Under the pieces are notes generated by a model. That model was not told the origin of the DNA, ran no database searches, and saw nothing but the letters and a program-made list of their open reading frames with translations. A DNA stretch of 64,000 nucleotides from a virus (Duplodnaviria > Caudoviricetes), in the IMG/VR virus record IMGVR_UViG_3300028797_000124, positions 32,001 through 96,000 of that record; one strand, given 5' to 3'. Shown piece by piece: positions 1-64,000 of the stretch. Positions within the stretch are counted from its first letter, which is position 1; the number at the start of each line of letters is the position of its first letter. Position numbers and translations under genes: made by a program.

Positions 1-2
1 CT

Positions 3-704
3 TTCGTCAAGAAGATGGATGGAGAAAGATACAAGCAGTTTGTATATTATTGGAATGAAGCAATCAAACGTATCGAGATAATTCTCAAATACGTTCCATC
101 TGCATACTTTGTCAGATGTGATAAGTTCGACTCATATGTTGTACCCAACCTCATGTGGGATTATGAACACACCAACAGACATCGCGTCATCGTTACCTCA
201 AATCCTTTCTTCACTAACTATGTTTACATGAAGAATGCACACATCTTATATTCCAGATATAATGGATATAAGATCAATCAGCTGTTTGAACCGGCTATGA
301 TAGTACAGGCTGTATCAAAGATCGATGAAGATGTTATGACGACCTTTATCAAGAATAGAGTATTCTACAATATTCTGTCGGAAATAATTGGTGACTTCGA
401 TCGTGGAATCATCGGACTCACTCAGCTTGGATTATCTACGTTCGCTGCAGATTTATTGAGGGCAGTTGAAAGACACGAGGTTCCTGAGAACCCGTCATCA
501 ATCGAGAGTGTCCTCCCGGTTATCAAACCAACGTTTCATGATTATCTCAGGAGAGCATATCCTCTTGTAGATATACCATCACATACAAACATGATCAAAC
601 CGTCGATGATTGAAAAAGTCAAGAGTAATCTTGTTGACTTATATGATATCGATGGATTATCCCAGATCAATGTTGAGGGAATGAATCTGTTGGAACTTCT
701 GTAA
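3..704 (+). CDS. C-terminal part of a phage protein, possibly 5'-3' exonuclease/FEN-like (5' truncated by window edge)
   Basis: Frame is open from base 3 with no RBS before ATG 15. IIGDFDRGIIGLTQLG weakly resembles the helix-3-turn-helix motif of 5' nucleases. A terminator follows. Confidence 0.4.
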   Translation, partial: FVKKMDGERYKQFVYYWNEAIKRIEIILKYVPSAYFVRCDKFDSYVVPNLMWDYEHTNRHRVIVTSNPFFTNYVYMKNAHILYSRYNGYKINQLFEPAMIVQAVSKIDEDVMTTFIKNRVFYNILSEIIGDFDRGIIGLTQLGLSTFAADLLRAVERHEVPENPSSIESVLPVIKPTFHDYLRRAYPLVDIPSHTNMIKPSMIEKVKSNLVDLYDIDGLSQINVEGMNLLELL

Positions 705-745
705 TGTGTGGGGGCATTTTAGCCCCCTCATATTCTTTTCTTTTG
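704..745 (+). terminator. Intrinsic terminator
   Basis: GGGGGC-atttta-GCCCCC stem followed by ATTCTTTTCTTTT directly after the stop codon. Confidence 0.8.
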
Positions 746-749
746 TATG

Positions 750-794
750 TATATTATTAACTTGATACCTGTCCAATGAAATCTTTAGGTATCA
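750..794 (+). promoter_or_regulatory. Putative early phage promoter TATATTAT with downstream 5'-leader hairpin
   Basis: TATATTAT 750-757, then inverted repeat TGATACCT (763-770)/AGGTATCA (787-794) and RBS AGAAAGGA. The same layout recurs at 3181. Confidence 0.6.
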
Positions 795-811
795 GAAAGG
801 ATGTTTATACC

Positions 812-1408
812 ATGTATAAAATTATCAAAGAAGAAGATCTGATCCCGATGTTTACATCGATCGATGAATTCATCAATGACTGGGACACACAATTGGAGAT
901 AACGAATCGTGCGTTCTACAGATACCATGAAGAGGTTCTTTCTAAGATATCCTCGCATGAATTTATGGATATCACAGAACGTTTGAATCTCTCAAATTAC
1001 ATCACAACTTCAGAAGACATTCGTAGAAACTTGGAAGTTTATAAAGGTATCTTCGAAGATATTAATGAACTCTTCAAGAAAGTCAAAGTATATTATACTC
1101 TGAGAGAGTGCATGATTCCCGAATCATTTTCGGATGCCCGCAAAATGAACATGCACAAAGTATCAATCATTCCAAATGGATCTTATATTGATCTGATAGA
1201 AATTAAGATAATGCCCGGTGACACCATTCAAATCGATGTTTGGAAGAAAATCGGAAAGCAGATTGTAACCGATTATGTGCATGGTGGATTAATCGAGGCT
1301 GATGAAGTGAAGCACTATGTTCAGATGTGCACAACCAACATGATCGTGGCAACTGTTCAGGAGATGGTTGAAACAATGGCAAAAAATTATCCGGAGGAAA
1401 TAAAATGA
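812..1408 (+). CDS. Hypothetical protein
   Basis: ORF 776-1408. ATG 812 is preceded by AGAAAGGA. The stop overlaps the next start (ATGA). Confidence 0.75.
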   Translation: MYKIIKEEDLIPMFTSIDEFINDWDTQLEITNRAFYRYHEEVLSKISSHEFMDITERLNLSNYITTSEDIRRNLEVYKGIFEDINELFKKVKVYYTLRECMIPESFSDARKMNMHKVSIIPNGSYIDLIEIKIMPGDTIQIDVWKKIGKQIVTDYVHGGLIEADEVKHYVQMCTTNMIVATVQEMVETMAKNYPEEIK

Positions 1409-2685
1409 AGAAAGAAACAAGAAATGCGGTCATTGGAGGATTGGCCATGTCTGCAATATCGGGAGTATTCAATCCAATAATTCAGGCTGGTTCAAAGGCG
1501 GTTGTTGATAAGCTAACGCACACGATTGCTATCAACGATTACGCTTATGCGTTGGAAGCGGGGTTGGGACACTTCTTCAAAGACATCGAGGATGTGTTCT
1601 ATCTCAATAACAACAACGAACCTGATTTCCGCAAAAACATTTCATATTATAATATGACTCCAACGCCTCAGAAACAGACGATTTTGTGGGGCGGTTACCC
1701 AATCACATTTTCAACAAATGTGAACAAAGAAGGTGATAACAACAACACAAGATGTGGAATGTCGTTGTCAACTATAAACACACCCGGTGCCATCAAGAAC
1801 TTGAAACGCTTCATGAAGGTATGCCATAAGATACAGCATGAACGTGAAATCAAGAATGTTCGCGATGAGGTATCCGTATACGGAACCGGCAGACATATGG
1901 ATCTTGTCAGATTCTATCTCAAGCCGTTTACAAAGCGAACATTCCAGAATACGTTCATCCCATCTGATCAGGAAACACTCATAAAGGAATCATTAGATAA
2001 GTTCGTTTCCAAAAGAGACTGGTATAAAGAAAATCATATCCCTTACCATTTCGGATTCCTTTTATATGGCAAGGGTGGAACCGGTAAATCCACTTTGGCT
2101 CAGGCGATTGCAGATTATATCCATGCCGAGCTGATAGTATTTCCAGGTGATGCTATCTCAGAACTGCCGAAATATATCGGTACAGACATCTGCAGAGACA
2201 CAGTCGATTCATCAATATACAGAGTCGTATGTATTGAGGACGTGGACTGTGGTTTTGCCCAGGCCAGGATGACATCTGTATGGGATGATGAAGAAGAAAA
2301 AGAAGTTAAGCGCAAAGTGGGACTGGCTGAGATACTTAATTGTATTGACGGTCTCCAGGCTCCTCAGAATACCATATATGTGTTCACTACGAACCATATG
2401 GAGAAACTGGATCCAGCTTTGATACGTCCTGGAAGATGCGATGTCAAGCTGGAAATCCCAGGTGTCACATACGACACTTTCAAAAAGTTCGCCGTATATC
2501 ATTATGGTGAGGGAGCTGACACATTCATAGATGATCACTTCATCAAGGACTTCAGAGTAGACTCTGAAATTACATTCGCTGAACTTCAGACAGATGTAAT
2601 GAAGGGCAAAACTCTGGGTGATATAGCTATGAAAGTTATGCAGCCCACAACACCATACCCAAGAACAGGAGGATTTAGATCATGA
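1405..2685 (+). CDS. BCS1-like AAA+ ATPase
   Basis: DWY...IPY..GFLLYG, Walker A GKGGTGKS, Walker B CIEDVD, LAEILNCIDGL, FTTNH..KLDPALIRPGRCD; N-terminal hydrophobic segment. Confidence 0.85.
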   Translation: MKKETRNAVIGGLAMSAISGVFNPIIQAGSKAVVDKLTHTIAINDYAYALEAGLGHFFKDIEDVFYLNNNNEPDFRKNISYYNMTPTPQKQTILWGGYPITFSTNVNKEGDNNNTRCGMSLSTINTPGAIKNLKRFMKVCHKIQHEREIKNVRDEVSVYGTGRHMDLVRFYLKPFTKRTFQNTFIPSDQETLIKESLDKFVSKRDWYKENHIPYHFGFLLYGKGGTGKSTLAQAIADYIHAELIVFPGDAISELPKYIGTDICRDTVDSSIYRVVCIEDVDCGFAQARMTSVWDDEEEKEVKRKVGLAEILNCIDGLQAPQNTIYVFTTNHMEKLDPALIRPGRCDVKLEIPGVTYDTFKKFAVYHYGEGADTFIDDHFIKDFRVDSEITFAELQTDVMKGKTLGDIAMKVMQPTTPYPRTGGFRS

Positions 2686-2882
2686 AAAAACTTATCAAAA
2701 TCGTATTAATTCTCGGAGGAGTTATCATCGGCGGTTATACTATCGCCGCACTCTTAGCAGTTCTCAGCAAGCGTGAAGAAGACGATGATGACGTTGAATA
2801 TTGTAACTACGATGATCTCGAGTGCATGCCCGGCGTTAACGGAGTTTCACTCTCAGACGATATTGATATCGATGTGGAGTGA
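2682..2882 (+). CDS. Small membrane-anchored protein with acidic tail
   Basis: N-terminal MKK plus hydrophobic stretch, then D/E-rich tail; RBS AGGAGG; ATGA overlap with the ATPase gene. Confidence 0.7.
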   Translation: MKKLIKIVLILGGVIIGGYTIAALLAVLSKREEDDDDVEYCNYDDLECMPGVNGVSLSDDIDIDVE

Positions 2883-3154
2883 TTTCTATGAACATAGAAG
2901 ATTTCAGAAAAATAAAAGCTGATAGGGGTGAAAGTGCCAAATACGGTAATCTCTGCTGGTATTGCAGATTCAATTGTTCAACAAAAGAATGCAATAAACA
3001 CGGCCATGATTGTGACAGCTTTATTGAAATGGACAATTCCGTTAAAAGAGCATACACGTATCAAGCATTCAAAGAACTGAAAGAATCGTATAATGATTCT
3101 CTCAATGAAGCACACAATACTCTCAGTAAATTGACCAAAGGTTATTGTCACTGA
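2879..3154 (+). CDS. Small Cys-rich hypothetical protein
   Basis: CWYC...C...C.....C cluster. The true start may be ATG 2888. Confidence 0.65.
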   Translation: MISMNIEDFRKIKADRGESAKYGNLCWYCRFNCSTKECNKHGHDCDSFIEMDNSVKRAYTYQAFKELKESYNDSLNEAHNTLSKLTKGYCH

Positions 3155-3180
3155 AAGCTACTATTTCCTTTCTGCATATA

Positions 3181-3223
3181 TATATTATTAATATGCACAC
3201 CTAACAAATATATTGCGTGTGCA
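3181..3223 (+). promoter_or_regulatory. Putative early phage promoter TATATTAT with downstream 5'-leader hairpin
   Basis: TATATTAT 3181-3188, then TGCACAC (3194-3200)/GTGTGCA (3217-3223). Confidence 0.6.
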
Positions 3224-3257
3224 AGAAAATAAATAAAGTGTAGAAAGGAAGAGCTTT

Positions 3258-4052
3258 ATGCTTAACAAAAGAAATCATTCAAATTTAGAAATCCAGGTTG
3301 CCTCATCGGAGGTATTTCTGGACGCGGTATCCTTCTTCAGCAAAGCTGGAGTAAAGTTCATAAACAAGAAACGTGACCATAGATATGGATTGTCAATCTT
3401 AATAGATGACAGCCTGAAGCGCCCTGTGATCATCACCCCTTTCAGATATGCCATGAGTAGAAACGCTCTTGCGTACCTCTATGTGGAATTGATTAAAGGC
3501 GAGCGATTCGGTGGTGCTCGCCGCATCCAGTATCTGATAAGAGTAATAAACAACCTGATCAAAGATGGATACCGCAGAGGTTCAATGTTGTCTTTCAACA
3601 TTGAAACAGGAAAGAACCGTCTGAGATCATTTGAGGTTCTCTCTATCTTCTTTAACATCGCAGAGAGGGCTTTAACATATTCCATCGGGGGAGAAATAGA
3701 ACATCTTGGTGATATCTATTCACTCCTCGGTGGAGAAACAGGTGCATATCAGTTCTTCAAGGAAGTATTGCTTGCAACGGAAGCAAGCATACCCGAACTT
3801 GAGGACACATGTGATAAACCAGTGATTGGACATATTTCAGATATTAAATGTTATACTTGCAAATATTGCAAGTGTGACAAAGATGGGGTCAGAACATGCA
3901 CAAAGGTTGCGACCTATGTTGACCCCAAGAAATATGGTGAGGATCCCAATCATTATGGTGACGCTCACCACAGTGATGACTGTGAAGGTCTTGTGTCCAC
4001 AGTTATCGATTCGAGGATGGACACCTGCGACAATTACGTGTCCAGAATCTAA
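3258..4052 (+). CDS. Hypothetical protein with C-terminal Cys-rich region
   Basis: 264-aa ORF, RBS AGAAAGGA, CYTCKYCKC motif near the C-terminus. Confidence 0.75.
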   Translation: MLNKRNHSNLEIQVASSEVFLDAVSFFSKAGVKFINKKRDHRYGLSILIDDSLKRPVIITPFRYAMSRNALAYLYVELIKGERFGGARRIQYLIRVINNLIKDGYRRGSMLSFNIETGKNRLRSFEVLSIFFNIAERALTYSIGGEIEHLGDIYSLLGGETGAYQFFKEVLLATEASIPELEDTCDKPVIGHISDIKCYTCKYCKCDKDGVRTCTKVATYVDPKKYGEDPNHYGDAHHSDDCEGLVSTVIDSRMDTCDNYVSRI

Positions 4053-4146
4053 GCTACTTAATAAACCAATGATGGAAATACCGTGAGCAAGGTATATGCA
4101 TCATTGAAGACTCGACCACGGACAAGTGAGAGTATAAACTTATGAA

Positions 4147-4187
4147 GAATTGAGGGGGCGGACAAGCCCCCTATAAATTCTTTTTTT
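4147..4187 (+). terminator. Intrinsic terminator
   Basis: AGGGGGC-ggacaa-GCCCCCT followed by ATTC and a T-run. Confidence 0.8.
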
Positions 4188-4216
4188 GTATTAATATTGT
4201 TCCTTTATAACGCCGA

Positions 4217-4229
4217 AACGTTTCCATAA
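4217..4229 (+). promoter_or_regulatory. Putative late promoter AAC-N7-TAA
   Basis: AACGTTTCCATAA upstream of the tail-appendage operon. The same spacing recurs at 24000, 60215 and 60264. Confidence 0.4.
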
Positions 4230-4254
4230 TGATACTTTGAAAGGAGATGTTATT

Positions 4255-4458
4255 ATGGCGCGAAATCAAGAAACGCCCGTAACATTCATGCTTCCCGATA
4301 ATGATCAGGTTGATCTGATTACGTGGGAATTTGTATTGAAACAACTTGATGAGTTGACTGCTACTACTCTGGAGAAAATGATGCAGAGTAACACTCATCT
4401 CAAAAATATTGCTAATAAACTTGAGTCATTTATTGACGATGGTGGAGAGGAGGAGTAA
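4255..4458 (+). CDS. Small hypothetical protein (tail-appendage operon)
   Basis: RBS GAAAGGAG before ATG 4255. Confidence 0.7.
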   Translation: MARNQETPVTFMLPDNDQVDLITWEFVLKQLDELTATTLEKMMQSNTHLKNIANKLESFIDDGGEEE

Positions 4459-4461
4459 TTT

Positions 4462-4872
4462 ATGGCACAGGATTTTTTCTCAAGATTGCTTGCTATTGAA
4501 ACCGAAAGAGAAGCACAGTTGAAACGAATCTGGGAAGCAATCGAACAGCTGAAGATTGGTTCTGGTTCTGCTTCAATCGAAGACTATGCAACTGATAAGT
4601 TCTATAGAAGAAACACTCTCTTGGTTGATCCTTTAACTGAGACCGTATATAGAACAATACCAAAAGATGGATTTACATCAACTACACTCGAACAAGATAG
4701 AGAGGCCGGTAGACTTAAGCTCGTTGGTTTCGAATCTCAGTTCGTTACATTCAACCATCAGCCTACTCAGGGCGAAATCGATACATTGCCTGAGGATGTA
4801 CTCGTTGCGATTTACTCGCCTCAGGACGATCCTTACACGCCCGCTCTTTCAACTGATAATTTTGAAGGTTAA
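4462..4872 (+). CDS. Hypothetical protein, probably virion/tail associated
   Basis: RBS GAGGAGGAG; short N-terminal coiled coil followed by a small beta module; co-oriented with tail genes. Confidence 0.7.
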   Translation: MAQDFFSRLLAIETEREAQLKRIWEAIEQLKIGSGSASIEDYATDKFYRRNTLLVDPLTETVYRTIPKDGFTSTTLEQDREAGRLKLVGFESQFVTFNHQPTQGEIDTLPEDVLVAIYSPQDDPYTPALSTDNFEG

Positions 4873-4901
4873 TTTTATTTTTGTAATAAGGAGGTGATAT
4901 T

Positions 4902-7900
4902 ATGTCTGATGTTTATTTGTATAACAATGAAATGTGGAGGGTTAAGTACCATTTTCCATATACCGGTGAGATGCAACCATTTCGTCTAAATCCCGGAAGA
5001 TATCTTTGTATCTGCAAAGGTGCCAAAGGCGGTTCTTATCCATCCAGATATCAGAATCGTGGTGGATGTTCATACGGCATTCTGAATCTTGAATCACCTC
5101 TAAATGCTTACGCCGTTGTTGGTGGAGATGGTGGAGACTCACCAATGTCCACAACAGACTATGGCGAAGGTGGATACAATGGTGGTGGTCATGGTGGTAT
5201 GTCATGTAATCCGGGAACATACAGAAACGGTGCTGGTGGAGGTGGTGCTTCCGACATCCGTTTATCAAATGAAGGTGATCAAGAAGTCACAATACAGCAT
5301 CAAGTGCCAGACTGGTTTACTGAAGTTGAATATATTCGTTCTGACGGAACGCAGTACCTTAATACTGGTATTATGGGCTCAAGCGATCTTTCCTTTGAAA
5401 TGCGATTTACCCCACATGATAGGATTGGTGATACCGGTTATGGTACAATATTTGCTTCGAATTCAAATTCAAGCACATGGTTGAATAACAGCTATTATCT
5501 TACAACTTGGGGCAATAGTAGCTATATGCCAATATCCGGTGTTTTCGCATATGGTAATGCTGGTATAGCAGCTCACATGAGTCAAGATTCGGATACAAGG
5601 ATGTCTTTTGCTAATAACGTTCTGACTGTTAATGACAACGATTATTCCGTAACACCTAAGACTTTTTCAAGTGGATGCAATATATACCTGTTTGCTGCAA
5701 ACTACAATGGTACTGTAAAAGAAAAAAGTAAAGTTTCAATCAGGTATTTGAAGCTATCTGATTCAACAGGCTTGAAAAGATTCTTCGTTCCGTTTGTTAA
5801 TACTGGAACTGAAATAGATATTTCAAATGTTCAACTTTCACAAGGTACAATATATTCAGGAACAGGAACTCCCGGTGCAGACAATGACGATCCGTCACTT
5901 TATTCAATACGAGTTAGATCTCAAACATATATCCCGATAGATCCGGAGCATAAATATATCTCAGTATCTGGTACGGCTTCGACTACGCTGGAAATGCTTT
6001 ATATTTTTTACGGTTCCGAGCAACAATTTTTATCATACCATGATGGTTGGGTATCGAGTGGAAGTAAAATTGAAATACCATCACAGGCTCATTATTTCAG
6101 ATTTATAATCAGAAGAGCGAATGGAAATGCAATATCTGTGTTAGATATAACAAGCGTGGGTCTGAAGTATTATGAATCAACTGTTGCAAGTGGATTATAT
6201 GATCTTGTAAATGATAGGATTTATGAAAAAGGGACGGGTAACGATTTCACTGTTGGAAATCCCGTTCAGACAAAAACAACATACAATGAAACAAAGATCG
6301 TCAATATAGGATTGATGTCACGTATTATGGTTGCAGGCGGTGCCGGTGGCCAGGGAAATGCAAATTCATTAAATGAATATTCAGACTTCACCGGTTATGG
6401 TGGAGGAGTTAATGGCGGATATCCATGTGTTAAAAGTGGATTAAACCACAATGGATCGTACCCTACTCAGACATCAGGTTATGCGTTTGGACAGGGTGAG
6501 CCGGGTCTGGATAAAACCGCATCCACATCGCCCTCAAGTAACGGTGCAGAAGGTATCGCCGGTGCCGGTGGTGGTTGGTATGGTGGTTATGCTTCAAATA
6601 CCATATCACCGACCGAAACATATTCTTCCGGAAATGGTGGTGGTGGAAGTGGATATATTTTATCATCCACTTCCATTCGACCTGCTGGATATATGTATGG
6701 GTTGCCTGAACGAAATGATTTGGAATTCACCGATACTCTGATGACTTCAGGTCTTGCGAACGAAGCATGTGTAATCATATGTGAACCAACAACAGGTTAT
6801 CTCGGTGGAGAAAGACTCATTTGCGATTGTATTGGATACGGTACAAAATTCAAATTGTATGGTGGAAAATACAAGATTAAGTGTTCAGGTGGTCAAGGTG
6901 CACATCGTACGAAGTATTCTTATGCTCGTAAAGGAGGATATTCCGAAGGCACACTCACTTTACCCGACCAAATAGATGCATATGCATATGTTGGAGGTAG
7001 CGGACTGTTAGCGGCTTCGGATAAGAATGCTGCATTTGTACAGGCGACACACCCAACATTATGCTTCAACGGTGGTGGTAAACCATCGGGATATGGATCT
7101 TTAGCCACCAGTGGTGAAGCTGCCGGTGGTGGTACTGATCTTAGAATTGGTACCGATTCATTGTATGCAAGAGTAATAGTTGCCGGAGGTGCTGGCGGTT
7201 GTGGTAGATTCGATTGCTATGGAGGCGCTGGCGGTGGCCTTGAAGGAAACTACTACAGCTATGATTCTTATGGTTCGAACCCAGGCCCGGGTAAACAGTC
7301 ATCTGGTGGTGGCGGTTTTGGATACGGTGGAAATGGTGTCTCACAAAGCGGAGGCTACGGCGGTGCTGGCGGCGGTGGCTGGTACGGCGGTGGCGCAACC
7401 ACACCTGATGGTTCTGCCGATGATGATAAGGGTGGTTGTGGTGGCTCCGGTTATGTATTAACTGCGGACTCATACAAGCCTGACGGATATCTCCTTGATG
7501 AAACATATTACCTTGAAGATACTTTGCTCGTCACAGGCGGTCAGAACAGATTATATACTGCACCAATAACCGGCATAGTTATAGATGTCATAGAAGCTTC
7601 GACTTCGCCAATACTCGCACATGATAACGAGGGTTACAAATACTATGATGAAGAAAATCATACATGGACTTTCTTACAGAGTGAGGATATAACTGTTGCT
7701 GATTTTGAAACATACGGTTCGATTGGATTTAAAGACGATACAGGTCTTGGTGATCATTATGATCTATACTCTCTCGACACATACAATCTTTCAAATACAT
7801 TGAGATTGACAGTTCTTCCCCCTCCCGGAAAAGTGAAGTTTAGATATCATACACCGCACCTGATGTCAAGATTCAATGTTGACTCGGACGTCGATGAAAC

Positions 7901-9386
7901 TGCGGTTGATTTCGATGTTACTGCAAAGCGTCGTGGTGCTGCAGAAGACTCTTATATCTACTTTACATTCAACTATGATCTTCATGATATACCAACCAAG
8001 GATACCAGAGTATACTGTATTCAAGGTTTCACTCAGGGTGCTTCTTGGGAATATCACCCACCACATCCAGTGGTTCCAGTCGATCCTCCGGAACATAGAG
8101 ATCTCATGCCGGTTGGTAGTGCGATTAGAATGCCCGCAAGATTTAAGAACTATATTGGTTCATTTATCAACGGAAGTGAAGCTATCACAACAATCAATTC
8201 TGCGGTAGTATGCGAGCATAACCGTTGTATTTATTCTGCAACATTGTGCAATGATTCGGTTGTTAGATTTGCCAAATTGAATCTGGTATCGAACACTTCA
8301 TCCGTAATAAAAGATATTCCAAAGAGCCAACTCGGTAACACATATTATGGTGATATCAAGGTAGATGACAATTACATTTATCTTACATCATCTAACAACG
8401 ATAACTCATATGCATTATGGAGAACTCCAAACGGTCCAGATACAACAGTGAACACATACCAGGTTACCAATAGTGATATCTACAGGATTCAGGCCGTTGG
8501 TAAAATGGAGTGGTATGATGATCACACATTGATGCTCATGATGCGTAAAGGTCTTGCATTATTCAATACGCAATCCGCATCGTTCTCATACAGGATGTTT
8601 CCGGATGGTGGTCAAAACAATTCACGTCGAGATTGGGCTCTTGGTAAGTATCATATCATATCATTATATAACGGAACCTCTGATTCGGCATGGATAATAG
8701 ATCCAGAAACTGGCGCTTGTGAAAGTATGAAAGAAACGTATTTTCCATGGGCTGGAGAATATATGAACAATGTTTGTTATCATGATGGGAAATTCTACGT
8801 TGTTCAACGCAACAGATTACACATCGTTGATGATGAGACATTCACTCTTGAGCTCTCGATACCTACACCATTCACAACCATCGATCCAAAACAGATTGTG
8901 TATGGTAACGGCATACTCTACATCACCATTCAAGGACAAGCTTCACTCTATATGTATGATATAGAAGCGAATACTTTCTATGCTACGTCGTTGCCGTTTA
9001 AGATCGATAACTGGATGTCAAACGGTTGGATTAGGGCTTGTGCATTCAGAGGATATTGTTTCGTTCCTCAGATAAGACTATACACAATCAACTTCGTCGA
9101 TAGATCGAAGTACAATCTCGGTTATAAATATGACCAGTTTGTTGTTATAATGAATAAAGAGAATTCGGAAATCCCGGATAATCAATATGAATATGATGAT
9201 AAATATGTCACATTTACCGAAGACAATATGTGGTTGCACGAAGGCAACTTAAACTTCGAACTGGAAGAAGTTGATCCAACAAACCACATCAAAATGGCTT
9301 CTATTGATAAGGAGCTATATAACAAAATTATTTCTTCCAGTTTCGCATATGTTGAACCGGAAGAAGATGAAAGCGAGGGAACATAA
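4902..9386 (+). CDS. Glycine-rich-domain tail/receptor-binding protein (two Gly-rich domains, LamG-like insert, C-terminal propeller-like region)
   Basis: Two copies of C.GA.GG...GG.S.G.L...VGG...GGG.SD.R...SRI.VAGG.GG...GGGGW.GG...GGGSGY. EYIRSDGTQYLNTG...GLYDLV module typical of phage tail LamG-like domains. Confidence 0.75.
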   Translation: MSDVYLYNNEMWRVKYHFPYTGEMQPFRLNPGRYLCICKGAKGGSYPSRYQNRGGCSYGILNLESPLNAYAVVGGDGGDSPMSTTDYGEGGYNGGGHGGMSCNPGTYRNGAGGGGASDIRLSNEGDQEVTIQHQVPDWFTEVEYIRSDGTQYLNTGIMGSSDLSFEMRFTPHDRIGDTGYGTIFASNSNSSTWLNNSYYLTTWGNSSYMPISGVFAYGNAGIAAHMSQDSDTRMSFANNVLTVNDNDYSVTPKTFSSGCNIYLFAANYNGTVKEKSKVSIRYLKLSDSTGLKRFFVPFVNTGTEIDISNVQLSQGTIYSGTGTPGADNDDPSLYSIRVRSQTYIPIDPEHKYISVSGTASTTLEMLYIFYGSEQQFLSYHDGWVSSGSKIEIPSQAHYFRFIIRRANGNAISVLDITSVGLKYYESTVASGLYDLVNDRIYEKGTGNDFTVGNPVQTKTTYNETKIVNIGLMSRIMVAGGAGGQGNANSLNEYSDFTGYGGGVNGGYPCVKSGLNHNGSYPTQTSGYAFGQGEPGLDKTASTSPSSNGAEGIAGAGGGWYGGYASNTISPTETYSSGNGGGGSGYILSSTSIRPAGYMYGLPERNDLEFTDTLMTSGLANEACVIICEPTTGYLGGERLICDCIGYGTKFKLYGGKYKIKCSGGQGAHRTKYSYARKGGYSEGTLTLPDQIDAYAYVGGSGLLAASDKNAAFVQATHPTLCFNGGGKPSGYGSLATSGEAAGGGTDLRIGTDSLYARVIVAGGAGGCGRFDCYGGAGGGLEGNYYSYDSYGSNPGPGKQSSGGGGFGYGGNGVSQSGGYGGAGGGGWYGGGATTPDGSADDDKGGCGGSGYVLTADSYKPDGYLLDETYYLEDTLLVTGGQNRLYTAPITGIVIDVIEASTSPILAHDNEGYKYYDEENHTWTFLQSEDITVADFETYGSIGFKDDTGLGDHYDLYSLDTYNLSNTLRLTVLPPPGKVKFRYHTPHLMSRFNVDSDVDETAVDFDVTAKRRGAAEDSYIYFTFNYDLHDIPTKDTRVYCIQGFTQGASWEYHPPHPVVPVDPPEHRDLMPVGSAIRMPARFKNYIGSFINGSEAITTINSAVVCEHNRCIYSATLCNDSVVRFAKLNLVSNTSSVIKDIPKSQLGNTYYGDIKVDDNYIYLTSSNNDNSYALWRTPNGPDTTVNTYQVTNSDIYRIQAVGKMEWYDDHTLMLMMRKGLALFNTQSASFSYRMFPDGGQNNSRRDWALGKYHIISLYNGTSDSAWIIDPETGACESMKETYFPWAGEYMNNVCYHDGKFYVVQRNRLHIVDDETFTLELSIPTPFTTIDPKQIVYGNGILYITIQGQASLYMYDIEANTFYATSLPFKIDNWMSNGWIRACAFRGYCFVPQIRLYTINFVDRSKYNLGYKYDQFVVIMNKENSEIPDNQYEYDDKYVTFTEDNMWLHEGNLNFELEEVDPTNHIKMASIDKELYNKIISSSFAYVEPEEDESEGT

Positions 9387-12257
9387 TTGGAAAATATGGA
9401 TAGAGACAAGACATATGAACGAGCTGTCAAGTTCATGAATAACGTTGCCAAGAAACGCAACGGTGTTTCCAATGTATACGTGTTTACTTCGGTTGATAAA
9501 GAAGGAAATGTTGTTGACGAGAAATACAGTATGAACCTTATGACTCGCTCCGGATTCTCCGAAATATATGCAAGCGGCGTTGCATTCGGTGCAAGAGATG
9601 ATAACAACAATACTGTCAGACTCTATGTTGGAACCGGCGTTGGTGAAACTCCATATTCTGTAACAGATACGGATCTGGAAACGATCGCATTTAACGGACT
9701 TGCAGCAACATTCACAACTACCAGCGATGACTTCATAAAGATCGATGGTAAGAGTAAGTCATATAAATACCCGATGTATTTCGCAAAGGGTGAGCATGAT
9801 GGTGAGGGTTTCATAACCCTCATCTCACGTTTCCTTATAGCTTACTACGATTACAATATTTCCAACTTCCCCGGAGAGTATGACTTGAGCGAGTATGGTA
9901 TCAAGCATAACAACACACTTTGGACACATTCCAAGATATATGATATGCGCGGAAATCCCGCAACTATTAGAAAGACTTCTAATGAAAGATTGTACATAAC
10001 CGTGTACATGTGTCTTTCATTCTACGAAAGTGTCATTATGAACGGTTGGTCAAACAATCGTTTTACTATGATTACCCGCAATGATATGATGTATGACCGC
10101 ATGGCGTGGTCTGCTCGTGTCAAAGTATACAAACGTGGAAACCGTATTGTCGATATTACCGACGGTGGCACTTCACGTACACAGGATACGTCTCAGAACA
10201 ACGCATATACAAACTCAACCATCGCACCGAGAATCATTCTGCATGATAATAATGCTGATACGTATCATACCGATACAAAGATTTTCGACGGTGGATATAT
10301 CGATGGTTACACGTTGTCTGAAACAGGTTTTCTGTGCATGGAACCTCAGTTCCTTCCCGTTCCAGAAGATGTGGAATTGATAAACTATAAAAGCGGAAAT
10401 GCCACAATATATTCTGGATTTGCAGATAAGTTTGGAACAAATCCTTCCTCGGGATATTCCAAAGCACAGTATCCTCAAATGACACATTTTTATGATGCTA
10501 ATGCTTATGTGTTCGACTGGAAATCCGGTGACTGGACATGTAAACTTGATATATATAATCCTGACAACAAGTGGTATGATGAAACATCTATGTCCACAAA
10601 CTGTGCCGTTCCAATATACTATTCTAACAACGGCGAAATCCTTACGGGTTATGTCTACCAGAATCTCAGAACAGATGACAAGATTATTCAGATCACATCA
10701 GGTGCTTCTACAGTATATGCGACAAACAGATATTGGGCAACTGCTGAAGATCAGAACAACCAAGATCCTAACAAGGGTTGGGTTTGGATTCGTGACTACT
10801 CGAATATCCCGTTGGCTTGTCAGACTGCAAGATACTGGATTACTAATACTAACACAGATTCACTCTCATTCAAACGTGAGTCGGATTGTTTCCAGCTTCT
10901 TGAAAAGGGTACTGTCAGCAATGGTTATGCACAATATCCTCAATATGGTGATCTGACTTATATCAGACCGATATGTGACAACTATGCATATGGTTGGTAT
11001 AAGCGTGGTAACAGAGTTTACGTTCCGGATGCTCCAGCAAGACCAATCTACACTGTTGGTGGTGATACTGATGAGACAATGACATATGGAAAGTGGATGG
11101 TTGTATTCCCATCATCCAACAATACAATCATTACCGTAGATATGACTCAAGCCACATCTGGCATAGTGTCTCCTCAGAATGTTCCAACACCATTCACGGG
11201 AAATGTTAACTCATTATCTCAAACACACCGTACTGAGAGTGGCACTGGTTTGATTTGTATGGAATCGACCAATACTGAAGAGTGTGTCGTAATTGATATG
11301 AGGCAAGGAGGATTCTCTCAGGCTGTTCATTCATGGAAACATGCATGTTGTATTTGGGGAACTAACAAGGTTGCTTACATCAATGCCGGTGGCTCAGATC
11401 CAAATGTATACATATTCAATTATGATACAAACCAGATAGAAGGAAATCCAATTCCTTTCCCTGCCGGTTTGACCGATATTCCGCATCTGTTCGGACACAC
11501 AAATTTCTTGTGGATGACCGATGGTTCTACATTCGGTTACGTATGTGATCTCAGAACACCAACTATCAGAAACCTTGAAGGTTTTGCATATGCGGGATTG
11601 TATGGAACCGGTTTGAATACCGTCAAGTATACTTGTGTTGATGATGTATTTATCGTGTACAAATATGATGAGTGTGGAAACAACTCAATCAAACTCGCAC
11701 ATTACATCAAACTGTCCGATCCCACAAATCCAATCAACATGGATGATTTCTCAACACGTACAACTACAGACTATATCGGAGGAAGAATCATATTCGATCT
11801 CAGATATACGAATAGATACACAAATGCTCAAAGCTTGCCGTCAGGAGCGATTGTATTAACAATCATGCGCGGTTGGGATAACAACTCTTCATCTACTCCA
11901 GCGGGTTGTGAATGTAGAGTGATTGACTTTGGTCAATATTTGTGGACTCATGAAGTTAAGTACTATGAGCATGCATCAAACAGTAACTTCGGAAACTTGT
12001 GTCTGTACGGTGAGAATATCATCCACAGATACAACAAAAAGATCCCACTCATAAATTATCTTCCAATCAAGCTTACTGGTAAAACCGATACGATTAATGC
12101 GATGAAATACATTAAGAATATAACCAGCAAGTCTTGGTTGATCGGTTATACAAATACTCCTTCTTGGGGTGATGGAACTGCTTCTCCAAGCGGTAAGCCA
12201 CCGGGAACTCCTCTTGCTGTTACTGATGGAGACGGCACAATTACTGGATGGAGTTGA
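9387..12257 (+). CDS. Putative tail fibre/receptor-binding protein, paralogue 1
   Basis: Shares D..GN.VD...(M/V/L)N..T..G...LY.G.G N-terminus and K/H..G.T.T.N C-terminus with the ORFs at 12823 and 16485; Y/W/N/T-rich. Confidence 0.65.
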   Translation: MENMDRDKTYERAVKFMNNVAKKRNGVSNVYVFTSVDKEGNVVDEKYSMNLMTRSGFSEIYASGVAFGARDDNNNTVRLYVGTGVGETPYSVTDTDLETIAFNGLAATFTTTSDDFIKIDGKSKSYKYPMYFAKGEHDGEGFITLISRFLIAYYDYNISNFPGEYDLSEYGIKHNNTLWTHSKIYDMRGNPATIRKTSNERLYITVYMCLSFYESVIMNGWSNNRFTMITRNDMMYDRMAWSARVKVYKRGNRIVDITDGGTSRTQDTSQNNAYTNSTIAPRIILHDNNADTYHTDTKIFDGGYIDGYTLSETGFLCMEPQFLPVPEDVELINYKSGNATIYSGFADKFGTNPSSGYSKAQYPQMTHFYDANAYVFDWKSGDWTCKLDIYNPDNKWYDETSMSTNCAVPIYYSNNGEILTGYVYQNLRTDDKIIQITSGASTVYATNRYWATAEDQNNQDPNKGWVWIRDYSNIPLACQTARYWITNTNTDSLSFKRESDCFQLLEKGTVSNGYAQYPQYGDLTYIRPICDNYAYGWYKRGNRVYVPDAPARPIYTVGGDTDETMTYGKWMVVFPSSNNTIITVDMTQATSGIVSPQNVPTPFTGNVNSLSQTHRTESGTGLICMESTNTEECVVIDMRQGGFSQAVHSWKHACCIWGTNKVAYINAGGSDPNVYIFNYDTNQIEGNPIPFPAGLTDIPHLFGHTNFLWMTDGSTFGYVCDLRTPTIRNLEGFAYAGLYGTGLNTVKYTCVDDVFIVYKYDECGNNSIKLAHYIKLSDPTNPINMDDFSTRTTTDYIGGRIIFDLRYTNRYTNAQSLPSGAIVLTIMRGWDNNSSSTPAGCECRVIDFGQYLWTHEVKYYEHASNSNFGNLCLYGENIIHRYNKKIPLINYLPIKLTGKTDTINAMKYIKNITSKSWLIGYTNTPSWGDGTASPSGKPPGTPLAVTDGDGTITGWS

Positions 12258-12263
12258 TGACTC

Positions 12264-12334
12264 ATGGCAAATGTATTCAGATCGAAAGAAGTATATAAAA
12301 ACTTTAGATATGATATTGACAAAACCAAGAAAGT
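12264..12334 (+). repeat. 71-bp exact direct repeat, copy 1
   Basis: ATGGCAAATGTATTCAG...ACCAAGAAAGT is identical to 15925-15995. Confidence 0.95.
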
Positions 12335-12806
12335 TGTCCCCGTTCAGGGTGTATACATTGCGAGCGAATATCGCCCGCCTTACTATAACAATCCTACATT
12401 GCGGATATATGAAATATCTTCTGTGCATGCAACCGTTGTTAGCTTTCAGGATGTCACCGCAACCAACGGCGAAGATCCAATGTACAAGATTCTCGATTTC
12501 AAAGTTGAACGATTGATTCCAAACCTCATCAACTATACCACGGGTTCTGCGAACGCTGGTGAAGATACCATGTACAAAATTCTCGATTTCCAGGTAAACA
12601 GATTGATCCCGTCATGTGAATTTTATGAATCGAAATCTCAGAATGCTGGTGAGGATACCATGTACAAAATTCTCGATTTCCGGGTAACAAGACTCAATCC
12701 TGGAGAAACATATTTCTATAAAGCAAAAGGAAATTCGACACCGGAGCCAATGCTCCGGTTGTCGTCTATTACTTCAGAATCCGCATTGGTGGAAAATTAC
12801 ACATAA
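12264..12806 (+). CDS. 180-aa triple-repeat protein A (putative fibre adaptor)
   Basis: Three 30-aa-period repeats GED[PT]MYKILDF.V.RL.P; paralogue of 15925-16467. Confidence 0.75.
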   Translation: MANVFRSKEVYKNFRYDIDKTKKVVPVQGVYIASEYRPPYYNNPTLRIYEISSVHATVVSFQDVTATNGEDPMYKILDFKVERLIPNLINYTTGSANAGEDTMYKILDFQVNRLIPSCEFYESKSQNAGEDTMYKILDFRVTRLNPGETYFYKAKGNSTPEPMLRLSSITSESALVENYT

Positions 12807-12822
12807 GAAAGGAGTGTATGTA

Positions 12823-15800
12823 ATGAAATTGCATTTAGAGCCAGCTCATGCATCAGAACCATTTCCTCAAGTTCTTGAAGATTTCATAAAGAATAATCCC
12901 AATATGAAATGTGAGAATCTCTATCTTTGTGAAAGTATAGATGTCGATGGTAACGTTGTTGATACAAAGATCGGTGTTAACCTATTGACAAATTATGGTC
13001 TTAAAGATCATTTTGTGGATGGCAACTCCCGTTATAATAACATGTATATCTGGCTTGGTTCAGGACAAACAGAGCCGGATCCAACGTCGGCATCACTTAC
13101 AACATACATATCTTCCCTTGGACAAGGTTCAGGCTATGAATATTGGTCAAACACGTTTTATGAATATACTTTTGACCAAGAGACATTATTATGGTCTGTG
13201 AAGAATATAATATCCAAAAATTACTGGGATTACACTGCTGGCAGCAATGGTGAGTATGAGATTTGGGAATTGGGTTTAGGTGCGTCACAGACATCTCTTA
13301 GAACCCATGCACTAATATACGATGAACATGGTCAACAAACCTGCATCGTTAAAAGACCCAATACCCGCTTGTATATTACTGCATACTGGGTTGCATCTGT
13401 TTCAATGGCAGAGGTTCCTGAGATGTATAAAAATGGAAAATATTTATATATCGATCCACATATGGCTATGCCAAATTATGGATATAAAACTGTGTACTGG
13501 TCAAATTTGACACGTGGTAAGTTGTATAATAACGATGCAAATTATGAATGGAGTGGTTCAAGATGGTCTTGGAATACTCATTCATATACCAATCTCGTCA
13601 CGAATGATGCTCGTCAAGCGCACATGGAATTGGGTCCTTCTGATCACAGTGCTTTCTGGGAAGGTAATTTTCTTTATTCTTCGGGTTGGTTGATTGCAGA
13701 AAGCAGAGATTGGGGTAGTCGATATCAGACGGATTTGAAAGACTGTGGATATTATGCAATGATGACATACGATTTGCTTCCCGAACCAGAAGAGATGGAA
13801 TCATATTGGGCATACACTAATTATTCATTCACATATATTCTTTCTGATCCAACTGATTACACCAATGGCGTTAATACCAATCATTGGAGTTTTCTGAGAT
13901 TGGATGGCAATTTTGGTGGAACACAGGCATATCGTAGAACCAGCAATAATCCAACGTCATGGTCGAGCACTAATGCAACGTTCCCGTGCACAGATTTCCA
14001 TATTACTGAATTGACGATGTATAATCACACGACCAAAGAATGGGATATTCCCGTTCCGTATAAGGATGAACCCAACACGATATATTGTGATCATTGGATG
14101 CGTTTCTACCAGACGCTCTGGATCAAGTATAAGGGAAACAGCATAAACGTATATGTTTTCATTAACATGTTTCCACACGATAGTTCTGGAACGCCGATTC
14201 CAAAGATATTGAGTTTCAATAATTCGAACATGGTTCTCGCTGGAACCGATGAATATTGGGATCCATCAACATATGTTGAAATACCAAATCTCAACTCGGT
14301 GCCTGTTGAATTACAACAGAAAAGATACTACGTCGTTGTATCCGGAACCGTCGCCGAACTTGTACCTTCGATGTCGAGAGCAGATTGGTTCAAGCACGAG
14401 ATTCGTCCTGTTAATAGTCCTTTCGAATTGACGCATGAAACAACCGGCATAATTCCACGTATGTTAAAACATAATTCTTACACAAGTTTCAACTCCAATT
14501 ACGACGAAAGTTATAATGGTCAATATACGTATGGAAGTATCCCACTTGTATCAAATACTAAGAAGTTTTTCTGTATAAACTGGATGTTGGTTTTCTGTGA
14601 TGAGAACTGGAATGTCACACGATATAATCTCCTTTTGGAAGATAAATATCCAGGATGTAGATACAGAAGATATATGACAGCTGATTGCGACAGAATACTT
14701 TGGTTTGCCACAAGAACCCGTACAAATCTTGAAAATGAGACAAGTGGTTCAAATAACACTTCCTCATATGCTGTTGCAGCAAACTGTTTCTCGATATGGA
14801 CGATAGTAGACGAAAACACAACTCCAACAAGAGTTGATCTTGATCTTTCAACAATGTGGACAGATGCATCATTGGTTAATAACAATACATGTTATCATAG
14901 ATACTCTTGGAGTGATGTTGGATATCTTGTTGTCGCAAAGAGAAGAACTGAACCGGAATTCGTATATGTTGATATATATGGAACAGGCAATGGTCCTGAG
15001 ATGCATCTTGTAACTGATGCAAAACACGCCAGGGCAATAGAACACACTCAATTTTGTATATATCAGGACATGAATTTGACAGAGGGTTCGAAATATGTGT
15101 TTAACATATTTGATATGTCATCAGGTACGGTTGATGATACGATTACTATCGATGATGGAACCACATATACCATTGATGGCACGTATGGATATAACGAACA
15201 TGTGTATGTCCGTGTTAAATCTTCAGCCAATCTTGAATATACTTATTATTACAATCGCAACACACACTCACTGGAAAAAATTGCAGATGCATTCGATTTC
15301 ATGGTTACAGACAGAATATACTGGCATTCTACCACAACCATCTATGATGACTATTGTATACTGAATCAAAGTCATAATGGTGGTGGACATTCATATATTA
15401 TACATGGAAACGAATGGCATAGGATCTTCCCAAGTGATACAGTTAATAACGTATCATCATATCAAAAATGTTGGGCATGCCTCAATACGATAAATGATGG
15501 AAAACAGTTGTTGATGGGTCTGTCTGGACGTTCGAGTACATCCAATACTTCATATGTACTTGATCTTGGTTTACTGCTCGACTCATCATCTAAGACCGAA
15601 GACTATGTCCCATACGGACATTTTGGTTCCAAAGATTGTACCGAAGGTTATGATATTACAGGTCCTGTTATTCCATATAATGATGGCATAATTGTAATGT
15701 CGGGAGCTGAAAGAAATAAAACATATGGTTCCAACACTAAGCTCGGAAGAATATGGTGGTTCCCTCCGGAGATGTGTTTGCGTCTTCACATGAAAGGAAC

Positions 15801-15918
15801 AACTCGCACACTCAACTCATACAATGCTCCAATAAGATGGTATCTCACAAAGAAAGTCAAGTGGGATGTTACAAACGATTTATCGAGATTGCTTCCGCAG
15901 AATAACGTTGGGGAGTGA
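12823..15918 (+). CDS. Putative tail fibre/receptor-binding protein, paralogue 2
   Basis: ORF 12814-15918; AGAAAGGAG RBS favours ATG 12823; shared motifs with paralogues 1 and 3. Confidence 0.65.
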   Translation: MKLHLEPAHASEPFPQVLEDFIKNNPNMKCENLYLCESIDVDGNVVDTKIGVNLLTNYGLKDHFVDGNSRYNNMYIWLGSGQTEPDPTSASLTTYISSLGQGSGYEYWSNTFYEYTFDQETLLWSVKNIISKNYWDYTAGSNGEYEIWELGLGASQTSLRTHALIYDEHGQQTCIVKRPNTRLYITAYWVASVSMAEVPEMYKNGKYLYIDPHMAMPNYGYKTVYWSNLTRGKLYNNDANYEWSGSRWSWNTHSYTNLVTNDARQAHMELGPSDHSAFWEGNFLYSSGWLIAESRDWGSRYQTDLKDCGYYAMMTYDLLPEPEEMESYWAYTNYSFTYILSDPTDYTNGVNTNHWSFLRLDGNFGGTQAYRRTSNNPTSWSSTNATFPCTDFHITELTMYNHTTKEWDIPVPYKDEPNTIYCDHWMRFYQTLWIKYKGNSINVYVFINMFPHDSSGTPIPKILSFNNSNMVLAGTDEYWDPSTYVEIPNLNSVPVELQQKRYYVVVSGTVAELVPSMSRADWFKHEIRPVNSPFELTHETTGIIPRMLKHNSYTSFNSNYDESYNGQYTYGSIPLVSNTKKFFCINWMLVFCDENWNVTRYNLLLEDKYPGCRYRRYMTADCDRILWFATRTRTNLENETSGSNNTSSYAVAANCFSIWTIVDENTTPTRVDLDLSTMWTDASLVNNNTCYHRYSWSDVGYLVVAKRRTEPEFVYVDIYGTGNGPEMHLVTDAKHARAIEHTQFCIYQDMNLTEGSKYVFNIFDMSSGTVDDTITIDDGTTYTIDGTYGYNEHVYVRVKSSANLEYTYYYNRNTHSLEKIADAFDFMVTDRIYWHSTTTIYDDYCILNQSHNGGGHSYIIHGNEWHRIFPSDTVNNVSSYQKCWACLNTINDGKQLLMGLSGRSSTSNTSYVLDLGLLLDSSSKTEDYVPYGHFGSKDCTEGYDITGPVIPYNDGIIVMSGAERNKTYGSNTKLGRIWWFPPEMCLRLHMKGTTRTLNSYNAPIRWYLTKKVKWDVTNDLSRLLPQNNVGE

Positions 15919-15924
15919 TGTTGA

Positions 15925-15995
15925 ATGGCAAATGTATTCAGATCGAAAGAAGTATATAAAAACTTTAGATATGATATTGACAAAACCAAGAAAGT
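15925..15995 (+). repeat. 71-bp exact direct repeat, copy 2
   Basis: Identical to 12264-12334. Confidence 0.95.
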
Positions 15996-16467
15996 CGTAG
16001 CTGTTCAAGGTGTATATGTCGCGAGTGAATACAGACCACCTTATTACAATGAACCCGGTATCCACATATATGAGATATCGGGTCAACATTGTACCATCGC
16101 AGATTTCAAAACCGAAGAGGTTGAAACTCAAGGCATGGAAACTGCTGGTATGTATATGTTTGATATCACTGAATCAGCATATACTCTTGAACGATATTCC
16201 ACTCAAAGTAAAGATGCAACACCAACAGAAACTGCTGGTATGTATATGTTTGATATCACTGAATCAGCATATACTCTTGAACGATATGAAAAGGATTATA
16301 TCGATACAGAGGGTATGGAAACAGCTGGTATGTATATGCTGGCTATTGTTGATTCTGGATATCGACTCGATATATACGGAAAGAAATCTTCCAACTCAAC
16401 ACCAGAACCCATACTTCGTTTATCATCACTCACATCGGAAGCATGTGTTGTTGAGAATTATACTTAA
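15925..16467 (+). CDS. 180-aa triple-repeat protein B (putative fibre adaptor)
   Basis: Three 30-aa-period repeats ETAGMYM..I..S.Y.L..Y; same N-terminus and NSTPEP.LRLSS.TSE...VENYT C-terminus as 12264-12806. Confidence 0.75.
   Translation: MANVFRSKEVYKNFRYDIDKTKKVVAVQGVYVASEYRPPYYNEPGIHIYEISGQHCTIADFKTEEVETQGMETAGMYMFDITESAYTLERYSTQSKDATPTETAGMYMFDITESAYTLERYEKDYIDTEGMETAGMYMLAIVDSGYRLDIYGKKSSNSTPEPILRLSSLTSEACVVENYT
16138..16287 (+). repeat. Intragenic tandem repeat: 60-bp exact unit at 90-bp period
   Basis: GAAACTGCTGG...GAACGATAT at 16138-16197 and 16228-16287; diverged third copy from 16318. Confidence 0.9.
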
Positions 16468-16484
16468 GAAAGGAAGGGATATTT

Positions 16485-19400
16485 ATGAATGAAATAAATG
16501 AATTCAAACCTGTCCCGAGACCCGCTTTTCAAGATATACCTTTCGATCCAACGGGCTTCCCCGAAAGTGTTGAGGAATTCGAAAGAAACTATGAAAAGAA
16601 ACATCCTAACGACTCTGCGATAGCACACAACATATATCACATCGTGGCAGAAGATTTGGATGGCAATATCGTTGATGAAGCTTTTGGTTTGAACATAATG
16701 ACCGATTATGGATTCTCTCAAAAGCACACGATGACTGATTCATACTATTCCGCACTATCCGGATTGTATCTTGGAGATGGTGAATGGTCCGGGGACCTTG
16801 ATCCAGCATCAAAAGTATTGGTTCATCCGATATCGTCTACAAGTGCAAACATGACATACACCGGATACAGTCATAATTTGACAAAATGGATTCCTGAGAA
16901 AGAAAGCAATCTTGTTAGGTTCAAATTATGTGAAGGATATTTCGATTATACGGTATGGTCTGAAGATCATACCGTAACAGAAATCGGTATCGCGTACAGA
17001 AATGGTGATATAAATAATCTTGTATTCCATGCCGCAGTATACGATGCCCAGGGTGAACGAACAACATTCGTCAAGAAAGTAAATCAGAAATTGACAATCA
17101 CAGTGTGGGGCAGAATAATGGTCCCTATTGTTAAAATTGTTAATTCATCCTGGGACAGGGGCATTCCATGTGTCATAAACTCTAACTCATTTTGCCAGTT
17201 GTATTATGGCAACTATTGGAGAGTGTTAACTGCAAACTTTTATCCGTTTGATTGGCATGATGGTGAGTGGTATAGCGCATGGTATGTTAGAAACTATGAT
17301 ACTGGCTCAATCACCGATCACGTATATAATGCATCCGGAACGTGTGGTATGAACATATTCATTGATGGAAGATATCAGTACGTTTCAGATATCTTATTTA
17401 ATTCAAGTTGGTCTTCTGGCAGGGCCTGTCAATATGATACGTATTACATTTTTGCAACGAAATTGAAGATGGCTGAACCGATACCTTTCGAAACGGACAA
17501 ATATCGTTTGGGAGGATACAACAGTGGAAGTACATCGGGTACTTATTGTCGTAGAAATCGTGACACTGCACGCGATCCGAATGGTCAACTTCCAATGACG
17601 GATATTCACGTAACTTCATTATCGATGTATAATGGTCAAACCGATGACTTCGATATCGATGTACCTATATATGAACCATACCCATATGTTGAACACGGCA
17701 TTTTCCTTTTACGTCTTCGCGTAAGAGAATATAACTATATTACATTTTTAAATAGATATGAATGGTATACCGTATACATCAATGAATCTCAGGAATTCCC
17801 GATAAAGAGCATCAGCAATGCCAGCAGAACATTCTATGTTACTGACGCTTATTGGGATTCTTCCACATGGGAAATTGTCCCAAACAATAGTTCAATATCC
17901 CGTGAACAAGGTTCGAAACGATATTTCATCATGTTTGAAGACAGTTTTCCTTGGCGGAGCGATGACTGGAACTATGGATATTATGGAGGGGAATACTATA
18001 CAAGAAATGTTTCCAGATATGATTGGACGCTTCCTCGTATTGATGTGAATAATCGCATTAGTGAAGACACCATGGATTTTGGTCGTCCAACCAATAATTC
18101 ATATAATTATTATTCACGTATTTACGCTGAATCATATTATTCTGGCAAGTATGTTAAGAACGAAACGATTGGTTATATTGCGGGCGACGGTTTCATAATG
18201 TATCCTGATGACTTTTCATTAGATACTCCTCAAACAAATATTCTGGGTAACTACTCGTGGAATAATTATAGTAAGAGCGCGAATTTCTCAGGATATAATC
18301 ACAGATATCCAATGGGTGGTATAGATTTACCAGCAGTCCCATCTGGATATAATAATGATGGCACGCATCCAGGAATGATATGGAATACTACACGGGGCAC
18401 ACATATTGCAAACTGCGGATATAATTCTTGGTCAAGGGGTGTAAGAGTTTACACACCAAGTTCAGATCCAACTGAAGCTCCATCATATGAAAACTTCACA
18501 TTCGATGCGGCGTGGTCCGATGTACCAGCAATGACTGATACACAAAACGGTTATGTCGTATTTTCATATGTTTCTGGTGCAAACAATGCAAACTGCACAT
18601 ATGTGGTCGAATACGATGTCGAAGGTGTCGCTCCAAATATGTACAAGGTCGAAGGATATCATCACGGTTGGGCTATTGATCTGACGAATTATTTTGTCGC
18701 GATAGACGCATCAGTCACAGACCATCTCCATATGGTCGTATATGATATGGCCAATCGTACGATTCATGCCGAATTCGATCTTCCCGAAGGATATACCTTC
18801 CAGGGTGGTGCGGGATGGAAAGATTATGTGTATATCCGTGTTGACCAATCTGGTGCCAAATCAACTTTCTTATACTATATCAATAGTGGTATTTATGAAA
18901 ATACACCACTCAATATCCCACAAATGAGATTGGATACAACTTCATACTATGCACACATACAACGTTCTGTGCCCGCAAATGGAAATATTGAAAGTTGTAT
19001 GGTTCTTCTCGCGTCAGATAGAGATATCGATAATGAAAACCATGTATTCTTCAAGGAATCAGATCCAACACATTCGGTTCAACTGATAAGAAACGAACGA
19101 TGTGAAACATCAAACTATATCAGATGGCAGAAAGCGTGGTTGGGTTATTCATCCGACAACAAACAACTGATATTGACATATGCTGGTAGAAGAAATATTG
19201 CCTTAGACTTAGGCTGGTGTCTGAAGCATGGAACCGTATCTACTCATTTAACATGGGGGGATTTGTATGATGAGTCTTCGAACACATATACTCCAATATA
19301 TTACAAAGGATACATATATTGTATGCAATTATATCGTTATGAATATTATGACGAGAAACATAGATTCCGCCATAGATACTGGAGACAGCCTGTCCAACAA

Positions 19401-19574
19401 TGGTTGAATCTCAAGATTGTTGGTACAACGTATACACCAAACTCAATGATGAATCCTGTTCGTATACAAGGTAACTTTGCAACATGGCTTTATCAGGATA
19501 CCAACAGAGGAACCGATGTGGCTCCAGAGCCATACGTTCCGCCACAGGAGGAAGAAGAAGATCCTCCATTATAA
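16485..19574 (+). CDS. Putative tail fibre/receptor-binding protein, paralogue 3
   Basis: RBS AGAAAGGAAGG; shared N- and C-terminal motifs with paralogues 1 and 2. Confidence 0.65.
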   Translation: MNEINEFKPVPRPAFQDIPFDPTGFPESVEEFERNYEKKHPNDSAIAHNIYHIVAEDLDGNIVDEAFGLNIMTDYGFSQKHTMTDSYYSALSGLYLGDGEWSGDLDPASKVLVHPISSTSANMTYTGYSHNLTKWIPEKESNLVRFKLCEGYFDYTVWSEDHTVTEIGIAYRNGDINNLVFHAAVYDAQGERTTFVKKVNQKLTITVWGRIMVPIVKIVNSSWDRGIPCVINSNSFCQLYYGNYWRVLTANFYPFDWHDGEWYSAWYVRNYDTGSITDHVYNASGTCGMNIFIDGRYQYVSDILFNSSWSSGRACQYDTYYIFATKLKMAEPIPFETDKYRLGGYNSGSTSGTYCRRNRDTARDPNGQLPMTDIHVTSLSMYNGQTDDFDIDVPIYEPYPYVEHGIFLLRLRVREYNYITFLNRYEWYTVYINESQEFPIKSISNASRTFYVTDAYWDSSTWEIVPNNSSISREQGSKRYFIMFEDSFPWRSDDWNYGYYGGEYYTRNVSRYDWTLPRIDVNNRISEDTMDFGRPTNNSYNYYSRIYAESYYSGKYVKNETIGYIAGDGFIMYPDDFSLDTPQTNILGNYSWNNYSKSANFSGYNHRYPMGGIDLPAVPSGYNNDGTHPGMIWNTTRGTHIANCGYNSWSRGVRVYTPSSDPTEAPSYENFTFDAAWSDVPAMTDTQNGYVVFSYVSGANNANCTYVVEYDVEGVAPNMYKVEGYHHGWAIDLTNYFVAIDASVTDHLHMVVYDMANRTIHAEFDLPEGYTFQGGAGWKDYVYIRVDQSGAKSTFLYYINSGIYENTPLNIPQMRLDTTSYYAHIQRSVPANGNIESCMVLLASDRDIDNENHVFFKESDPTHSVQLIRNERCETSNYIRWQKAWLGYSSDNKQLILTYAGRRNIALDLGWCLKHGTVSTHLTWGDLYDESSNTYTPIYYKGYIYCMQLYRYEYYDEKHRFRHRYWRQPVQQWLNLKIVGTTYTPNSMMNPVRIQGNFATWLYQDTNRGTDVAPEPYVPPQEEEEDPPL

Positions 19575-19618
19575 AACAAAGAATGAGAGTGGGGGCCATT
19601 GGCCCCCATTCATCATTT
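19574..19618. terminator. Bidirectional terminator between convergent genes
   Basis: GAGTGGGGGCC-att-GGCCCCCATTC; on the minus strand it is followed by ATTCTTTGTTTT. Confidence 0.8.
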
Positions 19619-22600
19619 GATTATATTGATTTTGATGTTGTCATCTTCCATTACGAACATTTCAGGTACGAAATGTTCGAGCTCGGATACGAGTCTGCCA
19701 CTGCTCTGATCAGTGTATTTAGGGAAGTCGTCAAGTCTTCTCCATTTCTGGACAATTGCCTGAATGTTAGCATCCATGTAGTTTCCGTTTGCACTATCCT
19801 TTTCGTCAGTGTACCAACCTTTGAACTTCATGTATGCAACATTATCATGACTTTCCATCTGCTGAATGAGATGTGAAATGTAAATATTATTGTCCATGCT
19901 CACCAGATCAACAGGAGTATGAATTGAAGTCAATCTGTTGAAGTAGGACTTAACTATCAATCTCAACTCATTCAATGTATTTGTTGCCAATGCCTGATTG
20001 AACAACTTAACATCGAATTCGATCTGAACATTGAGATCCGGCCAGAAGTAAGCTTCACCGTCTCTGTTCACATCAATATCAGCACAGTATGTGTGAGGTT
20101 TACCATACGTTGCAGTGAGCTTACAATCGAGATAATTGTTTCCATCCAATCTCTCCATGATTACCGGCTCAAGTGCTTTATGAACCTGAGTGAATGAAGA
20201 TACAAAGTTCTTGAATCTGACAGAGTTCATTAATGTATTCTGAACAAACGGAATGAGCTGAATCTCAACTCCACCGTTTACATTCGTCTTTGCAAACATC
20301 TCACCCACACCATCGTTGTATGTGTTCAGCGTTTGGTCAACAAGATCCCAACAGATGAAGTTATCCAGCTTGGTGTAAGTATCCGAAGCGGTGTTATATT
20401 TGTATGCTACCCAGAGTCTTGGTTCACTTGGGTCTGGTGTGATGTCGATGAAGAAGTGATCAGCATCCCCGGTCATTACTGTCATGTGTGCATTATCAGA
20501 ATAGAACTTACCTTCGTAATAGTATCCTTCTTTGATCTTCGAATTATTATAGTTCGGAACAGAATACTCAACAGCAGTTTCTGTGATCTGAATGAGTGTT
20601 TCATGTACGTTCTCAATTTTCTGAGAATGAACCTGGACAGATTGATCAATCTTTGTATCATAATCATTCAACATTGCTTCGAGATCAATTACACATTTCT
20701 CAGACAACTGTTGAAATGTTTCATAATCGTAAGGTGGCTCGGTTTCATTACTGAGTGCCTTTGTACAATCTATCACGTTCTTCAAGTTGCCGTATGTAAG
20801 CAAATCTTCACTTGACTTCGGATTATTGGTATTGAATGCAAGCATTTCATCGTGGATTTCAACTTCGTTTTCTGTAGGAATAGAAGATTCTCCGAAATCA
20901 ACGGTGGATCTCATCTCTTTCAGTTCCTGTACGAATGAAATATCATCGAGTGAATATTCATCCACAAGACGGAATCCCTTGTATTCATCATTGTCATTCG
21001 GAATATCAGAAGAACGATCCTTGATATTTGAACGAATGAGAATAGATATCTTGAGTTCGGGATTTGATGCTGAAATGGATACCGTGGATCCAGCGGTAGT
21101 TGGGGTCCATCCGCCACCACCCGTTTTAAGTGATGCGATATTGATTCTGTTGTAGATATCAACGAGCTCGTTCAGTGGATACATTTCTGTCTCAAAACGA
21201 TATGAACCATCACTTTCTCTTTCAACAGGTCTCATCTCAATACGTCCAGTCTCACCACCATCGTACAATGCATGAAGGATAACTCTCATATTATTTGAAT
21301 GAACATCGAGGAAGTCATTCTGAATATGGAAGAGGGCTGTACCATCTGGAACATTTGAAAGTTTGATTCTGTAGTAATCGATAGCTCCCTGTTCAGGCGA
21401 TGGTTTCATGTCAGCATAAAGAATGATTGCGGTAGATCCCATGTTGGAGAAATCGAACTCATAATACTGGTTGTTGTTTTCATCAACCTGTGGAGAAATT
21501 GGATTACCGGTCCAAGGAATGTATACGGATGCGGCATTCTTGATTTCATACTGAGTAAAGAATGTTTCATTCTGGAAGCGAATATTAATCATAATGGATG
21601 GGGCCATGCTCTGACCTATCTGATACAACTGATCGTCACCATATTTGGAAACTGATGAAAGTGTCGCCATGGTAACTCTGATTGCAGATATCTGTCCGAG
21701 AGGTGCAGTATCATCCAATCTTGCCTCATAATAATTTTGACCGTTCACACGTCCAAATGTTATGTGAGAATCGAAAGGTACTGTCGCGTCACGATGTCCT
21801 TGCCAGTAAACATTCGTGTCACCCGTTACAAGTATAGGCTCCCACAGTTTACCCAGACCTTCTCCCCATATACTATCTTCACCATAGTATCTGAGATTGC
21901 TACCAGAAGCAACTGTGATAGGAAGCTGGATCTCCTGTTCATCAACAGAAGACATATCTTCAATCCAGAATATGCCGTTGAGCGTCCAAGTACCATCATC
22001 AGCTTGAGCTTTACTCTTTACACAGAAATATGTATTATCAGGATCAAACTGTAGAGTCTTTCCATCGTAATTGTTCAAAGGAAGCAGCGGGATATCAGAA
22101 GCCAGATCATCAAGTGGTTTATTAAAGTATTTCCACATTGCCGCAGAGAATATCGGAGGAACCGCATTCTGTTGAACGTTCTTTACCAAAGGAGAACCAT
22201 CAAGCCATTCCGCAACAGTTGGTGAAATGTATGTGGTTACCTTATAGAAGTTTTCCTGATATGTTCTTTGAACGTTCATGATGATTGGAGTTGCATGGTA
22301 TACTGCAGAAGCATCCTCATTATTATCATCGGAAACTTTACTCATCTCAGTCTTTGGAATGAGTGAGCATGTTACATAATCATTGATCCATGGATTAAAG
22401 TATCCGATTGCAAAAGGATCTTTCTGAATACGGATACCGAAAGGATTAGCAAAGATAAACTTCTCACCAATCTTGGCGGTAGAGTTTGCCTTCTCAACAG
22501 TGATCTTTCCTTCGCCAGTATACGGAACGACCGTGTGCTTGTTTTCACCATAAACCCACAACCATCCGGGAGGAATGATTATCTCATTATTGTTGATGCT

Positions 22601-23959
22601 GTTGTTATTGTTTGCATATAACACATCATAGTTGATCTTACCATGGAGAGTGTTTGTTCTGTAAACATAATCATCGTCATCTTTCAGAGCGATGAAACCA
22701 GACCAGATTCTACCCCATGGATCATCTCTTCTCTTGTAGAAGAAAGGATACAAAACGTTCTTGAAATAGAATGTCTTGAAGTACTCATCCAGATCATGAT
22801 CTGTTGCGATCTGATTTGCTGTGTTGTATGCTTCAATGGTTTCTCTACGAACAGTCTCAATGTTACCAATGTTGGTACCACCCATACTTCCTGAGATTAC
22901 GAATGCAGCCTTCATGACATTTCCGTTGTTTGAATAACGATTAGATGCTGTGATAACCTGAGGCTGATCATATCCTCCATAACCCATGAACTGTTCACTC
23001 TTGTTTCCGTCGTTATCAAACGCAGTAAAGTTTGCAGCTTCACCATGGCAGGTATAAATGGTAATCTCATATGAAGAGTTTACCTTTGGAACGAAATACT
23101 TCGAACCGTTTAACTGCCACATGAAACGGATTGTCTGGGGATTGTCCATGATGTAGTGAACATATGGATCAGTATCCTTAACAGAATCATGTATCGGAAG
23201 AATATGATCATGAGGAATCCACTGTTCATTTCCTTTGCCATCAATATACTTGATATCAAATCCAGCGATATGATTCAAACAGCTTATAACAGTATCCTGA
23301 TTAGGAATACCATTTGCCATATTATTGACAACCGTGTGAACCTGACGTTCATACTCAGAAGCTTGAACAAGCAAACAAAGCCAAGTATCAGTAACACGAT
23401 ATATGATGTATGTATCTTTATTCTTTGCAACTGAGTTGAGCTGATCCTTATTAGTATACTGAACATTCCATGCTTGAACGGCATTCTCGAGAGTTGTCGT
23501 TTCGATGTTCTTGTACTGAATAAGGATATCATAATCAAGAGAATACACACTTCCGTTTGAAAGGTTGAACTTTGTATCCTTGTCAAGTGTGAATTCATAT
23601 AAGCCGTTATCAGCGTTTAATACGGCATTGTTGTGTATGTCTTCAATCTTCAATTCGAGGAGGAAGTTACATGAAGACGGAATCGCAAACGAATAACCGA
23701 TGTTGAATATAGCAGCCTCAGCGTATATAGAATCCGCCAATACAGCTTTTGTTATAAACGATTCATTGAAGTAGAATGATGATGTGAACGCCATCTGTTC
23801 GATACCCTGAGACATATACTCAGTTATCATTGATAAACTACCGGTGTTCAATACATTCAAAGGAATTTCTTTAAACACTCTTGGTGCAAGAACACCTTGG
23901 ATGTACTGTTTTATTTTGGAATCATCCGAATAGTTTTGCAGCATGATTTCATCAGCCAT
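19613..23959 (-). CDS. Large baseplate wedge protein (T4 gp6-like N-terminus)
   Basis: 1448 aa; N-terminal YFNESFITKA....SIY.EA...IGY pattern, TCHGEAANF and S.GG....IE..R motifs recalled from jumbo-phage baseplate wedge proteins. Confidence 0.65.
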   Translation of the reverse strand: MADEIMLQNYSDDSKIKQYIQGVLAPRVFKEIPLNVLNTGSLSMITEYMSQGIEQMAFTSSFYFNESFITKAVLADSIYAEAAIFNIGYSFAIPSSCNFLLELKIEDIHNNAVLNADNGLYEFTLDKDTKFNLSNGSVYSLDYDILIQYKNIETTTLENAVQAWNVQYTNKDQLNSVAKNKDTYIIYRVTDTWLCLLVQASEYERQVHTVVNNMANGIPNQDTVISCLNHIAGFDIKYIDGKGNEQWIPHDHILPIHDSVKDTDPYVHYIMDNPQTIRFMWQLNGSKYFVPKVNSSYEITIYTCHGEAANFTAFDNDGNKSEQFMGYGGYDQPQVITASNRYSNNGNVMKAAFVISGSMGGTNIGNIETVRRETIEAYNTANQIATDHDLDEYFKTFYFKNVLYPFFYKRRDDPWGRIWSGFIALKDDDDYVYRTNTLHGKINYDVLYANNNNSINNNEIIIPPGWLWVYGENKHTVVPYTGEGKITVEKANSTAKIGEKFIFANPFGIRIQKDPFAIGYFNPWINDYVTCSLIPKTEMSKVSDDNNEDASAVYHATPIIMNVQRTYQENFYKVTTYISPTVAEWLDGSPLVKNVQQNAVPPIFSAAMWKYFNKPLDDLASDIPLLPLNNYDGKTLQFDPDNTYFCVKSKAQADDGTWTLNGIFWIEDMSSVDEQEIQLPITVASGSNLRYYGEDSIWGEGLGKLWEPILVTGDTNVYWQGHRDATVPFDSHITFGRVNGQNYYEARLDDTAPLGQISAIRVTMATLSSVSKYGDDQLYQIGQSMAPSIMINIRFQNETFFTQYEIKNAASVYIPWTGNPISPQVDENNNQYYEFDFSNMGSTAIILYADMKPSPEQGAIDYYRIKLSNVPDGTALFHIQNDFLDVHSNNMRVILHALYDGGETGRIEMRPVERESDGSYRFETEMYPLNELVDIYNRINIASLKTGGGGWTPTTAGSTVSISASNPELKISILIRSNIKDRSSDIPNDNDEYKGFRLVDEYSLDDISFVQELKEMRSTVDFGESSIPTENEVEIHDEMLAFNTNNPKSSEDLLTYGNLKNVIDCTKALSNETEPPYDYETFQQLSEKCVIDLEAMLNDYDTKIDQSVQVHSQKIENVHETLIQITETAVEYSVPNYNNSKIKEGYYYEGKFYSDNAHMTVMTGDADHFFIDITPDPSEPRLWVAYKYNTASDTYTKLDNFICWDLVDQTLNTYNDGVGEMFAKTNVNGGVEIQLIPFVQNTLMNSVRFKNFVSSFTQVHKALEPVIMERLDGNNYLDCKLTATYGKPHTYCADIDVNRDGEAYFWPDLNVQIEFDVKLFNQALATNTLNELRLIVKSYFNRLTSIHTPVDLVSMDNNIYISHLIQQMESHDNVAYMKFKGWYTDEKDSANGNYMDANIQAIVQKWRRLDDFPKYTDQSSGRLVSELEHFVPEMFVMEDDNIKINIIK

Positions 23960-23999
23960 TTCAATTACCTCACTTTCTTATAGTCTTCATACCGTCGAA

Positions 24000-24016
24000 A
24001 ACCTCACGGTAATGTT
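24000..24016. promoter_or_regulatory. Overlapping divergent late-type promoter motifs
   Basis: Plus strand AAC-CTCACGG-TAA (24000-24012); minus strand AACA-TTACCG-TG (24016-24005); lies between divergent structural genes. Confidence 0.4.
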
Positions 24017-24099
24017 CGAGCGCAAGATTATACCGAACGTATGTTACGAAAATGTCCATGATGTTTTCGTTCAAATATTATAATAAGGAGGAATAAATC

Positions 24100-27000
24100 A
24101 TGGCTCAAGATAAAGTTCAGCTCAAACGTGAAGAAGTCGTTGGAAATGATGTTGTGTTGCAGGATATAAATCCTAAGACCAAGACCAATTCCATTACAGA
24201 TTCTGCCAAAGGAGTTCCGTTAGATCAGACTCTTGCATTGATCAAGAACATGATTAACAACAAACTCTCACGAGTTGTAAACTCTGTGAATGGCAAAACT
24301 GGTATTGTTATACTTGATGCAAATGATGTTGGTCTTGGAAATGTTGACAACATTTCTTTCGGCGATATCAAGCGTTGGGTTATAGAATATTTGGGTGATA
24401 TCTTCGGTTCGAAGAGAATAATCCTCAGGGACTACCTCTCCCAGATTCATGAGATACTCGGCACGAATGACAAGATCTACGCAGATACTCCATTCTATGC
24501 CCAGGCTGGCGATGCGACGAACAATGACTTCATCGCATACATCGGTTACATATATTGGGATGAAACTACATCCTCATTGAGAGAGGAACACAAGGAAATC
24601 AAGGTCATTGGTTTCACTGACGAGTCTCTCGTATACAATACAAACTGTGATATCGATCCGTATCATCCTGATGATCACAGGAATCTTTCAGGTGGTGGAC
24701 TTGCTGTAAACATCTGGTCTAAGGAGGATGCCCTCAAGATCAGGCGTGCTGAGGGTCTCTTTACAAGAGACGGGTATGATCCTGCTGTTCTTAATGACAC
24801 GGGTCTTTATATCGATAAGAGTAAAGTTGTTCCCAATGTATACTTCTTCGATGGAGTATATGGAACTCTTACGGGTGAAGGTACCGGTATGCACAATATT
24901 GATGCTCTCGTATATTGGTCAAACGACCCACATGATACTACCGAAAGCAACCTTCCAATTCTCAATATCACGATAAATGGTCAGGCAATCGGAATGACAT
25001 CGACTGCGGGTGGAGATCCTGTATACACGCTTCATCATCCATCTGATCTTCCTCTTAAAGTTGGAGATATCATTCTCACAAACTTTGCTTTCGATCAGTA
25101 TATCAATCCCGATGATGCATCTCACAGAGAAAATGTTCTTTACCCAAGAATGCTTGACTCGTTGACATGCCGTCAACCTTCTCTCGGTGTTGTAACTCAG
25201 GTTGCTGATACAACTAATGATACGCCGTGTATAATCGATTTTAAACCACGAAGACCAAACGTTGGTCACGGCTTGAAACTGATTATAACCGACAGTGCTT
25301 CTGGAGTTGGTCCGGAAGATTCTGAGATTGGACTTGATCTCATGGAAGGTACTATTACAATGGGTGATGGCACTAATATTGATACCAATGATGGAAACAA
25401 TGTTTCGGGTATCAATGCTATAGACAAACATGATCCAATATCCAGATCTCCTCGTAGTTCTCAGGCAAAGCATCTGTACACTGTATATCCAACCGGAAAG
25501 AGTTCGGATTTGATCGGTGGAAGCATCGATGTAGATTCATCATTCATTCTTCCAAATTTCTCAATGTGCATAATTCCATCGGCCCTTAATAAAGCTTCGA
25601 GTGAACCAGCGATCAAGAACTGGAATCCTACATCACCAATGTCAAACACTCATGCTGGTGAAGTTCTCGGTAACGCCCGCAAGTTTAACATGGTTGGTGT
25701 GAACCTTGCAAAGGTTATTATGGATACAAATGTTGGTGATGATGATCACGCATTTGCAAGAAATGTTTCCGGTCTGAGAGTTAATACAAGTGATGACTTA
25801 TTCGACGATGAGTGGTATGGATATGGTTCAGGTATAGATACTATACCAAACTATCTGACATCTGGTGGTATCTCTGTTAACGTCGGCGACTTCCTTGGAA
25901 TAGGCACACCAACAGAACTTTCAGCAGCTCCTGCTGAAAAAGGTAGCTACTATAACGAGGGTAAAGTCAATGTACGTATTGACAGAATGCAAGGTCTTAA
26001 CGGTGTTGCTGGAAACAGGCTTGCTGTTAATATCGCCGGTGGATATTCATACGCTCCGGAAGGGATTACGCATAACTGGCTTGAGGGTGGTCTCACATTT
26101 GTTGATGGTGGTACCCGCGCTCCCGCTCAGGGTGTTCTTGCAGTTAATACCGCAGAGGAGGCTTCTGGTCTTGGTATTAAGAACTCATATAGAGTCAATG
26201 TTAGACATACCAACTGGGGTAATCGTATAATGGCTGACACTTTCAACAACGTTCTGGTTGTTAAACCTGCCAAGTTTACCGAATCTTCGACAGAAAGGGC
26301 ATCACTTACAAAGTCTGGTCTTGAGGTTCACAAACAGATTCAAGAAGAAGATTTTGCAAATAAGATAACATTCACAAACATATACAATCAGAGAATGTGG
26401 TTATCTGAAGGACAACTCCATGACGATATAGTCCAGAACCCATCCAACTTTGATACTACTCACATATACATCGCGGGAGGAAAGCGTTTCATATATGCTG
26501 AACCTCAAGGACAACAAACAGAAATAAGTTTGTTCATGTACTACTCGGATGAATCCGAATATAACGCGATTCTCACATGGATTAGAACAGGAAATGATTC
26601 TGATGTTCCGGATGCAACCTGGCCCATCCACGGATATACACTCACACCAAATGAACACACAACAGCAAATGATGAATGTCTGGCAATTCTTCGGAGACAG
26701 TGTCATGTGTTGATCGAGGAATATCCAAGTATATCGAATGATACCAGATATAGACTAAAGGCTTCTATTTCCGAACCAACAACATCTGCAGATCTTCGTT
26801 TTCCAGATCTTGATCACGATGGCAATGTTGATGCTACAGAGGCATCATCTGTACTTGCTTATTTCTCATTCTTAGTTACGGTTACGCGAGTATACTCAAC
26901 TACAGTCGGTGGTCAAAAGGTGTTCTACACAGATCCAGGACTGACCACTCCACTCGAACCCGTTGTGGGCAGAGGATACATGGATATGAATGATTATCTG

Positions 27001-27906
27001 GAGGATTCGGAACACGCAGGACACATATATTATATGCCATATAATGCGGTAAAGGATCCAGGATCTGATATCGTATATCTTAAGAAGTACGAATTCGATC
27101 CGGGTAGATCAGCAACACTTCAGGATGTTATGTATGCCGATGTTGATAGAGACGGTCGTATTGATGCTGTAGATGGATCCCGCATATTGACATACTATGC
27201 AAACTGTTCATCCGGAAAGTATCCTGGTATGACAGCGGAAGAATCATGGCGGGAATATCTAAGAGAAGCTATGGGTATCATTGTTGGTAGTGGTGCCCGT
27301 GAGGTTTATCAAGTATTGGATATGATATACGATCCAGGTGTTCGCGTTAGATATAATGAACAGAAGGGTCTTACAACATTCCCCAACTACTTTGGAAACA
27401 CAGCGTATGATACTCAGACACTCATGGAAAATGATATGAAGGATGCGCTTGCGATAAAGATTGCGGATACCACTTCGGGTATGTTTGAATTCGATCCTGC
27501 TACTGCAGGTGGTTTGAGATTTGGTTCCAATGGATATCTTGCCGTAAGAGTCAACAACAACAATCATTATTCATCAATCCTTCCAATCAAAAACAATCCA
27601 GCACATATTGATGATCTCAGCACAGGTTCTCGTGGTCTGAGAATATATAATACTGATAGTGCTTTCAATGTACTCGGTATTCAACTCTCAAGAGACGGAT
27701 CTCTCGATAATGGTGAACTGAAGATCGATGCCCAGGGATGCCTTAGACTTTCTGGAGCAATCCGCCCAGATGTTAAGAAACTTAAATTCAAATGCGGTGC
27801 ACAAGAAGTTGAGTACGATGGTAACGATGAAGTTACTATCGAATTTGGTCCGGGTATGATCGTTACGGAACACAGCATAACATCAGAAGCACATTCACAA
27901 CTTTAA
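24100..27906 (+). CDS. Long tail fibre-like protein carrying a dockerin-like domain
   Basis: N-terminal VNSVNGKTG.V.L...DVGLGNVDN phage tail repeat; repeated GGL.VN / GL.F...G.L.V fibre-shaft motifs; DLDHDGNVDATEASSVLAYF and DVDRDGRIDAVDGSRILTYYA dockerin-type repeats. Confidence 0.75.
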   Translation: MAQDKVQLKREEVVGNDVVLQDINPKTKTNSITDSAKGVPLDQTLALIKNMINNKLSRVVNSVNGKTGIVILDANDVGLGNVDNISFGDIKRWVIEYLGDIFGSKRIILRDYLSQIHEILGTNDKIYADTPFYAQAGDATNNDFIAYIGYIYWDETTSSLREEHKEIKVIGFTDESLVYNTNCDIDPYHPDDHRNLSGGGLAVNIWSKEDALKIRRAEGLFTRDGYDPAVLNDTGLYIDKSKVVPNVYFFDGVYGTLTGEGTGMHNIDALVYWSNDPHDTTESNLPILNITINGQAIGMTSTAGGDPVYTLHHPSDLPLKVGDIILTNFAFDQYINPDDASHRENVLYPRMLDSLTCRQPSLGVVTQVADTTNDTPCIIDFKPRRPNVGHGLKLIITDSASGVGPEDSEIGLDLMEGTITMGDGTNIDTNDGNNVSGINAIDKHDPISRSPRSSQAKHLYTVYPTGKSSDLIGGSIDVDSSFILPNFSMCIIPSALNKASSEPAIKNWNPTSPMSNTHAGEVLGNARKFNMVGVNLAKVIMDTNVGDDDHAFARNVSGLRVNTSDDLFDDEWYGYGSGIDTIPNYLTSGGISVNVGDFLGIGTPTELSAAPAEKGSYYNEGKVNVRIDRMQGLNGVAGNRLAVNIAGGYSYAPEGITHNWLEGGLTFVDGGTRAPAQGVLAVNTAEEASGLGIKNSYRVNVRHTNWGNRIMADTFNNVLVVKPAKFTESSTERASLTKSGLEVHKQIQEEDFANKITFTNIYNQRMWLSEGQLHDDIVQNPSNFDTTHIYIAGGKRFIYAEPQGQQTEISLFMYYSDESEYNAILTWIRTGNDSDVPDATWPIHGYTLTPNEHTTANDECLAILRRQCHVLIEEYPSISNDTRYRLKASISEPTTSADLRFPDLDHDGNVDATEASSVLAYFSFLVTVTRVYSTTVGGQKVFYTDPGLTTPLEPVVGRGYMDMNDYLEDSEHAGHIYYMPYNAVKDPGSDIVYLKKYEFDPGRSATLQDVMYADVDRDGRIDAVDGSRILTYYANCSSGKYPGMTAEESWREYLREAMGIIVGSGAREVYQVLDMIYDPGVRVRYNEQKGLTTFPNYFGNTAYDTQTLMENDMKDALAIKIADTTSGMFEFDPATAGGLRFGSNGYLAVRVNNNNHYSSILPIKNNPAHIDDLSTGSRGLRIYNTDSAFNVLGIQLSRDGSLDNGELKIDAQGCLRLSGAIRPDVKKLKFKCGAQEVEYDGNDEVTIEFGPGMIVTEHSITSEAHSQL
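26806..27222 (+). other. Dockerin-like domain: two Ca-binding loop-helix repeats separated by an insert
   Basis: Repeat 1 starts at aa 903 and repeat 2 at aa 1014. Both fit D-x-D-x-D-G-x-[VI]-D-A-x-[DE]-[AG]-S-x-[VI]-L-x-Y-[FY]. Confidence 0.75.
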
Positions 27907-27917
27907 GGAGGTAGCAT

Positions 27918-28412
27918 ATGTCCGAAACTGTCAAAATGACTCTTAATCTGGACAACTCCCTCGAATATGCGGATGGAGGCTCGGGTCCTTTAAGAGTAAA
28001 GAAATCTCTGAAGTCGGGAAATACTTTATCATTTGAATCAGATGGATTATATGCAGAAGCAATACCAGGACAGCCCGGTTCCACAGGAACCGGGTATCCT
28101 GATAACTATCGCTCTGCGAACGGTGTAATGTCAGGTGTTGCAACTCCAGAAAGTATGAACTCGGTACCGAAAAGAATGGTTGGTCCAAGTATAATGCATC
28201 GTATATTTACAGCTTCAAGTCCAGATGGTTCGGACATACAACTCAGAACTATCGATAGAGTATATCCTGGCGATTTGTATCGCGTAAAAGATACAACACA
28301 TGGCAATTGGAATTATTACATAATCACAAAGGTTGCGTCAGACAACAGAGTTGTTACTGGTCATACTGGTGAGGTGGCTATAATTCCTTTAACACAAGAA
28401 GACGTAAACTAA
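27918..28412 (+). CDS. Small fibre-associated protein 1
   Basis: RBS AAGGAGG; M.E.[VI].[MI].L N-terminus and N.L.F..DGLY motif shared with the next two ORFs. Confidence 0.7.
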   Translation: MSETVKMTLNLDNSLEYADGGSGPLRVKKSLKSGNTLSFESDGLYAEAIPGQPGSTGTGYPDNYRSANGVMSGVATPESMNSVPKRMVGPSIMHRIFTASSPDGSDIQLRTIDRVYPGDLYRVKDTTHGNWNYYIITKVASDNRVVTGHTGEVAIIPLTQEDVN

Positions 28413-28425
28413 AGGAGGTGTTTAT

Positions 28426-28821
28426 ATGCCGGAGACAATTAAGATTACTTTAGATCCCGATGGTCAGTCTATTGGATTCAGCAACAATTCAATGGTACTT
28501 AAATTGTCAGCTAAAGCAAACAACGGTCTTTCATTTTCAGACGGTAAGTTGGTTGCAACAAAAGCTCCCGATGGTTCAGGAGGTTCTGGTGGTACTATGA
28601 ACACTCCTGGAAATGCAATAGGTCCTGTAGATGCGACGGAGAACACATCTCTTAATACGGTGGGTTTCAATTCTACGGTTTCTCGCCACAAGAAATATAC
28701 CGGAACGAATTCTTGGCTTCAAACAAATGATGGTCCGGTTATGACAAAGAACTCGAATGGTCAGATGGTACCAAATGGATCTATTGCACATTACATGATA
28801 TTGCACGCAACAGGAGGTTGA
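28426..28821 (+). CDS. Small fibre-associated protein 2
   Basis: RBS AAGGAGGTG; LSAKANNGLSFSDGKL motif followed by a GS linker. Confidence 0.7.
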   Translation: MPETIKITLDPDGQSIGFSNNSMVLKLSAKANNGLSFSDGKLVATKAPDGSGGSGGTMNTPGNAIGPVDATENTSLNTVGFNSTVSRHKKYTGTNSWLQTNDGPVMTKNSNGQMVPNGSIAHYMILHATGG

Positions 28822-28825
28822 TGAC

Positions 28826-29551
28826 ATGTCAGAAAAGATAGTTATCGGTCTTGACCTCAACAACGGACTTCACGTTGATAGTGAAGATAAAGTTGGAGTT
28901 TACTATGAACAAAACGGAAACATGCATCTCGAAACAGACCCCGACCCAACAGACGGTAAGAATGGTATATACGTTGAAAATCTGAATGGTGCTGATGGTT
29001 CAGGTGGTGCTTCAAGATATGACGGTTGGACTATGAAGCCAGGTACTGGTTGGAATCTGAATGATTCAAGTCAGACTATAAATAATTTCATAGATATGGA
29101 TAGAGATGTTGTAAATCTCATATTCACATTCGGTCTATATAAAGTAACTACCCGCCACCCTACATCTATCTCATACAGTTCAGCTGTTAAAGATGTTCGT
29201 GCAATATGTAATGAAATTGTTGCACCTGTATACTACTCTCCTTCAAGCTATACCAGTTTCAAACCTGGAGCAGGAGAGTTGATCCAGCTTGTAAAGAATC
29301 CAACATTCAGAACGGTTCCATACACTGGAGGAACTGGTTCAACAATTGCTGTTGAAAGTGGCAATCGTATTGGAAACGACAATCTGGAAACAGCAGTAAT
29401 GTTCGTGATTATGGATATCGCATATTCACCCAATAACATCTACTGGGTAACAAGCATGAACCTGTGCTGTATATATTCAACCGTATCAGACTTTGTGGTT
29501 GGTCAGAGTTATTCGGGATCACAATTATTCCAGCCACCTGGTTACGTATAA
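28826..29551 (+). CDS. Small fibre-associated protein 3
   Basis: RBS AGGAGG; related N-terminus (NNGLHV...NGIYV) and GS linker. Confidence 0.7.
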   Translation: MSEKIVIGLDLNNGLHVDSEDKVGVYYEQNGNMHLETDPDPTDGKNGIYVENLNGADGSGGASRYDGWTMKPGTGWNLNDSSQTINNFIDMDRDVVNLIFTFGLYKVTTRHPTSISYSSAVKDVRAICNEIVAPVYYSPSSYTSFKPGAGELIQLVKNPTFRTVPYTGGTGSTIAVESGNRIGNDNLETAVMFVIMDIAYSPNNIYWVTSMNLCCIYSTVSDFVVGQSYSGSQLFQPPGYV

Positions 29552-29564
29552 GGAGGAAAAATCC

Positions 29565-30887
29565 ATGGAAATAAAAGATTATTTATCTTTTAAAGATGCC
29601 CATGAGAAACACGGCCTTCGTGGTCATGTTCAGGTATTCCGTGAGAACATGGAAACCGGCGAAGTTTCTCTGTGGGAAGAGAGTGATAATATAATCCCGA
29701 TATCAGGATATCAGTGGATACTGATGAAGATGTTCGGTCTTTATCTCGACTCTAAACATGATCCTTCAGATGCTTCAAGATATGAAGTTATCGATAAGGA
29801 TTCTACAATAGCGATACCTGATCTCAATGCAAGAACCTCGTTGCCAATCGGTAAGAGTGTAAGCAATTACACTACAATGACAGATGATATTTCTGCAAAT
29901 CACTTCTGTCAAGGTTTCATGATTGGTAACGGTGGTGGTGCAGAAGATGGAATCACTACTAAGAATACGGACTATTCGTTCGTAGCTCTCAGAAACCCAA
30001 TCCCATTCCAGCAGTCAAACTCCGATGGACTTCCTGCAAGCTTAGCAGGACAGTATCTCGGTGTACTGAATGGATCTGCCACAAACAATACCGAGGGTAT
30101 GGCAAAGTCTTACTACATCAAGAAGTTTGACGAGCGTCCGCACATCTACCATTCATGGTGGCGTGATAATCAGAAGTGGGATTATGTTGATCCCGTTTCT
30201 ACAACTGATCTCGGTCCTAATGCTACAACGGCAGCTAAGACAAATCGTATTGAGACATATATCGAGTGTAAACTCTCACTGTCAGATGATGACTGCTTCT
30301 CATACTTCTCAAACGAGGGCAATACAGAAACACCTGCAATCAACGAGCTTGGTCTTGTTGCATTCGATGCTGATTCTGGCGCACGTTCTACTCTCGAAGA
30401 TCTCTACAGTAAAGATATCAAACAGCTGATATCTTTTATCTTTGATAACAATCGTTCAGCTCAGGTTCTTCCCGAGATTGTACGTCTTACTGCAGAGATA
30501 CTTAATGCATTGGATAATGTGCCTTCAGGTGGATCAAATGTACCGATCTCATCTTTCGGCAATACAAATATCAATGCATTTGTTGATACATTGAGACAGC
30601 TGTCTGGTGAAACTGTTGAAACTCTCGAAGATCCAACAGTGCTTGAAGGTTATCAGGAACAGCTCTCAAATGTCAACAACATTGAAGTTACGGCTTACTA
30701 CAATCAGAAGCATGAGTTCATATATGAAGAAGATAAGTTCGTATACTATCTTTCTTCTGCAGAGTTCGATACTTTGACAACTGATGAAGCTCAGCGTATC
30801 AAGCTTGTAACTTACTATACATTCAATTCTATTCCTCTCCAGAAAAACTGGAGAACGCTCATCAACTACAGAATCTACGCTAACTAA
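29565..30887 (+). CDS. Putative baseplate protein
   Basis: RBS AAGGAGG before ATG 29565; LRGHVQVF...DNII...F.IGNGG...YY.KKF...INELGL...YRIY pattern typical of jumbo-phage baseplate subunits. Confidence 0.55.
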   Translation: MEIKDYLSFKDAHEKHGLRGHVQVFRENMETGEVSLWEESDNIIPISGYQWILMKMFGLYLDSKHDPSDASRYEVIDKDSTIAIPDLNARTSLPIGKSVSNYTTMTDDISANHFCQGFMIGNGGGAEDGITTKNTDYSFVALRNPIPFQQSNSDGLPASLAGQYLGVLNGSATNNTEGMAKSYYIKKFDERPHIYHSWWRDNQKWDYVDPVSTTDLGPNATTAAKTNRIETYIECKLSLSDDDCFSYFSNEGNTETPAINELGLVAFDADSGARSTLEDLYSKDIKQLISFIFDNNRSAQVLPEIVRLTAEILNALDNVPSGGSNVPISSFGNTNINAFVDTLRQLSGETVETLEDPTVLEGYQEQLSNVNNIEVTAYYNQKHEFIYEEDKFVYYLSSAEFDTLTTDEAQRIKLVTYYTFNSIPLQKNWRTLINYRIYAN

Positions 30888-30902
30888 GAAGGGGGTATTG
30901 TC

Positions 30903-31487
30903 ATGGGTGACAATCATGAAAATGTCAATACTCTCCTCAAGGAAGCTGGTTCAAGAGTTGCAGAGCTGGTTGCGGCGACTGTAGATCTATATAAGAAAAT
31001 CAAATGGCGGGTTGTGAAGATTGAGATTCCGATTGTACCGGAACCTTCACACCGCCCCCGCTTGTCGGGTTATCGTGTATATGTCCCTGGTGCTGCTAAG
31101 AACCAGAGATTTTTCAACAAACATGTTCTCCCCAAGTTGCATGATTTGTTCATAACAAAACCATGCAGAGTTGATCTTGACATATATTGTCCAACTCCAA
31201 AGTCTTTCAACCGTACTCAAAAGATTATTGCGGAGATGGGTCTCCTTCGTCCATGGGTAAATACTGGAGATGTCGACAACTATGCTAAGGCTGCGTTGGA
31301 CATGATCCAGCCAAACGAGAAAAGAGGACACATCGGAATAATGGAGAATGACTGTCTTGTGTACGAAATGGTCTCAAGAAAGTTCTACTCAGTTAACCCA
31401 CGTTATGAGATGACAATCACATACATGGGTGAGATACCATCCGAAATAATGAAATTACTACGTTTGAAAGGAGACGATGAATTATGA
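30903..31487 (+). CDS. rusA: RusA-family Holliday junction resolvase
   Basis: P.P..RPR N-terminal motif, GDVDNYAK..LD catalytic motif, ND..V......K.Y...PR.E..I C-terminus. Confidence 0.85.
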   Translation: MGDNHENVNTLLKEAGSRVAELVAATVDLYKKIKWRVVKIEIPIVPEPSHRPRLSGYRVYVPGAAKNQRFFNKHVLPKLHDLFITKPCRVDLDIYCPTPKSFNRTQKIIAEMGLLRPWVNTGDVDNYAKAALDMIQPNEKRGHIGIMENDCLVYEMVSRKFYSVNPRYEMTITYMGEIPSEIMKLLRLKGDDEL

Positions 31488-32497
31488 CACTGACGGAAGA
31501 GATTCTGGACAATATCGATGCATATCGTATGGAAAGCCTTGTTGCCGAAGGTGCGGTTATCAAAGCACATATGGAAGCATGCATGCGCGATATCCAGATA
31601 CAGGAAGAATATTCTGAGCTGGGCATTATCACGGAAAGCGATAAATGGGATGGAAACATCATACCCAAACGAGATGGTGAGAATATCTTAAAATACATAT
31701 TCTTTTTCATCCCTCGTTTGATCATAAATTTCTGCAGGAAAATCAAAGAATGGTGGAGCAATCGCAAAGCTGAAGCCGAGAGCAAGGCTGTTGCTGAGAT
31801 GGATGAGAAATCCATGAGTAAGGTTGCCCAGTATGCCGGACAGATATGTGCTAAGATTAATTCTTCCATAAAGGGTGGCGGTCATCTTGAATATAATGGC
31901 CATGGCTTCTCATATATGACCAGGATAAAAAGACCTGCTTCTGTACTTGACACATACAAAATGTTTGAAGAACGTTTCACCAGATACAAGGACGTTGTGA
32001 AAACATTCATTGAACAGACATCTGGTGGGGTGGCTTTAAACCCGACAGACACTAATAATTATTTGATAACAGAACTCGAGTCAGGTTCGCCGGCAATAAC
32101 AGACCTTTGTGCAGAAGACTACACGATTCCTATATCTGAGGAGGGGTATGTCGAAAACTATCCGAAGATTAAGAAGAACGTAATTCAGCTTTCCAATAAT
32201 ACAATAAAAGCTATGCAAGAAGTTGAAAACATGTACAAACTCGTTCTTGCCCATCCAAATATGTCTGGTGATAATAAGATTCTTGCAACTCGATATATGA
32301 AGCTTGTTGAAAAGATTTATAATGTCTTCGTAAGATTCGAGAATGTTGTGAATGAGGATTTACATAATGCAAACAACGCATTCAAAAATAAGAACGCCAT
32401 GATTCTCAAGTTGAGAAAGAAGATTCTTGAAGATCAAGAAACACCTACGGCAAGAGAAGACATGGAAGAAAAATTAGATAAGTGGGGTGTAAAGTAA
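31484..32497 (+). CDS. Putative inner head protein
   Basis: N-terminal acidic propeptide-like segment with RMES, VAEG and IITES motifs, then helical body. Confidence 0.5.
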   Translation: MTLTEEILDNIDAYRMESLVAEGAVIKAHMEACMRDIQIQEEYSELGIITESDKWDGNIIPKRDGENILKYIFFFIPRLIINFCRKIKEWWSNRKAEAESKAVAEMDEKSMSKVAQYAGQICAKINSSIKGGGHLEYNGHGFSYMTRIKRPASVLDTYKMFEERFTRYKDVVKTFIEQTSGGVALNPTDTNNYLITELESGSPAITDLCAEDYTIPISEEGYVENYPKIKKNVIQLSNNTIKAMQEVENMYKLVLAHPNMSGDNKILATRYMKLVEKIYNVFVRFENVVNEDLHNANNAFKNKNAMILKLRKKILEDQETPTAREDMEEKLDKWGVK

Positions 32498-32498
32498 T

Positions 32499-34421
32499 AT
32501 GGCAATAGACGATCTCAAGGAATCCTTAGGCATCGATGATGATGATTTTAAAGGATTCAAAGACGGGGTCTCAGCCTTAGACAAATCCACCGAAAAATTC
32601 CGTAAAGGTATCAAAGGTGCGAAATCTGTTGTAAAGGCTGCCCAGGGAAACATATTTGAATTCCCAGTATTCGTATCATCAAGTGTTCCACTTGATTACG
32701 CAACAGCAACAACCTCTCTTCTTGAGCAGGTATTTGCTTCATATCTGCAGATGGCAATATCTGCAAATCCTGTGATCACTGCAAAGAGTGCAAAGAACGG
32801 TACTCAGTTTGCACACCTTAAGAGCGATACCAACAAGTATCTTGAATGTGTTGATACAACATATCAAATGGACGCTTGCCACAATGTAATCGAGCTTGAA
32901 CCAGATGCTCTCGGATATCGTATTGAAGGAGATAAGTTCATTGAGTTCTCCCTTATCTCTGTAGATGACGGTGAAGCTCGTATGATCAACGAAGCGTGCA
33001 ATTATCAGCCTCTCTCCGAGTTTGATCATTTCTTCCAAGAAGCATCACAAAATAAAAAGAATCTGACACAGACAACCGTACAGAGGACTACACCCGATGG
33101 ACAAAGGATAACTCAAACTTTTGAGTATGACAACAAAGAAATGCAGCGTCTTCGTGAGAGAATTAAGAATCTTGATGATCAGATTGCAGATTTCAAAAAG
33201 CAAATCGAAGATTATGAGAACGAAGATAAAGCTAAAGCTGCAGCATCCGGTGTTGGTAATGCTGATAATTACAAATACCGAGAAGCGAAAGCGAAACTTG
33301 ACTCTCTTGAAGCTGATAAAAAGAGGCTGCAACATCAGGCATCGGATACATTTTTGAAGCGTGAGGATGATATTCGTGACGCTCAGAAGAGAATATATGA
33401 ACTCGACAAGGAGCTTAAAGAAGCTACTAATGAAGATGAGAAGAAGAAAATTCATGCTGAACGCAAGTTGGCTGAGAAGAAGCTGAAAGATTATAAGGAA
33501 GATCATAAGAATCAGCAAGACAAGATTAAAGCTGAAACAGATAAGTTGAATGCTGAGATCAAGAACATGGCTGACAAATATAATCTTGATCTTAAGAAGG
33601 ATGAGCGTGAAGCTGAAAAGTATGAGTATGAAAAATCCAATCGTAGAGCTGAAGAACGTGACATGGCAAACCGCGGACGTGTTCGTGCTCCTCAGTTCAT
33701 GGATGAAACCAAGATTCAGAAGCTCAATACTATGAAGCCTCTGATGATGACCGTGGACCTCAATGTCGAAGGCAAGGATGGTCGTATCGTTCAGGGTGTT
33801 GAATATGTGGTCGGCGTTAAGTGTCACAACCGTCTTGTCGATTCTTCAGTACTTCCCGAGGTTGTTGAATACCCGCTGAAGGAGATGAACAAGATTACCC
33901 GCAAGGCTAAGTGGCGTGCAGGTGAGCTCAAGTTCTTCAAAGATATTCTCTTCAAGATTCCTCAGAAAAAGCAGACCGCTATCGACTCACGCGATCCTAA
34001 GCGTAAGTGGTATCGTCGTTTATATGAGTTGGCTCATATAAAGGGTGATGCTCCCGCTAAGGCAATCATCAATGGTGATTCCGTTGTTAAAGCTTTCTTC
34101 AAGGATAAGCTTGGTAAATACGGTGACACTAACGGTGTAATTCCAAACGTTGCACTGGTTATCAGCAAGGCTGACGTTGATATCATCAAGCGTGAAACTA
34201 AGATCGATATGCTCAAAGGATCTTCTGCGGCTAAGTTCTGTAAGGAACTCTTCATGATCGGTATTGTTGTAATCGACAATGATGCCGAAAGTATTAAGGT
34301 TCTTCTCCCTGATCTTCATAACGATTACGAGGTTCATTCACTCGGTTCTGTAAACAAGCAGCTTTCTCTCCTTGATACTTCCGGTACCAAGACAAGAGAC
34401 ATGTTCAAATTACTTGGTTGA
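32499..34421 (+). CDS. Putative virion head protein with central coiled coil
   Basis: 640 aa; FEFPV.VS N-terminal motif, FFQEA candidate cleavage site, ~200-aa K/E-rich coiled coil. Confidence 0.55.
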   Translation: MAIDDLKESLGIDDDDFKGFKDGVSALDKSTEKFRKGIKGAKSVVKAAQGNIFEFPVFVSSSVPLDYATATTSLLEQVFASYLQMAISANPVITAKSAKNGTQFAHLKSDTNKYLECVDTTYQMDACHNVIELEPDALGYRIEGDKFIEFSLISVDDGEARMINEACNYQPLSEFDHFFQEASQNKKNLTQTTVQRTTPDGQRITQTFEYDNKEMQRLRERIKNLDDQIADFKKQIEDYENEDKAKAAASGVGNADNYKYREAKAKLDSLEADKKRLQHQASDTFLKREDDIRDAQKRIYELDKELKEATNEDEKKKIHAERKLAEKKLKDYKEDHKNQQDKIKAETDKLNAEIKNMADKYNLDLKKDEREAEKYEYEKSNRRAEERDMANRGRVRAPQFMDETKIQKLNTMKPLMMTVDLNVEGKDGRIVQGVEYVVGVKCHNRLVDSSVLPEVVEYPLKEMNKITRKAKWRAGELKFFKDILFKIPQKKQTAIDSRDPKRKWYRRLYELAHIKGDAPAKAIINGDSVVKAFFKDKLGKYGDTNGVIPNVALVISKADVDIIKRETKIDMLKGSSAAKFCKELFMIGIVVIDNDAESIKVLLPDLHNDYEVHSLGSVNKQLSLLDTSGTKTRDMFKLLG

Positions 34422-34436
34422 TGGGAGGAATGAACA

Positions 34437-35471
34437 ATGAGTATTTTCAATAAGAAAACGGTTGAAAAAGAAACCGCGATCATGGATCATATGAACCATG
34501 CGCTCGCTGAGATTTATAAGAACAAATCTGCTGATGAGTATAAGATGCGTGGTGACATATCACTTTCATCGGAGTATGCAACAATCGAAAGAATGGTATC
34601 TGACCTCAAGATTCTCAAAGGCTTTTCTTCTTCTGAAGCTGATGATATCAAGATGCTGTTTCTGACACTTCACAGACCTGTTTTCAAGAAGATGGTCTCA
34701 GAGTATCTCGCTTCTCCAAACGAAAGAAATCAGACCTTCACAACGGTATTTACCGTAGGCTACAGACTCCTTGTGGGTGAACTTTCCAGAATCTTCGCTT
34801 CAACAGAGGCAACTGATAAGGGAATCGCTTATAAGCCTGATAAGATTTCTCGTAAGGAAAACGCTAAGTGGCTTATCAAACATTTCAACAAGTCTCTTGA
34901 GCAGAGAATAGATACTTATATCCGTTCACATGCTAACAAGCAGAAACCTGTTCAGGAAGCTCTCGTTGAGATCTCGGATGGATTCGGTACAGTTGCAGGA
35001 ATCGTTGCAACAGTATTTGATGTTATCAATCTCATCTTTACTGGTGCAAAGGAACTCAATCCTGTTTCATTCATCAGTGCTATGCTGACACGTTCTTATG
35101 ATAACAAGGTCAAGAAGTTCGAAGAAGTATCAGCAATGTATAATGCTACTAAGGAAGCATATGATGAGTACATGAAGATTCCTAAGGCTGATCGTAAGGA
35201 AAAGATCGAAAGCAAGTACGTAAAGAATATTGACAAGTACAATATCAAGATGCAGAATCTTGCAGCTCAGATCGAACACTACGACTCAAGAGCTAAGGAG
35301 GAAGTAAAGGATATCAAGTCTTCTCCAAAGCCCAAGGCAACATCTGCTCCCAAGGGTGATACAACAACACCCGCAAAACCAACAGGTGATGAAACTGAAG
35401 AGACTGATACAAAGGATACTCCAAATGATGACAACGGTGGCGGAGACGACACCGGCGGATTCGATTTCTAA
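34437..35471 (+). CDS. Putative virion head protein
   Basis: PVQEA motif, helical body, acidic low-complexity C-terminus. Confidence 0.5.
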   Translation: MSIFNKKTVEKETAIMDHMNHALAEIYKNKSADEYKMRGDISLSSEYATIERMVSDLKILKGFSSSEADDIKMLFLTLHRPVFKKMVSEYLASPNERNQTFTTVFTVGYRLLVGELSRIFASTEATDKGIAYKPDKISRKENAKWLIKHFNKSLEQRIDTYIRSHANKQKPVQEALVEISDGFGTVAGIVATVFDVINLIFTGAKELNPVSFISAMLTRSYDNKVKKFEEVSAMYNATKEAYDEYMKIPKADRKEKIESKYVKNIDKYNIKMQNLAAQIEHYDSRAKEEVKDIKSSPKPKATSAPKGDTTTPAKPTGDETEETDTKDTPNDDNGGGDDTGGFDF

Positions 35472-35477
35472 AAGATT

Positions 35478-35510
35478 AAGGGCGGGGGAAACCCCGCCTA
35501 TAATTCTTTA
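35478..35510 (+). terminator. Intrinsic terminator
   Basis: GGCGGGG-gaaa-CCCCGCC followed by ATTCTTT. Confidence 0.75.
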
Positions 35511-35521
35511 TATCCGTTATA

Positions 35522-35529
35522 CATATTAT
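35522..35529 (+). promoter_or_regulatory. Possible early-type promoter (CATATTAT)
   Basis: One mismatch to TATATTAT; lies between a terminator and RBS GGGAGG. Confidence 0.4.
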
Positions 35530-35549
35530 TGATTAGGGAGGTTGATAAT

Positions 35550-35939
35550 ATGAAGATTGAGAATATCATCGATGTTATCACGTATTCCGTTCTATATTAT
35601 TACTCTTTAATCAAGAGATTTGACATAACTGATACTCTAATATCAGGAGTGAAAACATCTATCCTGCGGATGTGGAATGAATATATGTCTGATATTGAGG
35701 ATGAAGAGTATATTGATTTAATAGGCGTAATGTATGGTGAGCATACTAAAATACTTAACACTAATGACTCTAATTTGTATAAGAATATAACACATGTAAT
35801 AATCTCGTATTTTGATAAAGCTGATGTGATTGATACTGAGATGGAAGTACTGGAAATATACACGTACAACTATCTACCGGGAATGGTATTAACACACGCA
35901 CAGATATCGAAGATTATTGAGTTCTATTTAAATCAATAA
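35550..35939 (+). CDS. Hypothetical protein
   Basis: RBS GGGAGGT before ATG 35550; very AT-rich. Confidence 0.65.
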   Translation: MKIENIIDVITYSVLYYYSLIKRFDITDTLISGVKTSILRMWNEYMSDIEDEEYIDLIGVMYGEHTKILNTNDSNLYKNITHVIISYFDKADVIDTEMEVLEIYTYNYLPGMVLTHAQISKIIEFYLNQ

Positions 35940-35974
35940 ACAAGTAAACGGTATATAGAAAGGAATGATGATTA

Positions 35975-36166
35975 GTGTATTCCATAAAAATCTATGATGA
36001 AAAGGGAACGTTTATCGGTGAATTGCCAACTGCTTCTGCGAATGACATAATGAGATACATCAACAAAGGATTTGTGGTTAAAGATCTCAGCACCGGACAA
36101 CCTATAACTATGGAAGACATAAATGCATCCGTTGGTGCTTCTGATGGATTTATTGACATAGGATAA
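35975..36166 (+). CDS. Small hypothetical protein
   Basis: GTG start after AGAAAGGA; 63 aa. Confidence 0.6.
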   Translation: MYSIKIYDEKGTFIGELPTASANDIMRYINKGFVVKDLSTGQPITMEDINASVGASDGFIDIG

Positions 36167-36170
36167 GTAT

Positions 36171-36210
36171 ATAATTATTCTGGTTATGACGGATGAACGT
36201 CCGTTAATAA
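36171..36210 (+). promoter_or_regulatory. Possible promoter (ATAATTAT) with 5'-leader hairpin
   Basis: Hairpin TTATGACGGAT/GTCCGTTAATAA begins 5 nt after the motif, as at 750 and 3181. Confidence 0.45.
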
Positions 36211-36238
36211 TACAAAATTATCAAGGAGGAAAATAACT

Positions 36239-36673
36239 ATGGCAACAACAAAAGGATTCTCAATGGCTGCTTTCATTGAGTATGGTAACGGCAAGCTGAA
36301 CAACGTGTCTGGTAAGGATATGGAGATTCAGACAGCATTCAAGACAGACCTCAAGAAGGCAATCGCTCACGCAGGCTATCCTTCAAAGGACGAGATCGGC
36401 ATCATCGATGAGATCAACGATTTCGATATGTCCAACACACTCGAGTGCGTACCTACAATCGTTTCTGACTTCATGGCTGATACAGGAAGAAAGTTCGATC
36501 TCCCCGCACCTGATAAGAAGACATGCCCTGCTACAATCTACACTCAGCACGTTCCGGAGGAGACAAAGGAAGGCGTTTCCAAGCTCGGCGGCGTTGAGAA
36601 GAAGTGGACTTCAACCATTGCAGCTCACGAGGTTGTTAAGGTTAAGAACCACACAAAGGCATTCAAGAAGTAA
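36239..36673 (+). CDS. Abundant small protein, possibly HU-like DNA-binding protein
   Basis: C-terminal TQHVPEETKEG...KKWTSTIAAHEVVKVK resembles an HU beta-arm; strong codon bias; own promoter and terminator. Confidence 0.45.
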   Translation: MATTKGFSMAAFIEYGNGKLNNVSGKDMEIQTAFKTDLKKAIAHAGYPSKDEIGIIDEINDFDMSNTLECVPTIVSDFMADTGRKFDLPAPDKKTCPATIYTQHVPEETKEGVSKLGGVEKKWTSTIAAHEVVKVKNHTKAFKK

Positions 36674-36705
36674 TCTACACTAATTCGTGTCAAGATACTC
36701 ACCTC

Positions 36706-36753
36706 AGATATGTATTGGCCGGGGGATAACCCCGGCTGATATGTATCATTTTT
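36706..36753 (+). terminator. Intrinsic terminator
   Basis: GCCGGGG-gataa-CCCCGGC with an extended stem and TTTTT. Confidence 0.75.
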
Positions 36754-36767
36754 GAAAGGAGACCATT

Positions 36768-37961
36768 ATGGAAAATGAAAAGTATCCGTATCCCACAGGA
36801 AAAACCATAAGCTTATTTATGCCAGATGGCAAAGGTTTAGATGAGACGATTATGTCATTGTCAGACTCATTGTCTGGGATCGGAAAACAACAGGAATCAA
36901 TAATCAAAATGCTGCTCAACATGGATGGTACATTAATACGGCTTATAAATGAACCAACCGAAGAACAAATGATGATGGCTGTTAAACAAAACGGAATGGC
37001 AATTCAGTACATACTTCCAATGAAACAGACCGATGAAATGAAGATGGCTGCAATCGAAAGCAATCCGTTCTGTTTCGAATTTGTATATGAACCAACAATG
37101 CCGATGTGGTTAAAGGCTCTTCAGGCTGAAATGCCGGAGGATGAAGAACTTGCAAAGAAACATCCTGTGAAGGTTCTTAAACAGATTGAAATGTTACCAT
37201 ATCAAAAGCAATTATTATACACAACATTTCTTGATCAATACCCATCCGATATTAGTGTAATAGCAGATGATATATGTGAGATGGATGAGGCTGATGCTGT
37301 TGAAATATTTCAGTTTCTTTTTAAGCGCCATGGTGATGTTGTTGATGCTGATGAATGTCCCAAAAACATTATTGGAAAAATCATAGATAATGTGATGGAA
37401 GACAATCCACGATTCCTCAGATACTGCCCTGTTGAATATTGGACTATGGAAAGAATGGTTAAGCTTTTAGAATATCATGTTTGTTATCTGGACGATGTAT
37501 GCCACGTTGTCAAAGGATGGAATGATATCGGCATATCAGCACTCATCAGATATACTCTTGATATATGTAAAAACGAATCTGATATGCGGTATGTTACAAT
37601 ACTTGCACGTAACAAGATCCCATACTCAGTTGACAATATTGCAACTATTTTGGAAAGTAAAAATGCTATCAATATATTGGAAACATTGTTCGTACACTGG
37701 AACATTGATAGAGACGGTGTTGAGTATATCTTTGATAAATTCCCTATTGAAGAAATCTTTGATAATATCAGATACACGACTTTCCATGATATGACGTCTA
37801 AACTTCCACTGTTCAAGAGAATAAAGTATAGACGTATGGCGAATAAACACATCAAGGAAACTGATAAGAATGATCATTCGCGTTATGAAGAACTCACAAA
37901 CAAACCCCAAATCAATGGTGTTGAATTAAACAGCAAGGATAGTGATACAGATGGACAATAA
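36768..37961 (+). CDS. DUF4116-like helical repeat protein
   Basis: Repeats of the type TEE..M.AVKQNG.AIQYI and TDE..MAAIE.NP....FV. Confidence 0.6.
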   Translation: MENEKYPYPTGKTISLFMPDGKGLDETIMSLSDSLSGIGKQQESIIKMLLNMDGTLIRLINEPTEEQMMMAVKQNGMAIQYILPMKQTDEMKMAAIESNPFCFEFVYEPTMPMWLKALQAEMPEDEELAKKHPVKVLKQIEMLPYQKQLLYTTFLDQYPSDISVIADDICEMDEADAVEIFQFLFKRHGDVVDADECPKNIIGKIIDNVMEDNPRFLRYCPVEYWTMERMVKLLEYHVCYLDDVCHVVKGWNDIGISALIRYTLDICKNESDMRYVTILARNKIPYSVDNIATILESKNAINILETLFVHWNIDRDGVEYIFDKFPIEEIFDNIRYTTFHDMTSKLPLFKRIKYRRMANKHIKETDKNDHSRYEELTNKPQINGVELNSKDSDTDGQ

Positions 37962-38220
37962 TGAAATATTAAGAGAAATAGCCGATGAGTTACACAATCT
38001 CAATCTCAACGTAATGGAACTGACGAAGGTTCTTAAAGCGAAACAATCACCTCAGCCAATTCAAACAGATGATGAATATGAAGAGGCTATACGCATTCAC
38101 GAAGAACAGCTTGCAAGACAATCTGCGGAGATTACTGCAAAACAAATCGAATCTGATGATAAATATCTGAAACAGCAAGCTGGTCTTGATAGACAATTGA
38201 AACATCTCGGAATAATGTAA
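37951..38220 (+). CDS. Small coiled-coil hypothetical protein
   Basis: ORF 37942-38220; ATG 37951 fits RBS spacing better. Confidence 0.6.
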   Translation: MDNNEILREIADELHNLNLNVMELTKVLKAKQSPQPIQTDDEYEEAIRIHEEQLARQSAEITAKQIESDDKYLKQQAGLDRQLKHLGIM

Positions 38221-38263
38221 GAATAAGGCGGGGGCGTATGCCCCCACCCTTCTTAACTTTTTT
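38219..38263. terminator. Bidirectional terminator between convergent genes
   Basis: GGGGGC-gtat-GCCCCC flanked by a T-run on plus and ATTCTT on minus. Confidence 0.75.
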
Positions 38264-41200
38264 ATCCGACTGAAAGTTTTGTAACCTGTGATGGTATTCT
38301 TTCATCGAATAGCTTTGATGATCCACTGGTATTAGTAGGACCACCGTTTCCACCTTTACGACGTTTGAGCTCTTCGAGTATCGCTTCAAGCAATGCTTCC
38401 ATAGACTCGGAACGAACGTTGTAGGTGTTTGCGAGAATTGCCTTAAGACGAGCATCTGTTGCTCTATCTTCAGCACGAGTAACCGCGTAGTTATTAACAA
38501 CCGTTGTACCGGTTTCGGTATCGTAATATGTGTCTGTATCATACAAGTCATTGTTGACTGGTGTTGTGATATTGGAATTAGCATACTTGTTATTCCATCC
38601 GAGATAGTTATCCCAGAAATCCATCTCATTCATATCACCAGACGCATACCAGTTGTGTAGTAAGTCAAGCTGTTTCTTGAGGGGATCGTTGACTCTGTCC
38701 TTGCTGTCGAGATAGCTGTACATCCAATAATGTTTGTCTGTTGGGCCGTATGTCTCACCATGATGTTTATGACTCGCATTACGATATGAAAGCTTGTAGC
38801 TATCTGCAGCAGTTTTCGCCTTACCCATAGCAGTACCGCCATTCTTATTTTTTCCAGCAATGGCGCTTGAATGATAATCTACGAGCATTGGATACCATTC
38901 ATTTCGTTTATCTGAGTTAACATCCGAATCGGTCCAATGTCCGAAATCCCACATCTTTTCATCGACAGAAGATGACGATCCTCCAGAAGGAGATATTTTT
39001 CCTCCACCGGTTGAATTGTTTGCATATGTTTGTAAAGCCTTAACTGCTTCATCAGCTTTGGCAAGTTCATCCGGCGGAACGACTGCTTCATCTGCGGTAT
39101 ACAAACCATCACGCCAGTCATTATCCAGAACGATCCATTCAGCATTGACATAACCCGTCTGACCACCATATGACGCCTTATACCAGCCCTGTTTACCAGA
39201 GACTGAAAGCTCTTCAAGATGTGTACCATCTGGAATCCATGTGAGTACTGAACTATCATCCGAGGTACTCGATCTCAATCCGAGAGGTACTCCAGTATTT
39301 GTCATTACAGTACCGGAATTCTTACCATTGAGCGAGTTGATCTGACGAGCGTTTTCAACTATTGCGGCATCTCCAGGTGAATTAACCATACCGTATCCAG
39401 TTGACGCAGAACCCTTACCAGTTGGAGTTGTGTTCTTAGCAGCGGCAACATCAGGAGACCAATCTTTGAATCTCTCATAGAATTGATCCGCATATGTCTG
39501 ACGTTTCGCAAGAGCAGCATACTTGTTTGTTGATGAAAGACCCTCATAGATATTGAGAACCTTCTCTGCTGCAGCCGCAGGAGTGCCAGCATTATTAGCG
39601 CCTGTAAGTGCAGAATTGTAGTAGTTATTATTTGTAACCTCATCTTCCCATAATGCGAGCTGTGCTTCAAGACTGTTAAATGGAACTCCCATCTTAGTAC
39701 CCTTATTGAATACCGATTTAGTTCTGTTACCAGTCCACTGTGCAAGGCCAACACCAGGGTAGAAGTTTCCGTCACCATCCGGTTCATATGTTGGTCTATT
39801 AAGGCTTCCCCAACCACCATAAACTTTGGCAACCATGTCTGTTACATAACTATTCATATTCGCTTGAGACTTATATGCATTCATAACAGCGGGACTATTG
39901 ATACCACCCATCTTCCAGTCACCTTCAAGACGGCTCGGGTTGTTTGCAGATTCAACTTCCCAAACACCCATGAATCCAGCTGCACCAGTCTTATTTGCAC
40001 CATGCGATGTAAGATAAGCCCAGATTTTTTCCTGATCATTGTCACCGACAAGACCATCATATGTTGGCTTAACGTATCTGAGAATTTTATCAGGATGGTC
40101 AGATGGTTGCATTGTCCATCTCAAGCCGTCACCACTTGAAACACCTTCAAGAACCTTTGGTGCGGCTCCAGCAGAATCAAGTATAGGTTGAGTTCCACCA
40201 CCGTCGAGACCTCTGTGTGAACCACTACTATCCTTGCCGATATACATACCAACGTGTGATTCAGGATAAGAATCAGATTTACCAGATGTAAATATCCAGT
40301 CACCAGGACGGAGATCGCTCTCACTGTAAGGAAGAACTTCCCAATCCTCTTCAGCAGAATTGCCGTTCTGATCAACGATAGTTTTAGTACCGTAAGACGA
40401 TAAATTCTCATTGAAGTTGTATGTGAGTGGTCCGGTTGTATCATTGTCACTGCCCTTGAAGTCATAACCCATATGTCTGATAGATGCTGACATGAAACCT
40501 GAGCAGTCTGGTCTGAAGTGTGACCAAGTATAACCATCATCAGCTGTAATAGGTCCAACATCACTATGGAGATATGTGCCCGAAGGATGTGCATCAACAT
40601 ATGCTTTGAACGCATAAGCCGCACCTTTCATGACGTCAAGGCCACTCTGTCCTCCACGTGCACTACCACTACCCAATGAATCCAGAGCGCTGTCAAGCTC
40701 AGTATAAGCATCACCGAGTTTGTCAAACAAACCACCAGTGATGTTACCGTTTTCATCAACCTTACCAGCATAATCATCAACAAACTTTTGGTTTGTCTTA
40801 GCCAGTTCAGCATATGCATCTTGACCTTTCTTAGAAGCTGCATCAAGTAATTCTGTCTTGGCGAGATATTCAGCTTGATTTGCTTTAGTTTCCCACCATT
40901 TGTCGAATTTCTTTTGATAATCCTCATCAGATTCTCCATCTTTCTGAGGATATTTTGTTTTGAAATCTTCGAGAGCAAGACCCTTGGCTTCTTCAGCATA
41001 AGTGTCGTAATCATCACCCATCTGTTTCTTAGCCTGTTCAACTGCTTCTTTTTTCTTTTCAGCATTGATGAGTTCTTCCGTTTCTTCCTCGTCAGATTTC
41101 TCCATTGAGAACAATCCGAGAATCTTGGCAGCCTCATCCTTAAGCTTCTTGAATGCTTCTTTGATAGCATCCGGGAATGTGTATCCGCTCTCTGCATCTT

Positions 41201-44200
41201 CATCACCAGAACCGTAGATACCCATAACCGCTGAACCAGCAACTGTAGAAGCTGGACGTCTATCGATACGACCAGTCAAAGGATTGGATACATAGGCTCC
41301 ACCATGATGATCAGTACCAACAACATTCATGAAATGATTATTACCATTTCTTGTTCCATAATCGGAACCAGAACCAACAACCGTGATCGGATTAGTTGGT
41401 GAAGCGGATTTCAGCGACTGCTGTGTCACCTTTCCTGCGTGGACATTCATGCCCAATCCGCGAGCAGTATCTATATAATCACCAACGGAAGTTCCGCGGT
41501 GTGGATCATATGCACCTGATTGATTCATCATTCCAGCCAATGAACGTGCCGAAATTCTTCCTTCAGAGTTGCGATTATACATATCAGCGAGAGCTATAGG
41601 ACCACAACCACGCTGATTCATATTCAGGTATCCACCCATACCACGTTGATATTCACCACCGTATGTATTGTATACGTTTGTGACATCACCGTTAGCGAAC
41701 GTAGATTCAACCTGATTTCCGTCAGGTGCTTCAATTTGTTTGGTTTCTTTTTGTTCTTCTTCGTTTCTTCCAAGAAGTTCATCTGTCATACCCATTGAAT
41801 ACAATGAAGCATAATCGAGTACGAGATTAACCGCACCCTGTGCAACAGATTTACCACCTTGAACAACGAATTCCTTACCTTGTGACATCATCTCCTTACC
41901 AGTATCAAGTACACCAGAACCAAGTTTCTTAGCTCCAGCACCTATAACAGGAATCTTTCCTATCAGGCTTAATACACCACCGATAGCGGATATAATACCA
42001 CCGATACCCATCATCAATACACCAAATCCGATTTGGAGTACACCCATGATGATTTGAACAGCATCACCGATGATCTTGAGTATAGGTAAGAGAACGAACT
42101 TGAACAAGCCCATGAGAGGTGCGAGGATAACCTTCAAGAGGATACCAACGATCTTCAAGAGAGGAGTCAAGCATCCAATAATGGATTCAAGTAATGGAGA
42201 GAGTACTTCAAGTATAGGCTGAATAACATCCTTCATGATAGGCTGAATGATGTCGCAAACAACTTCTACTATCTGTACAATGAAGCCAGCAAGCTGCTTA
42301 ACTATAGAACCAAGCTGCTTTACATAAGGCTTGAGAGTTTTGATTATTGCATGGAATGCGTCATTGAGAGGCATCAGAGCTTCTGTCAAAATATCTGTTA
42401 CTGTCGAAATCATCGCTTTGAAACCTTCAAGCGACATTACAATGGTGAGTACGATATTCGAAATACCCATGAGGACATTCATCATGCCACCCATTGCAGC
42501 ACCAGCACCTTCGGCTGCTCCAGCTTCAGCTGCACCCGCAGCAGCTCCTTCGGCCGCAGCACCACCTGCTCCACCGGTTGCAGCAGTCATAGCAATACCT
42601 GCAGCACCGCTTCCACCACCGGAACCACCCAATGTTTTATTTAGAACAGCATCCTTGGTAGCCTCAGTAGCATCACCAGCTACACCTTCAAGAGGATTAT
42701 CACTACCGCCACTTGCATCCTGAATTTCCTTACTCTCTTCATCCATCTTATCTTGAATACCTTCACCCAAATCATTGAGTGATTGTGTCAAAGATTGAAC
42801 GAAACCGGGAGCTGCATCAGGTGAACCAGACCATGATACAATCTCAGTGATATTCGCCAAGTTCTTAGCCATTTCTTCTTGGAATCCTGCAAGTTTATCT
42901 TCTTCAGCCTGCATACTTTCATTCATTGCATCCGTGGCAGCAGAATCCATTTGAACATCTGTTGAAATGACATCCGACGGCTTTTCCTCTTTCTTGCCAG
43001 TTACTGCGGTTTTGATATCAGAAACAACATCTTTGATTGTTTCCAAGAAACCTGTAGCCTTAGAATCATCGATAGCCTGACGAGCTGGCTCACCCTGTTT
43101 CTTTACGTCAGCAGCGTGTTCGGCTTCCTTACGTTCACGATATGCTTTGGTAAAGCCTTTCATAAAGCCAGGTTTTTCAGCGAGCTTGTTTGCAAAACCT
43201 TCTTTGGCACCAGATAATTTACTGAGAATACCTTTCTTTTTATTGCCGTTTTCATCGACTGAAAGATCTTTGGTAAGTTTATCCTTTATTCCGCGCTTTT
43301 CCATCCATCCACCAACTTTATCTTTGATGGATTTTCCTATATTGGAGAAAGCCTTTGTTACACCATCCTTTATGGTTGTGACAGCTTTGTATAAACCATC
43401 AACCATCGGCTTGATGAATTTTGTCATGGACTTGAACATTGTCTTGATACCAAATCCAAGACTCTTCATACCATACTTGATCTGACGAAGACCGCGCATG
43501 ATACCCCATTTTGCGAACTTGAGGATAGCTCCACCGAAACCTTTGATGATTTTGAATACTGAGAATAGAACGACTTTTATGTATCCTATTACAGGAGCGA
43601 GGAAAAGTTTGAGACCTCCGAGTGCCATCTTGAGCAATTTACCCATTGTGGATTTTGGAGCATCTCCAGATGAATTATCCTTTTCGCCTTTAGCATTACG
43701 CTTCATCATAGGAATGACAGTCTGGTTAATTCTTCTCTGAAGATCTCTGTCTGATAATTTTGAAGTTAATGTTTGGATGTTCTGAATATCCATTGTGGAT
43801 ACATTACCATCAGTCATTGCTGTATTTGCCGAGCTTACTATAAGCTGCATGTTCAATGAATCCGAGTCATTTTCTTCAAAATGATTATCAGCACCAAATT
43901 GGGAAAGAATGTCTTCCCATTCTTCATTGAGTCGTTTGTTTGATTTGATACCACCATGAATAGCATCAGAGAGATTGGCACCCTTACCTTTTAAGAAACT
44001 TCCAGCATTATAAATCGGCTTTCCTACAGCACGTAGTGCACCGCCGGTACGAATCGTTTCACCCTCTTCATTAATAGATTTCTTTCCGAGGACAGCGCCA
44101 CCAACTTTCTCTTTGGTAGAGCCCAAAACATCGGCAGTTTTTTCTCCAATGCTTGTATTGAGGATTTTTTCCTTTGTACCTTTAAAGAAATCCTTAACAC

Positions 44201-46388
44201 CTTCAGGTATTTTTTCAGATATATCTTTTTTCAGAGAATCAGTTATTTCCATCAATGCCTGAACATTAGGATCAATAGCATATTCTCTACCATCACCAAA
44301 GAGGAAATTCTTAGCACCAGTTAAAATACCTTTGCCCGCTTCTTTTAGTTTGCCAGTTTTCTGATTCTTACGATATTTCGCGAGTTGTTTCTGCTCGCGT
44401 TCAGATCTTTCGCCCTCGTCTTTATCCAATATATCTTTTATATAGTCCGGAGCTTTATCATATTCTTCATTCTTTGACACATCCGGAACGGCTGCGTTGA
44501 CAAAGTTTTCTGCAAGATTTCTATATGGAGCGGTTGCATTGTTAACAGCTTCGACAACGTTCGATGCCCCAGCAGTTGCAACACCCATATTATGAGCATT
44601 TTTACCATACCCAGGGATCATCTTTATTTCTTCATATGGAACTTTACGAAGTTTTGCACTACCAGTAATGAATACATTCATTCCTCGGTTGAGCTGATTG
44701 AATATTCCCGCAACATAATCGAACGTCGAAGGGATACTCAACGATTGATTGGAACCTATTTGAGTGGGTGCAGCTGCATCTTTCTTCGTTTCATCGTTGA
44801 AAGTGGCACCTGTGTTATACTCTCTATAGTTTCGCTTGAAAGCATCAAGCCACATACTTTTTGTAATCATGCCTGCTTGATGTCCATTTACATTAGTGCG
44901 TGCAAATGATTCAAATTCTTTATCAGCTCTCTCTGAAGACCGCTGAAGTTCTTGTCTATATTTGAAATCATCTATCTGTTCGATAATTCCCCAATAGAAT
45001 TGCTTCCATTGCTCAACTGAACGATGTTTTGGATCGGCTATCGCCATAGCAGTTGCAGAGTCTTCAATAACTTGACGGGTCATTGGATCTCTTATGTCTT
45101 TTATCTGACCATTACCAAGTATAGTTTCACCGCTTAAATACATTTGAAACAACCATGCACCAGTCATTGTTCTGATAGCATTATTTATTTCTTGAGGGTC
45201 CAAACCGGTTCTTTTTTCCGCATTCCTGCGTTGTTCATGACCAACGGTACCAGCTTTGAAATAATTATCTGAAATTTGTCCAATAAATGCGTTTCCACGT
45301 TTACCACTAACGAGATTACCTTTCTCATTAACGGTTTTATCCGGACCGCCTACAGCTTTCAATATCTCTTTAAGATATCCAGGAATTACGGTGATAATAG
45401 ATTTACGCGTCATTCCATCGAATACTGCCGGTTTATCATTGTATTGGTTTATTACTGAATTTTGGTAGTTTTTCGACCTGCTCTTCGTTATGAGTTCTTC
45501 AAAAAAGTCTTCGAATATATGACCTTTTGATTTAAGAATCGTGGTCATTGTATTTTGAATGACTTCACCGACAGTATCATTGATGAATTCACCAATGTCA
45601 TTTATTGATTTCTTGCCGAGCTTATCCCATTTCTTATCCAGAATAGTCTGAGATAATATCATTGACATAACTGTCTCAGGTGTCACCATACCGGATCCAA
45701 GCACAGTTTTACCAATGCTCATATATGTTCCGAGTGCGGAATCTTCAGCCTGTTCTTTACCCTTGGCCACCAGTCCCGATAAAGATATGCCGCCACCATA
45801 ATCAAGAATTGAAGCTTTCTTGAGTTCTTCTTCTTCCTTCTTTGTACGAGCCGACGTCCACTCGACAATGAGGTCAAGACGCTTGCCTATCTGAATGAGG
45901 GTATTATTGACATTATTAACAGAAGCTGTGAGCTCAGCAGTTCTTGTATTAATAGTAGAAATGATTTCCGCAGTATTAGCAATATGCAAATCAGCCTGAC
46001 GGCCAAATGCTTTATACATTGCACCGGTCTGTTTCTTTGCTATATCGGTCATCATATCCTTTGACAAAGGCTGAGACTTGTCTCCACCCGATTCTGAATC
46101 AGCTGAGTCTATTTCAAAACCAGCATCAAAGTCATCATCGTCAAAATCAAAGTCTCCGAACATTCCACCTTCGTTATAGAACCAATCGCGAGTCTTCTTC
46201 AGGATTCCGGAACTCTTGAGTTCATTGAACTTCTTAGCACCATCGGAACCCATCTGTTTACCCATGTCAATTACTTCTTTAACATCATTGGCAAAAGATA
46301 TAGCGTTATCAAAATAATCGGTGGTGGATTGCGCAATTCCACCAGCAACTATCTGCATACTTCTGCGGACGAAATCATTCATTGCCAT
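38262..46388 (-). CDS. Tape-measure-like tail protein with C39-like peptidase, NlpC/P60, phage tail lysozyme and SH3b domains
   Basis: Long helical/amphipathic N-terminal two-thirds; RGCGPIALA...NHFMNVVG; PDCSGF...SHVGMYIG; IWAYL...G....GAAG.MG....ES...G.GLAQWT..R; LRSS.S..S.VL..IP.G...GWYK..Y.G..GYV...WI. RBS GAAAGGAGG favours start 46388. Confidence 0.8.
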   Translation of the reverse strand: MAMNDFVRRSMQIVAGGIAQSTTDYFDNAISFANDVKEVIDMGKQMGSDGAKKFNELKSSGILKKTRDWFYNEGGMFGDFDFDDDDFDAGFEIDSADSESGGDKSQPLSKDMMTDIAKKQTGAMYKAFGRQADLHIANTAEIISTINTRTAELTASVNNVNNTLIQIGKRLDLIVEWTSARTKKEEEELKKASILDYGGGISLSGLVAKGKEQAEDSALGTYMSIGKTVLGSGMVTPETVMSMILSQTILDKKWDKLGKKSINDIGEFINDTVGEVIQNTMTTILKSKGHIFEDFFEELITKSRSKNYQNSVINQYNDKPAVFDGMTRKSIITVIPGYLKEILKAVGGPDKTVNEKGNLVSGKRGNAFIGQISDNYFKAGTVGHEQRRNAEKRTGLDPQEINNAIRTMTGAWLFQMYLSGETILGNGQIKDIRDPMTRQVIEDSATAMAIADPKHRSVEQWKQFYWGIIEQIDDFKYRQELQRSSERADKEFESFARTNVNGHQAGMITKSMWLDAFKRNYREYNTGATFNDETKKDAAAPTQIGSNQSLSIPSTFDYVAGIFNQLNRGMNVFITGSAKLRKVPYEEIKMIPGYGKNAHNMGVATAGASNVVEAVNNATAPYRNLAENFVNAAVPDVSKNEEYDKAPDYIKDILDKDEGERSEREQKQLAKYRKNQKTGKLKEAGKGILTGAKNFLFGDGREYAIDPNVQALMEITDSLKKDISEKIPEGVKDFFKGTKEKILNTSIGEKTADVLGSTKEKVGGAVLGKKSINEEGETIRTGGALRAVGKPIYNAGSFLKGKGANLSDAIHGGIKSNKRLNEEWEDILSQFGADNHFEENDSDSLNMQLIVSSANTAMTDGNVSTMDIQNIQTLTSKLSDRDLQRRINQTVIPMMKRNAKGEKDNSSGDAPKSTMGKLLKMALGGLKLFLAPVIGYIKVVLFSVFKIIKGFGGAILKFAKWGIMRGLRQIKYGMKSLGFGIKTMFKSMTKFIKPMVDGLYKAVTTIKDGVTKAFSNIGKSIKDKVGGWMEKRGIKDKLTKDLSVDENGNKKKGILSKLSGAKEGFANKLAEKPGFMKGFTKAYRERKEAEHAADVKKQGEPARQAIDDSKATGFLETIKDVVSDIKTAVTGKKEEKPSDVISTDVQMDSAATDAMNESMQAEEDKLAGFQEEMAKNLANITEIVSWSGSPDAAPGFVQSLTQSLNDLGEGIQDKMDEESKEIQDASGGSDNPLEGVAGDATEATKDAVLNKTLGGSGGGSGAAGIAMTAATGGAGGAAAEGAAAGAAEAGAAEGAGAAMGGMMNVLMGISNIVLTIVMSLEGFKAMISTVTDILTEALMPLNDAFHAIIKTLKPYVKQLGSIVKQLAGFIVQIVEVVCDIIQPIMKDVIQPILEVLSPLLESIIGCLTPLLKIVGILLKVILAPLMGLFKFVLLPILKIIGDAVQIIMGVLQIGFGVLMMGIGGIISAIGGVLSLIGKIPVIGAGAKKLGSGVLDTGKEMMSQGKEFVVQGGKSVAQGAVNLVLDYASLYSMGMTDELLGRNEEEQKETKQIEAPDGNQVESTFANGDVTNVYNTYGGEYQRGMGGYLNMNQRGCGPIALADMYNRNSEGRISARSLAGMMNQSGAYDPHRGTSVGDYIDTARGLGMNVHAGKVTQQSLKSASPTNPITVVGSGSDYGTRNGNNHFMNVVGTDHHGGAYVSNPLTGRIDRRPASTVAGSAVMGIYGSGDEDAESGYTFPDAIKEAFKKLKDEAAKILGLFSMEKSDEEETEELINAEKKKEAVEQAKKQMGDDYDTYAEEAKGLALEDFKTKYPQKDGESDEDYQKKFDKWWETKANQAEYLAKTELLDAASKKGQDAYAELAKTNQKFVDDYAGKVDENGNITGGLFDKLGDAYTELDSALDSLGSGSARGGQSGLDVMKGAAYAFKAYVDAHPSGTYLHSDVGPITADDGYTWSHFRPDCSGFMSASIRHMGYDFKGSDNDTTGPLTYNFNENLSSYGTKTIVDQNGNSAEEDWEVLPYSESDLRPGDWIFTSGKSDSYPESHVGMYIGKDSSGSHRGLDGGGTQPILDSAGAAPKVLEGVSSGDGLRWTMQPSDHPDKILRYVKPTYDGLVGDNDQEKIWAYLTSHGANKTGAAGFMGVWEVESANNPSRLEGDWKMGGINSPAVMNAYKSQANMNSYVTDMVAKVYGGWGSLNRPTYEPDGDGNFYPGVGLAQWTGNRTKSVFNKGTKMGVPFNSLEAQLALWEDEVTNNNYYNSALTGANNAGTPAAAAEKVLNIYEGLSSTNKYAALAKRQTYADQFYERFKDWSPDVAAAKNTTPTGKGSASTGYGMVNSPGDAAIVENARQINSLNGKNSGTVMTNTGVPLGLRSSTSDDSSVLTWIPDGTHLEELSVSGKQGWYKASYGGQTGYVNAEWIVLDNDWRDGLYTADEAVVPPDELAKADEAVKALQTYANNSTGGGKISPSGGSSSSVDEKMWDFGHWTDSDVNSDKRNEWYPMLVDYHSSAIAGKNKNGGTAMGKAKTAADSYKLSYRNASHKHHGETYGPTDKHYWMYSYLDSKDRVNDPLKKQLDLLHNWYASGDMNEMDFWDNYLGWNNKYANSNITTPVNNDLYDTDTYYDTETGTTVVNNYAVTRAEDRATDARLKAILANTYNVRSESMEALLEAILEELKRRKGGNGGPTNTSGSSKLFDERIPSQVTKLSVG

Positions 46389-46417
46389 ATTAACCCCTCC
46401 TTTCAATTAAATTTATA

Positions 46418-46455
46418 TAAAAGAATATGGGGGCGAGATGCCCCCATTTCCTTTC
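46418..46455 (-). terminator. Intrinsic terminator
   Basis: On the minus strand ATGGGGGC-atctc-GCCCCCAT followed by ATTCTTTT. Confidence 0.75.
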
Positions 46456-46465
46456 GGTTTGGGTA

Positions 46466-47233
46466 TCAAAAGAATTGAACAAGCTCATCTGTCTCATCAC
46501 AATGGAACGATTCTGTCCATTCTTTGACAAGAGCATCACGCTTGTCCTGAGCACCTGCCCAGCTTTCGATTTCAACTTTGACATCTTTGAATGCAGAACC
46601 AACAATCTGATTCTTAAGATCAGAATATAATGTACGTTGAACATCTAATGTCGCAAGTTGAATGAATGATTCTCTACATGATGTAGGAATCGTTTCACAG
46701 TTTGGCTCATGATCACATTTGGCTATGAATAATATCCAGCTCTGATCAGGCCAATCAAGTAATTGTATTTTGTTATATCCCAACCATTTTGAAGTTGGTA
46801 CCTTTGATGTTACACCAGTGAATTTGTTTACTGCAGCACCAGTAACAGTCGCGTTCATTATATCCTGAGGATAGTATGAACCAAATCCGACGAATGGTGT
46901 AACTACCGTAAATGCGTTGGCACTTACATGATCGTTCTTTCCATCAACCGATGACGTTGTTATTGGATAAGCATCACAGTATGAGACTTCTGTTGTTGTG
47001 AGCTCGGGAGGAATAAAGTATATGCCACGCATTCTATCAATGTCGTTGGCATATCTCAAATCCTTTCGAGCACACTGGCATTCTTTTTCCTGTGGTTTAA
47101 ACTGGGAGAATGTGCGAACAGAAGTCTTGATGATATCCTGAATAACGACTTCAATCGGTTCTTTATATGGAAGAGCGATTGTCTTTAAACCGTTTGGCAG
47201 TTTAATGTCTTTGATAACATCAGAAATGTTCAT
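46466..47233 (-). CDS. Putative neck/head-tail structural protein
   Basis: 255 aa in the head operon; I..S..TFS..P...F..LA.LDV...LY pattern recalled from jumbo-phage neck-like proteins. Confidence 0.45.
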   Translation of the reverse strand: MNISDVIKDIKLPNGLKTIALPYKEPIEVVIQDIIKTSVRTFSQFKPQEKECQCARKDLRYANDIDRMRGIYFIPPELTTTEVSYCDAYPITTSSVDGKNDHVSANAFTVVTPFVGFGSYYPQDIMNATVTGAAVNKFTGVTSKVPTSKWLGYNKIQLLDWPDQSWILFIAKCDHEPNCETIPTSCRESFIQLATLDVQRTLYSDLKNQIVGSAFKDVKVEIESWAGAQDKRDALVKEWTESFHCDETDELVQFF

Positions 47234-47247
47234 TCAATCATCTCCAA

Positions 47248-47874
47248 TCAATCTTCGTCATCATCAGGACCAGTTTCTCCATATTTCTGAATATCTCCAG
47301 CCTTTATCTTCTTGGGGTGTAGAACGGGTGTATGATCGTCAACGAAGTCAGCACGAAGCTTGCCGGATATGTGGTACTCATAAGAAGAACCTTCAGTTGC
47401 AAGCCAGAGATAGATCTGCATATCATCGCGACAAACCTTGGAAAGTTTGCGATACTGATTATCAGTCATTGTGATGAGCATATCAAATTCGGGATCAGCC
47501 TTAGCACGATCAACATTCTTCTCGAGGAGATCCTGAAGATCCTTTGTGCCGCGAAGGAAGTCTGCATAAGAATTCTTTATATCAGGAAGATACAGCTTCT
47601 TACGATATTTCTTCTTGTTTGCGAACATATCGTCGTAGAAAGACTTAGCTGTACCGAGAACCTTACCTCTGAACTTTTCGGAATCCTTCTCTTTGTACTC
47701 AATGTAGCCATTAACGAATTCAACCATCTCTTTGAGGATCATACCGTAGTTGAGCTGAGTATACTTCTTTTCACGATACTTGGTTGAATACTTATAGTCC
47801 TTCGCAACCTGTTCAAAAAGTCCTTTGTTTTCAACAACGAAACCTTTCATCGAAAGTGAATCTTTAGTAAGCAT
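47248..47874 (-). CDS. Hypothetical protein (head operon)
   Basis: ATG 47874 after GGAGG; follows the upstream stop directly. Confidence 0.7.
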   Translation of the reverse strand: MLTKDSLSMKGFVVENKGLFEQVAKDYKYSTKYREKKYTQLNYGMILKEMVEFVNGYIEYKEKDSEKFRGKVLGTAKSFYDDMFANKKKYRKKLYLPDIKNSYADFLRGTKDLQDLLEKNVDRAKADPEFDMLITMTDNQYRKLSKVCRDDMQIYLWLATEGSSYEYHISGKLRADFVDDHTPVLHPKKIKAGDIQKYGETGPDDDED

Positions 47875-47876
47875 TA

Positions 47877-49280
47877 TTAACCCCTCCATCCTTCCGGATA
47901 ATTTACATTAACCATCCATGTACGATCAGCACGATTTACAGGACGGATCTTAAGAATCTGTGTGAGAAGACGATTAAGATCATTCTGGAATTGTACGAGC
48001 TGTGGACGAGTGTGAGGAACGATGTACTTGGGATCGTTATTATCCAAGCATGAGATGTAGAAGTCGGTTATCTCCATCTTCTGGCAAACGTATCCAGAAA
48101 TAAGCTGAGCATCGTTAACATCCTTGATGTCAGCTATCTCAAGAGTAATGTATGAGATCGTATCTCTCATCTTAAGATCCTTCAGCTTCTTGGGCTTCTT
48201 AGACAAGAAGCCTTCCTGAATCGGATCCTTGCCCTGACCAGCTTCAACAGCCTTGATTGCTTCAGGCAATACCTTCTTGAGAATTTCTTTGTTCTTACTC
48301 CACTTCTCAACAGCTTCCTTTGTACCAGGTTCATTATACATGATATCATCTGGCTTGAGGAATGGATTGGATATTGTGTCTGCAGCAACGGACATCTCTT
48401 CAGAAGCAACAGATATTACAGACAAAAGCTGAGCTGTACGCTTATCAAACTTATTTCCTTCAGCACACTTAGCTGCAAACTTAGAAACCTGACGACCTTC
48501 ACTTGTGGTTTCATCAAGAACGTTGAGAGCTTTATCTGAAGCTTGCGGCTGATCAGGAAGCATGGGGTTATTAACGATATCATTCATCGTATTGAGATGG
48601 TATACCAACTTAGCAGATACATCGGGTGTTAACATCGAGAAGAATCCTTCTTCGATTTCAACCTCATCGTAGTCATCTTCGTCAATAGAATCCTCAGGAC
48701 CATCAAGAACAGCTTTTCTCAATTCCTTTTCAGTACCAACGATATCTCCGGCGATAGCAGCAGGAAGTTCATCTTCGGGTTCAACACCGAGATAGTTGTC
48801 AACGACGTCAACAACAGTATTACCAGTATCACCACTCTTGGCGATATCTTTAACGAAGTTGGAACCGTTATCGATTTCGATCTGTCCACATGTTGCACGA
48901 CAGTTGTCATCGAGAGTACCGATTACGGGTTTAACCAAAGATATCAGATGTTTAGGTTCTTCGATTCCCTTATTAGCCATCGCACGAAGCGGCATAGTTG
49001 TTCCAACGGCATATGTTGCAGCATTGTCAACTGTTTTGGCATCATCGAATATTGCACCTGATTCGATTGCATCAGCCAGAGTTCCTTCCTGTACAGGAGT
49101 CAATTCCTTGGGAAACATGAGATGTGTTTTATCACCATGGTTGTATACTCTCAGAGCAGTACCATTGTAGGATTCAGCAACAAGTTTTCCACCGAGTTCG
49201 ATCTGAGAAAACTCGTTAAATGCTTCGATCTTCCGTGTCTTAATTATCTGACACAGTATATCTTTCGCGATATTATTCAT
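47877..49280 (-). CDS. Putative inner head protein
   Basis: Candidate cleavage motifs VAES, PVQEG, EIEEG, PIQEG; C-terminal YP.G..G. Confidence 0.55.
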   Translation of the reverse strand: MNNIAKDILCQIIKTRKIEAFNEFSQIELGGKLVAESYNGTALRVYNHGDKTHLMFPKELTPVQEGTLADAIESGAIFDDAKTVDNAATYAVGTTMPLRAMANKGIEEPKHLISLVKPVIGTLDDNCRATCGQIEIDNGSNFVKDIAKSGDTGNTVVDVVDNYLGVEPEDELPAAIAGDIVGTEKELRKAVLDGPEDSIDEDDYDEVEIEEGFFSMLTPDVSAKLVYHLNTMNDIVNNPMLPDQPQASDKALNVLDETTSEGRQVSKFAAKCAEGNKFDKRTAQLLSVISVASEEMSVAADTISNPFLKPDDIMYNEPGTKEAVEKWSKNKEILKKVLPEAIKAVEAGQGKDPIQEGFLSKKPKKLKDLKMRDTISYITLEIADIKDVNDAQLISGYVCQKMEITDFYISCLDNNDPKYIVPHTRPQLVQFQNDLNRLLTQILKIRPVNRADRTWMVNVNYPEGWRG

Positions 49281-49332
49281 AAATGATCAACCCTTTCAAT
49301 AATAAAATTTTATAACCCAGGAGGTTTTAGTT

Positions 49333-49905
49333 ATGATTAAAAATGATATCGAATTCTTTGTCCAGTGTGCAATACTCTTGATCGTGTTCTTAGCAGCAGT
49401 CATCGGATTTATTTCCGGTTACAGATTGGCAAGAGCTCGCAGAAGACGTGAAGAAGAAATGACACGTCTGATGTATTCTCTTTTAAGAAAGAACCAGACT
49501 CTGGATGATGACTACTACGCACTCAAAGAACAGAATCAACAGTATGCAAACGACATCAAACGTTTACAAGAGATGATCAATTCCCTCGGTGTTTTAGAAC
49601 AGAAAAACGCAGCTTCAATATCATCGTTAACATCGAGTATCAATAATGTGATACAAGAAAACAGAAGACGTTCTGAGGAAAAAATTTATCCAACTCCCCA
49701 GCTCAGTGATATGATAAAAACAACCATTGGTGAGTTCTTCCATCAGGAAGTAGTAATGATAAGAGACATGAGATTTCCAGTATCTCCCGAAGATCCGGTT
49801 ACGGTAAAGATCACGAAGAACACAATTAAAACATATCCTCATGTAGATGAAACATGGATTGCGAAGAAAGTAATAGAAACGATAACAGAAGCAATCAGAG
49901 AATAA
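49333..49905 (+). CDS. Membrane-anchored coiled-coil protein
   Basis: N-terminal TM helix followed by RARRRR and a coiled coil; RBS AGGAGG. Confidence 0.7.
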   Translation: MIKNDIEFFVQCAILLIVFLAAVIGFISGYRLARARRRREEEMTRLMYSLLRKNQTLDDDYYALKEQNQQYANDIKRLQEMINSLGVLEQKNAASISSLTSSINNVIQENRRRSEEKIYPTPQLSDMIKTTIGEFFHQEVVMIRDMRFPVSPEDPVTVKITKNTIKTYPHVDETWIAKKVIETITEAIRE

Positions 49906-49910
49906 CTATT

Positions 49911-49941
49911 GAAGGGCGGGGGTTATCCCCGCCCCTCTTTA
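49911..49941. terminator. Bidirectional terminator
   Basis: AGGGCGGGG-gttat-CCCCGCCCC between convergent genes. Confidence 0.7.
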
Positions 49942-49979
49942 GCTATTTATTTGGAATTACTCAGATGAGGCTTCAAGGA

Positions 49980-52211
49980 TTATTCCTTGCCAGCTGCATC
50001 CTCATCAACTGCCTCAGGGATGATAGCGCCAGCCTTGATATCAGGAACAAGAACAGTGTTCTTGCAGATAACACGACCCTGGATACCCTGAACGCTGATT
50101 GTCTGGTACTGAGCAGATGTAGTAACCATAACTGCTGCACCACCAGGATTCTGAGCGTCAGCATATGCTGCGTTCTCCGGGCTGTTTGTGAGGTGACGAG
50201 CGAAGCGGAGGTGCTTGTAGCTGATGTGGAACTTGTCCATTGGGTAAGCTACGATCTTGAAGAAGTACTCACGAGACTGAGTAGCACCTGCCTTGATAGC
50301 ATCTTCCTGGTATGCGTCGATAACTGTGTAAGCATCAACACGGTTGGAAGCTACTACACGGATCGGAACTGAGCTGTCGGTAAGGAGACCGAAAGCGTGG
50401 TTCATCTGAACGCCGCCGATAGAGGTTGTCTTCTGAACAGTCCATGTTACGAACTTATCAAGGAGACGGCAAGCCTTCGGATTAGCGTAGATTACGAAGC
50501 CGAGGTTCTCGAGCTTACCACGATCAGAAAGCTCGTAGATAACGCTGTTGATAGCGTTGTGGATTGCATTGGTTCTGTATTCCCAAGGATCGCCTGCGAA
50601 GCTTGGAGAAATAGCAGTAGGATCGAGATCAGCGTACTCAGTATGAGTATAGCTCTCGAGGCTCCATACATCAGAATCATAGCCGTTGTAGAGTTCGAAC
50701 TGCTCATCGAGGTACTCAAGGATTGACTGATCCTCGAACATCTCCTGGTTAGTTACGATCTCCTGTACGAGTCTGTTGTAGAGGTTGAAGTTCAGTGAGC
50801 TGTTTGCCTCAGCGAAGTCCTCAACTGTGAAAGGAAGCTGGAATCTGCAGCCATCAGCGATGAGGAACTTACGGATCTCAGGATACTCACGGAAGCCGAT
50901 AGTTCTCATGTTTGTCTCGTTAGAGATGCGACCGCTTACATATACGCCGTCGATAGCACCACATGTTGTGAATGTGAGTGTGCCCTTAACGAAGTCAACA
51001 CGACCAGAGAGCATATCAGAGATGCCTGTAACAAACTTGCCGGGAACAGGAATGTTCTTCTCGTCAACAACAGGAAGCTTCATGTTCTCTGTGATACCGC
51101 CGTTGAGGAATACGCCACCAGTCTGGATATCGATCTGGATACCAGCACCAGGGAGCTTAACCTTCTGAGCAGGCTGAGCAGGTGTAGTTACCTTCTCATA
51201 TACCTTAGCGCCCTCAGCAGTAGCCTCAGCCCATGTAGGATGAACTGCTTCGGGATCACCAGACTTACTGAACTGAACACCTGTTGTGCCAGCATCATCT
51301 GTGAAGTACTTCTGAGAAGTATAAGGATATGTCTGAGACTCTCCACCTTCAGCGCCCCAGTCAGCAGGAGCAGTAGTAATTTCCTTGTATGTTATTACCT
51401 GCTCTGTAGCAGCAACCTGTACGTACTGGATGTTGAAGTCGTAAGAAAGTCTTGTTCTTACGTTAGGTGTGATTGAAGTCTTCTCACCTGTCTCATCATC
51501 TGTGAGCCATGTGAACATAGAGAACTTCTTGTTGGGAGCATCCTTGATCATCTGAGTTGTGATAGCTTCCTTATCATAGATCTTGATGCCCTTACCAGCG
51601 TTCCAGAGCTTTCTCCAGAGAGGAGTGCCGTCTTCATCCTTGAGCCAGTATACTGCAGGTACCTCGTACTCATCACCAGTCTGGTTGTTTACGAGATACT
51701 TCTGGATGATACGCTGCTCAACGTTTACGCTGTTTGCAGTCTGTACCGGGATGATGTCCTTACCAAGGAATCTGATATACTGCTTAACGAGTGCAGGGAA
51801 GTCGAGAGTGCTCAGAGGAAGGTAGTTAGCTACGTTGTAAGACTCCTGGATGAAGCTCTTCTTAGAAGCATCCCAAGCCTCTTCGAGCTGGTCAGCAACC
51901 TGCTCCATATGAATTCTCTCAGCCTCGCTGTTAACAGGATAATTCTTGATCTCGTCAAGAATAGGCTGAAGCATTTCTGCCTTGTATGACTCCATGATGG
52001 TGTCGTTGTTCATCATACGCTGTGCATCGCGCATAATGTTGAGACCGCCGTACTGGCGAGCCATAGAATTTGCAACAGTTTCGAAATTTTCATCAAACTT
52101 GTCCCCGAGGGTACTGAGCTCAGACTCTGATACTGAATTGATCAGGGTAGCCTGTTCTTTGAACCATGTATCGGAATGGGAACCAGTCATTCTACCAGTG
52201 CTTAATGCCAT
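49980..52211 (-). CDS. Major capsid protein precursor
   Basis: 743 aa with the strongest codon bias in the window; helical N-terminal propeptide ending FIQE/S (E123); located downstream of the prohead protease; size fits AR9/phiKZ-type capsids. Confidence 0.75.
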   Translation of the reverse strand: MALSTGRMTGSHSDTWFKEQATLINSVSESELSTLGDKFDENFETVANSMARQYGGLNIMRDAQRMMNNDTIMESYKAEMLQPILDEIKNYPVNSEAERIHMEQVADQLEEAWDASKKSFIQESYNVANYLPLSTLDFPALVKQYIRFLGKDIIPVQTANSVNVEQRIIQKYLVNNQTGDEYEVPAVYWLKDEDGTPLWRKLWNAGKGIKIYDKEAITTQMIKDAPNKKFSMFTWLTDDETGEKTSITPNVRTRLSYDFNIQYVQVAATEQVITYKEITTAPADWGAEGGESQTYPYTSQKYFTDDAGTTGVQFSKSGDPEAVHPTWAEATAEGAKVYEKVTTPAQPAQKVKLPGAGIQIDIQTGGVFLNGGITENMKLPVVDEKNIPVPGKFVTGISDMLSGRVDFVKGTLTFTTCGAIDGVYVSGRISNETNMRTIGFREYPEIRKFLIADGCRFQLPFTVEDFAEANSSLNFNLYNRLVQEIVTNQEMFEDQSILEYLDEQFELYNGYDSDVWSLESYTHTEYADLDPTAISPSFAGDPWEYRTNAIHNAINSVIYELSDRGKLENLGFVIYANPKACRLLDKFVTWTVQKTTSIGGVQMNHAFGLLTDSSVPIRVVASNRVDAYTVIDAYQEDAIKAGATQSREYFFKIVAYPMDKFHISYKHLRFARHLTNSPENAAYADAQNPGGAAVMVTTSAQYQTISVQGIQGRVICKNTVLVPDIKAGAIIPEAVDEDAAGKE

Positions 52212-52230
52212 GGATTAACAACTCCTTTAT

Positions 52231-52842
52231 TTAAGAATTATTGTGCTGGGCCTCGCGCTCAGCTTTTTTCAAATTGCTATTGATGCGATCCATCAGAAGA
52301 GTGTACAGTGCATCGAGCTTTCTAAAGTAGAGAGCGTTCTCACCATACTTAGCATCCACGAATTTCTCAATAACATAGTTTTGTCCAGCTTCAAGAGCGG
52401 ACTTGAGCTTGTTGACGTCCTCGTCGTTTTTATTGACAACTTCTATCGGTAATACCGAAGAGATCGTTTGAAGGTTTCCAATAATATCTTCAACCTCCTG
52501 ATTTCTCGCAACGAACTTGTCATAAAGATCTTTGTTCAGAACATTGTTTGCCTTTTCAGACAACTGTTCATCTTCTTTATTATCTTCCGCATTATCATTG
52601 TTGTCATCGGTGTTTTCGCCAGTGTCTTGATTTTCACCACCGCCATCTTCACCGGGAAAACTTAAGGCGTCAGCATTATCTGCTTCTTCTAATGGTGGTG
52701 GATTATCGTTAGAACCTGAGGTAGAGTCCGGAGGAGGTGCCTCTGTAGGAGCATCGGATGTATCACCCATGTCCATAGGCTGTAACAGATCATCTCCTTC
52801 GGCTTCCATCACCATATAAAAGAGATTACTTTTTTCAGCCAT
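52231..52842 (-). CDS. Acidic head assembly/scaffold-like protein
   Basis: VMEA motif, very acidic disordered N-half, helical C-half; directly upstream of the capsid gene; RBS AAAGGAG. Confidence 0.5.
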   Translation of the reverse strand: MAEKSNLFYMVMEAEGDDLLQPMDMGDTSDAPTEAPPPDSTSGSNDNPPPLEEADNADALSFPGEDGGGENQDTGENTDDNNDNAEDNKEDEQLSEKANNVLNKDLYDKFVARNQEVEDIIGNLQTISSVLPIEVVNKNDEDVNKLKSALEAGQNYVIEKFVDAKYGENALYFRKLDALYTLLMDRINSNLKKAEREAQHNNS

Positions 52843-52855
52843 TGCTTCATCTCCT

Positions 52856-55504
52856 TTACGAAACACTTCTCGCATGTTTAACGTTTGAACGTGGTATGTC
52901 AGATGTGATACGTGTCATCTTAGCACGAAGTCTCATCATCTCATATTTGGCTTTAAGATCTCCAGCTTCATCAGCCTTCTGAATCTTATCGTCTAAGATT
53001 TTGATCTCCGCAGCCATCTCACCTTCTACCTCTCTCTTCAGACGTTCTTTATCGATTGCCTGAGAGGTCTTGAGTGCCGCATAAGCTGCACCCAGGTAGG
53101 GGTTGATGGTGAACGCGATACCGAACATACCAAGCTTGAGTGCCAAACGTGTCGCTTTGAAAAGTGTTGAGCGATAGCCGGGACTCTCGATGATTTCGGT
53201 TTTAACGGTATCTTCATTCCGCTTGATAAGCGAGTCGACTATTCCAGCCAACCACTGCTTTGTTCTCATAGCGGGTTTCAGAAGTGTTTTGGTTGCACCA
53301 ATTCCCTTCTGAACAGAACGCTTTGACTTCTGTTGAACCTTGCGGGATTCTTTGTCCAGATCCATCATAGCATTTGTAAGTGAACCCTTAGGGGCTGTAG
53401 CTTCAGTAATTCTTGACAGGGGCTCTTCAGATTCCAAGAAAGCGAACACATTGTCCACTGAATATCCAGAAGCGAACTCCTGAACCTTAGAATCCTTAGT
53501 ATCATTCTTACTGTTACTATTATTATTATTGTTAGACCCCTTATCAATATCTGCGGATACAGATACGGATAATTTGTCAGGTTTGTCAGAGGTTGTGGTG
53601 TTGTGACTGTTGGTATGTGTTGTAGTCACATTATTGGATTTGTTTATATTCTTTCCAGTAGATAAATCATTGTGAGTTGAATGATCACTGTGATCGTCTC
53701 TATTGAAAGAATTGTTGTAGTTGTTGGTGACGTTGATTACGATGTTCTTACCATCCTTAGTCGCGTTAGCTCCCAACATCTCATCGAGCTTGTCAGTATT
53801 TGCATCCATCTTAGCATCGATAGAATCAGTAAGTTCATCAACCGAATTCGTCGGAGTATCCGGAGGAACCTGAACTTCAGTCTGAGTAACCTTGGGTGAT
53901 GTACCCATCTCATCAGACAGACGAACACGAGTCTTCATATACTCAGGAATATCACCCTTGTCAGTTTCCTGAATTACAGTATCCTTATAATCCTTCAGCA
54001 TCCAATCAATTCTGATCGGTGAAAGACCTTCATTGTAGATACGAGTATCAAGAGTATTGATCTCATCACGAAGGATCTGATGATACTGTTCACAAAGCAT
54101 GATATCAGAAATGCTCATATCACCAAATTCCTTGACGGAAGCTGTGGTGTATTCAACAACTTCTTCAGCTGTCGGAAGTTCATTCTCAACAGCAGCCTTT
54201 ACTTCAGGCTTGTAAACGTTTGTGCTCTTAGAGTTCTTATTGACACGAGCACGAATGCGTTTAACGAAATCATCCTCAGATGGGAACTTTGCCTTCTTTA
54301 CCTTATCTGGGATAAGATTATAAAGAATATCAAAGTAGATTCTTGAGTCGAAGATATTGAAGATCGTGAGCAGATTGTTGTTTGTGATTGCAGCGGATGC
54401 ATCATTGTAGAAGTTAATCTCACAGAAGTCGATAATGAACTGAATTGTTCCCTTCTTATCAGTCTTGAAAGTAGAGAACAGATCGTAGTTAGAGAATCTC
54501 TTTGCACCAGGATTGTTATCAATAATCGATTTGTACGAATTGATGTATGGTCTGAACAGAGTCATGTCCATGTCCTGGTTAGGATACTTCTTCGTATTGT
54601 TGAATACCTTAGCAAGTATAAAAGGTATAACGTTGGATGAGAAGTCATCTGCCTGTGGGTAACGACCCTTGGGATCATCAAAGAAATCAAGAAGATCCTC
54701 AGAGCTCTTACATTTCTCAAGACCATCTTTCAATTGATCGATAGCCTTTCTGAACTGAGCAGAGATATGGAACTTATCCTTCTTCTCATCATACTTAATA
54801 TGAATGGGCTTACGCTTCGTGAAGTAATTTACCTCAGCAGCTTCCTGAACAGGTGTGATTTCCTTATCGGTATCATCAACCTGAATTTCCATAGGAGAAT
54901 CCTGGAAGTTGTAGAAACGCTTAACTTCTTCCTGTTCATCCAATCCCTTCGGCATAGTAATCTGCTTGGAATCAAACAAGCTTTTTATGTATGCTGCTCC
55001 GTCGAAGATTGGGGTATGGAGATCGTCCTGAACCTTCTCGATCTCAGAGATATTGATATCCTGAGAGAAGAGTTCGATGACACTCTTGTATTTTGAAGGC
55101 TTAGTGAACAGCTCCATTGAATAGATACCGTTCATAAGCTTGGAGAATTCATCAAAGTGATCTGCAATAAACTGCAAAGCTTTGAATGAAACGAATGCAT
55201 CAATGTGATCAATAGTAACGGAATCGTTATTGTCACATATCTGCTCATACGGATGATCATCGTACTTATTTGATACGGTGTTGATTGCATTTACGATGCG
55301 TTCAACTTCCTCGGGATTATCAACCCAAGAGGATTCAACACCATTCATCAAGCCGACTATTTTCATTACTGAGTCATCAACCTCGTAGTCTCCGTCAACA
55401 ACGGGGAAGTTTTTCTGCTTAAAATTAGAAGAAAAAAATTGATTCAGTGAATCGATTGTTTTTTCGATATTGTCAAAGTATGACTTCTTAACTACAATTC
55501 CCAT
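52856..55504 (-). CDS. Large putative inner head protein
   Basis: PVQEA, VIQET, KVQEF, FLES and ITEA motifs; N/T/H-rich linker; C-terminal helical domain. Confidence 0.55.
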   Translation of the reverse strand: MGIVVKKSYFDNIEKTIDSLNQFFSSNFKQKNFPVVDGDYEVDDSVMKIVGLMNGVESSWVDNPEEVERIVNAINTVSNKYDDHPYEQICDNNDSVTIDHIDAFVSFKALQFIADHFDEFSKLMNGIYSMELFTKPSKYKSVIELFSQDINISEIEKVQDDLHTPIFDGAAYIKSLFDSKQITMPKGLDEQEEVKRFYNFQDSPMEIQVDDTDKEITPVQEAAEVNYFTKRKPIHIKYDEKKDKFHISAQFRKAIDQLKDGLEKCKSSEDLLDFFDDPKGRYPQADDFSSNVIPFILAKVFNNTKKYPNQDMDMTLFRPYINSYKSIIDNNPGAKRFSNYDLFSTFKTDKKGTIQFIIDFCEINFYNDASAAITNNNLLTIFNIFDSRIYFDILYNLIPDKVKKAKFPSEDDFVKRIRARVNKNSKSTNVYKPEVKAAVENELPTAEEVVEYTTASVKEFGDMSISDIMLCEQYHQILRDEINTLDTRIYNEGLSPIRIDWMLKDYKDTVIQETDKGDIPEYMKTRVRLSDEMGTSPKVTQTEVQVPPDTPTNSVDELTDSIDAKMDANTDKLDEMLGANATKDGKNIVINVTNNYNNSFNRDDHSDHSTHNDLSTGKNINKSNNVTTTHTNSHNTTTSDKPDKLSVSVSADIDKGSNNNNNSNSKNDTKDSKVQEFASGYSVDNVFAFLESEEPLSRITEATAPKGSLTNAMMDLDKESRKVQQKSKRSVQKGIGATKTLLKPAMRTKQWLAGIVDSLIKRNEDTVKTEIIESPGYRSTLFKATRLALKLGMFGIAFTINPYLGAAYAALKTSQAIDKERLKREVEGEMAAEIKILDDKIQKADEAGDLKAKYEMMRLRAKMTRITSDIPRSNVKHARSVS

Positions 55505-55505
55505 A

Positions 55506-56381
55506 TTACAGACCCCTCTCCATTATGAACGAGAGAGCCTCTCTCCTTACATCACCTGCAAGCGGAATAGCAATCTTAGTAGCATCCTGTTCAACAATGA
55601 TATTACCATTGTGAATACCCATGATCTCATCAGTTGAAATCTGGAAAGATTCACAAACAACCTGCATTGTCTCGCTCTTCTCGGTACAGTATTTTGCCAG
55701 TTCCTTTAAGAAGATAATCTGACCAACTGCTTCGGGAGTAATGATTGCAGATTCTGTAACAACGCCGGGAGCGATATCACCATCAGCATTAGGATGCGAC
55801 GGGAAGTCAACAAGGTCAAATGTGATAACCTTAGATACTCTGATATTCGGCATACTTCTCGGAGCGTTCGGAATCATATTACCCAGCAAACGTACTGAGA
55901 ATGAGGGAACAGCACCAAGGTCAACTACCTCTGATACAACTGAAAGGCCAGCATCTGTTCTGGGGTGTGTTGTGATTGTAGCCTTCAAGCGGTCGCCCTC
56001 AAGACGATCGTTGTTGATGAAGTGAGAAGTATTCAGAGGATCCGGAATTGTCATTCTGATATCTGTGAGCTGAGTACCCTTGATGTCAGGATTTGGATGG
56101 TTTAATTCACCACGCCATTTGTTCTGACGCTTCAGTGTCTGAATTCTCTCATCGTTATTTATAACCGAAACAACATTCTGTGCATCGTATCTACGCTGCA
56201 TTCTGTTGTAACAGCCGTATGTCTGAAGTGTTGCCTCGAAGATAATGAAAGGCTTGCCTTCGATAGACTTCTTAAGCTTATATCCACGAGGGGATATTTC
56301 AGACGAAGTAGGAGCTTCCTGAATAAAACAAGCAGTCTCATACTTGTTTGTCTGAGTAGACTTCATCGGCATATATCTCAT
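55506..56381 (-). CDS. Prohead core protease (T4 gp21/phiKZ gp175-like)
   Basis: N...R.Y, W.GELNHP (His), PSFSVR..G (Ser), ITFD.V..PSH; candidate self-cleavage sites FIQEA and VVTES. Confidence 0.85.
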   Translation of the reverse strand: MRYMPMKSTQTNKYETACFIQEAPTSSEISPRGYKLKKSIEGKPFIIFEATLQTYGCYNRMQRRYDAQNVVSVINNDERIQTLKRQNKWRGELNHPNPDIKGTQLTDIRMTIPDPLNTSHFINNDRLEGDRLKATITTHPRTDAGLSVVSEVVDLGAVPSFSVRLLGNMIPNAPRSMPNIRVSKVITFDLVDFPSHPNADGDIAPGVVTESAIITPEAVGQIIFLKELAKYCTEKSETMQVVCESFQISTDEIMGIHNGNIIVEQDATKIAIPLAGDVRREALSFIMERGL

Positions 56382-56394
56382 TCCTTTCTATAGA

Positions 56395-57591
56395 TTATTT
56401 TACATCATTTATGCGGTTCAGTATATATGTAGCCACCAGGCAGATGTGAGCCTTTACGATAGAAGCATCTACTTTATACTTCTTAGAGAAAGGAACTATT
56501 ATCGGTTTACCCGCGATAGCCCTGTCGATTGCGGTAGGAAGGTTTGTGATTCTGCCGATATATGCAGCAGTGTTTATATCTTCCACAGAGTGTCCCTCTT
56601 TTATCAGGAACACGTAAAAGATGTTATCGATGATTGTACCGATATCCTCATGCTTGATCTTCTTGGTAGAATAATCATACAGAGTTTCCATCTTTACATT
56701 TTTGAGCTTTGCGATTGGAGGATAAAGTTTACCTTGAGAATAGTACAACTCATCCTTATTCTTGATAAGTCTGAGAAGATTGTTTCTCAACGTTGTGTAG
56801 TTGTTTGTAACAACATAATCCTCATCACCTGTCAAGTCAGCACCAATGAGATTACCGTTTTCCAGGTTCTCATAGTATCTGTTTGACAATCCCTTCATAT
56901 TCTGATTCATACTGTTTCTGAGACGGTTCAAGAATGCAACCATTACCTCAGCAGACATATTCACAGACATCTTGGTTCTGTAGAATCCATATGATGTTTC
57001 AACAGTAGTTGATATCCAGTTGATGATATTCTCGGTCTTAACAATCTGCCATGAGTTATCAAGCTGCATGAAAGTATATGTCATTACCGACTCATTCAAA
57101 CCGGATGGAAAATACTTATTGAAAATGACGGCATAAACCGAGAGACCCAGCTGCTGTCTGGCTGAGTCCCTCAACAGTCTATTGCCGATCATATCAGAAT
57201 AAAAAAGAGCAATCGCGTGAATAACGTTAGTTGGAGACGATGTTATCGTTGCGAATTCCGATGACGATGATACCGATTTAAGAACATCCTTGAGAACGAC
57301 CTTAAATGATTTCACCGTGAAGTTGAACATTGCGAACAAGCCGTCAACATACTTTCGTGGGAAAGTAACTGCTTTAGTCGGATATTCACGAGACAACATC
57401 GTCGCGTTTTCCCCAAGAAAAGAAGAACCATAATCGATGTATTGTTTTCTACCAGCCGGTTTCTCCAATACAGAGATGACGGGATCTATCAGCTCTTCAC
57501 GGAGCTTCTGATTCTTGGGATCATGCACAGCTTCCTGAAGAAAAAGTAACGTGGCTTCAGCTTCAGTCAACTCTTGTTCCATGATGAGCAT
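56395..57591 (-). CDS. Conserved-looking virion protein of unknown function
   Basis: 398-aa helical ORF with N-terminal FLQEA motif, in the head operon. Confidence 0.55.
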   Translation of the reverse strand: MLIMEQELTEAEATLLFLQEAVHDPKNQKLREELIDPVISVLEKPAGRKQYIDYGSSFLGENATMLSREYPTKAVTFPRKYVDGLFAMFNFTVKSFKVVLKDVLKSVSSSSEFATITSSPTNVIHAIALFYSDMIGNRLLRDSARQQLGLSVYAVIFNKYFPSGLNESVMTYTFMQLDNSWQIVKTENIINWISTTVETSYGFYRTKMSVNMSAEVMVAFLNRLRNSMNQNMKGLSNRYYENLENGNLIGADLTGDEDYVVTNNYTTLRNNLLRLIKNKDELYYSQGKLYPPIAKLKNVKMETLYDYSTKKIKHEDIGTIIDNIFYVFLIKEGHSVEDINTAAYIGRITNLPTAIDRAIAGKPIIVPFSKKYKVDASIVKAHICLVATYILNRINDVK

Positions 57592-57601
57592 TTATATCAC
57601 C

Positions 57602-58102
57602 TCAGCGTCTCTTCTTCTTTTTGCTTGTATAAACGGGCTTATCAGTCTCTTCTTCAGCAGGAGTATCTTCGTCAACGATATCGTCAACGGGGAATCCTTC
57701 ATCTGCAGGAACTTCCTCAACGGGCTCTTCTACAGCGGGAGCTTCAACTACTGCATCGAGAACAACAGGCTCTTCAACCTGCTCGATCTCTACAGGCTTT
57801 TCTTCAACCACAGGCTCTTCTACCTTTGGTGCTTCTACTTTAGGAGCCTTCTTTGCAGCCTTCTTCTTTGGAGCCGGTGTAGGTGCAGGAGCCGGAGTAG
57901 CCACAGCCTGTCTTACAACTTCGCCGAATATTTCATTTATATTCTTCTTGGTAATGCGCACGCCTGTTGCAGCAACATATACCTTGAAAGAAGCATAGTT
58001 AAGGATTACAGCAACGGTATCCTTAGAAAGGTCCTTGCCATAGACAGGAGCAAGCAGTCCTACCTTAGGAATGAGACCAACACCTGAAATGTTTACCTTC
58101 AT
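57602..58102 (-). CDS. Protein with small N-terminal domain and acidic P/E/V-rich tail
   Basis: Low-complexity VEEPV repeats, basic C-terminal KKKKRR, strong codon bias. Confidence 0.7.
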   Translation of the reverse strand: MKVNISGVGLIPKVGLLAPVYGKDLSKDTVAVILNYASFKVYVAATGVRITKKNINEIFGEVVRQAVATPAPAPTPAPKKKAAKKAPKVEAPKVEEPVVEEKPVEIEQVEEPVVLDAVVEAPAVEEPVEEVPADEGFPVDDIVDEDTPAEEETDKPVYTSKKKKRR

Positions 58103-58121
58103 TTTATATGACCTCTTTTCA

Positions 58122-58862
58122 TCATGTTTTTTGTTTCATAGCCGTACGAACAGCTTCGGTCGAATAGTATGATTCTGAAATCAAATCGGTTTTTAAACCC
58201 ATAGCTTTGAAATACAGATCAGCCTGCATGAGTGTAGGCTTATCATATGCATTTGTTTTGATATCCGCTAATTTAACGGAACCATGTTCGGCAATCGACT
58301 GAATCATGTTGTCGTATTCGGTTACGTTATCACCACGGGCACCACAGAATTCAGAAAGAATAACATCTCCACCGACACCGGCAAGAAGTTCATTCTCAAT
58401 ACCTGTAGTAGTACCACCCTTGGAATCACCCTTAGCTGCACCTGTTTGCTCATCACGGTTTGTATCTGTAATAGCAAGACCAGTTTTCTTTGTTACCAAC
58501 TGCTGGGGGCGCTTGATATTCAGATATCCGACGAGCACGGGCTGCTTGGTTCTTACAGGTCGGTTGGGATTTGACGATACGTGTGGTATATAAACGTTTT
58601 CGAAAAGTTTGATATTGAGAAACTTTGCAGCCTTTTCAATGTTCTCATACTTCAACGTACGAGAGCCATCACCAAACTCTTCGATGTCAAGACGAAGATT
58701 TGATTTGTCATCCGCAAGGAATCTGGTTACCCAATCCGAAAACTGTTTATCATTCATTGTCTGAAACATGTTGCGATATTTCTTTGCGTTGATGCCTGTT
58801 GGATCCATACGCATTAAAACACCATCAATCAGTGTTTCGATCTTCTTACGTTTATCTGTCAT
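58122..58862 (-). CDS. Split multisubunit RNA polymerase beta C-terminal subunit (virion RNAP, phiKZ gp149-like)
   Basis: VLVGYLNIKRPQQLVTKK...RDEQTGAAKGDSKGG....IENELL aligns with the RpoB C-terminal VGY.Y..KL.H....K...T.Q...G....GG.....E...L region. Confidence 0.6.
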   Translation of the reverse strand: MTDKRKKIETLIDGVLMRMDPTGINAKKYRNMFQTMNDKQFSDWVTRFLADDKSNLRLDIEEFGDGSRTLKYENIEKAAKFLNIKLFENVYIPHVSSNPNRPVRTKQPVLVGYLNIKRPQQLVTKKTGLAITDTNRDEQTGAAKGDSKGGTTTGIENELLAGVGGDVILSEFCGARGDNVTEYDNMIQSIAEHGSVKLADIKTNAYDKPTLMQADLYFKAMGLKTDLISESYYSTEAVRTAMKQKT

Positions 58863-58889
58863 GGATTATCACATCCTTTCATATAGAAT

Positions 58890-58920
58890 ATTTATAGCGG
58901 GGGTAGATCCCCCGCTATAC
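58890..58920 (-). terminator. GC-rich hairpin, probable terminator or attenuator
   Basis: TATAGCGGGG-gtagat-CCCCGCTATA; on the minus strand followed by ATTCT; weak U-tract. Confidence 0.55.
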
Positions 58921-58921
58921 T

Positions 58922-59410
58922 TTAGATGTACACTTTACGGGAATAGAGCTGATTAAGTTTGTCGTATGTGATACCGATTATGACACCTTGGGTTTTCTCG
59001 CCATATGTCAGAGTATCACTACCGCTTATTTTTACTATCAATGCATTAGTACCATCCTGAGATCTGTCAATGTAAACATCTATGTCTATATCGACAGTCT
59101 GAAGACGGTTACACTGATCCATGAGTTTGGATTTAATTTCACCTGGGATATTGGGATCATCCGCATATTCATGAAGATACTTCTCAACATCTATTCCGAG
59201 CTCTGGTATTGATGGATACTGACCCGGCTTCATTTTCAGCAGGGTCAGTATAGCATTAACACACATGTCGAAAGTTGATATGACTTTCGGTTTATTATAT
59301 GCATCGACATCCATCAATACATCATATCCCAACTTCTGGAAAGTTCGGGGATATCTGTTTGTGACCTCTGCGAGGGTGATACCCTTTTCATCGAGAGCCA
59401 TATCAACCAT
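58922..59410 (-). CDS. Baseplate wedge initiator, gp25-like
   Basis: I..LL...PG.YP..PELG.D...YL.E motif typical of gp25/GPW proteins. Confidence 0.65.
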   Translation of the reverse strand: MVDMALDEKGITLAEVTNRYPRTFQKLGYDVLMDVDAYNKPKVISTFDMCVNAILTLLKMKPGQYPSIPELGIDVEKYLHEYADDPNIPGEIKSKLMDQCNRLQTVDIDIDVYIDRSQDGTNALIVKISGSDTLTYGEKTQGVIIGITYDKLNQLYSRKVYI

Positions 59411-59438
59411 TCACCTCTGTATTGTAAGATAACATGAT

Positions 59439-60182
59439 TTATTCAGGTTTATTGAAATCCGATTTGACATAGTCTTTGTCGAATTCATCATACTTTTTAT
59501 CCACAATCTTGATATAGTGGATTCCACTTTTACCAGCTTCTGCAATCATTCTCTTATCCTTCAGATGTTCGATCTCTCGAGAATGTTCCATCCTTGGATG
59601 TGTGTTATCACTCTCCTTGATTTCTACCTCTAAGGATAATGAAGGGATGTAGAAGTCCGGAATGTAGATGTGCTCTGTTCCATCTGCCCATTTATACGAA
59701 TACGTATTTGGTGATGGAGCAATGACATCATTGGGACTCCAATCCAGATCCTGGAGATGTTTGAGGAAGTCCTCTTCATATGTACCGATGATACGGAACT
59801 TATGATTTTCATCCCACACATAATCCTTTGCATTCGCATGGTTTGCAAGCATCTTGCGTTGCATATCACCCTCATTCAGAAGATGCTCTTTACCGTAGAC
59901 ATTCTTCATACGACTCTTCATCAACTGAACATAAGCGTCTTTGCACTTTGGATCAGAGCAGATGCGTTCATATTTGAGCGTGTCTTCGTTGAAATGGACG
60001 GGATTTCTATTACACATTACACAGAGGCGGCCTGGTTCCTTGTGAACGAGTAAAGAATATGCCCACTCCAGTGGTTCATAATCTTCAGGTACTTGGTCAT
60101 TATGTTTAATGGCGATATGCTTGCAAAACTTTTGTTTGTCATTGGTGACAAACTGGCAGAATGGACATTTAGTATTTCTCAT
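59439..60182 (-). CDS. Zinc-finger PD-(D/E)xK nuclease, head-completion (T4 gp4/TnsA-like)
   Basis: CPFC..12..H....H and C..C...C....C fingers; G.YE..F, H.YIPDF.......VEIK. Confidence 0.7.
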   Translation of the reverse strand: MRNTKCPFCQFVTNDKQKFCKHIAIKHNDQVPEDYEPLEWAYSLLVHKEPGRLCVMCNRNPVHFNEDTLKYERICSDPKCKDAYVQLMKSRMKNVYGKEHLLNEGDMQRKMLANHANAKDYVWDENHKFRIIGTYEEDFLKHLQDLDWSPNDVIAPSPNTYSYKWADGTEHIYIPDFYIPSLSLEVEIKESDNTHPRMEHSREIEHLKDKRMIAEAGKSGIHYIKIVDKKYDEFDKDYVKSDFNKPE

Positions 60183-60214
60183 AAATAACCATTCCTTTCA
60201 TCATATATAATGAT

Positions 60215-60276
60215 TTAGTTGATTGTTCCAAATGATAAACCTGAAATAATACTGTACCGGGAAAACTCAAGAATAA
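60215..60276. promoter_or_regulatory. Divergent late-type promoter motifs
   Basis: Minus strand AACA-ATCAAC-TAA (60227-60215); plus strand AAC-TCAAGAA-TAA (60264-60276). Confidence 0.45.
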
Positions 60277-60326
60277 CTTCCTTTATAGGAATTTTACAAA
60301 TCAAAAAGAAAGCGAGGAACCAGCTT

Positions 60327-63300
60327 ATGAATCCACGTGTGGAAGGGGATTCAAGGACTGTAAAGCCGTTCAAGTTTAGCGATTCATTCTTGGCCGGATT
60401 CAATTCCTTGATCACCACTTACGACAAGAAAATCGAAGACCTTAACAAAGTAAAGTCTTTAATCGATAAGGATGCCCATCATGGCGTCTGCAACTGCTCC
60501 TACAAAATGAGATATATCACACCATCCGATATTTCTACATTTATATCTAATCTCGAGCGGGCGATGGAGAATCATCTCTTCAAGCCTCATACCTCCGACT
60601 GTGACCTTTTTGCAGTAGAATCTGTAAAGCGTTTCCTGAAGGATAACGGATGCGTTCCATTTGATGCTCCAAGTATCATGGGTAATCCAGGAGCTGATGT
60701 TCCTAAGGGAGCTACACTTACTGATCTTACATTCGCTGCCGAGAGTGAATGTTTCAATCTTCTCGTATATTCAAAGTATGAACTCGACAAGAGAGTTGAC
60801 TGTATGAGAGAAGATGTCGGCAAAATTCAGAATATGCATTTCTCAGCTGCAGTGAAAGCTTTCGTTCAGAAGATCCCAGGCATCATGGATAAGAAGGCAT
60901 CATTCGTTATGTCAGATTCTCTTCTGGCTAAAGCATGTGAAGTATATATCGAAGACTTCATCATGTTCGCTCTTCGTCTGAATCTCTGTACAGTTCTTCA
61001 GATGTTAGCTTATGCCGTCCCCAGGGTAGCATACAAAAATGAACCCGCTTCAGATCAGAGCAATGAGTCTGCAAACAATGCTGACAACTGGGATGAGAAC
61101 AATGATTTCTTCCAACAGGAAGCTGTTGATTCAACTCAGGTATCTCCTGTATTCTTTGTATTCACTCAGGGCAAGTCTCCTGTAATCAGTAAAGCAATTA
61201 AGAAGGCTACTGATTCTGATTACTCACATATCTCAATCTCATTCGATGCTTCATTGGATAACATGTATTCTTTTGGAGGAACATCCTTCAGAAAAGAATC
61301 TATCCATGACAATAAGAGAAAGGATCTCGACATCCAGGTATTCGGCACATTCATTACCAAGGATGCTGTTGAAAAGATGAAGGATCTTTGCGGCGATTTC
61401 ATTACCAATGTGAAGAAAACATCTTTTGATTATCCCGCACTTGTTAAGAAACTCTTTGGTTCTGATAAGAAGGATAATTCAGGTTATAAGCAGATATGTA
61501 CAACATTCGTCAACAGACTTCTGGCTCTTGCTGGTACAAATCTCAGTGAGAAGAATATTCCTTCTCCCGAAGAAATGCGTGAAACGGCTCAGAGTAAACC
61601 TGATCAGATATTCGAACTCTTCTCAGGTAACAGCACAGAATACAAGCGTCAGGATGCTACAAAGAAACTTAAGGCAATGGGTAAAGACCCCAATGCTAAA
61701 CGCTTCGATGAAGTTGTTACAGAATGCTGTACCGGATTCCTGAAGACCAATGACTATGTGATCACAAACAAGATTCCTTTCAACTGCAACATGAGAGACG
61801 TAGTTCTCCAGGATATGCATCCTCAGTTCAAGGATACTGTTTCTGCTCTTAAGTTTATAATGAACGACGAGAGATCTCCTGTACATCAGCTCGTTATTCA
61901 GTATTATACTGAGCCGATTGATGAGTATGATCCTGAGCAGATAATCAAGATGTTCTTTGGTTGTCCTCGTCATAATCATTGGGAGTGTGAACCTAACTCG
62001 CGTGATGCGCTGGCTAATAACGCGGCTAACATGAATACTGATGTAAACTGGCTTGACAAGATCACATATGGCAACATGTTCTATGATGGTAATTATCGTA
62101 GAGATGGTCTCGGTAATCAGCATACACATCCAATCATGAACTCTTTCGATGCAATCTACAAGATGTTCGGTGGTTGTGATAATGTATGCGACAACCAGGG
62201 CTTGGCTAATAGCTTGATCAGAATATCACGCGTTATGAAGGCTATCGTTGAAAGATACTGCGACGGAAGCATTCCTAACTGGGAGATGTGTCGTGATATA
62301 CTTTCCGTATTCGGTGAGATCTTTACACGTCACATGCTTCGTCTCTACTATAACAACAACCGTCATATCATCGCAAAGGATCAGATTAATGATACCATCG
62401 TTCCCGGATATATGTTCGCTGAAGGATATGTTCTTGAGGCTAATGGTTTCACTTCTCAAAATGATCAAAATAAAGTCAAACAGGCTACAAAAACAACGGG
62501 AAACTTTGCTAAGAGAATGATCGAATGGTTCCGTGATAAGCTCGCAACATTCCTCCCAAATTATTTCCAGAACTCTCTCCAGAAGCAGTGTGAATGGTTC
62601 AATAAGAATGGTGAAGCTAAATACAATGAGATCTTGAAAGCGAACACGGATGGTCAATACAAATTCCCAAAGAAAGATAAATATTATCATTACAACATCA
62701 CATTTGATCCAAGTAATATCGATGTTCCAACCATTCTCAAAAAGTATGTTGATGATGAAAACAAAGACTTAGTTGAAATGAAGAAGGAACTCATGAATGC
62801 GTTCCCGAATGCTCAGGACAAGGAGATTGCGAGTAAGCTTGCAAGTGCCGATCCCAAGCAGCTTCCCGACCAAATAAAGAATGCGATTCTTTTCAGCAAT
62901 ACCGAAGGTGGTCAGATTGATACTGATTATGAGATCAAGGCAAAACCTGACTGGGAAGAAATATATGAAACCATGAAATTCATGTGTGAAGCGGGACAGG
63001 ATGGAAAATGTCGCGGTGGCAAATGGTCTGAGGATATGGTGAAACTTTCTAATTCACTTCAGAAAGCTGTTAAGGATCTCCAGAGTGAAGTGGACGCAGA
63101 AAACAAAGCATCTGAGAACAAGACAGAGGTTCAACAAAATAGCTACACAATTAAACTCGATGGTTCAGTATTCCAAGAAGGCGATCCAGTCACACCAGAG
63201 CCTCAGAACAATGCTCAACAGACTAAATCAACTGGAAGAAAAGAAGCAGTCCTCAAAGAACTCCAGAATGTTGCATCTTCATTCTATGTAACATCGTTGA

Positions 63301-63464
63301 ATACTATTGTAAAAGATCTCTTTACAGATGTCTATAATAACTTTAAAGGAGTCATCGATGATTACGAAACAATGAAGAATGGCGGTACTGATGCGAATGC
63401 GCAGCAGGGTGCAAATAACACCAACAATGTCGGAACACCCACTGGTCAGCCCGAATCAAAATAA
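60327..63464 (+). CDS. Large putative inner head polyprotein containing a permuted papain-like (YiiX-type) domain
   Basis: ATG 60327 after GAGGA; ISKAIKKAT.S.YSH.SISFD...FDY...QICTTFV (His before Cys); QQEA, VVTEC, VLEA and FQEG motifs. Confidence 0.65.
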   Translation: MNPRVEGDSRTVKPFKFSDSFLAGFNSLITTYDKKIEDLNKVKSLIDKDAHHGVCNCSYKMRYITPSDISTFISNLERAMENHLFKPHTSDCDLFAVESVKRFLKDNGCVPFDAPSIMGNPGADVPKGATLTDLTFAAESECFNLLVYSKYELDKRVDCMREDVGKIQNMHFSAAVKAFVQKIPGIMDKKASFVMSDSLLAKACEVYIEDFIMFALRLNLCTVLQMLAYAVPRVAYKNEPASDQSNESANNADNWDENNDFFQQEAVDSTQVSPVFFVFTQGKSPVISKAIKKATDSDYSHISISFDASLDNMYSFGGTSFRKESIHDNKRKDLDIQVFGTFITKDAVEKMKDLCGDFITNVKKTSFDYPALVKKLFGSDKKDNSGYKQICTTFVNRLLALAGTNLSEKNIPSPEEMRETAQSKPDQIFELFSGNSTEYKRQDATKKLKAMGKDPNAKRFDEVVTECCTGFLKTNDYVITNKIPFNCNMRDVVLQDMHPQFKDTVSALKFIMNDERSPVHQLVIQYYTEPIDEYDPEQIIKMFFGCPRHNHWECEPNSRDALANNAANMNTDVNWLDKITYGNMFYDGNYRRDGLGNQHTHPIMNSFDAIYKMFGGCDNVCDNQGLANSLIRISRVMKAIVERYCDGSIPNWEMCRDILSVFGEIFTRHMLRLYYNNNRHIIAKDQINDTIVPGYMFAEGYVLEANGFTSQNDQNKVKQATKTTGNFAKRMIEWFRDKLATFLPNYFQNSLQKQCEWFNKNGEAKYNEILKANTDGQYKFPKKDKYYHYNITFDPSNIDVPTILKKYVDDENKDLVEMKKELMNAFPNAQDKEIASKLASADPKQLPDQIKNAILFSNTEGGQIDTDYEIKAKPDWEEIYETMKFMCEAGQDGKCRGGKWSEDMVKLSNSLQKAVKDLQSEVDAENKASENKTEVQQNSYTIKLDGSVFQEGDPVTPEPQNNAQQTKSTGRKEAVLKELQNVASSFYVTSLNTIVKDLFTDVYNNFKGVIDDYETMKNGGTDANAQQGANNTNNVGTPTGQPESK

Positions 63465-63483
63465 TGAAAGGAGATAGTAAGCA

Positions 63484-64000
63484 ATGGCTGAAAATAATAA
63501 CATGATAAATCATTCAGCAACAGCGGCGGTTAGCGATGCGACCGCCGCAGCCAATGCTGCAGCAAATATGAACGATAGTTCTGTTGAATCTGCCGCAAAG
63601 GATGCAACTGCTGGTGTTGAGATGCCTAAAGGTGTAAACGAAGAAGCAGATCTTAAGATTGAAGCACCGAAGAAAAATGAAGTAATCGATACGATCAATA
63701 ATGCTCCAGATCTTGTGACCGCAACCGAGTCTGTTGCAGCAATGTATTGTATACCTTCATCTTGCATAGTTGAAGATCCTTTTACAGACAGAATGGCTGT
63801 AAAGAACGGAACAATCGTTGTTCCTTCAAATTCAACAGCAAAGCCTTCCGAGAACGGAAAGGTTATCATTCAATCCATCGGCGCTCTTCTCGACTACATC
63901 TCCCAGAGAGCTGATGATAAGCTCGACAAGTTCCAGGCTGATAATATCAGAGATGGAATCAACAAAGAAAAGGTTGCTGATATGACCAATCCTTCAAAGG
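63484..64000 (+). CDS. Hypothetical protein, 3' truncated by window edge (MAENNNMINHSATAA...)
   Basis: RBS GAAAGGAG, ATG 63484, frame open to the window end; absent from the ORF track because there is no stop. Confidence 0.75.
   Translation, partial: MAENNNMINHSATAAVSDATAAANAAANMNDSSVESAAKDATAGVEMPKGVNEEADLKIEAPKKNEVIDTINNAPDLVTATESVAAMYCIPSSCIVEDPFTDRMAVKNGTIVVPSNSTAKPSENGKVIIQSIGALLDYISQRADDKLDKFQADNIRDGINKEKVADMTNPSK

Follow-up and report, generated by a model that had tools for sequence, protein, structure and literature searches.

A split dockerin in a tail fibre of an uncultured jumbo phage from the ruminant gut and its possible role in attachment to host cohesins

Introduction

Few known protein contacts are as tight and as specific as those of cohesin-dockerin pairs, which keep the machinery for fibre digestion attached to Ruminococcus cells. 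What would a dockerin do, then, in the tail fibre of a phage? The question is raised by an open reading frame (ORF 24100-27906) in a stretch of 64,000 nucleotides of viral DNA, hereafter the window (positions 32,001 to 96,000 of the record IMGVR_UViG_3300028797_000124). A first-pass annotation, made from the letters alone, had read this ORF as a fibre displaying a captured dockerin, through which the virion would dock on the cohesins of a fibre-degrading host.

Results

The fibre gene and its phage

The record that contains the window (117.8 kb, estimated to be 44% complete) belongs to an uncultured AR9/phiKZ-like jumbo phage of the ruminant gut, with a genome of ~260 kb, and carries genes for capsid, protease, tape measure, sheath, terminase and a multisubunit RNA polymerase. 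The gene under study (P0001; 24100..27906, plus strand) is an open frame without stop that encodes 1268 aa, whose N-terminus shows no hydrophobic leader and hence no signal peptide. It is located among tail-fibre genes, with neighbours matching phrog_4176: three paralogues of this family, with two 180-aa genes between them, make up the surrounding cluster (9387..19574, plus strand). Directly downstream lie three small genes (164, 131 and 241 aa; 27918..29551, plus strand) that share a fibre-like N-terminus and a Gly-rich linker, have no Pfam or PHROG match and keep their order in related contigs. Given the structural and RNA polymerase genes and the tail-fibre neighbours, the jumbo-phage and fibre context proposed by the first-pass annotation is real.

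About 40 full-length homologues of the product were found on contigs of 250-280 kb, and the gene order around the ORF is conserved in related contigs, whereas a tblastn search of 50,697 deposited phage genomes gave no match for the fibre, the second dockerin segment or the sheath. The best-conserved part of the protein is an N-terminal anchor (aa 1-110; 24100..24429, plus strand), with an identity of 0.93 among close and 0.83 among distant homologues; within it, aa 17-90 weakly match PHROG minor tail and virion proteins (E 2.5e-4 for aa 17-87). Some 60 paralogue-type fibres have only the N-terminal ~55% in common, and their C-terminal halves differ. With its place in a tail-fibre cluster, a conserved N-terminal anchor and an exchangeable distal part, the protein bears the marks of a tail fibre or receptor-binding protein. 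The C-terminal region (aa 1063-1268; 27286..27906, plus strand) contains shaft-like G-L-x-V repeats with conserved Gly, Leu and Asn columns. When modelled as an AF2 monomer, aa 1040-1268 (229 aa) gave low confidence (pLDDT 48.5), as would be expected if this region folds only as an oligomer.

A true dockerin of the Ruminococcus type

The two calcium loop-helix units described at first reading are present in the ORF, DLDHDGNVDATEASSVLAYFS starting at aa 903 (nt 26806) and ADVDRDGRIDAVDGSRILTYYANCSSG starting at aa 1013, and the first Asp residues of both loops are 111 aa apart, as had been counted. Segment 1 (aa 899-927; 26794..26880, plus strand) comprises the Ca loop D903-E914 and helix 1 (aa 912-927 in the model, pLDDT 96-98). 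Segment 2 (aa 1007-1037; 27118..27210, plus strand) comprises a short helix 2, the Ca loop D1014-D1025 and helix 3, and is followed by a trailing helix 4 (aa 1038-1062, 'EESWREYLRE'; 27211..27285, plus strand), which is helical at aa 1046-1058 in the model and contains the invariant W1050. Both loops show D or N at positions 1, 3, 5 and 9, and D or E at position 12. In the profile search that the first-pass annotation had proposed, Pfam Dockerin_1 (PF00404; curated gathering cut-off of 22.9 bits) matched the whole protein in two stretches (E 3.3e-7, 30.8 bits) and a 159-aa piece of it with 33.6 bits, whereas EF-hand_5, EF-hand_1, EF-hand_6 and FG-GAP_3 all remained below their own cut-offs. 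These two segments were the only Dockerin_1 matches in a six-frame scan of the 117.8-kb record. The best sequence match in the PDB was the dockerin of ScaH (8AJY, E 3.8e-7), solved in complex with its cohesin, followed by the group-2 dockerin 9GVB and the CttA XDoc (4IU2/4WKZ), which bears out the proposed R. flavefaciens flavour, including that of the ScaE binders. An ESM Atlas feature search of the module likewise returned 'dockerin'. The classes of 8AJY, 9GVB and the CttA XDoc all bind the ScaE cohesin, and group-4 and group-2 dockerins bind this LPXTG-anchored (sortase-anchored) cohesin at nanomolar affinity (PMC5301203).

The AF2 model of aa ~899-1059 (pLDDT 96-98) shows both halves packed as one dockerin, with the ~79 aa between them looped out. 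Its top Foldseek match was 8ajy_B (prob 1.00, TMt 0.70), the remaining matches being noise, and in a VIA-align comparison with 48,161 chains the top 12 were all dockerins, with 8ajy_D at Z 10.2, rmsd 2.4 A and 31% identity over 84/84 residues. The halves are thus predicted to pack together, as the first reading required, since the model superposes on a whole solved ScaH dockerin; helix 4 falls within the aligned stretch (model 60..222). The compact three-helix fold is a feature of the predicted structure (AF2, VIA-align and Foldseek). By HMM, sequence and predicted fold, the module is a true Ruminococcus-type dockerin.

Like the module, the group-4 (type III), group-2 and CttA/ScaB XDoc dockerins of R. 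flavefaciens contain two DxDxDGxxDxxD loops and 'DAS.IL.YYA..S(T/S)G' helices. However, they are C-terminal modules, whereas that of the phage is internal, ~200 aa before the C-terminus, in a cytoplasmically made fibre without signal peptide. Internal symmetry is partial (9/21 positions identical between segments), and loop positions 10-11 are Ala-Thr and Ala-Val in place of the Gly-Arg dyad of group 4 (PMC5301203); these positions are variable among homologues, a few of which have Gly-Arg or Gly-Ser. The module therefore falls outside group 4 as defined by internal symmetry plus the Gly-Arg dyad (PMC5301203). Without a signal peptide, and with no Pfam cohesin in the records and bins scanned, the fibre does not qualify as a cellulosomal component either.

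A further difference is the beta-rich insert (aa 928-1006, ~79 aa; 26881..27117, plus strand), which splits the dockerin between helix 1 and helix 2 and forms five strands in the AF2 model (pLDDT 95-98). VIA-align gave no clear fold match for the insert, folded only as part of the module, and among 1.84 billion representatives the insert-bearing module was found only in this fibre family. A 63-aa query covering segment 2, compared with longer proteins, likewise hit this family alone, which is an effect of the word filter. Internal insertions also occur in the dockerins of CttA and ScaB (PMC5301203). On the other hand, the longest inter-repeat linker among the dockerins of R. flavefaciens FD-1 is 37-45 aa (PMC2930009), so that the insert, about twice as long, might cover or change the binding face.

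An old feature of the fibre family

Thirty-eight full-length homologues, of 37-96% identity, have retained both the module and its insert. In loop 1, positions 1, 3, 5, 9 and 12 are D, N or E in 33-38 of the 38; in loop 2, D1014 and D1025 never vary, and D or N fills positions 3, 5 and 9 in 31-36. Conservation down to 37% identity indicates that the feature is old and under selection, and that it was not captured recently. Thus, the true dockerin, its ScaE-type flavour and the phage fibre context of the initial interpretation stood, whereas the word 'captured', which implies a recent event, did not. Compared among homologues, the module evolves no faster than the rest of the fibre, which counts against attachment to a cohesin through it.

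Dockerins in other phage tail proteins

Genome G255, from a search of 400 Clostridia genomes, harbours an integrated prophage whose distal tail protein (Dit, phrog_33) ends in a similar dockerin, the only Dockerin_1 match of that genome, with a 'SW.EF' tail similar to helix 4 of the jumbo-phage fibre. The same genome encodes two cohesin proteins with signal peptides, one of them of 299 aa, on a different contig from the prophage Dit; their signal peptides and their location indicate that they are host surface proteins. By sequence, these cohesins and those of another genome (G159) are not ScaE-like, giving weak type-I matches or none, and were dropped as stand-ins for the partner of the phage dockerin.

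When the 138 dockerin proteins closest to the module were compared with PHROGs, some matched those for Dit, major tail protein and virion structural proteins. Another of the 138 is the tail-tip protein P0116, whose N-terminal part is 65% and 44% identical to its closest known relatives; these are encoded within the tail modules of a pair of Ruminococcus phages and have no dockerin, a sign of C-terminal module swapping. Adhesion positions in unrelated tail proteins of phages are thus repeatedly occupied by similar dockerins. Major tail proteins of Gram-positive siphophages can bear adhesion modules. The Dit is a known place for them too: in these phages, evolved Dit proteins, and also tail lysins, carry carbohydrate-binding modules used in adsorption, accessory binding modules on a conserved tail scaffold as the phage dockerins are (PMC9128512). 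However, the Dit and tail-lysin modules bind wall polysaccharides, whereas the predicted ligand of the phage dockerin is a protein socket, the cohesin, and its carrier is the fibre of a jumbo myovirus. A Dockerin_1 domain (47.5 bits) is also encoded by the Ruminococcus phage NatCom_28274 (PV036439.1, 362 aa), but in a protein with a signal peptide, outside the tail module and with an unsplit C-terminal dockerin, which resembles a moron sent to the surface complex of the host more than a part of the virion.

The probable host

The nearest cultured relatives, by terminase (29% identity over 85%) and capsid (21%), are the jumbo phages AR9/PBS1 of Bacillus and S6/SA1/Madawaska of Staphylococcus, similar in genome size (~250-270 kb) and in their multisubunit RNA polymerase genes, yet very distant. 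The tape measure protein (2714 aa; 38262..46406, minus strand) contains Phage_lysozyme2, NlpC/P60 and SH3_3 domains, that is, wall-degrading and wall-binding domains that fit a Gram-positive host. The endolysin, an Amidase_2 followed by a C-terminal domain of ~250 aa, has matches in phages of Gram-positive hosts only, with those of Faecalibacterium (50%), Acutalibacteraceae and Ruminococcus (44-46%) at the top. Its wall-binding domain has more than 1100 relatives, many of them on jumbo-phage contigs, and its matches in two metagenomic bins (G001 and G002; 64-76% identity) probably lie on co-binned phage contigs. Endolysin, tape measure and closest cultured phages together suggest that the host is Gram-positive and probably belongs to the Oscillospirales. 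The bins holding homologues of the fibre are inconsistent in this respect (Parabacteroides, Clostridia, Bacteroidales and Spirochaetaceae). No Pfam cohesin was detected in any of the five bins with homologues, nor in the 117.8-kb record or two related viral records (61-64% complete).

Discussion

The presence of a genuine dockerin in a tail fibre leads to the prediction that the phage attaches via cohesins on the host cell surface. That the split, group-4-like dockerin of this jumbo-phage fibre serves the virion in this way seems to us an evenly balanced proposition. The fibre, one of several in this phage, carries a complete type-III dockerin like those of R. flavefaciens group 4, and this module would bind Ca2+ after lysis and plug into a cohesin on the host surface, likely the single cohesin of a ScaE-like anchor or one from another scaffoldin. 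Such docking would provide a tight and specific first attachment, with adsorption completed afterwards by the tail tip and the remaining fibres. We infer which kind of cohesin is bound, which host is infected and that virions contain the protein. The first-pass annotation had regarded this mechanism of adsorption as undescribed, and our literature search agrees, as it found no paper on dockerin-mediated phage adsorption.

Some observations count against cohesin attachment. Ca2+ is scarce in the cytoplasm, where the fibre protein is made. The position of the module is lateral, with 206 aa following, and not at the fibre tip. Besides, a dockerin fold alone is no proof of a cohesin partner, because dockerin-like modules above the Dockerin_1 cut-off were found in the control organisms B. 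thetaiotaomicron and M. acetivorans, which have no cellulosomes. This control favours the unlikely, though not negligible, alternative of a Ca-dependent structural knob that has no cohesin partner and would stiffen or stabilise the fibre outside the cell, or bind, for instance, a wall polymer via the insert. The large conserved insert and the lost Gly-Arg dyad, both unlike known cohesin binders (PMC2930009, PMC5301203), the unremarkable rate of evolution of the module and the lack of a Pfam cohesin in the associated bins would fit such a knob. However, its nearest relatives by sequence and fold are proven cohesin binders (PMC5301203), the dockerins at adhesion positions of unrelated tail proteins include one in a host with secreted cohesins, and a pure Ca site would need no whole three-helix dockerin with exposed helices.

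Two other explanations keep the cohesin but move it elsewhere. The module might bind cohesins in cellulosomes or amylosomes that have left the cell or are lodged on plant particles, parking virions at feeding sites and raising encounters with hosts, without being the means of binding a cell receptor. The evidence from fold and sequence is identical to that for attachment to the cell, many other fibres of the phage could supply true receptor binding, and the module is not terminal; but its closest relatives bind the ScaE cohesin anchored to the cell wall, and not the cohesins that integrate enzymes (PMC5301203). This possibility is quite unlikely. We consider it improbable that the dockerin is an assembly joint within the virion, with a cohesin-like partner domain on a second phage protein, for example to hold accessory fibres. 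The three fibre-like genes downstream, syntenic in relatives, and a record covering only 44% of the genome leave room for such a partner, yet no Pfam cohesin appeared in this record or in the two related ones, and the cohesins of G255 belong to the host surface and not to the prophage contig. The small downstream genes were themselves considered as cohesin-like partners and rejected, as their products, judged by sequence, resemble short fibres and not cohesin beta-sandwiches.

Attachment of the virion to a host-surface cohesin can also be placed in a wider frame. The carriers in question would include jumbo-myovirus fibres, siphophage Dit proteins, tail-tip proteins and major tail proteins. 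It is conceivable, although we would lean slightly against it, that dockerins are a widespread and undescribed phage adhesion module, grafted onto virions by unrelated phages of cohesin-bearing Clostridia, with ScaE-like anchors of the host as receptors. If so, the sockets that hold cellulosomes and amylosomes on the cell would double as phage entry points, and fibre digestion in the rumen and gut would be tied to phage predation. In any case, protein engineers who work with such modules gain a new architecture in the dockerin split by an internal domain, and, if phages do use cohesin sockets, staining cells with the labelled module would be a simple way to trace which hosts the uncultured jumbo phages of the rumen infect. 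The cell-surface anchor would then be a phage receptor; cells would have to balance efficient breakdown of fibre against resistance to phages, and the fast diversification of cohesin-dockerin specificities would be easier to explain.

A split dockerin within a tail fibre

The reading frame at 24100-27906 (+) is uninterrupted and encodes a fibre of 1268 aa, in which the two dockerin motifs reported by the first-pass annotation are found where it had placed them, at aa 903 and aa 1013, with the described 111 aa from first Asp to first Asp. Their assignment was borne out by the Pfam Dockerin_1 profile, which matches the fibre in two stretches (30.8 bits, E 3.3e-7) and an excised 159-aa piece of it at 33.6 bits, for a cut-off of 22.9 bits. 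The generic alternatives, EF-hand_5, EF-hand_1, EF-hand_6 and FG-GAP_3, each stay below cut-off for the fibre, and a six-frame scan of the entire 117,790-bp record finds Dockerin_1 in just these two stretches. By sequence, the module's best matches in the PDB are the ScaH dockerin (E 3.8e-7), an FD-1 group-2 dockerin and the CttA XDoc. The dockerin type named in that annotation, 'DAVDAS.IL.YYA..STG', is also the consensus seen when the 138 closest dockerins among 1.84 billion representative proteins are compared; the sortase-anchored ScaE cohesin is bound by group-4 and group-2 dockerins (PMC5301203).

In an AF2 model of fibre aa 840-1110, with pLDDT 96-98 across aa ~899-1059, loop 1 leads into helix 1 (aa 912-927); an insert of five beta strands (aa 929-996) follows, and after it come a short helix at aa 1007-1013, then loop 2 with helix 3 (aa 1023-1037) and a fourth helix (aa 1046-1058). 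The sole meaningful Foldseek match of the module model in the PDB is 8AJY, the Ruminococcus flavefaciens ScaH dockerin (prob 1.00, TMt 0.70), and an exhaustive VIA-align comparison with 48,161 chains fills places 1-12 with dockerins, again led by 8AJY (Z 10.2, rmsd 2.4 Å, 31% identity). The two halves of the module superpose on this one whole solved structure, the alignment covering 84/84 residues with model residues 60-222, which indicates that the fibre module is, as modelled, a complete dockerin whose halves come together with the insert looped out.

In an alignment of 38 full-length fibre homologues (37-96% identity), both calcium loops are retained, with D/N/E at positions 1, 3, 5, 9 and 12 in 31-38 of the 38 sequences, Gly at loop position 6 in 35-36, and D903, D1014 and D1025 invariant. 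The stretch of ~79 aa separating the dockerin halves is conserved too, and among the 1.84 billion representative proteins this insert-bearing version is restricted to the present fibre family. The longest inter-repeat linkers reported for FD-1 dockerins measure 37-45 aa (PMC2930009), about half the distance found here. Recognition positions 10-11, which are Gly-Arg in symmetrical group-4 dockerins, are Ala-Thr and Ala-Val in the fibre module and, unlike known dockerins, it lies within its protein chain, 206 aa short of the C-terminus. What is new here is a dockerin in a new carrier and with a new split architecture.

The phage and its probable host

The window spans bases 32001-96000 of an IMG/VR viral record that CheckV puts at 44% completeness, which implies a genome of ~260 kb; the contigs bearing fibre homologues measure 250-280 kb. 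Among the genes of the record are those for a large terminase, a major head protein, a prohead protease, a sheath and a 2714-aa tape measure, as well as for an endolysin, a topoisomerase II and several beta-type subunits of RNA polymerase. Its terminase (29% identity) and capsid (21%) are nearest to those of Bacillus phages AR9/PBS1 and of jumbo phages infecting Staphylococcus. The fibre has three phrog_4176 paralogues upstream and three small fibre-like genes downstream, and its surroundings also include a 1448-aa gene on the opposite strand; contigs of relatives, sampled from ruminant guts, maintain this order. These structural and flanking fibre genes uphold the jumbo-phage tail-fibre setting proposed initially. 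The fibre has no signal peptide, and its best-conserved part is the N-terminal 110 aa; ~60 relatives match it over the N-terminal ~55% only, as is typical where the distal parts of fibres are exchangeable. The three downstream genes (27918-29551; 164, 131 and 241 aa), immediately after the fibre and syntenic in relatives, have in common the motif M-x-E-x-[IV]-x-[IM]-x-L-[DN] at the N-terminus, with repeats of shaft-like character and a Gly-rich linker, beyond which their C-terminal parts are unrelated; they could serve as accessory mini-fibres or as proteins of the tip. The fibre cluster is headed by a 1494-aa protein (4902-9386) with a strong match to the ALK/LTK glycine-rich domain (PF12810) in three stretches (E 1.6e-64, 218.6 bits).

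The host is probably a member of the Oscillospirales, consistent with the dockerin type. A Gram-positive host is indicated because the endolysin, an Amidase_2 with a C-terminal domain of ~250 aa, has matches confined to phages of Gram-positive bacteria (the best being Faecalibacterium, 50%, and Acutalibacteraceae and Ruminococcus phages, 44-46%), because the tape measure (38262-46406, -) carries in its C-terminal part three wall-directed domains, NlpC/P60 (aa 1959-2059), Phage_lysozyme2 (aa 2125-2313) and SH3_3 (aa 2376-2425), and because the nearest cultured relatives by terminase and capsid infect Bacillota. Binning of phage contigs is unreliable, and the MAG bins with fibre homologues are inconsistent (Parabacteroides, Clostridia, Bacteroidales and Spirochaetaceae). 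One contig of the jumbo-phage clade, JAFYOM010000014.1 (138 kb), belongs to the 'Parabacteroides sp.' MAG RGIG7277 from water-buffalo caecum, which holds at least two more contigs of the clade; their placement is probably a binning artefact, since the phage lysis genes indicate a Gram-positive host. A search with Pfam cohesin profiles of this record, two related viral records and five MAG bins found no cohesin linkable to the host.

Dockerins in other phage proteins

Among 400 Clostridia species representatives, one genome of 2.0 Mb (G255) contains an integrated prophage of siphophage type in which genes for head, tape measure, Dit, Tal and integrase are present. The prophage Dit (232 aa; L033:9477-10175 on the prophage contig = G255:C15:13477-14175) terminates in a complete dockerin that resembles the one in the fibre, including the trailing 'SW.EF' helix. 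This is the sole Dockerin_1 match in the genome, which encodes on a separate contig (L025, G255:C5) two cohesin proteins with signal peptides, one of 299 aa with copper-amine-oxidase-N-like repeats and the other of 1075 aa with many repeats. Here a known host has cohesin sockets and the only detected dockerin plug is on a phage tail, a natural matched pair that is a candidate for binding. In Gram-positive siphophages, Dit is a known site of adhesion modules, and carbohydrate-binding modules on evolved Dit proteins or tail lysins contribute to adsorption (PMC9128512).

Among the 138 nearest dockerin proteins, PHROG matches of single members are to Dit, to two families of major tail protein, to an Ig-domain structural protein and to virion structural proteins. 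Two families annotated as 'unknown function', phrog_35892 and phrog_18805, have 20 and 16 matches in this set; PHROGs may therefore already hold unnamed phage families that bear dockerins. Another member, P0116, has its closest known relatives in two Ruminococcus phages, whose tail modules encode them between minor tail protein and endolysin; they resemble its N-terminal part (65% and 44% identity) but have no dockerin, which points to swapping of C-terminal modules. A different use is seen in Ruminococcus phage NatCom_28274 (PV036439.1), where a 362-aa protein annotated only as hypothetical and encoded outside the tail module (L032:538-1626) combines a signal peptide with an ordinary, C-terminally placed dockerin (47.5 bits); this secreted, non-tail protein is probably destined for the surface complex of the host.

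A putative role in adsorption

The most likely reading, to which we give about an even chance, is that the fibre module acts as a calcium-dependent adhesion knob that would plug into a cohesin on the host surface. A variant in which cohesin binding merely parks virions on cellulosomes seems rather unlikely. Slightly more weight, at a still modest level, goes to a structural calcium element or a binder of some non-cohesin ligand, in favour of which speak the insert between the dockerin halves, the absent Gly-Arg dyad and the dockerin-like modules of B. thetaiotaomicron and M. acetivorans, which also exceed the Pfam cut-off. That the module is an assembly joint within the virion is improbable: HMM searches found no cohesin in three clade genomes, although these are incomplete and such profiles may miss divergent cohesins.

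The first-pass annotation knew of no description of dockerin-mediated adsorption, and our full-text literature searches likewise turned up no paper connecting dockerins with phage tail proteins or adsorption. The word 'dockerin' is absent from a review on adsorption to Gram-positive bacteria (PMC9863714), and the nearest report concerns a putative ANME virus contig with dockerin domains (PMC13452462). A dockerin serving as a phage adhesin would, if shown, be new biology.
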